Positions 1-32,000 of a stretch of 32,000 nucleotides of DNA are shown piece by piece. A program made the position numbers and the translations under genes. Source of the DNA: Chlamydiota bacterium (lineage in GTDB: Bacteria > Auribacterota > JACPWU01); contig JACPWU010000035.1 of NCBI GenBank assembly GCA_016196885.1, forward strand, positions 1 to 32,000, written 5' to 3'. The notes beneath the pieces are model-generated. The model saw only the letters and a list, made by a program, of their open reading frames with translations. It did not search any database and was not told the origin of the DNA. How positions within the stretch are numbered: position 1 is the first letter of the stretch; each line of letters begins with the position of its first letter.

Positions 1-255
1 ACATCCCTTTAATATTTTCTCCACCCTTATTTTTAAACTCGTGTTGATCACTTCCAGTCCTTCTTCTGGAGAAGTTCCAGGCACCTCTTCAAAATCTTTG
101 TCTATTTTCTCGACCTCCCCGATGACAATCGCGCAGGATCCCTTCACGAGTTCTGGAACATTCATTTTGAACACCGTCGTGGATTGCACACAAAGGGCAG
201 AAAAAAGGAACAAAAAGGTAAAAAGAAACACGAAAGTCTGAACAGGTTTACTCAC
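1..255 (-). CDS. Partial CDS (first 85 codons; continues past window start): hypothetical exported protein
   Basis: Minus-strand frame is open from GTG (255-253) to the window edge. GGAGA lies about 9 nt upstream of the GTG. Translation VSKPVQTFVFLFTFLFLFSALCVQSTTVFKMNVPELVKG... starts with a signal-like hydrophobic segment. It is absent from the ORF track only because it runs off the edge. No family recognised. Confidence 0.4.
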   Translation of the reverse strand, partial: MSKPVQTFVFLFTFLFLFSALCVQSTTVFKMNVPELVKGSCAIVIGEVEKIDKDFEEVPGTSPEEGLEVINTSLKIRVEKILKGC

Positions 256-353
256 ACAGATAGTCTCCATTCAATTTCAATAACCCTTTTGGGGGTCATC
301 GTATGGCAATGAAAGCCCCACCCGCCTCTACCTCACCTCGCCTCCCTTATTTT

Positions 354-398
354 GTAGTCGCCCCATTTATGGGGCTGCCCGATGAATCGGGCGACTAC
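354..398. repeat. REP doublet (REPIN-like) copy 1: GTAGTC-GCCCCATTTATGGGGC-T-GCCCGATGAATCGGGC-GACTAC
   Basis: Two 16-nt palindromes, A (GCCCCAT..ATGGGGC) and B (GCCCGAT..ATCGGGC), sit between an inverted GTAGTC/GACTAC head pair. Intergenic. Same architecture at four other loci. Confidence 0.85.
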
Positions 399-515
399 AC
401 AAGCTTGAACGAGAGAAAGGAATCCAACATCCAACATCCATCATCCATGATCCATGATTCACTTTCACCTGAAAATAGTCTTTAGTCATTCTTATACAAT
501 AAGTTATGATGACTC

Positions 516-572
516 GTAGTCGCCCGATTCATCGGGCAGTCCATGCAACGGCCCCATAAGTGGGGCGACTAC
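516..572. repeat. REP doublet copy 2 (opposite orientation): GTAGTC-GCCCGATTCATCGGGC-AGTCCATGCAACG-GCCCCATAAGTGGGGC-GACTAC
   Basis: Same heads and palindromes as copy 1 in B-then-A order, with a 13-nt spacer. Intergenic. Confidence 0.85.
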
Positions 573-759
573 AAGGGTGATTTTCATCCCCCTTTGTGCC
601 GACCTCAGTCGGCATGAATGTTTCATAACAAGGAGGGTTCCTCCTCCTGATATAGACCCTTTTTCATTCTAAAAGGTTAAAAAGTATGGCAAAAAGAGTC
701 TTTCATAACATGTTCCGAAAGAACAGGTTGATTATTCATAAAAATCAACATCCTTTTTC

Positions 760-940
760 GTGGAGTTTCCCCAAAATTCATGGAAACGGGGTGACCTTCC
801 TGGGGGTCCCCCATTGAGCGTCAGCAGGCGTCGCCTAAAAACTCTGGAAACCTCATCAAAAGGCTTTCCGACGCCGATGCCGTCAATGGGGGTGAGGAGG
901 GGCAGGACCCAATTTCCATGAATTTTGGGGAAACTCCACT
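760..940. mobile_element. MITE-like non-autonomous element (181 bp) with perfect 27-bp terminal inverted repeats
   Basis: GTGGAGTTTCCCCAAAATTCATGGAAA (760-786) is the exact reverse complement of 913-939. The interior is also an imperfect palindrome (CCCCCATTGAGCGTC vs GCCGTCAATGGGGG; GGCGTCG vs CGACGCC). CATCCTTTTTC flanks both ends (749-759 and 941-951), like a target-site duplication. No transposase inside. Confidence 0.6.
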
Positions 941-1015
941 CATCCTTTTTCTTGAAAAAAGTTCTCAGGTTTTCTAGAATCTTGTTCAAAGTAAAGGTTT
1001 CGTGAGAGGTTTTGT

Positions 1016-1492
1016 ATGCCCAATTACATGACTAAAAAAACGTATGAGAGGCTTCAGGCACGCCTGAAGCATTTAGCCCAAGTGGAAACATTTGAACTCT
1101 CCAAAGAAATCGCCGTCGCGCGTGAAAAAGGAGATTTAAGAGAAAACGCAGAGTACGAAATGGCCAAACATAAGCAGGCCCTGGTGATGACAGAAATCGG
1201 AGAGCTTAAAGGGAAACTCGTGGACTTCCAATTCATTGAAGACTTGAGAGTTCCGGGAGATCGCGTCAGTTTGGGAACGGTGATCCAGTTAAAAGATGTC
1301 GGCACAGGAGAGGAATTTTCCTACACCATTTTGGGGCCTGAGGATTCAGATGCAGACAACGGGACCATTTCATTTCAATCCCCCTTGGCCAAAGGACTGA
1401 TCGGTCAAAAGGCAGGTCAAGAGGTCACCGTTTCTTTGCCGGGTGGCTCCAAAAAAATCAAAATCCTTTCTGTGAAGCCGTATAAAATTTAG
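1016..1492 (+). CDS. greA: Transcription elongation factor GreA
   Basis: 158 aa, typical GreA length. N-terminal coiled-coil signature AREKGDLRENAEYEMAKHKQ and C-terminal SPLAKGLIGQKAGQEV. GAGAGG Shine-Dalgarno upstream of the ATG. Confidence 0.93.
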   Translation: MPNYMTKKTYERLQARLKHLAQVETFELSKEIAVAREKGDLRENAEYEMAKHKQALVMTEIGELKGKLVDFQFIEDLRVPGDRVSLGTVIQLKDVGTGEEFSYTILGPEDSDADNGTISFQSPLAKGLIGQKAGQEVTVSLPGGSKKIKILSVKPYKI

Positions 1493-1505
1493 AAAGAGAC
1501 TGCGA

Positions 1506-2339
1506 ATGAAGAAGCTTTTCCTTTCGTCACTTCTCATCTTCTCCCTCTCCTCTTCTAGTGCCCAAACACCCCCTGTTTCCACCGACGCTCAGCAACAAGA
1601 GATTCTCAAGTATTATCAAGGAATGTATCAGCTTAAAACCGATTACCGTGCTGAAGGAAAAATTGCGAGAATTCAAGACCGCTTAAACAAGGCCTATGGC
1701 ATGAACATCCGCGTGATCCCGGGCCAAACGGGCCGAGCAGCCATGTCTTTTGGAAGAGGCATCATTGTGCTGGACCTTTCCATTTCGGGAAGCTATGACG
1801 AGGAAACCATCGCGGGCCTCTTAAGCCACGAATGGGCGCATGAATACCTCGGCCATCTCTACAATTTTCAATACGGCTACCTCCAAGGCCAGACCAATCC
1901 TTACACACAATTAGAAACCATGCGAAAGATGGAACTGGAAGCCGACTGCGTGGGAATGAAACATTTGGGCCAGGCAGGCTACTCCCCGGCAGGCTTTATT
2001 CAATTGATCATTGAAAAAGGAGATGTGGAGGCCTTTAAACATCCAAACCTAAGAATGTATTTTCCACCCGAGATGCGGCTCCAGGCCATTTTAGAATGTT
2101 CCCTCACCCTAGATCGGAAATCCCAACACCTGATTCAAGCATATTTAGGACTCCCTCTAGCGAAAACGGAACAAAAAGAAATATCGACCTTGCAGACTCC
2201 CTGCATACACCAAAAACCCTGCGAACACATCGTCCCCTGCATCCACCTGTGTCAAGACCCCAAAACCAGCAAAACCATCCCTTGCCATCTCTACGATACA
2301 GAGCATCCGTACGACACAGAGCACGAGCATGATGAATAG
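1506..2339 (+). CDS. Exported M48-like zinc metallopeptidase with Cys/His-rich C-terminal tail
   Basis: Signal peptide MKKLFLSSLLIFSLSSSSAQ. HEWAH (HExxH) is followed about 30 aa later by MELEADCVG, which resembles the E-x-x-AD third-ligand region of BepA/HtpX-type M48 peptidases. Tail is PCIHQKPCEHIVPCIHLCQDPKTSKTIPCHLYDTEHPYDTEHEHDE. Confidence 0.7.
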   Translation: MKKLFLSSLLIFSLSSSSAQTPPVSTDAQQQEILKYYQGMYQLKTDYRAEGKIARIQDRLNKAYGMNIRVIPGQTGRAAMSFGRGIIVLDLSISGSYDEETIAGLLSHEWAHEYLGHLYNFQYGYLQGQTNPYTQLETMRKMELEADCVGMKHLGQAGYSPAGFIQLIIEKGDVEAFKHPNLRMYFPPEMRLQAILECSLTLDRKSQHLIQAYLGLPLAKTEQKEISTLQTPCIHQKPCEHIVPCIHLCQDPKTSKTIPCHLYDTEHPYDTEHEHDE

Positions 2340-2340
2340 G

Positions 2341-2423
2341 AAAAATAGTTTTTAGTTCTTAGTTTTGAGTTTTGAGTTTTGAGTTTTGAGTTTTTAGAAC
2401 TTATAACTTAAAACTATTTTTAG
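2341..2423. terminator. Long imperfect hairpin between convergent genes; loop is (GTTTTGA)x4
   Basis: AAAAATAGTTTTTAGTTCTTAGTT (2341-2364) pairs imperfectly with AGAACTTATAACTTAAAACTATTTTT (2395-2420). Tandem heptamer at 2362-2396. Lies between the stops of 1506..2339 (+) and 2420..3667 (-). A/T runs on both sides are compatible with a bidirectional terminator. Confidence 0.45.
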
Positions 2424-3667
2424 TACCACCCATGATGATCTTCCTGCGTCCCGGGGGTGGGTAAGGATTCTACCCCGGGCCACTCGAGATTTTTGGGAAA
2501 TTGAACGGCCTTCGTCCCTCCCCCTAAGGCATCCGGCCTGCTAATTCTAAAGCTATTTTCAATTTGGAAAAGCAAGGTTTTCAGTTCATCCCATCTTTCA
2601 ATCGAGGCATATCTTAACGTCATCACCCCGGAAAAACTATTTCCCTGAGAGACCAGGGCCCCTCTTAAAATACCGTGCTTACGCCCAGTGGAAAGATGAT
2701 CGAATAAAACCTCTCGCTCGATCACCTTCCAACGCTGGCCCAAGCGGTCAATAAACTCGTCATATTCATGTTCAGATAAAATTTCGACATGGTTGACGGC
2801 CGCGGGATCTTGGTCAAAAAGTTTCAGAAATTCCTGCGGGGTGGGATTACCCGGAAGATAAATAAAAAAATTCACCAGAAAACTATTGAATTCGTCTTCC
2901 GAGGTCACCTCGATCGAGTAACGACTTTCCTTCACCCGCCAACCTTGAGGATATGAAACTTGAAAAACCTGCCCCTCGAATAAATGAAGGGAATCACTTT
3001 GAAAAGATTCGAAGCTGTCCCGAGAACTTTCCAAGGTCATTTCCAAAGACGGCCATTCATCCAAAGGCGCCCAAATCGCCTCGTAAAAACTGGAATACCC
3101 TCTTTGAACCGCACGCACCTTCCCTGTCACAGGAATTCCAAAAATGGAGCCGGACAACACGGCCTCTATCTCTTCAGGTCTTTCCTTCACCTCTTCCAAA
3201 GTCAAATTTGGAAATTGTTTTTTCAGAATTTCTTTTTGAATCTCAAATTGGGATTGAAGTAAATCACGCAACGTGCCAGAGGCCTTGCGAATGGGACAAA
3301 TCAAAACGCAGGCCGTGCGCATCGCCTCCCGATACACCCAAACGCGGCCCGGTTCAATGTCCAATTTCCAATTTTCGGGAACGCGAAGAGAAAATCCCAA
3401 ATAGGGCTGCCTAAAAATCCTCATGGGAAGGACGGAGGCCTTTAGAGGCATGGGTAGTGGAGGATGTTGAGGCAAAACCTCAGGCTGCGCAACCAGGACA
3501 GGCTTCGGGGATTCCTTCGCTTCATGACGTCGAGGCTCAAGAGAATGCTGAGGAGAAGAAAGGATCAAAATAACCATGCACAAAAAGAAAGACACCCCCA
3601 GCCCCGCTGCCATCCTTTGCCCTCTCGTCCAAGACCTCATTTGAGAAAAAGGAGATAAATGTCTCAT
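2420..3667 (-). CDS. N-terminally membrane-anchored protein, anchored-paralog family (paralog of 7804..9288); Pro-rich stalk plus two degenerate modules
   Basis: Start moved to ATG 3667 (M40 of the ORF-track protein). The longer form would overlap the well-supported divergent gene at 3738, and the paralog aligns from here (PFSQMRSWTRGQRMAAGLGVSFF vs FLSQVGAWSLRQKILVTVGFFTF). TM helix AAGLGVSFFLCMVILILSS. Blocks conserved with the paralog: YLGFSLRVPENW, FQVSYPQGW, IYLPGNPTPQEF, SFSGVMTLR, LGGGTK. Confidence 0.7.
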   Translation of the reverse strand: MRHLSPFSQMRSWTRGQRMAAGLGVSFFLCMVILILSSPQHSLEPRRHEAKESPKPVLVAQPEVLPQHPPLPMPLKASVLPMRIFRQPYLGFSLRVPENWKLDIEPGRVWVYREAMRTACVLICPIRKASGTLRDLLQSQFEIQKEILKKQFPNLTLEEVKERPEEIEAVLSGSIFGIPVTGKVRAVQRGYSSFYEAIWAPLDEWPSLEMTLESSRDSFESFQSDSLHLFEGQVFQVSYPQGWRVKESRYSIEVTSEDEFNSFLVNFFIYLPGNPTPQEFLKLFDQDPAAVNHVEILSEHEYDEFIDRLGQRWKVIEREVLFDHLSTGRKHGILRGALVSQGNSFSGVMTLRYASIERWDELKTLLFQIENSFRISRPDALGGGTKAVQFPKNLEWPGVESLPTPGTQEDHHGWY

Positions 3668-3671
3668 TTTT

Positions 3672-3700
3672 TTGCGAACCCTTGAAAAATGTTCTATAAT
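3672..3700 (+). promoter_or_regulatory. Sigma70-like promoter for the 3738 gene: TTGCGA-N17-TATAAT
   Basis: TTGCGA at 3672-3677, exactly 17 nt spacer, TATAAT at 3695-3700. About 30 nt of leader carries GGGAG (3726-3730) 7 nt before ATG 3738. Sits in the 70-nt divergent intergenic region. Confidence 0.5.
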
Positions 3701-3737
3701 GAATATATCACTTAAACCTAGAAAAGGGAGCCATCCG

Positions 3738-4856
3738 ATGAAAAAGTTTCCTCTCGTTTCTTTGACAATTTTGAACTTTTTCATCCTTCATGCGGCCTTT
3801 GCCCAATATCCAGGACCCTCGAATTTTAACGCCAGTCTTCCCTCGGGCCTCACTTATACCCATCCTCAAGGCATTTTCACCCTTCAATTTCCTCAAGGAT
3901 GGATTCAAACCAATACCACCGATTTAAGACAGGCGGCCTATTTTATTCTCATTCAAAATGGAACGGCTCTCGCAGAGGCGGCCATTTATGTAGAAACCCT
4001 CTCGCAAACGGTGACACCTCAAATGTACGCCATTGGAGTAGAAGAAAACACGCTGCGTCGCACACCGGGTTATCAAAAGGCCGCTGAAAATGTAGTGGCC
4101 ATCAACGGTCAAATGGCGGCCTATCGTGAATTTTCTTATTCAGCCAACCTTCAGGGGCAGACGAAAATGGTTTTGTCCGCACACTATTATTTTGTGGTGG
4201 GAAATTTGGCCTATCTGCTTCATTTCGCGACTTATCCAGAAATCGCTCCGCAAGTGAAAAATCAATTTCTTCAAATTGCGCAGAGTTTCAAAATCTCGGG
4301 TGGCTCAGCGATGAATACCCCCCTCTATCAACAAAACACCAGCATGAATCTTTATCCCAATACGACTGGGCCCGTCCAAAACAATGCCCCTGTCTATAAT
4401 CCTTATGCATCACAAACCAATCCGAACCCTTATGTCTCTGCGACCCCTATCAACTCAGGCAATCCTCAAGACGTGAACTCCCCAGAATTTATACAGCGAT
4501 GGATGCAAGAGCATCCCTATGAACCCCCTCCTGTGGATAACCGCATGACGCAGCAATTAGACGCCATGGCCAAACAATGGCAGGCCCAGCATCCGGCCCC
4601 GACCGTGCCAACTCAAAATGCCCTCAACACAAATCCTTACAATCCGCCCCTGCCACCGACCCAGCAAACGGGAAATGCGACGACTTTTACCATGAATCAA
4701 CAAACGCCTTTGTCCCAAACGCCCATGCCTCAGACTCAAAAGGAGGAGCCTCTTCCCGCGCCACAACCGCTCCCAGAGATCGCACCTGTAGCACAAACGG
4801 TCCACACGACTCCAGAGGCAACACCCACAGATTTAGAAGGAGAGAATCAGCAGTGA
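3738..4856 (+). CDS. Exported paralog P1: one Y-x-H-P-x-G-x-F...P-x-G-W module plus about 185-aa N/P/Q-rich tail
   Basis: Start moved to ATG 3738 (GGGAG SD; signal peptide MKKFPLVSLTILNFFILHAAFA). Module starts YTHPQGIFTLQFPQGWIQTNTT (nt 3855-). The body is clearly paralogous to P3 and P6: VEENTLRRTPGYQK vs AEQNSLRGLQNYQE vs VEENTLKSLPQYQK; HYYFVVGNLAYLLHF vs EFYFVFGNAAYTFHF. Tail nt 4299-4856 is low complexity. Confidence 0.8.
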   Translation: MKKFPLVSLTILNFFILHAAFAQYPGPSNFNASLPSGLTYTHPQGIFTLQFPQGWIQTNTTDLRQAAYFILIQNGTALAEAAIYVETLSQTVTPQMYAIGVEENTLRRTPGYQKAAENVVAINGQMAAYREFSYSANLQGQTKMVLSAHYYFVVGNLAYLLHFATYPEIAPQVKNQFLQIAQSFKISGGSAMNTPLYQQNTSMNLYPNTTGPVQNNAPVYNPYASQTNPNPYVSATPINSGNPQDVNSPEFIQRWMQEHPYEPPPVDNRMTQQLDAMAKQWQAQHPAPTVPTQNALNTNPYNPPLPPTQQTGNATTFTMNQQTPLSQTPMPQTQKEEPLPAPQPLPEIAPVAQTVHTTPEATPTDLEGENQQ

Positions 4857-4866
4857 AAAACAGTCC

Positions 4867-4953
4867 GCAGTCGCCCGATTTATCGGGCAGTCTATGCATT
4901 GTCCCATAAATAGGGCGACTACAAGGGATTTGCCCGATAAATCGGGCGACTAC
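4867..4953. repeat. REP triplet copy 3: GCAGTC-GCCCGATTTATCGGGC-AGTCTATGCATT-GTCCCATAAATAGGGC-GACTAC-AAGGGATTT-GCCCGATAAATCGGGC-GACTAC
   Basis: Same family as 354..398, with one extra B palindrome plus head. Lies between P1 and P2 inside a probable operon. The ORF-track start of the next gene (4894) falls inside it. Confidence 0.8.
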
Positions 4954-4989
4954 AAGTTATTGGTAAAGGACTCTACCTTGAAATCCAGC

Positions 4990-6414
4990 ATGCTCAAACT
5001 TTTCGGGGGGGCATTGCTGATCTTCCTCAGTCAGCCACCGATGCCCTTTGCCCAAAATCTTTTACCCACGCCCGGGTACGCCATCACCTATCAAGATCCT
5101 CAACAGAGATTCGTCATCAGCTTTCCTTCGGGATGGCAGCAAGCGAAACCGCCATCACCCGAGGCCCAAGCCTATTTTTCTTACACACAAAATGGCGCCG
5201 TCATCGCAGAGGCTATTGTTTATTCGTATCAACTCCCCCATCAAATGAATGTCTCTGATTTTCAGTCCGCGATCTTTCAAAAAACCATCCTTCCCCATAT
5301 CAACACCATGACACCTGACCCCGCCAGCAACAGCCTCAAAAATTTTGGCATGACGACAAGCCTTCTCTCTGAATATGATTACAATCCCAAAACTCCCATG
5401 AGAATGAGGCACTATTATTTTGTCCACGTCTACACCGCCACAGGGATTGTGATTCGCTTTGACACCTTCAAACAATATTGGCCGATGATGATCCCAAAAT
5501 TTGAAGAGGTCATGGCCACGTTTAAAATAGGAATTAGCAATATCACCCTGGAACAATTGGCCGAGCAAAATCTCGTGGCAGGAAGTGTGACCCCGCCCCT
5601 GCTTCAAAATCCGAAGGCCTACATGCCGGATTATCCTTGGGATGTTTCACCCCAGGCCACCCCCTATGACGAAGAGATGCTCATCAACATCCGTGTCCTC
5701 AAAAATTTGGTTCAAAACGATCCCACTTTAAAAAGCACCCTCCCCGAAATCGAAAAGCGCGAAAAAGAAGTCGAACAAAGAATTCAAAACAGCCTCGAGA
5801 AAAATAAAAGAAAGGAGCTTGAGGCACTCCATCAAAAACCAGGGGAGGGACCTCTCCCGAAAGACTCCGCCGTCTCCACCGTTTTGAATGTGAAGCCTCC
5901 CGCAAATTTAACAGGAGATATTTATGGCGAAATCCAAAAAGCCCCACCTCGTCCCACCCCCGAAGAAACCCAAATTGCTGTAGAAGCCGATCTCGTTCCT
6001 TGGCAAGATCCCTTGGAGCGCTTCTCCCTCATTTATCCGAAGGGATGGGCGAAAACCCAAAAAGGGGCGTGGTATCTTTCTTTTGATGGACCCGAAGGCA
6101 ATCAGATTTTGGTCTTGTCCTTCATGGACCCTTCTTTCTCTGCAGAATATTTAAAGCAATTGCTCAAAAATCAGCCTCCCCTTGCACAAAAGGAAGTCAC
6201 ACTCAAAAATGCCGAGAAAGCCCAAATGCTCACGTTTCAAACCCGGAATGAAGAGTCACCTGACGCCGAAGAAATGATCGTGACCTCCATTTCACCCGAA
6301 AAATCAAATTTACTCTTTTTAATTCGCTTTTCAAAAGAACGCTACGAAGGCAACAGGGGTATGGTAAAAAAAATCATTGAGGTATTGATTGCGGGAATTG
6401 AACTGAAAGGATAA
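4990..6414 (+). CDS. Exported paralog P2: two modules separated by a charged K/E-rich linker
   Basis: Start moved to ATG 4990. The residues before it translate the REP element, and a signal peptide MLKLFGGALLIFLSQPPMPFAQ follows it. Module 1 is YQDPQQRFVISFPSGWQQAKPP (nt 5089-). Module 2 is WQDPLERFSLIYPKGWAKTQKG. Linker is EKREKEVEQRIQNSLEKNKRKELEALHQ. Confidence 0.8.
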   Translation: MLKLFGGALLIFLSQPPMPFAQNLLPTPGYAITYQDPQQRFVISFPSGWQQAKPPSPEAQAYFSYTQNGAVIAEAIVYSYQLPHQMNVSDFQSAIFQKTILPHINTMTPDPASNSLKNFGMTTSLLSEYDYNPKTPMRMRHYYFVHVYTATGIVIRFDTFKQYWPMMIPKFEEVMATFKIGISNITLEQLAEQNLVAGSVTPPLLQNPKAYMPDYPWDVSPQATPYDEEMLINIRVLKNLVQNDPTLKSTLPEIEKREKEVEQRIQNSLEKNKRKELEALHQKPGEGPLPKDSAVSTVLNVKPPANLTGDIYGEIQKAPPRPTPEETQIAVEADLVPWQDPLERFSLIYPKGWAKTQKGAWYLSFDGPEGNQILVLSFMDPSFSAEYLKQLLKNQPPLAQKEVTLKNAEKAQMLTFQTRNEESPDAEEMIVTSISPEKSNLLFLIRFSKERYEGNRGMVKKIIEVLIAGIELKG

Positions 6415-6418
6415 AAAC

Positions 6419-7510
6419 ATGAAAAAAATACTGTTTTCTCTTCTCTGCATTTTGGGTATCACCCCTTTTATTTTTGCTCAACCCTCTCCAGGACTTTCTT
6501 ATCGGCATCCGGACGGAAGTTTTCAAATTCAGTTTTCCGCCGGCTGGGTTCAAACGCAAACGACGAGCCCCGTCCAATCAGCCTATTTCGTTTTTTACCA
6601 AGGGAACATGCCTGCGGGAGAAATGATCGTTTTCATTGAACCCCTGATGCAGCCTGTGACCGCTCAAGCATATGCCTGGAACGCTGAACAAAACTCGCTG
6701 AGGGGCCTTCAGAATTATCAAGAGGCCTCTGAAATGCCCATCTCCATCGCGGGTCAAGGCGCGATCGTTCGCCAATTCAGCTACACGCAAAATCTGAAAG
6801 AAATGACCCAAATGATCGCAGCGGAAGAATTTTATTTTGTTTTTGGGAATGCGGCCTACACCTTTCATTTTGGAACCCATGCCCACCTCTATCCGCAAGT
6901 GAAACCTCAATTTGACGAAATTATTCGGACCCTTCAGCTTTTCGCAACAGGACCTCTCCCTCCCACAACGGCCGCAGCCACAACTCCAACATTAACCCCT
7001 CATCTTCAAAGTTTGAGCGAGAACCCTTCCCCAACGCCCCCTCTCCAAACTCAAACACCGGACAACACCTGGGTTCCTTCTCCTCAAGTGCTTCCCACCC
7101 CAGAAAAAATATTCGGTCTCAAACCCTATCAGGACCCCAAAGGAAAATTTTCCATGCAAGTCCCTGACCGCTGGCTCACCACGGAAAGCGCAAGCGGACT
7201 CATGAGTGTCTCAGGAAAAGGGCATGTCATCTCTGTGGAAATTTTTCCGGGGCCTGAAACGGTAGATGTCATGCAATCCATTAAAACCCGGGGCAAAACC
7301 ATTGTGTCCCAAGGGACTCGGGTGATTCAAGGAATGAATGGAACGGAAATCATTTTCAAAGACAAGGACCCTCAAGGATGGGATGTGATTGAAACATTGA
7401 TAATCCTAAAGGAAAAGAACGCCCTGGTCAGTTTCATCGCCCCTGAAGCCGAATATGAAAGCATCAAGTCCAGCCGCGATGAGATTTTGAAAAGCTTGAG
7501 GTTTGCATAA
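6419..7510 (+). CDS. Exported paralog P3: two modules separated by a P/T-rich linker
   Basis: ATG lies 4 nt after the P2 stop; AAAGGA SD. Signal peptide MKKILFSLLCILGITPFIFAQ. Module 1 is YRHPDGSFQIQFSAGWVQTQTT. Module 2 is YQDPKGKFSMQVPDRWLTTES. Confidence 0.85.
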   Translation: MKKILFSLLCILGITPFIFAQPSPGLSYRHPDGSFQIQFSAGWVQTQTTSPVQSAYFVFYQGNMPAGEMIVFIEPLMQPVTAQAYAWNAEQNSLRGLQNYQEASEMPISIAGQGAIVRQFSYTQNLKEMTQMIAAEEFYFVFGNAAYTFHFGTHAHLYPQVKPQFDEIIRTLQLFATGPLPPTTAAATTPTLTPHLQSLSENPSPTPPLQTQTPDNTWVPSPQVLPTPEKIFGLKPYQDPKGKFSMQVPDRWLTTESASGLMSVSGKGHVISVEIFPGPETVDVMQSIKTRGKTIVSQGTRVIQGMNGTEIIFKDKDPQGWDVIETLIILKEKNALVSFIAPEAEYESIKSSRDEILKSLRFA

Positions 7511-7521
7511 ATGCGCTAAAA

Positions 7522-7530
7522 TGATATAAT
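7522..7530 (+). promoter_or_regulatory. Extended -10 element TGaTATAAT upstream of the BrnT-like remnant
   Basis: TGATATAAT at 7522-7530. The identical 9-mer recurs at 15528-15536 upstream of P6. Confidence 0.35.
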
Positions 7531-7542
7531 AACTATACCATT

Positions 7543-7712
7543 ATGGAATTCGGGTACGACGAACATAAAAGCACATCTAACAAAATCAAAATGTTGATTT
7601 TCCCAATTGGGTGATTCGTTCTTTGGACAGAGAAGCAAGAAAATTGGGAGTGACACGGCAATCGCTTATCAAGTTATGGATCGCCGATCATTTTAGACAG
7701 CTTGCCAGATAA
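7543..7712 (+). pseudogene. Decayed BrnT/BrnA-like toxin-antitoxin remnant
   Basis: 7543-7614 reads MEFGYDEHKSTSNKIKMLIFPIG-stop. The first 16 aa resemble the BrnT (DUF497) N-terminus M-x-F-E-W-D-x-x-K-x-x-x-N-x-x-K. 7614-7712 in another frame reads IRSLDREARKLGVTRQSLIKLWIADHFRQLAR-stop, like the C-terminal ribbon-helix-helix end of BrnA/CopG antitoxins. Both pieces are far too short to be intact. Confidence 0.45.
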
Positions 7713-7733
7713 CACCCTTGTAGACTTATATTT

Positions 7734-7786
7734 GTAGTCGCCCCATTTATGGGGCCGTCCATTTGCCCGATGAATCGGGCGACTAC
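7734..7786. repeat. REP doublet copy 4: GTAGTC-GCCCCATTTATGGGGC-CGTCCATTT-GCCCGATGAATCGGGC-GACTAC
   Basis: Same orientation as copy 1. Lies 18 nt downstream of the stop of the minus-strand gene 7804..9288. Confidence 0.85.
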
Positions 7787-7803
7787 AAATCAAGTGTATC
7801 TGT

Positions 7804-9288
7804 CTACTCCAAAATAATATCTGTCGGATCCTGTGGATTCACATAGCCTCCTCGCGTGGGATCATAATCTTGAGGCGTTACCCACACCGCTTGTCCCGTC
7901 TTCTCGGAATCCCGATAGCCCCCGCCCTGCATGTATTCTCCCCATTTTTCACCCACCAGATCATTGGACTGGGTTTTTGCCTCCCAGCTTTCCATCACGC
8001 TGGAGGTGTCGGCGGGATGATTGGCCGGTAAAACCATGCCTTTCACCCCGCCCCCCAAAAGCTCTGGATGCAGGACCTGAAAACTTTTTTCAATCGCTTC
8101 TAGAAGGGATGAGACCGATTCCCATCGCTCGAGGGGGGCCTGTCGAATAGACATCACGCCTGAGAAGCTCACCATTTGCCTTAAAATTCCAGAGGTCATC
8201 GCCGCCCTCAATCGGCGGCCCTGCCAGTCATATTCCATGATGCGCCCGCCCATTCTCCAAGTTTGCCCGATGGCGTCTGTCATGTCCGCATAAGATTTTT
8301 GATCGAGAATGACGCTATTTTGAAGTTTGTCACCCAGATTGCGAAGGGCAAAATCCATGAATTGAAAGGGATCGGGATTGCCCGGCAAATAAATGGAAAG
8401 CCCTATCGAAACCGCTGTCTCATCTTGTGGGTCTTTCACATCAATACCATTTAAGGTCTCACTCACCTGCCAACCGTCTGGATAATAAACCTGAAAGGCA
8501 TTCCCCTGATAAAGCTTCAGAGGCTCGCCTTGAAAAGTTTCAAAACTCTCTGCAATCACTTGAAGCATTTCTTCCAAACCTTCCCATTCTTTTTGACGCG
8601 CCCAATAGGCTCGATAAAGACCGCGCCTCCCCTCCAAAGAAACTTTTGCCTTTCCTTGAATGGGAATCCCCGCTAAGACGCCCGAAAAATCAGCTGTCGC
8701 AAGCGTCTCTCTTTCATCCACCGCTCCCAGACTTAAACTGTTTCCACTTTTTTGATAAATGGCCTGATCTATTTGGAAGCAACTTCTCAAAAATTCTGTC
8801 AGGGTTAAACCCTTTTTTAAAAAAACGGGATAAACCACCACCCCCGTCAAGGCCTGAGGTTCCCGCTTCACCAAAATCTTTCCCTGCATGGCATGGAGAT
8901 GCCACATTTCCGGAATCCGAATCGAAAATCCCAGAAAGGCATCACGATAAACTGTCATGGGAAGCGACACACTTGGTTTCCTGACGGCCGTCAGTGGAAT
9001 GGGAGTCACTCCCGTCACTCCTGAACCTTTCCCGATGGGGATTTGAGAACCATCGGGGAGTTCAAGAAATTGAGCAGAACCCCAAGAGGGCTCTGTCACT
9101 TTTGTTGTCACAGAAGAAGGACGAGACACCCCAGGTGTTTCTTGATCTATTTTTTGCCTGGCCTCATTTCTCTTCCATGAAAAAATGAAAGCAAGGCTGA
9201 CAAAAGTAAAAAATCCCACCGTCACCAAAATTTTTTGGCGCAGGGACCAAGCACCCACCTGAGACAGGAATGAAAAGCACTTTTTCAC
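7804..9288 (-). CDS. N-terminally membrane-anchored protein, anchored-paralog family (paralog of 2420..3667); last gene of the kinase operon
   Basis: GTG start at 9288 overlaps the TGA stop of the upstream kinase gene (GTGA at 9288-9285). TM helix ILVTVGFFTFVSLAFIFS. Conserved blocks FLGFSIRIPEMW, FQVYYPDGW, IYLPGNPDPFQF, SFSGVMSIR, LGGGVK. Extra C-terminal G/D/P-rich tail. Confidence 0.8.
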   Translation of the reverse strand: MKKCFSFLSQVGAWSLRQKILVTVGFFTFVSLAFIFSWKRNEARQKIDQETPGVSRPSSVTTKVTEPSWGSAQFLELPDGSQIPIGKGSGVTGVTPIPLTAVRKPSVSLPMTVYRDAFLGFSIRIPEMWHLHAMQGKILVKREPQALTGVVVYPVFLKKGLTLTEFLRSCFQIDQAIYQKSGNSLSLGAVDERETLATADFSGVLAGIPIQGKAKVSLEGRRGLYRAYWARQKEWEGLEEMLQVIAESFETFQGEPLKLYQGNAFQVYYPDGWQVSETLNGIDVKDPQDETAVSIGLSIYLPGNPDPFQFMDFALRNLGDKLQNSVILDQKSYADMTDAIGQTWRMGGRIMEYDWQGRRLRAAMTSGILRQMVSFSGVMSIRQAPLERWESVSSLLEAIEKSFQVLHPELLGGGVKGMVLPANHPADTSSVMESWEAKTQSNDLVGEKWGEYMQGGGYRDSEKTGQAVWVTPQDYDPTRGGYVNPQDPTDIILE

Positions 9289-10424
9289 AACGCCCTCTCC
9301 TTTATCAACGGAATCCAGAAGTGAACTTGTGTACCCTCTCCTAGAGTGCTGTGAAGCTCAATCTCTCCACCATGCCGGGCAATCATGCCTTTGGCAAAGG
9401 GGAGTCCCAGGCCAGCAAGTTTCTCGTTATCCTTTTCCACATTGATGATCGGAAAGAATAAATCCCTTCGGACCTCTTCAGAAATCCCATGTCCTTCATC
9501 TTTAATCGTGAAGCTTATTGCGGGCATGTTATTTTTATCCATGGGTTTGGCCTGAACCTCTACTGTTCTCCCTTTGTCACTTGCCTCTATTGCATTCAGG
9601 ACCAGCCTTCGTAAGGTTTCCTGTAGGGCCGTAGGACTTGCCAGCACTTTCGTCTTTCCTCCCTCTATTTCCTTCTTGAGAATAATTCCTTTTTCATGAA
9701 CTGCCTTTTGAAGCTCTTCATCCTCAAAGTCCACCAATTCACTGAGTGCAATCTCTCTAAAGTCTTTGAGGCTATCCCAATAGATGGTCCTTAAGTTGTG
9801 GGTGATTTCTCGAATCCGTCTGACACATTGAAGAGCCGTATTGCCAAACTCGATCTCGGATTCGTCTTTATTAAAGCGCCGAGCTGCCAGTTGTACAAAT
9901 GTATATACACTCTGAATTGCATTGTTGATGTGGTGAGCAACCCAGGTGGTATAATTTTCCATGGCATGGGAAGTTTTTTCCTGAATCAACCGTGTGACTT
10001 CTTCCAATTGGGTGTTTTTTGCCTTTTCTTCAATATATTTTTGCAGGCTTGCTCCTAAGACTGCTTCTATTTCTTCTCTTTGATAGGGCTTATGAATGTA
10101 TTTGAAAATTTCTGCTTGATTAATGCTGGAGCCCAGGACTTCTATGTCTGAGTATCCAGTGAATAAGACTCGGATCACCTGAGGAAAAAACTGTTTGATT
10201 TGAGCGAGAAGTTCTATTCCCGTCATTGCGGACATGCGTTGGTCTGCGATAACAACTGCAATTTCGCTTCCCCGAGGGGTTCGTAAGATTTCCAGAGCTT
10301 CTTTGCCTGTCTGTGAAACCAGAATATTGAAGGAATCTCCAAACTGGAGTTTAAAAGTTTTTAGAACTTTTTGCTCATCATCAACAACAAGAATTGAATA
10401 ATTCTTCTGAGAAACTGCTGTCAT
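9285..10424 (-). CDS. Receiver-histidine kinase fusion (REC + HisKA-like + HATPase_c)
   Basis: REC motifs: ILVVDDE, VVIADQRMSAMTG (Asp61), LFTGYSD, HKP. H-box WVAHHINNAIQSV. ATP-lid motifs NAIEAS, DEGHGI, GLGLPF. AGAGGAG SD in the 23-nt gap after the upstream kinase gene. Confidence 0.9.
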   Translation of the reverse strand: MTAVSQKNYSILVVDDEQKVLKTFKLQFGDSFNILVSQTGKEALEILRTPRGSEIAVVIADQRMSAMTGIELLAQIKQFFPQVIRVLFTGYSDIEVLGSSINQAEIFKYIHKPYQREEIEAVLGASLQKYIEEKAKNTQLEEVTRLIQEKTSHAMENYTTWVAHHINNAIQSVYTFVQLAARRFNKDESEIEFGNTALQCVRRIREITHNLRTIYWDSLKDFREIALSELVDFEDEELQKAVHEKGIILKKEIEGGKTKVLASPTALQETLRRLVLNAIEASDKGRTVEVQAKPMDKNNMPAISFTIKDEGHGISEEVRRDLFFPIINVEKDNEKLAGLGLPFAKGMIARHGGEIELHSTLGEGTQVHFWIPLIKERAL

Positions 10425-10447
10425 ATCAACTCCTCTTGAAAATTCAT

Positions 10448-13405
10448 TTAAGAAGAGCGCTTACGATCCACAGGTAATTTTACAATAAACTCCGTTCCCT
10501 CACCCACCTTGCTTTTTACCTGAATTTCTCCGCCATGAGCTTGAATCGTGGCATGGCTTACACTTAAACCTAATCCCGTTCCCGATCCTACGGGTTTGGT
10601 CGTGAAAAAGAGATCGAAGATTTTATCCAAATCTTCCTTTGAGATACCGACTCCATCATCTCGAACCGAGGCAAAAATGAAGTTGCTTTCCTGCCAGGTT
10701 TTAATCCAGATATTTCCATTTCCTAAAATTGCATCTGATGCATTCTTGATGAGATTGATAAACACCTCTTCCAATCGAATAGAATCTCCTTGGATAGGAA
10801 TCACTGTACCATAAGTTTCGTGAAACTGTATTCGAGCCGCATTTCCAGCTTTTAAAATTCGAACACCCCTTTGCAAGATCTGATTTAAATCTACCGTCTC
10901 TATGTTCATCTGTGTAGCTCCATGATGGGAAGCCACCAGAAGATCCTGTACAATCACTCTCACTGCATCCAATTCTTCTTCCATGATTTCAAGAACCTCT
11001 TTGACGTCTGGCACGATCTCTTCAAAAGATGCATTTCCAGTTTTGACTCTTTCTATTCTATTTCTTAAGATGTCAACTCCTTGAATGGGCGAGTGGATTT
11101 TATTATTAAAGTGATGAGCAATACCTGCCACCATCACACCAATAGAAGCCAATTTCCCTGATTGAAAAAATTGTATCTCCAATTTCCTTCTTTCAATCAA
11201 CCCTTTTACTCGTGTCAAAATCTCTCGATTATTGAATGGCTTAGAGAGATACTCATCTGCCCCTTCTTCATAGCCTTTTATTTTGGATTCTATATCTGCT
11301 TTGGAGGTGAGCAGGATCACTGGGGTGAGTTTGAGTTCTTCGTCTGTTTTAATCGCATGCGCCAGTTCGTACCCATTCATTTTGGGCATCATGATGTCAG
11401 ATATGATAAGCGCCGGTCTTTGGGCTTTTACCTTTTGCAAGCCCTCTTCTCCATCCTTGGCAAAGTCAAGATTGTAGTAGTCTTTTAAGACGTAGCCCAA
11501 TATCTGGATGATTTGCGAATTGTCTTCGACAATGAGGATTTTGTCGCGGCCAAAGACTTCGCCTCGCAAGTGGCTGAGGTCCACTTCGTCAAAGTTTTTG
11601 AGGCCAAGATTTATTTTGATGTTTTCATCTTCGGTGAGATTCGTTGTGTCGAGTTTTGTTTTGTCTATGTGACGGTCTCCTAAGGGGAGTTCTACCGTGA
11701 AGATGCTCCCTTTGCCTACTTCGCTTTGGACACTCACTTTCCCAGAAAGTTTTTCCACAAATTCTTTTACGGTTGCAAGTCCAAGCCCTGTCCCTTGTAC
11801 TTCTCTTAAGGGGTTGTTGCTCGCTTGTGTGAAGGGGTCGAAGAGGGTGGCCAGATCCTCTTTGGGGATCCCTCGACCTGTGTCTCGTACTTGAATTTCG
11901 CACGTGCCTGCGTTTCCCCTCCCTTGATGGGAGGGGTTAGGGGAGGGTGACGCTCCCACCACAACCTCCACTTCACCATCTTTCGTAAATTTCAACGCAT
12001 TTCCAATGAGATTGTTTAACACTTTTTTCAATTTGGCTCGGTCGGTGTAAATATTTATTGGCTTTTCAAGCTTGTTCGTAAATTTAAGCCTGTTATGAGA
12101 AGATTTTGCAGCGCTTTCAAAGGCTTTGACTGTCCGATCCACAAAGCTCGCGATCTCAAGCTCGCTCCATGTGATTTCAAGAAGCCCCTTTTGAGACTTT
12201 GTGAGCATTAAAAGGTCATTCACATTCTCTAGCATGTCATCCAGAAAGGCACGGCTATCACCCAGAAGTTTTTCTTGCTGGACACTGTCTTTTAGGCCCC
12301 CTTCCATTATCATTTGAATGGTACTCGATAAGGCGACTAATGGGGTTCTAAATTCATGCGTGATGTTAGAGAAGAAGCGGGATTTGGCTTGGTCTAGATC
12401 TTTCAATTTCTCATTTGCCGTTTGAAGTTCTCGGGTTCTTTCTTGTACAAGTTCTTCCAAATGGTCTCGATGTTTCTGAAGTTCGGCATGCGTTTTTTCT
12501 AGTTCCTCATTGGCCGCTTGTAGTTCGTCGTATTTTTTGGTGATGGCTGTCACCGATTTTTCAAGGGCTTCGTTCTGCTCTTCTGTCATGAGCGTGTTTT
12601 CCTTGATGATTTTCCGATAGTCCAAAAGACGGCCCACCGTATAAGCCACAAGCATGAGGAGAAGTCCTGTTATCCCGTTAAGTGTGCTCTTGGGTAAGAT
12701 GATGAGACTAACCATGACAAGTGGAAGCGATATCGCCAGTCCCATCACCCCCAAGATTCTCCTCGGCCGATTGAGCCAGGTGTAGATATCCACGCAATAA
12801 GGGGCTCCCTGTGCTTGGCATTGTAGCTCCTGGACTTTCGCCATGGGCATGTCGAATAGGTTTGGGATGGAGGCCATTTGGCCGTGGCGATTTTCGCAAG
12901 CATATCGGTCGGTCTCGATTCCTTCTTTCCATGTTATTTTGATGACGGCTTCGTTTCTCTTTAATTCAAGAAGTTCCCACAAGGCCGCTTTGTTGAAGTT
13001 GGGGACCATTTCGACCACTTTCTTGATGGTAAATTTGACGGTGCCAAAGAACCGAAAGATGGTGTAGGTGCTTCCCCACGCTTCTTTCGTTGCGGCAATG
13101 GTCCCTGCTTCAAAGGGGGCTTTGGGGTCTTGGGTTGTGTCCGCGACGGCTTTGAGTAAGTGACGGTAATAGCTCCACGAGACCCAGTTGTTTTCATCTT
13201 GGAGATAATTGAGGTCCTGTCCTGTGTCTTGAATAAGTTGCGCTAACAACTTTTCCCCATATCTTTTTTTAACGTACAAAAGGGTGCTTTTTAAGACTTT
13301 GCAGTTGAGTTCTGCTCTTTCAAGTTTTTTTGTTTCTTTTCTGATTGTTTCCATTTTAGGGTCTTGTTTAGTTTTTCCGCTCCTTTTCAGCGATGATTTC
13401 TGCAC
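10448..13405 (-). CDS. Hybrid sensor kinase with two transmitter cores: N-terminal sensor, 2 TM, coiled coil, HisKA/HATPase_c, REC, second HisKA-like/HATPase_c
   Basis: First core: FFSNITHEFRTPL (His350), GNALKFT, DTGRGI, GTGLGL. REC: ILIVEDN, IISDIMMPKMNG (Asp670), LLTSK, LSKP. Second core: GIAHHFNNKI (His763/764), NLIKNASDA, DDGVGI, GTGLGLS. TM helices about aa 217-237 and 244-262. The start is uncertain: GTG 13405 overlaps the upstream gene by 38 nt, while ATG 13354 lies 13 nt after its stop. Confidence 0.9.
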   Translation of the reverse strand: MQKSSLKRSGKTKQDPKMETIRKETKKLERAELNCKVLKSTLLYVKKRYGEKLLAQLIQDTGQDLNYLQDENNWVSWSYYRHLLKAVADTTQDPKAPFEAGTIAATKEAWGSTYTIFRFFGTVKFTIKKVVEMVPNFNKAALWELLELKRNEAVIKITWKEGIETDRYACENRHGQMASIPNLFDMPMAKVQELQCQAQGAPYCVDIYTWLNRPRRILGVMGLAISLPLVMVSLIILPKSTLNGITGLLLMLVAYTVGRLLDYRKIIKENTLMTEEQNEALEKSVTAITKKYDELQAANEELEKTHAELQKHRDHLEELVQERTRELQTANEKLKDLDQAKSRFFSNITHEFRTPLVALSSTIQMIMEGGLKDSVQQEKLLGDSRAFLDDMLENVNDLLMLTKSQKGLLEITWSELEIASFVDRTVKAFESAAKSSHNRLKFTNKLEKPINIYTDRAKLKKVLNNLIGNALKFTKDGEVEVVVGASPSPNPSHQGRGNAGTCEIQVRDTGRGIPKEDLATLFDPFTQASNNPLREVQGTGLGLATVKEFVEKLSGKVSVQSEVGKGSIFTVELPLGDRHIDKTKLDTTNLTEDENIKINLGLKNFDEVDLSHLRGEVFGRDKILIVEDNSQIIQILGYVLKDYYNLDFAKDGEEGLQKVKAQRPALIISDIMMPKMNGYELAHAIKTDEELKLTPVILLTSKADIESKIKGYEEGADEYLSKPFNNREILTRVKGLIERRKLEIQFFQSGKLASIGVMVAGIAHHFNNKIHSPIQGVDILRNRIERVKTGNASFEEIVPDVKEVLEIMEEELDAVRVIVQDLLVASHHGATQMNIETVDLNQILQRGVRILKAGNAARIQFHETYGTVIPIQGDSIRLEEVFINLIKNASDAILGNGNIWIKTWQESNFIFASVRDDGVGISKEDLDKIFDLFFTTKPVGSGTGLGLSVSHATIQAHGGEIQVKSKVGEGTEFIVKLPVDRKRSS

Positions 13406-14783
13406 AATTTTTTAGAAGGCTCTCATCAATGTATCCGACTGAGTTTCTGAAATAGGCAAGTCTAAAGTCTAGACTTCTGGCCGCCTGATAGATTTCTTCT
13501 GCTTGATGCGCTTGAACCTTTCCGATGCTGCAGGTGTTGGACCGACCTATGGCGGTTAAGACCATGGTCTCAGCCAGGCACCCTAAAGCTTCGTTTCGAT
13601 TCAGATCAAAGTCAAAGTGACAGTCCACACCCGGCGTTTCTACAATCGCGGATTCGATCACAATGATATCGTTTCTTTTCTTTGGAACTTCGTCAGAGAC
13701 ATTCTTGGGCTGGGCACAGTCTATGACGATTGCCCCTGGCTTAAAATGTTCAGCGTGCACAATAGCCCCAGGAGCGTTGGTGACGACGATTACAATGTCT
13801 GAGCCCGCTATTCCAGAAAGGTTTCCTGAAGTTTCAATTTCGCAAGGAGCATCTTGGATAGAATCGATCAGCTCTTTCAATGCCTTTTGATTGATGTCTA
13901 TTAGTTTGAGTTTTTTGACTTTTCTCGCCAGGACTTGGACACAGCCTGTTCCTACTGAGCCCGCAGCCCCAATGACAGCAAGGGTCGAGTTTTCCAGTTT
14001 TAATCCAATCAAGGCAGCTGCCTTGACCACATTTTGTACGGCTACGGCGGCCGATAAGGGATTGCCCGTCGTTACCCCAATCTGAACTTTATCAACCACA
14101 TCTTTTCCATCATGGGTGACAATAGAGGTAAAGGCCCCCAGCCCTACAGTTCTGACCCCTATTCTTTGCGCAAGTTTTACCGTTTCTAAGACACGGTGAC
14201 TGGCCATTTTTCTGTCTTTGAGCATTTGAATCGTCCACAGAGGTGAGCCGATGAACCAGCCGTTTACGGCTTTTCCCGTTTTGTCTTTTAAGCCTGTGAT
14301 CTTCGACGCGATAAACGGTTTTTGATGATAAAACCATTTTTGTACCCATGTCTCTTTCATCCATTTGGCAAAGGGAAACATTCGATATACGTCCCGATGA
14401 TCTCTCGGATGCCCAATAAAAGCAAAGGCGCCTTTACCAACCAAAAACCGTCCGATTTTTTCTGGAAGAAGAGGGATGAGACTGTCGCGAAGTGCAGTTA
14501 GAATGCTTAGCATGCCTTGATGAAGTCTGGATCTTTCAGGTTGGAAAGAGGGGCCTCTTGATCTGCGCGCTTCACGACGACGATCCGCTTTTTTCCTTCT
14601 GTCATGTTGAGTAGATGAGCTCCATACACGGCGATTTTTTTCTCTTCGATCTTGTTTTGATGCTCTGCGATAGATCGGGAATTCGTCCGGTATAGTTACC
14701 GACTGGATTGGTGCTTGATCAAGAAGAGAGCAAGCGCTTGTTGATGTTTTAGGTAAGTTATTTATGACAAAAGAAAGTTCCAC
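13368..14783 (-). CDS. COG5322-type NAD(P)-dependent oxidoreductase resembling cyanobacterial acyl-ACP reductase (AAR), with possible Arg-rich N-terminal extension
   Basis: FAFIGHPRD, GLGAFTSIV, VTTGNPLSA, Rossmann motif LAVIGAAGSVGTGC, IVIDCAQPKN and GCLAETMVLT match, from memory, the AAR motifs LIGHLTS, LGGFTSI, TTGN, VVGATGDIGS, DGGYPKN and CFAEAML (catalytic Cys position conserved). The GTG start at 14783 is uncertain; ATG 14513 would remove the Arg-rich segment. Confidence 0.75.
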   Translation of the reverse strand: MELSFVINNLPKTSTSACSLLDQAPIQSVTIPDEFPIYRRASKQDRREKNRRVWSSSTQHDRRKKADRRREARRSRGPSFQPERSRLHQGMLSILTALRDSLIPLLPEKIGRFLVGKGAFAFIGHPRDHRDVYRMFPFAKWMKETWVQKWFYHQKPFIASKITGLKDKTGKAVNGWFIGSPLWTIQMLKDRKMASHRVLETVKLAQRIGVRTVGLGAFTSIVTHDGKDVVDKVQIGVTTGNPLSAAVAVQNVVKAAALIGLKLENSTLAVIGAAGSVGTGCVQVLARKVKKLKLIDINQKALKELIDSIQDAPCEIETSGNLSGIAGSDIVIVVTNAPGAIVHAEHFKPGAIVIDCAQPKNVSDEVPKKRNDIIVIESAIVETPGVDCHFDFDLNRNEALGCLAETMVLTAIGRSNTCSIGKVQAHQAEEIYQAARSLDFRLAYFRNSVGYIDESLLKNCAEIIAEKERKN

Positions 14784-14873
14784 GGCTGAAGCCCCCCCGG
14801 TGCCCCCTCAGTCCGTTTACGCCAAATATATCAACGCTCGTTTACCAGGACCATTATATGATAAAATAGGATT

Positions 14874-15080
14874 ATGAGAAACCTGAAAAAATTAAAGTCT
14901 GATACAATGGAAGACACGCTTGCCCTTTCTCCCCAAGAAAGGGTTCGGCTGGCAGAATCCCTTTATCAGGAAATAGTACACATTCAAAAGAAACGCTTTA
15001 AACCCTTCGTTAAATCCTTCTCGAGTTTTGAAGAATATGAAAAATGGAAGGCCCGACAAAAGGATCCTTGGCTATGGTGA
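14874..15080 (+). CDS. Small protein (68 aa) coupled to the downstream nucleotidyltransferase; putative antitoxin-like partner
   Basis: Its stop overlaps the downstream start in ATGGTGA (15074-15080). Helical, charged sequence. Weak resemblance to the small ORF of the second module (ERxRLxE; SF..EEY/DEF). No family recognised. Confidence 0.5.
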   Translation: MRNLKKLKSDTMEDTLALSPQERVRLAESLYQEIVHIQKKRFKPFVKSFSSFEEYEKWKARQKDPWLW

Positions 15081-15535
15081 AGTCTAGTTTGGCACGGGTA
15101 TGTGCCCTTTTAAATCGTTATCGAGTTCGATACTTGGTGATCGGAGCCCAGGCAGGGATTCTCTATGGCCTTGTGAGAAGCACGCATGATATTGATATTT
15201 TCCTTTTGAAGACAGCCGCCAATATTCAGAAAGCCCTCACAGCCCTTTCCTATTTGCCTCTGCAAATTGCAAAGGAATTAGACGCCGACGAAGTCTTAAA
15301 AAAACCGATTACCATTGTCGGAGACCAGCCTCGTGTGGACCTTTTAACCGCCCTCAGACAAGTTCAGTTTCACGATGCATGGAAGAAGAAAAAAGTGGTG
15401 AAGATTGACGGCATCCAAATCCCTCACTTGTCTTTAGAGGATCTCATCATTAGCAAAGACACAGACCGCCTTCAAGACCAGGCGGACTATGAAAAATTGA
15501 TACGACTTAGAGAATCCTTTAAAAATGTGATATAA
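15074..15535 (+). CDS. Minimal nucleotidyltransferase-fold protein (Pol-beta superfamily, mini AbiEii-like), module 1
   Basis: Start moved to ATG 15074 (7-nt overlap with the upstream stop). IGAQAGILYGLVRSTHDIDIF fits hG[GS]-x(9-13)-Dh[DE]h. C-terminal IPHLSLEDLIISKDTDRLQDQADYEKL resembles the E-D-L-I-x-x-K...R-x-K-D-x-x-D tail of AbiEii-type NTases. Paralog at 30579..31049. Confidence 0.7.
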   Translation: MVKSSLARVCALLNRYRVRYLVIGAQAGILYGLVRSTHDIDIFLLKTAANIQKALTALSYLPLQIAKELDADEVLKKPITIVGDQPRVDLLTALRQVQFHDAWKKKKVVKIDGIQIPHLSLEDLIISKDTDRLQDQADYEKLIRLRESFKNVI

Positions 15536-15536
15536 T
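15528..15536 (+). promoter_or_regulatory. Extended -10 element TGaTATAAT upstream of P6
   Basis: TGATATAAT at 15528-15536 overlaps the stop of the NTase gene. AAAGGA SD at 15551-15556, ATG at 15567. Confidence 0.35.
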
Positions 15537-15566
15537 ATCTCTTGTAAGACAAAAGGATCTGCCTCT

Positions 15567-16943
15567 ATGAGAATGACAAAAATGATCGGCAGTTTCGTTT
15601 GTTTCACCTTTCTTCTATCCTCCTTGTCTCTTCTGGCAGAGTATGTTCCTGTAAATTCTTTCAATGATCCTCAAGGGCGCTTCAGCTTACAGTTGGGCCC
15701 CCATTGGCTGATGCTTCCCATGCAGGCCCAAGGCGAGCTTGGCCATTACGCCTATGCCCAAAATGGGATTGTGGCGGCAGAGCTCAGCATTGCCTCTGAG
15801 ACTTTGCCCATGATGCTCACGGCCGCTCAATACGCACAAGCAGTCGAAGAAAATACGCTGAAAAGTCTCCCTCAATATCAAAAAATTCAGGCCGGTCCTT
15901 TTAATTTGTCTGGGCTTGAGGGTTATTATTATCAATTCAGCATGCTGAAGGACACCCAGATGGGGTCCCAGCCCATGATCGCCGAACAATATTTTTGGAC
16001 GACAGGAACGACAGGATTCATGATTACATTCATGGTGCTCACCCCACAGGCCCATGCGCTTAAGCCCGCGCTCGATCAGGTGATTCAAAGCCTGCAATGG
16101 GGAGGCGCCACACAAATGCCCATGCAAAATCCTCAGAATCCTCAAACGATGGACCTGAATGCGCTCTATCAACAATACCAGCAGCAACAGCAGCAAATGA
16201 TGCAGCAATACATGCAGATGTATGCACAACAGAATCCAAACATGACAAACAATCCTTATGGGCAAAACACGATGCCGTCAGGAGACCTGAGCGCGCTTGT
16301 TCAACAACAAATGCAATTGGCCCAGTTGAAACCGCCCAGTGTGCCTATGAATCCTCAAAACCAAATGCTCATGAATCCGCAAAATATTCAGAGCTACCCT
16401 ACCGTCAATTCGGGCAATGTACAAGCTCCTGTGACGGCTAACAACCCTTTTCTTTCTCCCTCTCAAAACGCACCCTCGACCCCAAATGTCTATGCACCCC
16501 TTCAAACTCCGGCCCCTCCAAATCAGGGAAATGAGATTTCACTTCAAAGCTACGAGGACCCTCAAGGCCGATTCTCGATTTTGATTCCTCAAGGTTTTAC
16601 ACCCTTCCCCTCCCCCGCAGTCACATTTCAAGGACCCCAAGGGGAAGTGCTTAACATTGCAGAAGTTCCAGGCATGACGGATGAATTGATAAACACCGTG
16701 CTCGCAGGAAAGGAAATTCAAGCGAAGGAAGAAATTCAAGTCCGCTCAGGCACTCAAAATGTTGCCGCCACAAAAGTTCTTTTCATGGCAAAAAATCCTC
16801 AAACGGGACAATCCTTTGTCACCGCCGCTCTTTTCATTAAAGAGAAAAATATTTTCCTCAGCTTCACAGTTCCTCAAAATTTATCAGAGCAAGAAAGGAA
16901 TATGATGCAAAAGGTCCTAGCCAGTTTTGAAATGAAGGGGTAA
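15567..16943 (+). CDS. Exported paralog P6: two modules separated by an about 145-aa Q/N/M/P-rich (prion-like composition) linker
   Basis: Signal peptide MRMTKMIGSFVCFTFLLSSLSLLAE. Module 1 is FNDPQGRFSLQLGPHW (nt 15660-). Module 2 is YEDPQGRFSILIPQGF (nt 16551-). The linker (nt 16101-16532) includes YQQYQQQQQQMMQQYMQMYAQQNPNMTNNPYGQN. Confidence 0.85.
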   Translation: MRMTKMIGSFVCFTFLLSSLSLLAEYVPVNSFNDPQGRFSLQLGPHWLMLPMQAQGELGHYAYAQNGIVAAELSIASETLPMMLTAAQYAQAVEENTLKSLPQYQKIQAGPFNLSGLEGYYYQFSMLKDTQMGSQPMIAEQYFWTTGTTGFMITFMVLTPQAHALKPALDQVIQSLQWGGATQMPMQNPQNPQTMDLNALYQQYQQQQQQMMQQYMQMYAQQNPNMTNNPYGQNTMPSGDLSALVQQQMQLAQLKPPSVPMNPQNQMLMNPQNIQSYPTVNSGNVQAPVTANNPFLSPSQNAPSTPNVYAPLQTPAPPNQGNEISLQSYEDPQGRFSILIPQGFTPFPSPAVTFQGPQGEVLNIAEVPGMTDELINTVLAGKEIQAKEEIQVRSGTQNVAATKVLFMAKNPQTGQSFVTAALFIKEKNIFLSFTVPQNLSEQERNMMQKVLASFEMKG

Positions 16944-16962
16944 TGATGCATCCAAAAAAATT

Positions 16963-18564
16963 TCAGGCAATACGCATTGGAAGAGGTGAGGCGATTTTTG
17001 TCCTCTCTTCACTGCCTATCTCTTTTAATTTTTTTGGAATGATTTTCAGCAAATCAGATGCGAGCAATCCACGTTCGATGTTCATTTCCTGAACCGCTTC
17101 ATCTCCACTGGCCCCATGAAGGTAAACCCCCAGCTTAGCTGCTTCCAAGGGATCCATGCGCTGGGCTAGAAATCCACCGATCATCCCCGCTAAAATGTCT
17201 CCCATCCCACCCGTGGCCATTGCCCAATGACCTGTCACGTTCATCCAAAGGGCTCCGTCTACGGATGCAATCACAGTGCCCGCCCCCTTTAAAACGCAAA
17301 TGGTATTGCATTCCTTCGCCAGACATTTTGCACTTTCCCAACGGGAAGATTGAATTTCATTTGTCGAGCAACCCAAAAGACGGCTCATTTCCCCGGGATG
17401 GGGAGTGACAATCACAGGGGCCTTTATCTTTTTCAGGATAGACATCTCTTTTGAGAGTGCATTCAAACCGTCTGCATCCACCACCACGGGAATTTCCACT
17501 TGGGGAAGCAAATGATGGATCAAAGAAGCCGTTTCTTCATCCAGAGAAAGTCCGGGTCCAATGACAAGGGCCGTGGCCTTCTTGAGAAAATTTAAAATAG
17601 AATCAAGCGCCTTCAAGCCTAGAAAGCCTGGTTTTCCTTCGGGCAAAGGCAAGGTCATCGGCTCTGTTAACTTCATTTCAAAAATGGGATTGAGACTCTG
17701 AGGGACTCCCACCGTGACAAGGCCGGCTCCCACCCGAAGCGCGGAAAGCGCACTGAGGCAGGCGGCCCCTGTAAATCCAGGAGAGCCGCCTAAAATCAAA
17801 ACATGACCGTAATCCCCCTTATGGGACACCCTCTTTCTCCGCGGAGGAAAATGTAAATCTTGAGGCGTGAGTAAAAAATCCTGCGTTTTCAATTCCTTTA
17901 AAATTTCTGGAGAAATGCCCAAATCCACCACGTGAAGGGAACCGATATATTCCAAGGCCTCTTGAGTCAAGAGCCCATATTTGGGAAGACCCAAAGTGAT
18001 CGTGTGATCCGCTCGAACACAAGGCCCTTCCCTCACGCCTTTGTCGGGATCTAAGCCGGTCGGGATATCCATGGCAATCACAGATGAAAAAGAACTTGAA
18101 TTAATCCACTCTACTGCTTCTAAAAAAAGCCCCTCCAAAGGCCCTTTGGATCCCGTGCCCAAAATTCCATCCACTGCGATGGAAGTATCCCCAAGATCCG
18201 AGACAGCCTTGAGCAAATCCTCATGCGATTTGATCTCTGTCAATGCTGCCCCGCGAGATTTTAATTTCTTGAGCGTTTCCTTTGCAGCGCCTTTGATCTC
18301 ATCCAAAGGGGCCAAAACAAGCGTTTGGGTTTTTACTTCGTTTTCTTCCAAAATCCGAGCCGCCACAAAGGCGTCTCCTCCATTTTGACCCTTGCCCGCA
18401 AAGAGAACCCCTTTGCGAGGCCAAGAATTTTTCTGAAAGAGACTTGAGACGAATTGGGCAACACCCCCTCCCGCCTTTTCCATCAGACTCAAGGCGCTCT
18501 CCCCCCCTTCACGCGTCATGCGCTCGTCTATGGATCTCATCTGAGAGGAGGTGACGATTTTCAT
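16963..18564 (-). CDS. nnr: Bifunctional NAD(P)H-hydrate repair enzyme (YjeF_N epimerase + ADP-dependent dehydratase)
   Basis: 533 aa. N-terminal half has SSQMRSIDE...GKGQNGGDAFVAAR. C-terminal carbohydrate-kinase half has KGDYGHVLILGGS...TPHPGE...GGMGDILAG. 4-nt overlap with acpS. Confidence 0.9.
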   Translation of the reverse strand: MKIVTSSQMRSIDERMTREGGESALSLMEKAGGGVAQFVSSLFQKNSWPRKGVLFAGKGQNGGDAFVAARILEENEVKTQTLVLAPLDEIKGAAKETLKKLKSRGAALTEIKSHEDLLKAVSDLGDTSIAVDGILGTGSKGPLEGLFLEAVEWINSSSFSSVIAMDIPTGLDPDKGVREGPCVRADHTITLGLPKYGLLTQEALEYIGSLHVVDLGISPEILKELKTQDFLLTPQDLHFPPRRKRVSHKGDYGHVLILGGSPGFTGAACLSALSALRVGAGLVTVGVPQSLNPIFEMKLTEPMTLPLPEGKPGFLGLKALDSILNFLKKATALVIGPGLSLDEETASLIHHLLPQVEIPVVVDADGLNALSKEMSILKKIKAPVIVTPHPGEMSRLLGCSTNEIQSSRWESAKCLAKECNTICVLKGAGTVIASVDGALWMNVTGHWAMATGGMGDILAGMIGGFLAQRMDPLEAAKLGVYLHGASGDEAVQEMNIERGLLASDLLKIIPKKLKEIGSEERTKIASPLPMRIA

Positions 18565-18953
18565 ACAGATCTCTTTTTCATTTGTCCCAGCACCATCACC
18601 TCTGCAGCCGCATGATGATCAGAATGAGAAAGGCTGGCCTTTATGTCTTCGATCAACCAATTTCTCTTTTTAGAAAGTAGGTGCGGACTTAAAGAAATTT
18701 TAGGATGTCCAGAGTCGTGAGAAAGAACTTCAATCTTCTTCATCTCGCCTCTTCCCCTCAGATCCAATGCCCTAAAAACCGCTTTTTTACAGGCCAAGCG
18801 AGCACTGTAATGAGGAATGGGATTGCGCTTCTTCTTGCAATAATTTCTTTCACGAAGTGTAAAATTCTCCGAGAAAAACTTTTTGTTCCGCTCCACCTCC
18901 AGGGTCCACCGACGCTGATCAACAATTTCTAACCCCACTCCTAAGATTTCCAT
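18561..18953 (-). CDS. acpS: Holo-[acyl-carrier-protein] synthase
   Basis: 130 aa. ILGVGLEIVD N-terminus, FTLRERNYC, ARLACKKAVFRAL, SLSHSDHHAAAEVMV. Located immediately after pdxJ, as in many bacteria. Confidence 0.85.
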   Translation of the reverse strand: MEILGVGLEIVDQRRWTLEVERNKKFFSENFTLRERNYCKKKRNPIPHYSARLACKKAVFRALDLRGRGEMKKIEVLSHDSGHPKISLSPHLLSKKRNWLIEDIKASLSHSDHHAAAEVMVLGQMKKRSV

Positions 18954-18955
18954 GT

Positions 18956-19684
18956 TTAATCCGAATCCTTGCCTTTCATCAAGGCCAACATCTCTTTCAC
19001 AGCCCTTTCCAAACCGACAAAAATGGCTCGGGAGACGATGGCGTGACCAATGTTCACTTCTTCCAAATAAGGCATTTTCAAAATCGGCAGAATGTTTAAA
19101 TAATGAAGCCCATGCCCCGCATGAACGACTAAACCATATTGATGGGCCAATTGCGCCGATCGAAAAAGAAGTTTCAAAGCTTCCTCTTGTTTTTTGGGGG
19201 TGGCCGCGTTTGCATAATTTCCGGTGTGAAATTCTACAAATTGGGCACCGGCCTCCTGAGAGACCTCCACTTGATGAAGATTTGGCTCAATAAAAAGACC
19301 CGCAGCAATACCGACTGCCTGAAGTTTCTTTAAAGTGGTTTGGAGAGAATTTTTGTGACGCTCCACATCCAATCCCCCTTCCGTGGTCAGTTCCTCTCTT
19401 TTTTCAGGAACCAAGGTCACCTGATCCGGCTTGATCTGAAGGGCGATTTTGAGAATGGAAGGAATAGAAGCCATTTCTAGATTCAATCTAGACCGAACCG
19501 TTTTTTTTAAAATTTCTAGATCCCTGTCCTGAATATGCCGTCTGTCTTCCCTCAAATGAACGGTGATGTTGTGCGCCCCAGAGAGTTCACACACCGCCGC
19601 AGCCCAGACAGGATCTGGTTCACGCGCCTCCCGCACCTGACGTAAAGTTGAAACGTGATCGATGTTGACACCGAGATGGATCAT
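18956..19684 (-). CDS. pdxJ: Pyridoxine 5-phosphate synthase
   Basis: 242 aa. LGVNIDHVSTLRQVR...EPDPV...GAHNITVHLREDRRHIQDRD...HAGHGL. Confidence 0.93.
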   Translation of the reverse strand: MIHLGVNIDHVSTLRQVREAREPDPVWAAAVCELSGAHNITVHLREDRRHIQDRDLEILKKTVRSRLNLEMASIPSILKIALQIKPDQVTLVPEKREELTTEGGLDVERHKNSLQTTLKKLQAVGIAAGLFIEPNLHQVEVSQEAGAQFVEFHTGNYANAATPKKQEEALKLLFRSAQLAHQYGLVVHAGHGLHYLNILPILKMPYLEEVNIGHAIVSRAIFVGLERAVKEMLALMKGKDSD

Positions 19685-19740
19685 AAAAGCCGTCGTGAGT
19701 TGTGAGTGGTGAGTTAAAATCCACGACCATCAATCAATGA

Positions 19741-21096
19741 CTATTTCTCGCCCAATTCCTGCTCAATTGCACCCGCAATATCCTGGGCAAGCTTCTGAAT
19801 TTTATCAGCATCCTCCCCCTCCACCATTACGCGGGCAATGGGTTCGGTTCCAGAATAACGTACCACGGTTCTTCCGCCATCGCCCAAAACCTCGCGGGCT
19901 GAAAGAATGGCCTTTTGAACCGCCGGGATGTTCTCCAAATTTTTCTTGTCTCGCACGCGAATATTCACAAGCGCTTGAGGAAATCTCTCCAGAATTTTTT
20001 TCAAGGAAGACAATTTCTTTTTGGATTCCACCATGATTCTTAAAACCTGTAAAGCCGTGATGAGACCGTCCCCCGTCGTTGTAAAATCCCTAAAAATAAT
20101 ATGGCCTGATTGCTCCCCACCCAAAGAGGTATCTTGCTTTAACATCTCTTCAATGACATAGCGATCCCCCACTTGGGTACGGATCATCTCACCCCCCAAA
20201 GAGCGAATCAATTTATCCAAGCCGAAATTGCTCATCACGGTCGAAATGAGAAGTTTCTTACGATGGGAATCCTTAAAAAGATCCTCGGCGCAAATGGCCA
20301 TGAGGTCATCCCCATCCACTGCCTCTCCCTTGTCATCGGAGAAAATGACACGGTCGGCGTCCCCATCCAAGGCAATCCCGACATCCGCAGCCTGAAGAAT
20401 GACTCCATCTTGCATGTTCTTAGGATAAAGGGCCCCACAATTTTCGTTGATATTGGTCCCATTGGGCTGATTGCCATAGACGAACACCCGAGCCCCGAGT
20501 TCGCGAAACACCAGGGGGGCAGCCTTGTAGGCCGCGCCATGCGCACAGTCCAAAACAATTTTTAATCCATCCAGTGTCATCCCCTTCGGAAAAGAATTTT
20601 TCACAAACTCCACATAGCGGCCCAGGGCATCATCAATGCGAAACGCCTTTCCGACATCATGGGCCGTGGGGCGAATATGGGCAATGGTCCCTTCTCGAAC
20701 CAACTGCTCAATTTCTTTCTCCAATTGCTCCGGTAATTTTAAACCCTCCTTGGAAAAAAATTTAATTCCATTGTCTTCAAAGGGATTATGACTCGCAGAA
20801 ATCACAATCCCTGCATCGGCCCGAAGACTCCGCGTCATGAAGGCAACACCCGGAGTCGGAAGAGGACCCAAGAGTAATACATCTACCCCCATCGAACAAA
20901 TCCCAGCAGCCAGGGCGCTTTCAAACATGTATCCAGAAAGCCGCGTATCCTTCCCGATCACAATGCTGTGGCGGCGGTGGTTCCTCCTAAAAACATAAGC
21001 GGCCGCCCGACCCAGCTGTAATGCGACTTCTACGGTCATGGGCTCCGTATTGGCAACACCGCGAATGCCATCTGTGCCGAAAAGTTTTAGACTCAT
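19741..21096 (-). CDS. glmM: Phosphoglucosamine mutase
   Basis: 451 aa. FGTDGIRG, active-site [28 protein letters not shown]. Confidence 0.95.
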
Positions 21097-21113
21097 GATA
21101 AAACCCCCCGAAA

Positions 21114-21196
21114 ATAGTCCACAGTCAACAGTCGATAGTCCATGGTTTTAAAGAAATGATTGATTTCTATGGACTATGGACCGTGGACTATGGACT
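21114..21196. repeat. TAGTCCATGG-word long hairpin element, copy 1 (cdaR-glmM intergenic)
   Basis: ATAGTCCACAGTCAACAGTCGATAGTCCATGG (21114-21145) pairs with CTATGGACTATGGACCGTGGACTATGGACT (21167-21196). Two perfect 9-bp segments (ATAGTCCAC, ATAGTCCAT) plus extra pairs. A related copy lies at 26016-26090. Confidence 0.75.
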
Positions 21197-21208
21197 CCTT
21201 TTTATCTT

Positions 21209-22147
21209 CTAAGACACCAACTCCTCTGAAATCTCTACCTCCACCACGCGGGGATTAGATTCAACCACATTCAACCCTCTCACGGGTAAAACATTCACAG
21301 GCAATTGATATTTCCCTGGTTTTAAATCCATCACATCCACATAGGCCTTTAAATCGGAGGCGTGCATTTTCTCTAAGATATCCGAAGATCCTTCCAATGT
21401 AACCTCGATCTCGTCTTTCACAAAACGCACCGGGACCCTGGCCTTAGGCCCTTCCAAAAGAGAAAGTGTCACACCCCCCAAAGTTCTCTTCGCCAGATCA
21501 GGTTCAATCCGTGTGTACACATCTACATGCTGCAACTCGACCCGGGGATCATCGCTCAAAAGGGGTTTCAACGCAATGCCCTGAACAAAAGAGCGGGTCC
21601 TCCCCGTTAAAAGAATGGGAAGCGTTTCGATCTCCATCAATTTTTCCAATCGCTGTTTAGGCCCTATCACTTTCACCACCGTTGGATTGGCCACAAAATC
21701 CTTTACACGAAATCCACGCTCGGGTTTCCCAACAAAATGAGCCTTCACGGGGAGTTCCTTCTCAATCAAGAAATCCAAGGTGACGCTCAAACGATTGGGG
21801 TAAATATCTAAAATTTGGATTCTTGGCGAAAGTTTAAAATCCTCAGGAGATAGATCAAATTGAACTACGCCCGGTTTTTCAATCCCTTTCAAGTCGTGCT
21901 TCACCCGAATCGAATTTTCGACCATGTCCCGCATCGCCTCCTGAGGACCCGACACAGTCACCCTCAACGCATCCACATCTTTTTGAGTCACCACCATAGA
22001 AGACGCCACCTCCAACTCATACGGCACATCATGAAAGACACGCTTGGTCGTGATTTCCCCTTGCACCATGATCCAGACAATAAAGGCGAGAACGAGAGAG
22101 GAAATCTTCACCCCCAAATTTCCGGTGAGCCAACTACGAAAGGGCAT
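21209..22147 (-). CDS. cdaR: YbbR-domain regulator of diadenylate cyclase (CdaR-like)
   Basis: Start moved to ATG 22147 (MPFRSWLTGNLGVKISSLVLAFIVWIMV, the typical N-terminal anchor). Repeated YbbR-like beta-rich segments. Position between cdaA and glmM. 14-nt overlap with the cdaA stop. Confidence 0.8.
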   Translation of the reverse strand: MPFRSWLTGNLGVKISSLVLAFIVWIMVQGEITTKRVFHDVPYELEVASSMVVTQKDVDALRVTVSGPQEAMRDMVENSIRVKHDLKGIEKPGVVQFDLSPEDFKLSPRIQILDIYPNRLSVTLDFLIEKELPVKAHFVGKPERGFRVKDFVANPTVVKVIGPKQRLEKLMEIETLPILLTGRTRSFVQGIALKPLLSDDPRVELQHVDVYTRIEPDLAKRTLGGVTLSLLEGPKARVPVRFVKDEIEVTLEGSSDILEKMHASDLKAYVDVMDLKPGKYQLPVNVLPVRGLNVVESNPRVVEVEISEELVS

Positions 22148-22943
22148 GAGGGTGCCTCCCTCGGGAATGAAACCAATTCTTTCTTTGCCCATCCCCAATC
22201 AAACGATCTCTCATCATTTTTTTCAACTCCTCCTGTTCTAAACTTCCCACGAGCTTTCCATCCATGGCCACAGAGATTTTACCTGTCTCTTCAGAGACCA
22301 CAATCACCACCGCGTCTGTTTCTTCCGAAAGTCCAATCGCCGCCCGATGCCGCGTCCCCATGGACTTTTGAATGTGGGGCTGTTGCGTCAAAGGAAAAAG
22401 ACAAGCTGCAGCCGCAATATGATCTCCCTCAATCACCACTCCCCCATCATGAAGCGGCGTCTTCGGATAAAAAAGGGTCATGAGAAGCTCCGTCGAAACA
22501 GCCGAATCCACCTTCACGCCACTTTCAATGTAATTCTTCAAACCCACCTCATCCTCTATTGCAATCAAAGCCCCGATTCTCTTCTTGGAAAGAATATGGC
22601 AGGCCTCCGCAATCATGTCGAGAATCGCTGCGCTCCGGCCCAGGCTGGGGAGGAGCGGATTTCCCCCCAGGCTGGCCAACACCCTCCTCAATTCAGGTTG
22701 AAAAAGAATGATCAGGGCAATCACCGCAACCGGGAACACTTTACCCAAAATCCAATTGACAGTTTCTAACTTCAAGCGCTGGGCCAGAAAAAAAATCACG
22801 AGGAGGATCACCAGGCCCTTCAACACCTGAACGGCCCTTGTCCCCCGGATATACCCAAAAAGAAAATAGAAGAAAATCGCGAGCACCGCGATTTCTAAAA
22901 TCGGCCTCCAGATCAGTGTGAGAGAATTTAAGAAATGCATCAT
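22134..22943 (-). CDS. cdaA: Diadenylate cyclase CdaA (three N-terminal TM helices + DAC domain)
   Basis: GALIAIE, LHDGGVVI, GTRHRAAIGLSEETDAVVIVVSEETGKISVA are DisA_N/DAC hallmarks. Three hydrophobic helices at the N-terminus. Confidence 0.9.
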   Translation of the reverse strand: MMHFLNSLTLIWRPILEIAVLAIFFYFLFGYIRGTRAVQVLKGLVILLVIFFLAQRLKLETVNWILGKVFPVAVIALIILFQPELRRVLASLGGNPLLPSLGRSAAILDMIAEACHILSKKRIGALIAIEDEVGLKNYIESGVKVDSAVSTELLMTLFYPKTPLHDGGVVIEGDHIAAAACLFPLTQQPHIQKSMGTRHRAAIGLSEETDAVVIVVSEETGKISVAMDGKLVGSLEQEELKKMMRDRLIGDGQRKNWFHSRGRHPHALS

Positions 22944-23058
22944 GAACTCCTAAATCAAAAATCAAAGATCAAAAATCAAAACTAAGGAAGAATATTAATT
23001 TTAATGATCTTTCGAGATCATCGTGTGCGATGAAAGTTCTCCCCATCATGCTTTTTTT

Positions 23059-23126
23059 GTAGTCGCCCGATTCATCGGGCAATCCATGCAAGGGGCACAC
23101 GGCAGCCCCATAAATGGGGCGACTAC
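23059..23126. repeat. REP doublet copy 5: GTAGTC-GCCCGATTCATCGGGC-(24-nt spacer)-GCCCCATAAATGGGGC-GACTAC
   Basis: Same family. The spacer begins AATCCATGCA like copies 2 and 3. Lies in the folP-cdaA intergenic region. Confidence 0.85.
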
Positions 23127-23164
23127 AGAATGAGCTTCACTTTCATAGCAATAAATACAACTCC

Positions 23165-24058
23165 TTAATTTTGCATTTTGATTTTTGGATTTTGATATTT
23201 TTCAATCTCCTCTAACATCTTTAAAACATCTTTCGTGGCTTGAACATCATGAACCCGTATGATAGAAGCTCCGTGATAATAGGAAGCCGCAACACAGCCT
23301 AGACTTCCCGCAAGACGTTCTTCCACGGGGCGATTTAAAACAGTGCCGACAAAAGATTTTCGAGAGACCCCGATGACCAGAGGTGCTATTTCCTTAAAAG
23401 ATTCTAGATTTTTCAAAAGTTCCAGATTCTGCTGGGCATTTTTTCCAAAACCTATTCCCGGATCAATCACCACTTGTTCAGGGTCAAGCCTATTTTCCGA
23501 AGCGAAATGAAGTCTCTCGCGAAAAAATTCATGAAGTTCATCGAGGAGTGAATCATAATACGTATTCTCCTGCATGGTTTGAGGGACGCCTCGCATGTGC
23601 ATCAAGACAAGGCCCGCTTGAAAGTCACGGATGACAGAAATCATTTCCGGATCTCTCAAACCCGAAACATCATTGACAATGCTGGCACCCGCATCCATGG
23701 CCATGCGAGCCACCGAAGATTGACAGGTATCCACAGAAATGGGGATGGAAAGACGAGAACTTAAAACGGAAAGGACAGGTAAAATTCTTTCAGCTTCTTC
23801 CTGCCCATCCAGAGCTACCGAACCCGGCCGGGTGGACATGCCACCCATGTCCAACACATCAGCTCCCTCTTGAGCCAGCCGAAGACCGTGTTCTACCGCC
23901 CTCTCAAAGGTAAAATGCCTTCCTCCATCATAAAACGAATCCGGCGTAACATTGAGAATCCCCATGACCAGAGGTTTTTGGAGTGAAAGGCTTCGCCCTT
24001 TGATTTTCCAAAATACATTCTTATTGTCATGAAGCAGTTCCAACATTCGTATTTCCAT
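23165..24058 (-). CDS. folP: Dihydropteroate synthase
   Basis: [35 protein letters not shown]. The start overlaps the ftsH 3-prime end (24027). The last codons ([11 protein letters not shown]) run into a T-rich simple repeat. Confidence 0.9.
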
Positions 24059-25961
24059 TGAATTCCTCCGGACTCCTTCTTTTGAGAAGGCGCCCGTACG
24101 GATTGATCGAGGGTGTCACTTGGGGAACCACCTTACCGTCAATAATGGCTTCTACCTCCTTACCCTCCATCACTTCTTTCTTGAGCAGGGTTTCGGCAAG
24201 GGCGATCAACTTGTCCTTATTTTCCAAAATCAATTTTCTAGCCCGTTGATAACTCTCATCAATGATCCGCCTCACCTCTTTATCAATGTCAATCGCCGTA
24301 GACTCTGAATAATCCACCGATCGAGTAATCTCACGCCCCAGAAAGATATGTTCTTCTCTTTCCCCAAAAGTCATGGGCCCCAGTTTCTCGCTCATGCCCC
24401 ATTCGCAGACCATTTTTCGGGCCAAATTCGTCGCATTTTTAATGTCATTGGCGGCCCCAGAACTGATTTCCCCAAACATGACTTCCTCTGCAACACGGCC
24501 TCCCATCATGCCCGCAATCTGACCCAAAAGCTCTTTCCTGGACTCTGTGTACCGATCCTGCTCAGGAAGCTGCATGGTGGCCCCCAGATAGGCCATGCCA
24601 CGAGGAATGATCGTGACCTTATGCAATGGCTCGGTCTCTGGCAAAAGATGTAGCACCAAGGCATGCCCCGACTCATGATAAGCCGTGATTCGGCGATCCT
24701 CTTCTGAAATGGTGCGGCTTCTTCGCTCACGGCCCCAGCGCACTTTATCACGGGCCTCTTCCAATTCCTCAAGCCCAATAGATTTCTTATCGTTGCGAGC
24801 TGCCAAAAGCGCAGCTTCATTCACCAAATTAGCCAAATCCGCTCCCGAAAATCCGGGTGTTCCCCGAGCCACGACTGAAAGATCTACATCTTTCGTCAAC
24901 ATGACTTTCTGTGTATGCACTTTCAAAATGCCCAGTCGGCCCTGCAAATCCGGTAAATCCACCACCACCTGACGGTCAAATCGCCCGGGCCTCAAAAGCG
25001 CAGGATCCAAAACATCCGGCCGATTGGTCGCCGCCATGATAATCACACCTTCTTGCGTATTAAAGCCATCCATCTCGACCAGAAGCGCATTTAAAGTTTG
25101 CTCCCGCTCATCATGACCTCCACCAATCCCGGCCCCGCGGTGGCGGCCCACCGCATCAATCTCATCAATAAAAATAATACAAGGGGCATGCTTTTTCCCC
25201 TGCTCAAAAAGATCTCGGACCCGGCTTGCCCCCACGCCCACAAACATCTCTACAAAATCGGAACCACTGATCGTGAAAAAAGGGACATCTGCCTCTCCTG
25301 CCACAGACTTGGCCAATAAAGTCTTTCCGGACCCCGGTGGACCCATTAATAAAACGCCCTTGGGGATGCGCCCGCCTAATTTTTGAAATTTCTTAGGGTC
25401 TTTTAAAAACTCAATAATCTCCTGAAGCTCTTCCTTGGCCTCATCCACGCCGGCCACATCCTTAAAGGTGACCTTGTCACGCTCTTTGGTGAGAAGCCTC
25501 GCACGCGACTTTCCAAAACTTAAGGCACCCGTGCCCACCCCCTTCACCTGACGATACACAAAGAACCACAAGAAGCCGATAAAAAGAAGCATGGGCGCCA
25601 AAGAAAAAAGGAGATTGGTCCATATATTTGTCTCCGGCTGAATCATAAAATCGCGCACATTTTTTCTCAAAACCGCGATCAAGGCGGGATCCTGAGGAGG
25701 AATGTTTAAGATAAATCTCTGCCCGTCCGTATATTCTCCCCGAACGATCTCACCCATCAATTCGGCTTTTTGAACATCGCCATTTTTGACGGACTCATAG
25801 AACTGGCTGTAACTGGGGTGGCGAACCCCTCGGCGAGCAATGTTATTAATTTGAAAGAGATAAAGGAGACCAATCCCCACCAAAAGCCAAATCACCACGG
25901 GTTTAAGAGGGCGTCTATCCATAAAGTCTTTTGAAAAACCTTTCTTTTTCTTGGGTACCAT
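24027..25961 (-). CDS. ftsH: ATP-dependent zinc metalloprotease FtsH
   Basis: 644 aa. Two TM segments, Walker A GPPGSGKT, Walker [13 protein letters not shown] region [19 protein letters not shown], zinc site HESGHAL. Confidence 0.97.
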
Positions 25962-26015
25962 ATCAATCCCTTAACCTTTCTTTTGTAGCATAAATAAGGG
26001 TTCCCTGGCAATAGT

Positions 26016-26090
26016 TAGTCCACAGTCGATGGGATAGTCCATGGACAAAAACAGGATACCCTATGGACCATGGACTGTGAACTATGGACT
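26016..26090. repeat. TAGTCCATGG-word long hairpin element, copy 2 (recR-ftsH intergenic)
   Basis: TAGTCCACAGTCGATGGGATAGTCCATGG (26016-26044) pairs imperfectly with CTATGGACCATGGACTGTGAACTATGGACT (26061-26090). Shares the word content of copy 1. Ends 2 nt before the recR stop codon. Confidence 0.7.
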
Positions 26091-26092
26091 TT

Positions 26093-26692
26093 TTATAAAG
26101 CCCTCCTGGCCTCTAAAGCCCTTGCCAAAGTCAATTCATCTGCGTAATCGAGGCCCATTCCCACGGGGAGACCATACGCAATGCGCGTCACAGAAATATT
26201 TTCTTCTTCTAGCAACTCCCCCAGATAAAGAGCCGTGGCCTCCCCCTCCACATCCGTTCCCGTAGCCAAAATGACCTCACGCACCTTGAGCTTGCGCACC
26301 CTTTCAAGCAAGCTCTCCACTTTTAAATTCTCAGGACCCACGCCATCCAAGGGGGAAAGCTTTCCCATCAACACATGATACAGGCCGTGGAAACTCACAG
26401 ATTTTTCAATCATCAACGCATCCTTGGCCTCCTCAATGACGCAAATCAATCCACGATCTCTTTTCTCGTCCTGACAAATCGAGCAAATCTCTTCCTCGGT
26501 AAAGAGATAACATTCTAAACAGGGACGGATTCTGGTTTTAGAGGTCACCAGCGTTTGAGCAAATTGTTGAGTTTTATTTAGGGGAGATTTTAATAAAAAA
26601 ATCGCCATCCTCTCGGCCGTCTTCGTCCCAATCCCGGGAAAGAGTTTAAAGGCTTCAACCATATCTTGAAAAGCGTCTAGTTTGTATGTCAT
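26093..26692 (-). CDS. recR: Recombination protein RecR
   Basis: Start moved to ATG 26692 (MTYKLDAFQDMVEAFKLFPGIGTKTAERMA, typical RecR HhH N-terminus). The 21 extra residues in the ORF track (GTG 26755) translate a tandem repeat. Cys4 zinc finger CLECYLFTEEEICSIC; Toprim DVEGEATA. Confidence 0.92.
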   Translation of the reverse strand: MTYKLDAFQDMVEAFKLFPGIGTKTAERMAIFLLKSPLNKTQQFAQTLVTSKTRIRPCLECYLFTEEEICSICQDEKRDRGLICVIEEAKDALMIEKSVSFHGLYHVLMGKLSPLDGVGPENLKVESLLERVRKLKVREVILATGTDVEGEATALYLGELLEEENISVTRIAYGLPVGMGLDYADELTLARALEARRAL

Positions 26693-26704
26693 ATCGTCGT
26701 TCGC

Positions 26705-26753
26705 CGTTCGTTGTTCGTCGTTCGTTGTTCGTCGTTCGTTGTTCGTCGTTCGC
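26705..26753. repeat. Tandem repeat (CGTTCGTTGTTCGT)x3.5 in the dnaX-recR intergenic region
   Basis: Three exact 14-mers at 26705-26746 plus a partial unit. The downstream segment AACGAAATACGAACAAC (26763-26779) is partly complementary (GTTGTTCGT/ACGAACAAC, TCGTT/AACGA). Confidence 0.8.
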
Positions 26754-26800
26754 ACTCGTTTTAACGAAATACGAACAACAGTATATGAGCGACTGCTTTT

Positions 26801-28573
26801 TCACCTTTTAATATCTGTAATCTTCCCTTCAAACATTGCCAACGCCTTCTGAATCACAGGATCATCTTGGATGGCAGAAGCAATATTTGAAAAAGAACCG
26901 GGAGCAGAAGATTCACCTTCTACCAAAGAATCTGCCTCTACCAATTCCAGAGAAATTTCTTTTCCCCCAAGCCGGCGCAACTCATCCTGAATCCACTTAA
27001 AATGATTTTCATTCTTCAAAGATTCTAAACAAAAACTTTTCGAAGGTGAAAAAGAAAGCCGCACCTGATTCATCTCAAAAGAAGGAAAGGCCTCTTTTAA
27101 ATAAGCATGTAAAAGGGGTTTATGCTGAAATGCATTTTCTAAAAATTTTTTCCAAAGTTCAGGATTAAATTCACTTCTCTCACCCCTATCCGTCATTCCC
27201 GCAGGCTTCAACGAAGTAGCCCCAGAAAGGGGTAAGCGGGAATCCAGAGTTTTCGTACTTGAAATCAATGGATCCCCGACCACGATAGTGGCACCCTTCG
27301 GTGTTAAAGATTTCGGGGATGACGGGTCTGTAGATTTTTTGGCTTCATGATAAGACAAGTATTCTTCAGCTTGACTCACTGAACCGTTTTTTTTTCCGCC
27401 GTCGCGAGTCACTTCTTTAATTGGTTCTAAAGCCCCCTTCTCCAAAGACCCCACTTTTTCAATGAGATGCTCAAGGCTCACTGCCCGGCTGGTCAAATAA
27501 AGACGGACCGCCAAGGCCTCCAAGGTCATCCGTTTCGAAAGGGAAAATTTCAAACGATCCTCTGCCTCTAAAGTCACATCTAACATTTGAAGCAATAAAT
27601 CTCTCGCAAAAAATGAGATTTGATTTTTCAACTTTTGAATGTCTTCACTCGCAAGTTCAATCAAGTCTGAGCCCTGGTCATCCAGCTGTAGCATCAAAAG
27701 ATCCCTGAAATGCGTCGCCAACTCACTGACAAAAAGAGTTAAATCCTTCCCCTCCCGGTCCATTTTTTGAATGGCCGAAAAAAGCCCTTTCCAATTTCCC
27801 TCCCTCAGCGCCTGAAAAAATACCATCACCTCATCTCGAGAAATACATCCCAAAATCTGCAAGGCCTCTTCATATTTTAAAGTTCCACCCGAAAAAGAAA
27901 CAAGCTGATCCAGCAAACTCTGGGCATCTCTCAGGCTTCCATCCGCTACCTTGGCCACGGCAAAAAGGGTTGGGTCATCGGCCTTCCATTTTTCCTTTTT
28001 CACAATCCCTTTCAAGCAATCAAAAATTTCCTGCGTCGAAATTTTTCTTAAACCGAAATGCTGGCACCTCGAAAGAATGGTTGTGGGAACACGATGGGCC
28101 TCCGTCGTCGCAAAGAAAAATTTCACATGAGCGGGGGGCTCTTCCAATGTTTTCAAAAGCGCGTTGAACGCCTCCTGGGTAAGCATATGCACTTCATCAA
28201 TGATGTAAATTTTAAAGGGGCTCGAGGCAGGTGAAAATTTCACATTGTCTCGGAGCTCTCGAATTTGATCAATCCCGCGGTTGGACGCCCCATCAATCTC
28301 CAAAACATCCAGGCTGGTTCCAGCGGAAATTTCCTGACAGTTAACACACTTGTCACAGGGGTCCGCCGTGGGGCCCTTTTTACAATTGAGCGCCTTGGCC
28401 AAAAGACGGGCAGTGGTTGTTTTCCCAACCCCTCGCGGCCCACTGAAAAGATAGGCATGTGCAACGCGACCCATGGCAATGGCATTCCTCAAGGTGGTCA
28501 TCACGTGATTCTGACCCACCACCTCTTCAAATTGCTGCGGCCGCCATTTTCGCGCCAAGACAAGATAGCTCAA
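26801..28573 (-). CDS. dnaX: DNA polymerase III subunit gamma/tau
   Basis: 590 aa. LARKWRPQQFEEVVGQ, Walker A GPRGVGKTT, zinc module CDKCVNC, DEVHML, SRC motif ILSRCQ. A9 run at codons 393-396 (see findings). Confidence 0.95.
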   Translation of the reverse strand: MSYLVLARKWRPQQFEEVVGQNHVMTTLRNAIAMGRVAHAYLFSGPRGVGKTTTARLLAKALNCKKGPTADPCDKCVNCQEISAGTSLDVLEIDGASNRGIDQIRELRDNVKFSPASSPFKIYIIDEVHMLTQEAFNALLKTLEEPPAHVKFFFATTEAHRVPTTILSRCQHFGLRKISTQEIFDCLKGIVKKEKWKADDPTLFAVAKVADGSLRDAQSLLDQLVSFSGGTLKYEEALQILGCISRDEVMVFFQALREGNWKGLFSAIQKMDREGKDLTLFVSELATHFRDLLMLQLDDQGSDLIELASEDIQKLKNQISFFARDLLLQMLDVTLEAEDRLKFSLSKRMTLEALAVRLYLTSRAVSLEHLIEKVGSLEKGALEPIKEVTRDGGKKNGSVSQAEEYLSYHEAKKSTDPSSPKSLTPKGATIVVGDPLISSTKTLDSRLPLSGATSLKPAGMTDRGERSEFNPELWKKFLENAFQHKPLLHAYLKEAFPSFEMNQVRLSFSPSKSFCLESLKNENHFKWIQDELRRLGGKEISLELVEADSLVEGESSAPGSFSNIASAIQDDPVIQKALAMFEGKITDIKR

Positions 28574-28636
28574 GTGTTTTTTCTCCTTTGACTAGCTTAA
28601 CCTATTCTCACATCTTCAAGCAAGAACGATCAAAAA

Positions 28637-29347
28637 TCAAAGGCCTGCAATCGCTAAAAAATTCCTAAAAAGAGTTTTGCCTACCTTGCCATATTCTTCC
28701 CTGAGAAAAGCAAAGTCGCGTCTTAATTCGTCCTGATTCAATTCCAGTAAATCGGGATCCTCCTGAATCCAAAGTTCAAACATCTCAGGTGTTAATTCAA
28801 AATGCCCTTGAATCCCATAGGCTCTATCTGCCACCTTTACAATTTGGTTCTGGCAAAATTTCCCTTTTCCCAAAAGCGTCATTTCTTTTGTTAACACCAC
28901 TGCCTCTCCATGGAGATGGAAAATTGTAGACTGATCACTCAGACCTCTCAGCAAAGGATCTTTCTTCCCTTCAGAGGTCAACTCAACCTGAAAAATACCC
29001 CCTTGGGGATCCCTGAAACCTATTTCTTTGACCGGACTTTTAACCACTTGGCCTCCCGAGGCCTTCACCAAAACCTGAAGCCCCAGGCAAATACCCAAAT
29101 AAGGAATTTTAAGATCGAGCGCTTCACGAACTTTTGCCAATTCTATTTCCATTTTGGGTGTTTCATCATTCGCACTGTCAGGCCCTCCCAAAACCACCCA
29201 GGCAGAAAAATCACGGGGTGAAGGACATGAAAGACCCCGATTCAAATCGATCAATTCGTAAGGGAGGGTCTTTTCTCTTAAAAGACCTTCAAGGATTCCT
29301 GGTCCTTCCCCTGTAGCGTTTTGAAGAATTAAAATTTTAGGATTCAT
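28637..29347 (-). CDS. Class-I glutamine amidotransferase-like protein (GuaA N-domain-like)
   Basis: 236 aa. ILILQN..GEGPG, nucleophile elbow GICLGLQVL, and HFE near the C-terminal part, consistent with a Cys-His-Glu triad. Confidence 0.75.
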   Translation of the reverse strand: MNPKILILQNATGEGPGILEGLLREKTLPYELIDLNRGLSCPSPRDFSAWVVLGGPDSANDETPKMEIELAKVREALDLKIPYLGICLGLQVLVKASGGQVVKSPVKEIGFRDPQGGIFQVELTSEGKKDPLLRGLSDQSTIFHLHGEAVVLTKEMTLLGKGKFCQNQIVKVADRAYGIQGHFELTPEMFELWIQEDPDLLELNQDELRRDFAFLREEYGKVGKTLFRNFLAIAGL

Positions 29348-29542
29348 TTCACTCCTGACAAAATTATGAAGAAGTCAGAATAGACCTCTTACAAGTCAGT
29401 TCATTAAGTTTTATCCATAAGTTTTGACAGTACTAAGGATAAGGCGGATAGGAACTATAACCAGAAAGATTATCCATGTATAGTGGAATATAGCCTCCTT
29501 GGTAAACAGGGTTTACAATTGAAAAAAATGAAGAGTTAAGAA

Positions 29543-29594
29543 TGAAAAGTGAAAAATTCTAAAGGGAAGTTCATTCTTCATTTTTCACTTTTCA
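29543..29594. repeat. GAAAAGT-word hairpin upstream of dusB (14-bp perfect stem)
   Basis: TGAAAAGTGAAAAA (29543-29556) is the exact reverse complement of TTTTTCACTTTTCA (29581-29594), with a 24-nt loop. The ORF-track GTG start of dusB (29549) lies inside it. Confidence 0.7.
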
Positions 29595-29617
29595 CTTTTC
29601 CCTGCTATACTGTGCCC

Positions 29618-30622
29618 ATGATTCAGCTGAAGTCATTGACGCTCAAATCCAATATTATCCAGTCTCCCATGGCAGGTTGCACAGACCTGGCCTTTCGGCT
29701 TTTGGCCCGAGAAAAAGGAATGGAATTCGCATTTCTGGAAATGGTTTCGGCAGATGCCTTGATCCGAAAAAACGCCAAAACTTTTGATCTCATGAAAAGC
29801 GTTCCTGAAGATAGGCCCCTGGGAGCCCAATTGGTCGGTTGTGACCCGGACGTCATGGGGGAGGCGGCCGCCATGGTGGAAGAAATGGGTTTTGATTTAC
29901 TAGACATCAATTGTGGCTGCCCCGTTCCCAAAGTCACAGCCCCAGGAGGGGGTTCTGCCCTTTTACTGCAGCCTGAAAAAACGAAAAAAATTTTTGAAAA
30001 GGTCGTGCAAAACATCCAGCGCATCCCGGTCACCGCCAAAATGAGAAAAGGGTACTCCGATCCCTCTGGAGAAGAAGCCGTTCACATCGCCAAAATCGCC
30101 GAAGACAGCGGACTTTCGGCCATCACCGTGCATGGTCGCACGCGCGCCCAAGGTTATACAGGCTCAGCTGATTGGGAAGCCATTGGAAAAGTGAAAAACG
30201 CCGTTCGCATTCCCGTCTTTGGAAATGGCGACGTGATCTCCGGGGAAGATGCTCAAAAACTCATTCAAGTGAGCGGCTGTGACGGCATCATGATTGGAAG
30301 AGGGGGGCTCGGAAACCCATGGATTTACAAAGAAATCGAGGCCTTTTTAAATGAAACTGCAGTGCCTGCTGATCCCACGCTAGAGGAACAAAAACAAATG
30401 GCGCTCAGGCATTTGGACCTGGTCATTCACAATGAAGGCGAGAGAAGGGCCATTCTTCAATTCAGGAAAATCGGTGCTTGGTATTTTAAGGACTCACCCG
30501 GCATTGCCGATTTTAGAGGAACCATTCACCAGACTGAAACTGCTTCAGGTATGAGAGAAGCTATTGAGAATTTTGGAGTTAAGAAGAATTTTTTTTTGAT
30601 GGATCTGGAGGCAAAGTCTTAA
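29618..30622 (+). CDS. dusB: tRNA-dihydrouridine synthase
   Basis: Start moved to ATG 29618 (MIQLKSLTLKSNIIQSPMAGCTD matches the usual Dus N-terminus L-A-P-M-A-G-x-T-D). DINCGCP, HGRTR, NGD. TATACT at 29606-29611 lies just upstream. Confidence 0.88.
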   Translation: MIQLKSLTLKSNIIQSPMAGCTDLAFRLLAREKGMEFAFLEMVSADALIRKNAKTFDLMKSVPEDRPLGAQLVGCDPDVMGEAAAMVEEMGFDLLDINCGCPVPKVTAPGGGSALLLQPEKTKKIFEKVVQNIQRIPVTAKMRKGYSDPSGEEAVHIAKIAEDSGLSAITVHGRTRAQGYTGSADWEAIGKVKNAVRIPVFGNGDVISGEDAQKLIQVSGCDGIMIGRGGLGNPWIYKEIEAFLNETAVPADPTLEEQKQMALRHLDLVIHNEGERRAILQFRKIGAWYFKDSPGIADFRGTIHQTETASGMREAIENFGVKKNFFLMDLEAKS

Positions 30623-31049
30623 GTCTAAAGACATCGCTTCGATCCACTTCACGCAGACTCTGGGACTTCAATAAAACCAGCCCTTCCCGGTCAAGATAGG
30701 GAATATCGAATCCTTCCAAAATATATTTGCGAATGTATTTTGCTAAATCTTGATAAGAAAAACCTGACATCTTCACAAAAACATCAAGCGGAAAATCTTC
30801 GATGATACGAATGGCCCCCTCTTCCTCTTTAAAATCTTGGATAGACAATTCTTGGAATCCTGAGGGAGAAAAAGATTTCAGAAAGAGAAAAAATCTTTCA
30901 ACATTCTCGGATGCCCCATTTATCAAAATATCTACGTCTTCTGTGGTGCGAACAAGCCCATTGAAGGCGCAAGCAATGCCACCCACAGTGATAAATTGAA
31001 CATTCGCTTTAACGAGATCGACCAACAATTTTTCGAAGAAATTCATCAT
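30579..31049 (-). CDS. Minimal nucleotidyltransferase-fold protein, module 2 (paralog of 15074..15535)
   Basis: VGGIACAFNGLVRTTEDVDILI fits the Pol-beta NTase motif. IPYLDREGLVLLKSQSLREVDRSDVFRL parallels IPHLSLEDLIISKDTDRLQDQADYEKL. The start is probably M17/M18 (31049/31046) by alignment with the paralog. The 3-prime end overlaps the dusB 3-prime end by 44 nt (convergent). Confidence 0.65.
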   Translation of the reverse strand: MMNFFEKLLVDLVKANVQFITVGGIACAFNGLVRTTEDVDILINGASENVERFFLFLKSFSPSGFQELSIQDFKEEEGAIRIIEDFPLDVFVKMSGFSYQDLAKYIRKYILEGFDIPYLDREGLVLLKSQSLREVDRSDVFRLKTLPPDPSKKNSS

Positions 31050-31191
31050 GTTTAAACGATGAGGACGGCCCTTGTCGAATTCTACGTAGGAATTCATTTA
31101 ATTCCCACAAACGCTCCAAAGGTCTTTTTTGAACATTGCCTAAAACAACTTTTTTAATCACAAGTGACCCCCTACCCTTATCTTTAGCCAT
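31009..31191 (-). CDS. Small protein (60 aa) upstream of and overlapping NTase module 2; putative partner
   Basis: Same position and orientation as 14874..15080 relative to its NTase. Weak similarity only. Overlaps the NTase ORF. Confidence 0.4.
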   Translation of the reverse strand: MAKDKGRGSLVIKKVVLGNVQKRPLERLWELNEFLRRIRQGPSSSFKHDEFLRKIVGRSR

Positions 31192-31254
31192 TGTATCATA
31201 TATCCGAGAAAAACTAATTTTGTTCGTTTATCCTGTGGTATCATTCTTAAAATC

Positions 31255-32000
31255 ATGAGCGATTCTTTGAATCTCTACATTCACATTCCCTTCTGCCCCT
31301 TGAAATGCCCTTTTTGCGCATTTAAGACGGGGGTTCATTCGGCTACAACACGCCAGGACTATGTTGAAAAGCTTTGTTTTGAAATAACTGAAAAATTGAG
31401 AACTCGAAAAAATCATAGATTGGTCACTCTTTACATGGGGGGTGGGTCCAGCAACATGCTTTCGACTTCCCAAATTAAAAAAATTCTCGACACGGTTTTG
31501 CAATATGTTACACCTGAGAATAATTTTGAAGCTACTACCGAGATTCATCCTAAACTCATTTCAGAAAAAGACATTCGAGAAATGATAACAATGGGCTTTA
31601 ATCGTTTCTCCATGGGCGTCCAGAGTTTTCAAGATCAAGAGCTAGACTTCTTGAAAAGAGGATATACGGGAGAAGAAGTTGAACATAGCATTGCCTTGAT
31701 CAAAAAATGGGGCGTTGAAAATCTCAATTTGGATTTTATTCTCGCGATTCCGGGCCAAACCTCTGAAAGCGTTTTTAATACACTCGAAAAGGCGCTGAGT
31801 TTTGAACCCTCTCATCTTTCTCATTATCTTCTCTCTTGTGATGAAGGCAGCCAGTTCACACGAGAAAAAGAAAAAGGCGCTCTTTTAGAAATGGATGAAG
31901 AAGATAGTTCTTTGCTCTACGAAAAAACATGTGATTTTCTAGAACAAAAAAATTTCATTCATTATGAAATTTCAAATTGGGCCCAGGCAGGTTCTGAATG
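31255..32000 (+). CDS. hemW: Radical SAM heme chaperone / coproporphyrinogen-III-oxidase-like protein HemW (partial, runs off window end)
   Basis: Not in the ORF track because there is no stop in the window. Translation MSDSLNLYIHIPFCPLKCPFCAF (CxxxCxxC), LYMGGGSSN, RFSMGVQSF, NLDFILAIPGQT, HLSHYLL, YEISNWA. Confidence 0.88.
   Translation, partial: MSDSLNLYIHIPFCPLKCPFCAFKTGVHSATTRQDYVEKLCFEITEKLRTRKNHRLVTLYMGGGSSNMLSTSQIKKILDTVLQYVTPENNFEATTEIHPKLISEKDIREMITMGFNRFSMGVQSFQDQELDFLKRGYTGEEVEHSIALIKKWGVENLNLDFILAIPGQTSESVFNTLEKALSFEPSHLSHYLLSCDEGSQFTREKEKGALLEMDEEDSSLLYEKTCDFLEQKNFIHYEISNWAQAGSE

Follow-up and report, generated by a model that had tools for sequence, protein, structure and literature searches.

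PsbP docks on photosystem II, DcrB and LpqN cooperate with the inner-membrane machinery of envelope biogenesis, and protein partners are bound by the Eag proteins, Tsi3, and TplEi. To our knowledge, all characterised members of the PsbP/Mog1 fold act by partner binding and not by catalysis. The fold has been described as a T6SS adaptor (PMC3482391), the DcrB family has been associated with membrane-anchored complexes (PMC7716261), DcrB together with YciB has been linked to membrane homeostasis (PMC9487459), and LpqN is considered an envelope-biogenesis accessory that works with MmpL3/MmpL11 (PMC7458404). Bacterial PsbP-like proteins (DcrB, LpqN, and Eag) are emerging as adaptors in envelope biogenesis or secretion. 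Here, six "hypothetical proteins" from an uncultured chlamydial lineage, for which Pfam gives no annotation, are assigned a fold and a family; a fold best known from photosystem II is present in eleven copies in one predicted cluster of envelope genes, in a bacterium that is not photosynthetic and probably host-associated. The present value of the cluster lies in this annotation.

The window, that is, the whole 32,000-nt stretch of DNA analysed, carries the six genes as two divergent units, each combining a predicted membrane-anchored and predicted secreted proteins. In the first unit, M1 (2420..3667, minus strand) faces P1 (3738..4856), P2 (4990..6414), and P3 (6419..7510) on the plus strand; in the second, M2 (7804..9288, minus strand) faces P6 (15567..16943, plus strand). 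A preliminary description of the locus had reported P1, P2, P3, and P6 as paralogs. An ORF check placed all four at the positions given there and their paralogy holds, but the array consists of six genes and not four, M1 and M2 being absent from that description. When every ORF of the window was scanned with an HMM, no seventh paralog was found. The window also encodes a predicted exported HExxH protein (1506-2339).

The P2-P3 gap is indeed 4 nt long (TAA, aaac, ATG), and the P1-P2 gap contains, as had been noted, a REP-like palindromic element (4866..4955). Together with its variants, this element (GCCCGATAAATCGGGC) has 15 matches in the window, where 0.04 would be expected, and another REP-like element (7740..7780) lies between P3 and M2, whose ends converge. 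The mechanical start of P2, an ATG at 4894, falls within the REP-like element; the real start is the ATG at 4990 (MLKLFGG...), which matches the orthologs. The M1 ORF extends to 3784, with a likely start at the ATG at 3667. The 70-nt divergent spacer between M1 and P1 (3668..3737) contains a sigma-70-like promoter match for P1 (3672-3700, TTGCGA-17-TATAAT), a match to the consensus only, in a region where the count of such hits is not above the shuffled expectation.

P1, P2, P3, and P6 together hold seven modules of about 150 aa each, with low-complexity linkers between them, and all seven module openings quoted previously were found in the sequences. P1 has a single module (3849-4307) followed by a tail of 182 aa in which P, Q, T, and N are abundant. 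The other three each have an N module, a linker, and a C module: 5083-5544 and 5995-6411 in P2, separated by 150 aa that are partly K/E-rich; 6494-6946 and 7121-7507 in P3, separated by a 58-aa P/T-rich linker; and 15654-16112 and 16545-16940 in P6, separated by 144 aa rich in Q, N, P, and M. M1 (module A, 2999-3421; module B, 2510-2998) and M2 (module A, 8530-8955; module B, 8053-8529) contribute four further modules, giving 11 in six proteins, and M2 ends in a conserved C-terminal tail of ~80 aa.

These modules are homologous to one another. BLASTP E-values between the paralogs range from 1e-10 to 2e-37, and M1 and M2 are 38% identical (E 1e-65). The N-module and C-module profiles align over 124 columns with 93% probability (E 3.4e-7), and the M modules match a broad PsbP-like family profile of 169 domains with probabilities of 98% (E 3e-13) and 97.4% (E 1.5e-11). 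By hhalign, the four module types match the PsbP-like family with 97-99.9% probability. No enzyme domains were found in any of the six proteins with Pfam or NCBIfam.

The suggestion, made earlier from the opening strand, that the modules adopt the PsbP/DcrB/DUF1795 (Mog1-PsbP) fold proved correct. The AF2 model of P3, with a pLDDT of about 90 in each module, agrees with the architecture that defines the superfamily, in which an antiparallel sheet forms the centre of an alpha-beta-alpha sandwich (in order: beta-hairpin, strands, helix, four strands, C-terminal helix). Its best match in the PDB by Foldseek is the cyanobacterial PsbP (CyanoP) 2xb3 (E 1.6e-8, target TM 0.80), and plant PsbP, MTC28, LpqN, Apa, EagT6, DcrB, Mog1, SciW, and Tsi3 are all matched at probability 1.00. 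Nearly all of the 44 PDB matches at E <= 1e-3 belong to the Mog1/PsbP-like superfamily. The M2 model, built from a 3-sequence alignment (pLDDT 45), matches TplEi/Tli4 and PsbP, which adds weak support.

A profile link to recognised members of the superfamily was also found at the sequence level. At E <= 1e-3, 372 representatives were retrieved in the exhaustive profile search, and the remote homologs scanned (n=81) matched Pfam PsbP (40), PsbP_2 (22), and DcrB (21); the M2 ortholog has a precomputed PF01789 hit. The window proteins themselves, as whole proteins or as single modules, stay below the Pfam gathering thresholds, with at best 22.5 bits for PsbP (PF01789, threshold 23.5 bits) and 22.3 bits for DcrB (PF08786, threshold 27.2 bits), and the preliminary description was right to treat the fold as inferred. 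P1 residues 39-186 match Pfam PsbP below threshold (E 0.026), and some single modules have no Pfam hit at all. In a sequence search of the PDB, the N-module profile reached only CyanoP, at E 0.33, and the M profile had no match. The cluster proteins are divergent new members of a known domain superfamily.

With PsbP/CyanoP (PF01789; 2xb3, 2vu4, 1v2b), the modules share the sandwich and the opening strand motif (aromatic-x-D-x-x-G-F-S-h-x-h-P-x-G-W), as well as a predicted extracytoplasmic location and a non-enzymatic character. The cluster differs in that identity is only 8-14%, scores fall under the Pfam and NCBIfam cut-offs, each protein other than P1 has tandem modules, and six paralogs are grouped together, in a Chlamydiae bacterium that is not photosynthetic. 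For the photosystem II family NF040946, the window proteins score 10-21 bits against an equivalog cut-off of 60 bits, and no photosystem genes are present in the window. A transfer of PsbP between plants or cyanobacteria and Chlamydiae was rejected on the basis of this identity and the sub-equivalog scores, and of the named remote relatives, which are hypothetical proteins of Synergistota and Atribacterota MAGs.

DcrB (PF08786; 6e8a), EagT6 (6xrf), and SciW (6xrb; DUF1795) have the same fold as the cluster modules. DcrB is the top Pfam match of the P3 and P6 N modules (21.5-22 bits, sub-threshold) and likewise has its tether at the inner membrane, on the periplasmic side. However, DcrB is a lipoprotein, whereas no lipobox (L-x-x-C) was found at the N-termini of the six cluster proteins and M1 and M2 are predicted to use a TM helix; a lipoprotein reading was rejected because the lipobox was not found. 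The Eag chaperones are cytoplasmic and encoded beside T6SS effectors with an N-terminal TM domain, in contrast to the cluster proteins with their predicted signal peptides or anchors, and genes for effectors, PAAR, Rhs, or T6SS components were not found in the 32 kb.

The signal peptides noticed earlier on P1, P2, P3, and P6 are predicted to be of the Sec type by hydrophobicity and the -3/-1 rule, with putative cleavage (marked by the hyphen) at AFA-Q (P1), PFA-Q, IFA-Q, and LLA-E (P6). M1 and M2 each have one predicted TM helix, at about aa 16-42 and at aa 18-39, respectively. All six proteins are thus predicted, from sequence features, to be exported or membrane-anchored.

The six genes are conserved as a cluster in the sister MAG GCA_016196915.1, where they are contiguous in the same arrangement (M1 divergent from P1-P2-P3, then M2 divergent from P6), and the P1-P2-P3 order is also kept in two metagenome fragments (L006 and L007). 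The scattering of paralogs in relatives that would have counted against the preliminary description was thus not seen, whereas the absence of kinase linkage that would also have counted against it was; the conservation of the cluster is based on two genomes and two short fragments, with full context from one relative. The M1 ortholog of the sister MAG is 47% identical, the alignment beginning at 3655. Between the window and GCA_016196915.1, the cluster orthologs are 39-65% identical versus 74% for the neighbouring GreA, a faster divergence than that of the neighbours, which fits envelope proteins. A recent tandem amplification was rejected, since separate orthologs of every paralog exist in lineages that are only 40-60% identical. 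Close relatives are very rare and the clade is very narrow: GTDB genome contigs and JGI metagenome contigs, each scanned twice, yielded no further relatives, single-protein queries returned only the protein itself, the HYS07 ortholog, and one fragment, and a word-indexed homolog search with the N-module alignment returned nothing. Distant homologs were found in unrelated gene contexts.

Taken as a whole, the locus may be a lineage-specific, conserved six-gene cluster of uncultured Chlamydiae that encodes envelope proteins built solely of PsbP/Mog1-fold modules and probably serving as binding adaptors, a reading to which we give an even chance. Since characterised members of the fold bind partners and do not catalyse, the six proteins would, by analogy with relatives that are distant (8-17% identity), most likely be binding or scaffold proteins of the envelope that work together as a set and have no enzymatic activity. 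M1 and M2 would each be inserted by one N-terminal helix, with both PsbP-like modules exposed at the periplasmic side of the inner membrane, and P1, P2, P3, and P6 would be released to the periplasm via Sec and signal peptidase I, their modules carried on long, presumably disordered spacers with a high content of Pro/Thr, Gln/Asn, or Lys/Glu. The six proteins could then dock on envelope complexes as protein- or lipid-binding adaptors, and the pairing of anchored and soluble forms could serve for comparison with DcrB, LpqN, and Eag.

An adaptor role inside the envelope has to be weighed against the possibility that the P proteins, like the mycobacterial proline-rich antigens Apa and MTC28, are released from the cell and attach to molecules of a host or an amoeba, the expansion reflecting host adaptation of an intracellular chlamydia. 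The Foldseek matches to MTC28, Apa, and LpqN (PF10738; 4pws, 5zx9, and 6e5d, respectively) point in this direction, these proteins sharing the fold, export, and proline-rich low-complexity segments with the cluster, and so do the predicted Sec signals combined with Pro/Thr/Gln-rich regions, the rapid divergence relative to housekeeping neighbours, and the narrow clade. However, the mycobacterial proteins are single-domain proteins from another phylum and envelope type, PF10738 matches none of the window proteins, no sign of passage across the outer membrane was seen, no secretion-system genes were found nearby, and M1 and M2 are predicted to be held at the inner membrane. We consider this explanation unlikely. 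The immunity proteins of the fold offer another comparison, in which the cluster would be an array of periplasmic proteins of the Tsi3 or Tli4/TplEi type directed against the envelope-acting toxins of competitors. PsbP/MOG1 domains have been found in immunity-protein loci (PMC3482391), Tsi3 and TplEi are among the matches of the P3 model, and the two-domain periplasmic protein TplEi/Tli4 (5h7z, 4r1d) is the top Foldseek match of the M2 model (E 1.6e-5), but with a TM of only 0.32 and from a model of low pLDDT. Moreover, TplEi is encoded beside the toxin Tle4, whereas no toxin gene is present in the window or in the sister locus, the window has no Rhs, PAAR, or T6SS gene, the neighbours are all housekeeping genes, and a one-to-one gene order that is stable across such diverged lineages is unlike variable immunity cassettes. 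We regard a poly-immunity locus as very improbable.

The block between M2 and P6 (9285..15535) bears on a further alternative. By Pfam and NCBIfam matches, it comprises genes for a receiver-histidine kinase (9285-10424), a hybrid histidine kinase (10448-13405), and an acyl-ACP-reductase-like protein (13368-14783) on the minus strand and a DUF6036 nucleotidyltransferase (15044-15535) on the plus strand. M2, perhaps with the whole set, might serve the hybrid histidine kinases as a co-sensor on the extracytoplasmic side; the kinases themselves have no periplasmic domain, and cluster and phosphorelay would then be one signalling system. The four genes from 14783 to 7804 are co-directional on the minus strand, the GTG start of M2 overlaps the TGA stop of the upstream receiver-kinase gene (GTGA) with a Shine-Dalgarno sequence (aaggagagg) just upstream, and the 985-aa kinase has two TM helices separated by a loop of only 7 residues. 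Yet five of the six cluster genes lie outside the kinase operon, the contexts of distant homologs are unrelated, and the sister MAG retains all six genes with a 145-nt spacer, and no kinases, between the divergent M2 and P6, so that we consider a kinase accessory module improbable. The earlier view of an expansion wrapped around a phosphorelay operon thus does not describe a conserved system, kinase co-occurrence being absent from the locus of the single relative with context, and the conservation of the cluster does not extend to the block.

The link to the phosphorelay is confined to this locus, and the kinase operon upstream of M2 would have been acquired locally, or lost from the relative, rather than being a core component of the proposed adaptor cluster. 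In the source genome, the GTGA overlap indicates translational coupling of M2 to the kinase operon, and this coupling was counted in favour of the phosphorelay idea; it could reflect a real functional tie that was lost in the relative. A more elaborate and highly doubtful arrangement would be a Chlamydiae-specific periplasmic complex in which M1 and M2 are platforms, bivalent P proteins bridge toward the outer membrane, and, in the source genome, the translationally coupled M2 feeds envelope status to the sensorless hybrid kinases; if true, the PsbP fold would act as an extracytoplasmic phosphorelay input, a use not previously described. The cluster sits in a housekeeping region of the chromosome, and the source is annotated as an uncultured Chlamydiae bacterium.

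The plus-strand ORFs of the exported paralogs P1 (3738-4856), P2 (4894/4990-6414), P3 (6419-7510) and P6 (15567-16943) were recovered where the preliminary description had placed them; the 4-nt P2-P3 gap was confirmed, and all seven quoted module openings were located in these proteins. Because orthologs begin at the equivalent of ATG 4990 (MLKLFGG...) and the first ATG, at 4894, lies inside a REP-like element, ATG 4990 is taken as the probable true start of P2. P1 has a single module followed by a P/Q/T/N-rich tail of 182 aa, while P2, P3 and P6 each have two, joined by linkers of 150 aa (rich in K/E), 58 aa (P/T) and 144 aa (Q/N/P/M), respectively. The paralogs are mutually similar (BLASTP E 1e-10 to 2e-37), and profile comparison of the first (N) with the second (C) modules gave 93% probability and E 3.4e-7 over 124 columns; at the sequence level, the similarity among the P modules is far beyond chance. 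The P1 tail contains, inside a low-complexity stretch at about 4480-4640, a conserved island (PEFIQRWMQEHPYEPP...AKQWQAQHP) common to the P1 ortholog on the metagenome fragment L007 and missing from the shorter ortholog in L001, the locus of the sister Chlamydiae MAG GCA_016196915.1.

Two minus-strand paralogs overlooked earlier, M1 (ORF 2420-3784, likely start 3667) and M2 (7804-9288), flank the P1-P3 array. They are 38% identical (BLASTP E 1e-65), and each has a single N-terminal hydrophobic helix without a cleavage motif. Their modules open with FRQPYLGFSLRVPENW and FEGQVFQVSYPQGW in M1 and with YRDAFLGFSIRIPEMW and YQGNAFQVYYPDGW in M2, the same opening motif as in the P modules. Compared directly, M and P modules showed weak similarity. 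When a family profile was built from 169 domains of the exhaustive profile search, M modules A and B matched it over the whole domain (98.0%, E 3e-13 and 97.4%, E 1.5e-11, respectively), and the M2 ortholog has a precomputed PF01789 match. The seven modules in four proteins described previously are real; M1 and M2 bring the whole set to six proteins with eleven modules. A scan of the window ORFs with HMMs for each of the four module types found no seventh paralog or further module. Ortholog alignment and a promoter-like site at 3672-3700 argue for the M1 start at 3667 rather than 3784. At its longest, with a start at 3784, the M1 ORF overlaps the opposite-strand P1 start (3738-3784), and both read MKKF.... 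M2 ends in a tail of about 80 aa (7804-8052, minus strand; HPADTSSVMESWEAK...EYMQGGGYR.S.KTG..VWVTPQDYDP.RGGY.NP.DP) that is almost invariant in the M2 ortholog, missing from M1 and without a Pfam match.

The PsbP/DcrB/DUF1795 (Mog1-PsbP) fold proposed from the sequence was borne out by structure matches of the P3 model and by a transitive sequence link, although direct Pfam membership of the modules failed. On the window proteins, PsbP scored 12-22.5 bits (cut-off 23.5) and DcrB 19-22 bits (cut-off 27.2), and NCBIfam likewise gave sub-threshold matches only. P3 was modelled with AlphaFold2 from an alignment of six sequences; the model reaches a pLDDT of about 90 in both modules (26-172, 234-363) and shows a disordered linker. 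Its top Foldseek match in the PDB was the cyanobacterial PsbP 2xb3 (E 1.6e-8, target TM 0.80), followed by plant PsbP, BT_1490, MTC28, LpqN, Apa and EagT6, and then by PA94, Mog1, DcrB, SciW, Tsi3 and TplEi. With a pLDDT of 45, the M2 model is of low quality; TplEi/Tli4 and PsbP are nevertheless its first matches, counted here as weak support for the fold. When 1.84 billion representatives were searched exhaustively with the profile, 372 proteins scored E <= 1e-3, with 54 of them at <= 1e-10 and 13 at <= 1e-30. Pfam assigned PsbP to 40, PsbP_2 to 22, DcrB to 21 and LpqN to 2 of the 81 non-clade homologs scanned. In many homologs the profile matched between two and eight stretches, which shows that tandem modules also occur outside this clade.

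In NCBI, P3 and M2 have exact counterparts in a "Chlamydiae bacterium" MAG, the proteins HYS08_02600 and HYS08_02605, respectively. In L001 the order is contiguous: GreA, an HExxH protein, a MazE insertion, M1 (-), P1, P2, P3 (+), M2 (-) and P6 (+). Identities to the window are 47, 60, 39, 48, 54 and 65/35% for M1, P1, P2, P3, M2 and P6, against 74% for GreA; each paralog dates back far enough to have orthologs of its own. The full P6 ortholog begins at L001 12881, so that M2 and P6 are divergent across 145 nt, a spacer mirroring the 70-nt M1|P1 spacer of the window. Two short metagenome contigs, from two further lineages, keep the orders P1-P2-(P3) and P2-P3. Together, these gene orders indicate a cluster of two divergent "anchored plus secreted" units. 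Four added scans of genome and metagenome collections gave no further relatives. The more distant homologs P0008, P0154 and P0016 each occur as a lone gene in an unrelated neighbourhood; remote ones with an organism name come from Synergistota and Atribacterota MAGs, nearly all annotated "hypothetical protein". The domain superfamily, with numerous uncharacterised bacterial members including multi-module ones, is already known; modestly new are a divergent subfamily without Pfam annotation and a conserved six-gene organisation in one rare chlamydial lineage.

P1, P2, P3 and P6 have predicted Sec-type signal peptides, no lipobox in their N-termini and no cysteine in the mature proteins, and M1 and M2 have a predicted signal-anchor helix. 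Pfam and NCBIfam found no enzymatic domain in the six proteins. All eleven modules would lie on the periplasmic side, with M1 and M2 anchored in the inner membrane and the P proteins soluble; P2, P3 and P6 would be bivalent, their modules carried on flexible spacers. PsbP docks on photosystem II. A toxin adaptor role was proposed for a T6SS-associated PsbP/MOG1 protein (PMC3482391), the DcrB family associates with membrane-anchored complexes (PMC7716261), DcrB and YciB act together in membrane homeostasis (PMC9487459), LpqN has MmpL3 and MmpL11 as partners (PMC7458404) and TplEi binds toxin via grooves in two domains (PMC5611513). Since the proteins of this fold that have been characterised serve as binders or adaptors, we propose with middling confidence that the six proteins form a set of non-enzymatic envelope adaptors or scaffolds; fold and predicted localisation are the strong parts of this reading, and the binding role is suggested by analogy. 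Secretion for host interaction, as with Apa and MTC28 (both among the P3 matches), is an unlikely alternative for a set that includes predicted signal-anchor proteins. A poly-immunity array, for which Tsi3 or Tli4/TplEi would be the model, is highly doubtful; no toxin, secretion-system or phage genes were found in the window.

A role as kinase co-sensor is improbable. The paralogs had been described as wrapped around a phosphorelay operon, but the 6.2-kb block at 9285-15535 (receiver-kinase, hybrid kinase, acyl-ACP-reductase-like gene, DUF6036 nucleotidyltransferase) is missing at the corresponding position in L001, the one relative giving context, which speaks against kinase linkage. Small toxin-antitoxin-type genes (MazE, PemK and an unannotated pair of 72 + 76 aa) lie at the cluster edges in relatives (L001 5796-6074 and 15830-16383, L006 1995-2479), which suggests that the flanks are insertion hot spots and fits the block being a local insertion. 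The M2 GTG start, preceded by a good Shine-Dalgarno sequence, shares bases with the TGA stop of the kinase gene (GTGA); this overlap and the periplasmic loop of only 7 residues in the 985-aa kinase argue against full dismissal of the link. The two kinases (9285-13405, minus strand) are unusual: a 379-aa receiver-HisKA-HATPase protein and the 985-aa hybrid kinase (HisKA-HATPase-REC plus a second C-terminal HATPase), which has an unannotated 215-aa N-terminal cytoplasmic domain and two TM helices connected by that short loop. At the head of the operon, an acyl-ACP-reductase-like/PigE-N-terminal-like NAD(P)-binding protein (13368-14783, minus strand) begins with an extension of about 110 aa rich in Arg and Lys; its gene shares 38 nt at the 3' end with the kinase ORF.

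The remainder of the window holds housekeeping genes: upstream of the cluster GreA together with the exported HExxH protein, and downstream an NAD(P)HX repair enzyme, AcpS, PdxJ, GlmM, CdaR, CdaA, FolP, FtsH, RecR, DnaX and Dus. CdaA (c-di-AMP cyclase), CdaR (YbbR) and GlmM form an operon at 19741-22943 (minus strand). The HExxH protein (1506-2339, plus strand; 277 aa) has a signal peptide, a HEWAHE motif, a Cys/His-rich C-terminal tail and a weak Peptidase_M48 match; it adjoins M1 in the sister MAG too (68% identity) and may therefore belong to the same envelope neighbourhood. The REP element reported in the P1-P2 gap was found as a REP-like palindrome. GCCCGATAAATCGGGC and its variants gave 15 matches in the window against 0.04 expected, all intergenic. 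These palindromes (GCCCGATAAATCGGGC / GCCCCATAAATGGGGC), often paired, form a dispersed family at 360-392, 522-537, 4873-4947, 7740-7780 and 23065-23120, and one of them gives the P2 ORF a spurious N-terminal extension (MHCPINRATTRDLPDKSGDYK...).

Follow-up and report, generated by a model that had tools for sequence, protein, structure and literature searches.

What does a kinase operon respond to when it encodes no output regulator, and what connects its enzyme to its kinases? This question is raised by the minus strand of the window analyzed here (the whole stretch of DNA, 32,000 nucleotides), where ORF checks and sequence reading place four co-oriented genes between positions 14783 and 7804. 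These encode a predicted thioester reductase (gene 1), a dual-core hybrid histidine kinase (gene 2), a receiver-controlled histidine kinase (gene 3), and an anchored protein (gene 4).

Operon organization and signaling content

The four ORFs and their junctions are as the preliminary description gave them and fit a single transcription unit. Gene 1 ends with TAA at 13370-13368, and the ATG of gene 2 lies 13 nt further downstream (the alternative GTG would overlap gene 1). A 23-nt gap with AGAGGAG precedes the ATG of gene 3, while the TGA of gene 3 and the GTG of gene 4 share GTGA – a 4-nt overlap with GGAGAGGG upstream. A scan of the internal junctions returned zero intrinsic-terminator-like sites. 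At the two ends of the operon, a promoter-like site lies ~70 nt upstream of the gene 1 GTG and a strong stem-loop starts 16 nt past the gene 4 stop (Table 1). Five intergenic sites of the window carry the arm sequence of this stem-loop. The stem-loop has no T-run and so does not qualify as a canonical intrinsic terminator; it likely represents the transcript 3' end or a stabilizer. From this layout, we infer that genes 1-4 are co-transcribed as one unit.

Pfam and NCBIfam searches identified three kinase cores and two receivers within the operon. Consistent with the earlier inventory, which listed no output domain, tblastn with both REC domains as queries found no further receiver anywhere in the 32-kb window, no output domain was found elsewhere in it, and the domain search detected no DNA-binding domain in gene 3, a soluble protein with Response_reg (1e-16), HATPase_c (3e-17), and weak HisKA matches. 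The missing output regulator is not anomalous and is even expected, since two known operons also lack a DNA-binding output: that of LvrA/LvrB, where the LvrB partner LvrC is encoded elsewhere (PMC5863495, PMC13269768), and phcBSRQ of Ralstonia, which combines a signal synthase, a sensor kinase, and a Rec-HK (PMC8578825).

The operon had also been described as flanked on both sides by exported module paralogs. P3 and P6 are indeed present, but a divergent plus-strand pair sits between gene 1 and P6. This pair – a 68-aa ORF and a nucleotidyltransferase – is toxin-antitoxin-like.

Table 1. Features of the operon and its surroundings, with the evidence for each.
Feature	Position	Strand	Basis
P3, exported paralog	6419..7510		signal-peptide-like N-terminus, weak PsbP/DcrB matches
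Strong stem-loop, copy of REP-like palindromic element	7732..7788	-	RNA fold -40.4 kcal/mol, z = -6.4
Gene 4, N-terminally anchored, two PsbP/DcrB-like modules	7804..9288	-	TM helix residues 18-38; weak PsbP match residues 260-284
Gene 3, Rec-controlled histidine kinase, LvrB/PhcR-type; REC D61, DHp H164/165, catalytic domain	9285..10424	-	Pfam, NCBIfam
Gene 2, membrane-tethered dual-core hybrid kinase, 968 aa from ATG 13354 (985 aa from GTG 13405)	10448..13354	-	Pfam HisKA, HATPase_c x2, Response_reg
Gene 2 kinase core 2, DHp AHHFNN box (H747/748) and second catalytic domain	10457..11152	-	second HATPase_c stretch
Gene 2 internal receiver, D653	11204..11539	-	Pfam Response_reg 1e-25
Gene 2 kinase core 1, DHp with H333 (HEFRTP) and catalytic domain	11681..12388	-	Pfam HisKA 3e-12, HATPase_c
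Gene 2 TM hairpin, residues ~200-246, 7-residue outer loop PKSTLNG	12617..12757	-	hydropathy scan, sequence reading
Gene 2 predicted cytoplasmic sensor, residues ~12-198	12761..13321	-	AF2 model, Foldseek, zinc signature
Gene 1, AAR/PigE-N-like thioester reductase, 471 aa from GTG 14783	13368..14783	-	NCBIfam, PDB matches
Arg-rich linker of gene 1, PDEFPIYRR...DRR...RR...DRRREARRS	14514..14693	-	alignment with homologs
Promoter-like site TTCTCA-16-TATAAT	14853..14880	-	consensus scan, 10/12 matches; consensus match only
68-aa ORF, first of divergent pair	14874..15080	+	
DUF6036/DUF2204 nucleotidyltransferase, second of divergent pair	15044..15535	+	
P6, exported paralog	15567..16943		signal-peptide-like N-terminus, weak PsbP/DcrB matches

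The reductase, the sensor, and their conserved neighbors

Gene 1 matches the NCBIfam models for the PigE N-terminal half (7e-43) and AcACP_reductase (7e-24), both under cutoff (84.8 versus 449.7 bits for the AAR model), as well as the PDB entries for PigE (4ppm, 7e-20) and AAR (6jzu, 2e-16). It carries a nucleotide-binding motif, GAAGSVG, at residue 272 and an invariant cysteine, Cys402, that aligns with PigE Cys296 – the equivalent of AAR Cys294 according to the PigE paper. This alignment bears out the initial view of the product as an AAR-like oxidoreductase related to lipids or thioesters. Judged by its homology to AAR and PigE, gene 1 is a predicted thioester reductase of the AAR/PigE-N family, with catalytic cysteine and nucleotide-binding motif intact, that would perform thioester-to-aldehyde chemistry.

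Gene 1 probably extends further upstream than in the public call, which starts at ATG 14513 and gives 381 aa: an Arg-rich stretch upstream of that start aligns with homologs, and the GTG at 14783 is the sole other in-frame start. tblastn alignments to other genomes reach residues 32-73, upstream of M91. No Pfam match covers the Arg-rich stretch, whose counterpart in the PilZ-reductase homologs P0002-P0006 is, by alignment, the linker between an N-terminal PilZ domain and the reductase. Most reductase homologs carry the PilZ domain, which is absent from gene 1.

We observed that a sensor region lies 3' of the reductase, on the same strand, in all 33 species-level genome loci of the reductase subfamily. 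This sensor is of the HisKA_7TM type in 32 loci and V4R-like in one, and it starts no more than 125 nt from the end of the reductase match in 31/33 loci; the stop and start codons often overlap. The closest reductase homologs keep the same order, the nearest of all (64% identity) being paired with a 7TM kinase; at one closest-homolog locus a 7TM-GGDEF protein takes the place of the kinase. Some reductase relatives also have an OmpR-type regulator in the operon, which is absent here. The order kept in 33/33 loci argues that the reductase is functionally tied to the sensor gene. Pairing with a V4R-type sensor was seen only in the present window and in L034, a locus with a different phylum label in which a reductase is followed by the same V4R-like domain.

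The gene 2 sensor was modeled by AF2 as an ~200-residue domain (pLDDT 92.4), for which Foldseek against the PDB returned H-NOX (TM 0.65, E 3e-7) and PoxR, MopR, and VirS-N (E about 3e-4). A weak Pfam V4R match, under cutoff (E 0.004), covers exactly the segment bearing a zinc-site signature, C153-x22-E176-x2-C179-x7-C187, whose spacing equals that of XylR C149/E172/C175/C183. Sequence comparison found neither the conserved His nor the YxSxR motif, which makes heme binding unlikely. The hairpin that tethers the protein has basic residues on the cytoplasmic side of both helices, and hydropathy scanning and sequence reading revealed no periplasmic domain. The model thus identifies a cytoplasmic domain of H-NOX/V4R fold with a XylR-type zinc site as the predicted sole sensor of gene 2, and its resemblance to the effector-binding domains of XylR, MopR, and PoxR suggests that it is built for a small hydrophobic ligand.

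Beyond the sensor, the NCBIfam LvrA model aligns with residues 264-978 of gene 2 (985-aa numbering; 9e-83, 278.6 bits versus a cutoff of 1200), and the AtoS, ZraS, and LvrA models reach residue 983 in the second core. The LvrB model matches gene 3 (2e-16, 60.2 bits versus a cutoff of 500).

Full-length relatives of gene 2 are 31-40% identical to it. A REC-kinase lies downstream of all four that were examined, and also at a metagenome locus, L104. A homologous SAM methyltransferase is near each of the four – directly upstream in L083-L085 (the L084 copy being cut by the contig end) and separated from the kinase by one gene in L086. In 14 metagenome loci, including L104, a methyltransferase is followed by a V4R-kinase with gaps of 0-18 nt, and enzyme-to-V4R-kinase coupling was found in 18 loci. 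These methyltransferases belong to a generic family; one member matches the CMAS (cyclopropane-fatty-acid synthase) model among many methyltransferase models. By these comparisons, kinase-then-REC-kinase and enzyme-then-sensor are each a conserved gene pair in many genomes. The expectation that all four genes would be conserved as neighbors was not borne out, as only these pairs are kept.

Possible functions of the operon

We propose, with a probability of about 0.5, that the locus couples an enzyme to a receptor in one signaling cassette, from which a kinase relay of the Lvr type passes the signal on, and that the reductase probably makes the hydrophobic ligand. From an acyl-ACP or acyl-CoA thioester, gene 1 would produce a hydrophobic aldehyde or a derivative of it, to be bound by the V4R-like pocket of gene 2. 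Binding would switch autophosphorylation at H333, and the phosphoryl group would pass to D653, activating the second core (H747/748). This core would then phosphorylate D61 of gene 3, releasing its catalytic domain by the LvrB mechanism, and gene 3 would in turn phosphorylate an orphan response regulator whose gene lies elsewhere in the genome. LvrA-to-LvrB phosphotransfer and the mechanism of Rec-HK activation are experimentally established (PMC5863495, PMC13269768).

That different enzymes occur with different hydrophobic-ligand-type sensors points to a synthase/receptor or enzyme/sensor logic and not to chance adjacency. Several observations count against the cassette reading. Adjacency fits the opposite direction, a kinase controlling the enzyme, equally well. 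The PilZ domain and OmpR-type regulator of reductase relatives are missing here, and the Cys triad of the zinc site is missing from the five closest full-length kinase relatives (P0122, P0124, P0125, P0131, and P0132). The rarity of the reductase-V4R pairing, together with the 7TM kinase at the closest homolog, also suggests that the operon came together recently as a mosaic and that its parts may be not yet, or no longer, matched to one another.

A somewhat unlikely alternative is homeostasis of the DesK/Des type, in which the kinase would use its V4R domain and hairpin to sense a metabolite pool or the state of lipids or the membrane. The reductase would then be a regulated lipid-remodeling output and not a signal synthase, with the relay autoregulating the operon through a regulator elsewhere. 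Such a role would suit a lipid- or thioester-related enzyme gene at the head of the operon, the generic methyltransferases (one with a CMAS match) that partner the kinase relatives, and sensors that are membrane-embedded (HisKA_7TM) or membrane-tethered; the PilZ domain of reductase homologs and the GGDEF-type receptors suggest that sensor output acts back on the enzyme. However, a soluble XylR/MopR-type ligand-binding fold is no membrane-thickness sensor, and the OmpR-type regulator found in some relatives shows no sign of targeting the enzyme gene. The signal-synthase model accounts for the genomic data just as well as this one does, so these data do not tell the two apart.

It is unlikely that a mobile enzyme-kinase cassette and the nucleotidyltransferase pair simply landed within a cluster of module-protein genes, leaving genes 1 and 4 co-transcribed with the kinases by accident and with no functional tie. 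The operon does lie between paralogs of one family, bordered by the REP-like element on one side and the toxin-antitoxin-like pair on the other, with GC content falling to 0.40 at 10-11 kb; the reductase-V4R pairing is rare, and each part occurs with different partners in its relatives. But given reductase-sensor coupling in 33/33 loci and enzyme-V4R-kinase coupling in 18 loci, genes 1 and 2 should by default be expected to be functionally linked, and L034 independently shows a reductase followed by a V4R-like domain under another phylum label.

The envelope-facing system of the preliminary description, in which anchored and secreted PsbP/DcrB-like proteins would bind ligands for the kinases or be their partners in the periplasm, is very unlikely: the gene 3-gene 4 overlap, the membrane anchors of genes 2 and 4, and the five paralogous exported or anchored module proteins around the operon speak for it, as do, by analogy, accessory membrane proteins such as YycH/YycI that control kinases (here WalK) through TM contacts, but gene 2 exposes only ~7 residues outside the membrane and has a cytoplasmic sensor, gene 3 is soluble, and gene 4 is not kept beside kinases. 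No gene 4 homolog adjoins the kinase pair in the five loci inspected (the four relatives and L104), where another gene or nothing follows the REC-kinase; the closest paralog (2420..3784, 36% identical) is monocistronic with no kinases nearby; and a JGI metagenome scan found no relatives. Gene 4, whose AF2 model is unusable (pLDDT 38), was probably added in this lineage from the paralogs clustered around it and has at most an accessory role via its TM helix.

Comparison with known systems

Because the LvrA, LvrB, AAR, and V4R matches are all under cutoff – those to LvrA and LvrB far under – the resemblances below are architectural or fold-level and do not imply orthology. The closest architectural parallel to the kinase pair that we considered is Lvr of pathogenic Leptospira, in which adjacent, co-oriented genes likewise encode sensor-DHp-CA-REC-DHp-CA and then REC-DHp-CA, neither protein has a DNA-binding domain, and the regulator lies outside the operon (PMC5863495, PMC13269768). 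The LvrA model aligns across the whole HK-REC-HK part of gene 2. Unlike gene 2, with its V4R/H-NOX-like sensor and TM hairpin, LvrA is soluble and has a PAS sensor, and the present operon adds an enzyme gene and an anchored-protein gene.

The gene 2 sensor has the overall fold common to H-NOX and the V4R-type A domains of XylR, DmpR, MopR, and PoxR, and the Cys-Glu-Cys-Cys spacing is identical to that of XylR. It differs from the A domains in its sub-cutoff V4R score and in being joined through a hairpin to a histidine kinase instead of a sigma-54 AAA+ activator, and from H-NOX in lacking heme ligands. Gene 1 shares a Rossmann-type nucleotide-binding motif and a catalytic cysteine with cyanobacterial AAR and the PigE N-terminal domain, both of which reduce a thioester to an aldehyde. 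Unlike these enzymes, it lacks a partner aldehyde-deformylating oxygenase or aminotransferase, has an N-terminal extension rich in Arg (PilZ in most homologs), and belongs to a subfamily always paired with a sensor gene.

Phc of Ralstonia resembles the operon, by architecture, in its order of small-molecule synthase, sensor kinase, and Rec-HK without a DNA-binding domain (PMC8578825). The Phc signal is a fatty-acid derivative, and in gene 2 relatives the position of PhcB is occupied by a SAM methyltransferase; the present operon differs in having a thioester reductase instead of a methyltransferase, a dual-core kinase, and no PhcQ-like single receiver.

In CqsA-CqsS, LqsA-LqsS, and RpfF-RpfC, the gene for the synthase of a lipid-derived signal neighbors that of a membrane sensor kinase to which this hydrophobic signal binds. 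Though the enzymes of those systems are a PLP acyltransferase or a crotonase, the reductase and HisKA_7TM sensor paired in 32 of the 33 genomes may, by analogy, follow the same pattern.

Organization of the operon

In reverse complement, the window corresponds to part of contig JACOUD010000019.1 of GCA_016178005.1, a MAG labelled "Chlamydiae bacterium"; protein-database entries for the reductase and the kinase bear this label too. An ORF scan of the window identified four co-oriented ORFs on the minus strand (14783..7804), confirming the four-gene operon of the preliminary description. They encode a reductase resembling acyl-ACP reductase (AAR) and PigE (gene 1), a dual-core hybrid kinase (gene 2), a REC-kinase, or Rec-HK (gene 3), and an anchored PsbP/DcrB-like module protein (gene 4). 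Read from the sequence, all three junctions are as first described. Gene 1 stops at 13370-13368, and gene 2 begins either at an ATG after 13 nt (13354) or at a GTG (13405) that overlaps gene 1; a 23-nt spacer containing AGAGGAG precedes the gene 3 ATG (10424); and genes 3 and 4 overlap in a GTGA (9288-9285), with GGAGAGGG just before it. Consistent with a single transcript, we identified a sigma-70-like promoter site on the minus strand by consensus match, no terminator-like site in a scan of the internal junctions, and a very stable hairpin 3′ of the gene 4 stop (-40.4 kcal/mol, z = -6.4 by RNA folding). Together with the junctions, these features mean that co-transcription of genes 1-4 is well supported by anatomy. 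An Rfam scan of 7300-15700 returned no credible riboswitch or leader RNA.

One correction concerns the right flank, where the preliminary description had placed the exported gene 4 paralog P6 next to the operon. A divergent pair of plus-strand genes – a 68-aa ORF and a DUF6036/DUF2204 nucleotidyltransferase – lies between gene 1 and P6. The two have the appearance of a toxin-antitoxin-type pair, and a second nucleotidyltransferase of this kind is apparently present elsewhere in the window.

The hairpin after gene 4 is the 7732-7788 copy of a REP-like palindrome (arm TTGTAGTCGCCC) that forms inverted pairs at five intergenic sites, with 10 arm matches against 1.4 expected. The N-terminus of one ORF that overlaps such copies (4894..6414) resembles a translated intergenic repeat, and its true start probably lies further downstream. 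Another ORF (26093..26755) has an odd N-terminus in which no REP arm was matched; it may be of similar repeat origin. By eye, CdaA-like and YbbR/CdaR-like genes precede GlmM in the window, and CdaA, CdaR, GlmM is the usual order of a c-di-AMP synthase operon.

Positions and gene content of features in the window and at related loci
Feature	Sequence	Position	Strand	Detail
Gene 1	window	14783..13368	minus	reductase
Gene 2	window	13354..10448	minus	dual-core hybrid kinase
Gene 3	window	10424..9285	minus	REC-kinase
Gene 4	window	9288..7804	minus	anchored module protein
P3	window	6419..7510		exported paralog of gene 4
P6	window	15567..16943		exported paralog of gene 4
Nearest gene 4 paralog	window	2420..3784		36% identity, stand-alone gene
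Sigma-70-like promoter site	window	14880..14853	minus	consensus match
68-aa ORF	window	14874..15080	plus	faint antitoxin-like match
DUF6036/DUF2204 nucleotidyltransferase	window	15044..15535	plus	start overlapped by 68-aa ORF
Second nucleotidyltransferase	window	30579..31097	minus	DUF6036/DUF2204 kind
REP-like element	window	352-400, 514-574, 4913-4955, 7732-7788, 23057-23128
ORF with repeat-like N-terminus	window	4894..6414		N-terminus MHCPINRATTRDLPDKSGDYK (4894-4960) overlaps REP-like copies 4913-4955
ORF with odd N-terminus	window	26093..26755		N-terminus MRTTNNERRTTNDEQRTANDD (26690-26755)
CdaA-like and YbbR/CdaR-like genes	window	21209-22943		upstream of GlmM
Reductase homolog	P0002 (64% identity)			PilZ-reductase overlapping 7TM kinase
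Reductase homolog	P0004			PilZ-reductase, 7TM kinase, REC, OmpR-type regulator
Reductase homolog	P0003			P0004 gene set plus PilZ-fused HMG-CoA-reductase-like gene
Reductase homolog	P0019			reductase overlapping 7TM-GGDEF protein
Reductase locus	L003			reductase, 7TM protein, 7TM kinase, REC-PAS-kinase, solute-binding protein, GAF-GGDEF
PilZ-HMG-CoA-reductase-like fusion	L118	3440-5107		one metagenome contig
Reductase-sensor pair	L119	7115-11267		PilZ-less AAR-like reductase overlaps HisKA_7TM-GGDEF protein
Reductase-sensor pair	L120	5935-10087		as L119
Tll0287-like sensor-domain protein	L006 (Nitrospira moscoviensis)	13430-14251		periplasmic, heme-type CxxCH
Large PilZ protein	L083	12467-15007
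Large PilZ protein	L084	5500-7962
Large PilZ protein	L085	12136-14571
Large PilZ protein	L086	2348-5182
Large PilZ protein	L101	2845-5226

The reductase and its sensor neighbours

The public annotation starts gene 1 at ATG 14513, giving 381 aa. However, the 90 codons 5′ of this site (14513-14783) encode a conserved Arg-rich stretch (PDEFPIYRR...DRR...RR) that aligns with homologs, and tblastn alignments to other genomes go back to residues 32-73. Since GTG 14783 is the sole other in-frame start, the protein probably has 471 aa. Ideas for the role of the Arg-rich linker include acidic ACP docking, membrane binding and nucleotide binding.

Gene 1 is a Rossmann-type enzyme that matches the N-terminal half of PigE (NCBIfam, 7e-43; PDB 4ppm, 7e-20) and cyanobacterial AAR (PDB 6jzu, 2e-16; NCBIfam TIGR04058, 7e-24). 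In PigE, the N-terminal domain acts as a thioester reductase, and its Cys296 is equivalent to AAR Cys294, the acyl-enzyme nucleophile (PMC8341465). Consistent with gene 1 sharing this chemistry, we found that its Cys402 (LGCLAE) aligns with PigE Cys296 in a HMMER alignment and is invariant across the family alignment; a GAAGSVG nucleotide-binding motif begins at residue 272. The homology and the aligned cysteine make an acyl-thioester-to-aldehyde reductase the most likely assignment. Membership in the curated AAR equivalog was rejected on score (84.8 bits against a TIGR04058 cutoff of 449.7).

The nearest relatives (45-64% identity, ~580 aa, mainly Nitrospira) often carry an N-terminal PilZ domain, then the Arg-rich linker, then the reductase; in those closest to gene 1, the PilZ has canonical RxxxR and DxSxxG motifs. 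Gene 1 keeps the linker, at which its ORF begins, and lacks the PilZ. A degraded PilZ upstream of GTG 14783 was considered and rejected, as the plus-strand gene from 14874 leaves no coding room.

We examined 33 species-level genome loci of the reductase subfamily for a sensor region after the reductase on the same strand. This was of HisKA_7TM type in 32 and V4R-like – resembling the effector-binding domain of XylR, MopR and PoxR – in one (L034, labelled Pseudomonadota), and in 31 of the 33 it began no more than 125 nt beyond the reductase match. Histidine kinases account for at least 26 of the 7TM sensors. The closest homologs (P0002, P0003, P0004 and P0019) and L003 likewise have a sensor gene after the reductase. 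A remoter reductase group (36-40% identity; Phascolarctobacterium and other Negativicutes) lacks the sensor neighbour. Overall, fusion to a c-di-GMP-binding PilZ domain is frequent among the AAR-like reductases, and translational coupling almost always links them to a 7TM or V4R sensor protein, be it a kinase or a diguanylate cyclase. They feature prominently in Nitrospira, and MAGs labelled Elusimicrobiota, Omnitrophota and Chlamydiae contain members too. Gene 1 shares the linker, the 45-64% identical core and the downstream sensor gene with the PilZ-fused subfamily, with a V4R sensor rather than the subfamily's HisKA_7TM.

Several of these loci hold further genes of note. On one metagenome contig, a PilZ-HMG-CoA-reductase-like fusion – the second PilZ-reductase fusion of its operon – has a PilZ-fused AAR-like reductase on one side and a 7TM kinase on the other. 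Two loci with a reductase-7TM-GGDEF pair adjoin phage-like genes (RecT, YqaJ, YopX, HTH repressor), and this cassette may be carried on a prophage. In Nitrospira moscoviensis, a Tll0287-like protein follows a PilZ-reductase/7TM-GAF kinase pair.

Sensor, kinases and module protein

Residues are numbered here on a 968-aa gene 2 kinase and a 379-aa gene 3 REC-kinase. Within gene 2 residues 1-200, Pfam matched only V4R (PF02830; residues 152-188), at 17.7 bits against a gathering score of 31, and a word-indexed homolog search with the N-terminal domain alone returned no matches. An exhaustive HMMER search with this sensor domain recovered 965 cluster representatives, nearly always with the domain N-terminal; of nine multidomain members scanned against Pfam, eight are histidine kinases, with many different architectures, and the ninth is an ABC transporter fusion. 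The domain gave no tblastn match among PLSDB plasmids.

An AlphaFold model of the sensor domain, built from an alignment of 18 family members, has a pLDDT of 92.4. Foldseek searches of the PDB placed H-NOX domains at the top (TM about 0.65, E 3e-7), followed by the phenol-sensing domains of PoxR/MopR (TM 0.43-0.50, E about 3e-4) and the VirS N-terminal domain (E about 3e-4). The fold thus agrees with an H-NOX heme sensor, but this reading was rejected: the conserved His and the YxSxR motif of the heme site are absent from all 18 members. Gene 2 C153-x22-E176-x2-C179-x7-C187 reproduces exactly the spacing of XylR C149/E172/C175/C183, and 13 of the 18 have the Cys triad of this putative zinc site. 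The XylR-type zinc site is structurally proven in PoxR, MopR and DmpR (bioRxiv 10.1101/2021.01.17.427014).

Two hydrophobic helices (about residues 200-246) follow the sensor domain, linked by PKSTLNG and with basic residues on their cytoplasmic sides. This arrangement predicts a cytoplasmic location for the sensor domain and every part of the kinase, with only ~7 residues facing outward. With a loop this short, periplasmic sensing by gene 2 no longer has a basis.

Six exported or anchored PsbP/DcrB-like paralogs, gene 4 among them, cluster around the operon (2420-9288 and 15567-16943). Each module opens with a Y-x-D-P-x-G-x-F-S-x-x-x-P-x-G-W type strand, and several of the proteins contain long Pro/Gln-rich low-complexity linkers. 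Pfam matches to PsbP/DcrB are sub-threshold but consistent in five of the six; a gene 4 AF2 model from a two-sequence alignment was unusable, at a pLDDT of 38. We found no gene 4 counterpart beside related kinase pairs and no gene 4 relatives in a JGI metagenome scan. The simplest view of gene 4 is that it belongs to the local paralog cluster and came to be co-transcribed; TM-TM contact with the gene 2 hairpin could give it a role, but this idea is unsupported. The earlier proposal of envelope-facing sensing through the module proteins is not supported, given the ~7 exposed residues of gene 2 and the absence of gene 4 beside related kinases.

Pfam and NCBIfam matches order gene 2 as HisKA-HATPase (H333), REC (D653) and a second DHp-HATPase (H747/748), and gene 3 as REC (D61), DHp (H164/165) and HATPase without a DNA-binding domain. 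Searching the 32-kb window by tblastn with the REC domains of both genes yielded no further receivers, so that the original count of three transmitter cores and two receivers with no output domain was correct.

The full gene 2 architecture recurs in seven proteins (31-40% identity). In all four contigs read, a REC-kinase lies directly 3′ (overlapping or 16 nt away), with mutually homologous SAM methyltransferases and mutually homologous 811-944-aa PilZ-domain proteins nearby. The methyltransferase is directly 5′ in three of the four (3-4 nt gap; L084 is cut by the contig end), and one gene intervenes in L086. Scanning metagenomes with the sensor-domain alignment gave 29 loci, 14 of which have the same methyltransferase family upstream (gaps 0-18 nt) and one further a large PilZ protein; FemAB/GNAT-like acyltransferase, FMN reductase and ABC ATPase genes are other upstream neighbours. 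Altogether, a methyltransferase precedes a V4R kinase at 18 loci. We also observed that the PilZ protein family (790-944 aa, with PilZ its sole recognisable part) recurs beside methyltransferase-V4R-kinase cassettes. By tblastn, the window contains neither the large PilZ protein nor the methyltransferase of these loci.

Interpretation and comparison with known systems

Judged by its homologies and gene order, the operon is a meeting of two conserved two-gene units: enzyme-then-sensor and dual-core kinase-then-Rec-HK. The reductase usually partners a 7TM sensor and the V4R dual-core kinase a methyltransferase; reductase and V4R sensor are combined in the window and in L034. As neighbours, the four genes are conserved in pairs (enzyme-sensor and kinase-Rec-HK) and not as a set. 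The proposed coupling of a lipid-related enzyme to kinases is supported.

Our best combined explanation, to which we give a probability of about 0.5, is that an enzyme-plus-receptor cassette feeds an Lvr-type relay. The sensor would read a hydrophobic small molecule made or consumed by the enzyme. This fits the swapping of partners between enzyme and sensor classes, the extremely tight translational coupling, the apparent suitability of both sensor types for hydrophobic ligands, and the precedent of Phc. CqsA/CqsS, LqsA/LqsS and RpfF/RpfC follow the same enzyme-sensor logic as Phc. The Lvr-like phosphoryl flow proposed for genes 2 and 3 is the firmer part of this explanation.

The enzyme-sensor link could run in either direction, with the product as signal or the enzyme as regulated output, as in DesK/Des. 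We consider the second, homeostatic reading unlikely. Should the reductase product prove to be the ligand, the operon would represent new autoinducer chemistry; otherwise, it would be a lipid-homeostasis circuit of new design. A broader proposal, which we regard as doubtful, is that AAR-like reductases synthesize lipid-aldehyde-derived autoinducers of a widespread class that has gone unrecognised, and that the sensor encoded next to each enzyme is the receptor. Were this true, the window would be a variant whose receptor had been swapped for a V4R-LvrA-type kinase normally partnered by a methyltransferase synthase.

Returning to the cassette explanation, the wider pattern – reductase-7TM pairs, methyltransferase-V4R-kinase pairs, and PilZ on or near the enzymes – points to families of hydrophobic-signal enzyme-receptor cassettes. 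PilZ domains on the enzymes, GGDEF outputs on the receptors and PilZ proteins near the methyltransferase cassettes also suggest that c-di-GMP feeds back on the enzyme in many relatives; gene 1 would lack this input. We know of no signalling of this kind in the host organisms, including the culturable Nitrospira moscoviensis. This pattern may outweigh the window itself in importance, and the most interesting lead is the broader enzyme-sensor pairing, especially that of PilZ-reductases with 7TM sensors in Nitrospira.

Two characterized systems resemble the operon. The products of phcBSRQ are a signal synthase of methyltransferase type, a sensor kinase, a Rec-HK and a single receiver, without a DNA-binding output (PMC8578825), and Ralstonia PhcR has been named as another Rec-HK (PMC13269768). 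The likeness is one of form only – a co-oriented series of enzyme, kinase and REC-kinase genes. PhcB is a SAM methyltransferase, whereas gene 1 is a predicted thioester reductase; relatives of gene 2 do carry a methyltransferase in the PhcB position, a likeness of position. The PhcQ-like single receiver after the Rec-HK is absent, and gene 4 has no REC.

LvrA (PAS-DHp-CA-REC-DHp-CA) and LvrB (REC-DHp-CA) are co-transcribed, neither has a DNA-binding domain, and phosphotransfer from LvrA to LvrB has been demonstrated (PMC5863495). LvrB structures from 2026 show that receiver phosphorylation frees its catalytic domain, and the gene for its REC-anti-sigma partner LvrC is not linked to the LvrA/LvrB locus (PMC13269768). 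The missing output regulator that had seemed a puzzle is indeed absent from the window, but both Lvr and Phc also lack one in their operons, making this a known property of such relays.

Gene 2 (sensor-DHp-CA-REC-DHp-CA) is built like LvrA, and gene 3 (REC-DHp-CA), directly downstream, like LvrB. The NCBIfam LvrA model aligns over the whole HK-REC-HK part of gene 2 (residues 264-978 in 985-aa numbering, on model positions 130-817 of 819), at 278.6 bits against a cutoff of 1200; gene 3 scores 60.2 against 500 for LvrB. LvrB was not among the PDB sequence-search matches of gene 3 at E <= 1e-8, which argues that the resemblance is architectural. The inputs differ: LvrA has a cytosolic PAS sensor, whereas gene 2 has no PAS match and instead carries an H-NOX/V4R-fold domain and a TM hairpin. 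The mechanism of Rec-controlled kinases and HK-REC-HK hybrids has been understood only recently, through LvrB in 2026, and the operon would represent an Lvr-like relay wired to another input, namely a XylR-like sensor of small molecules that lies in the cytoplasm and is tightly coupled to an enzyme.
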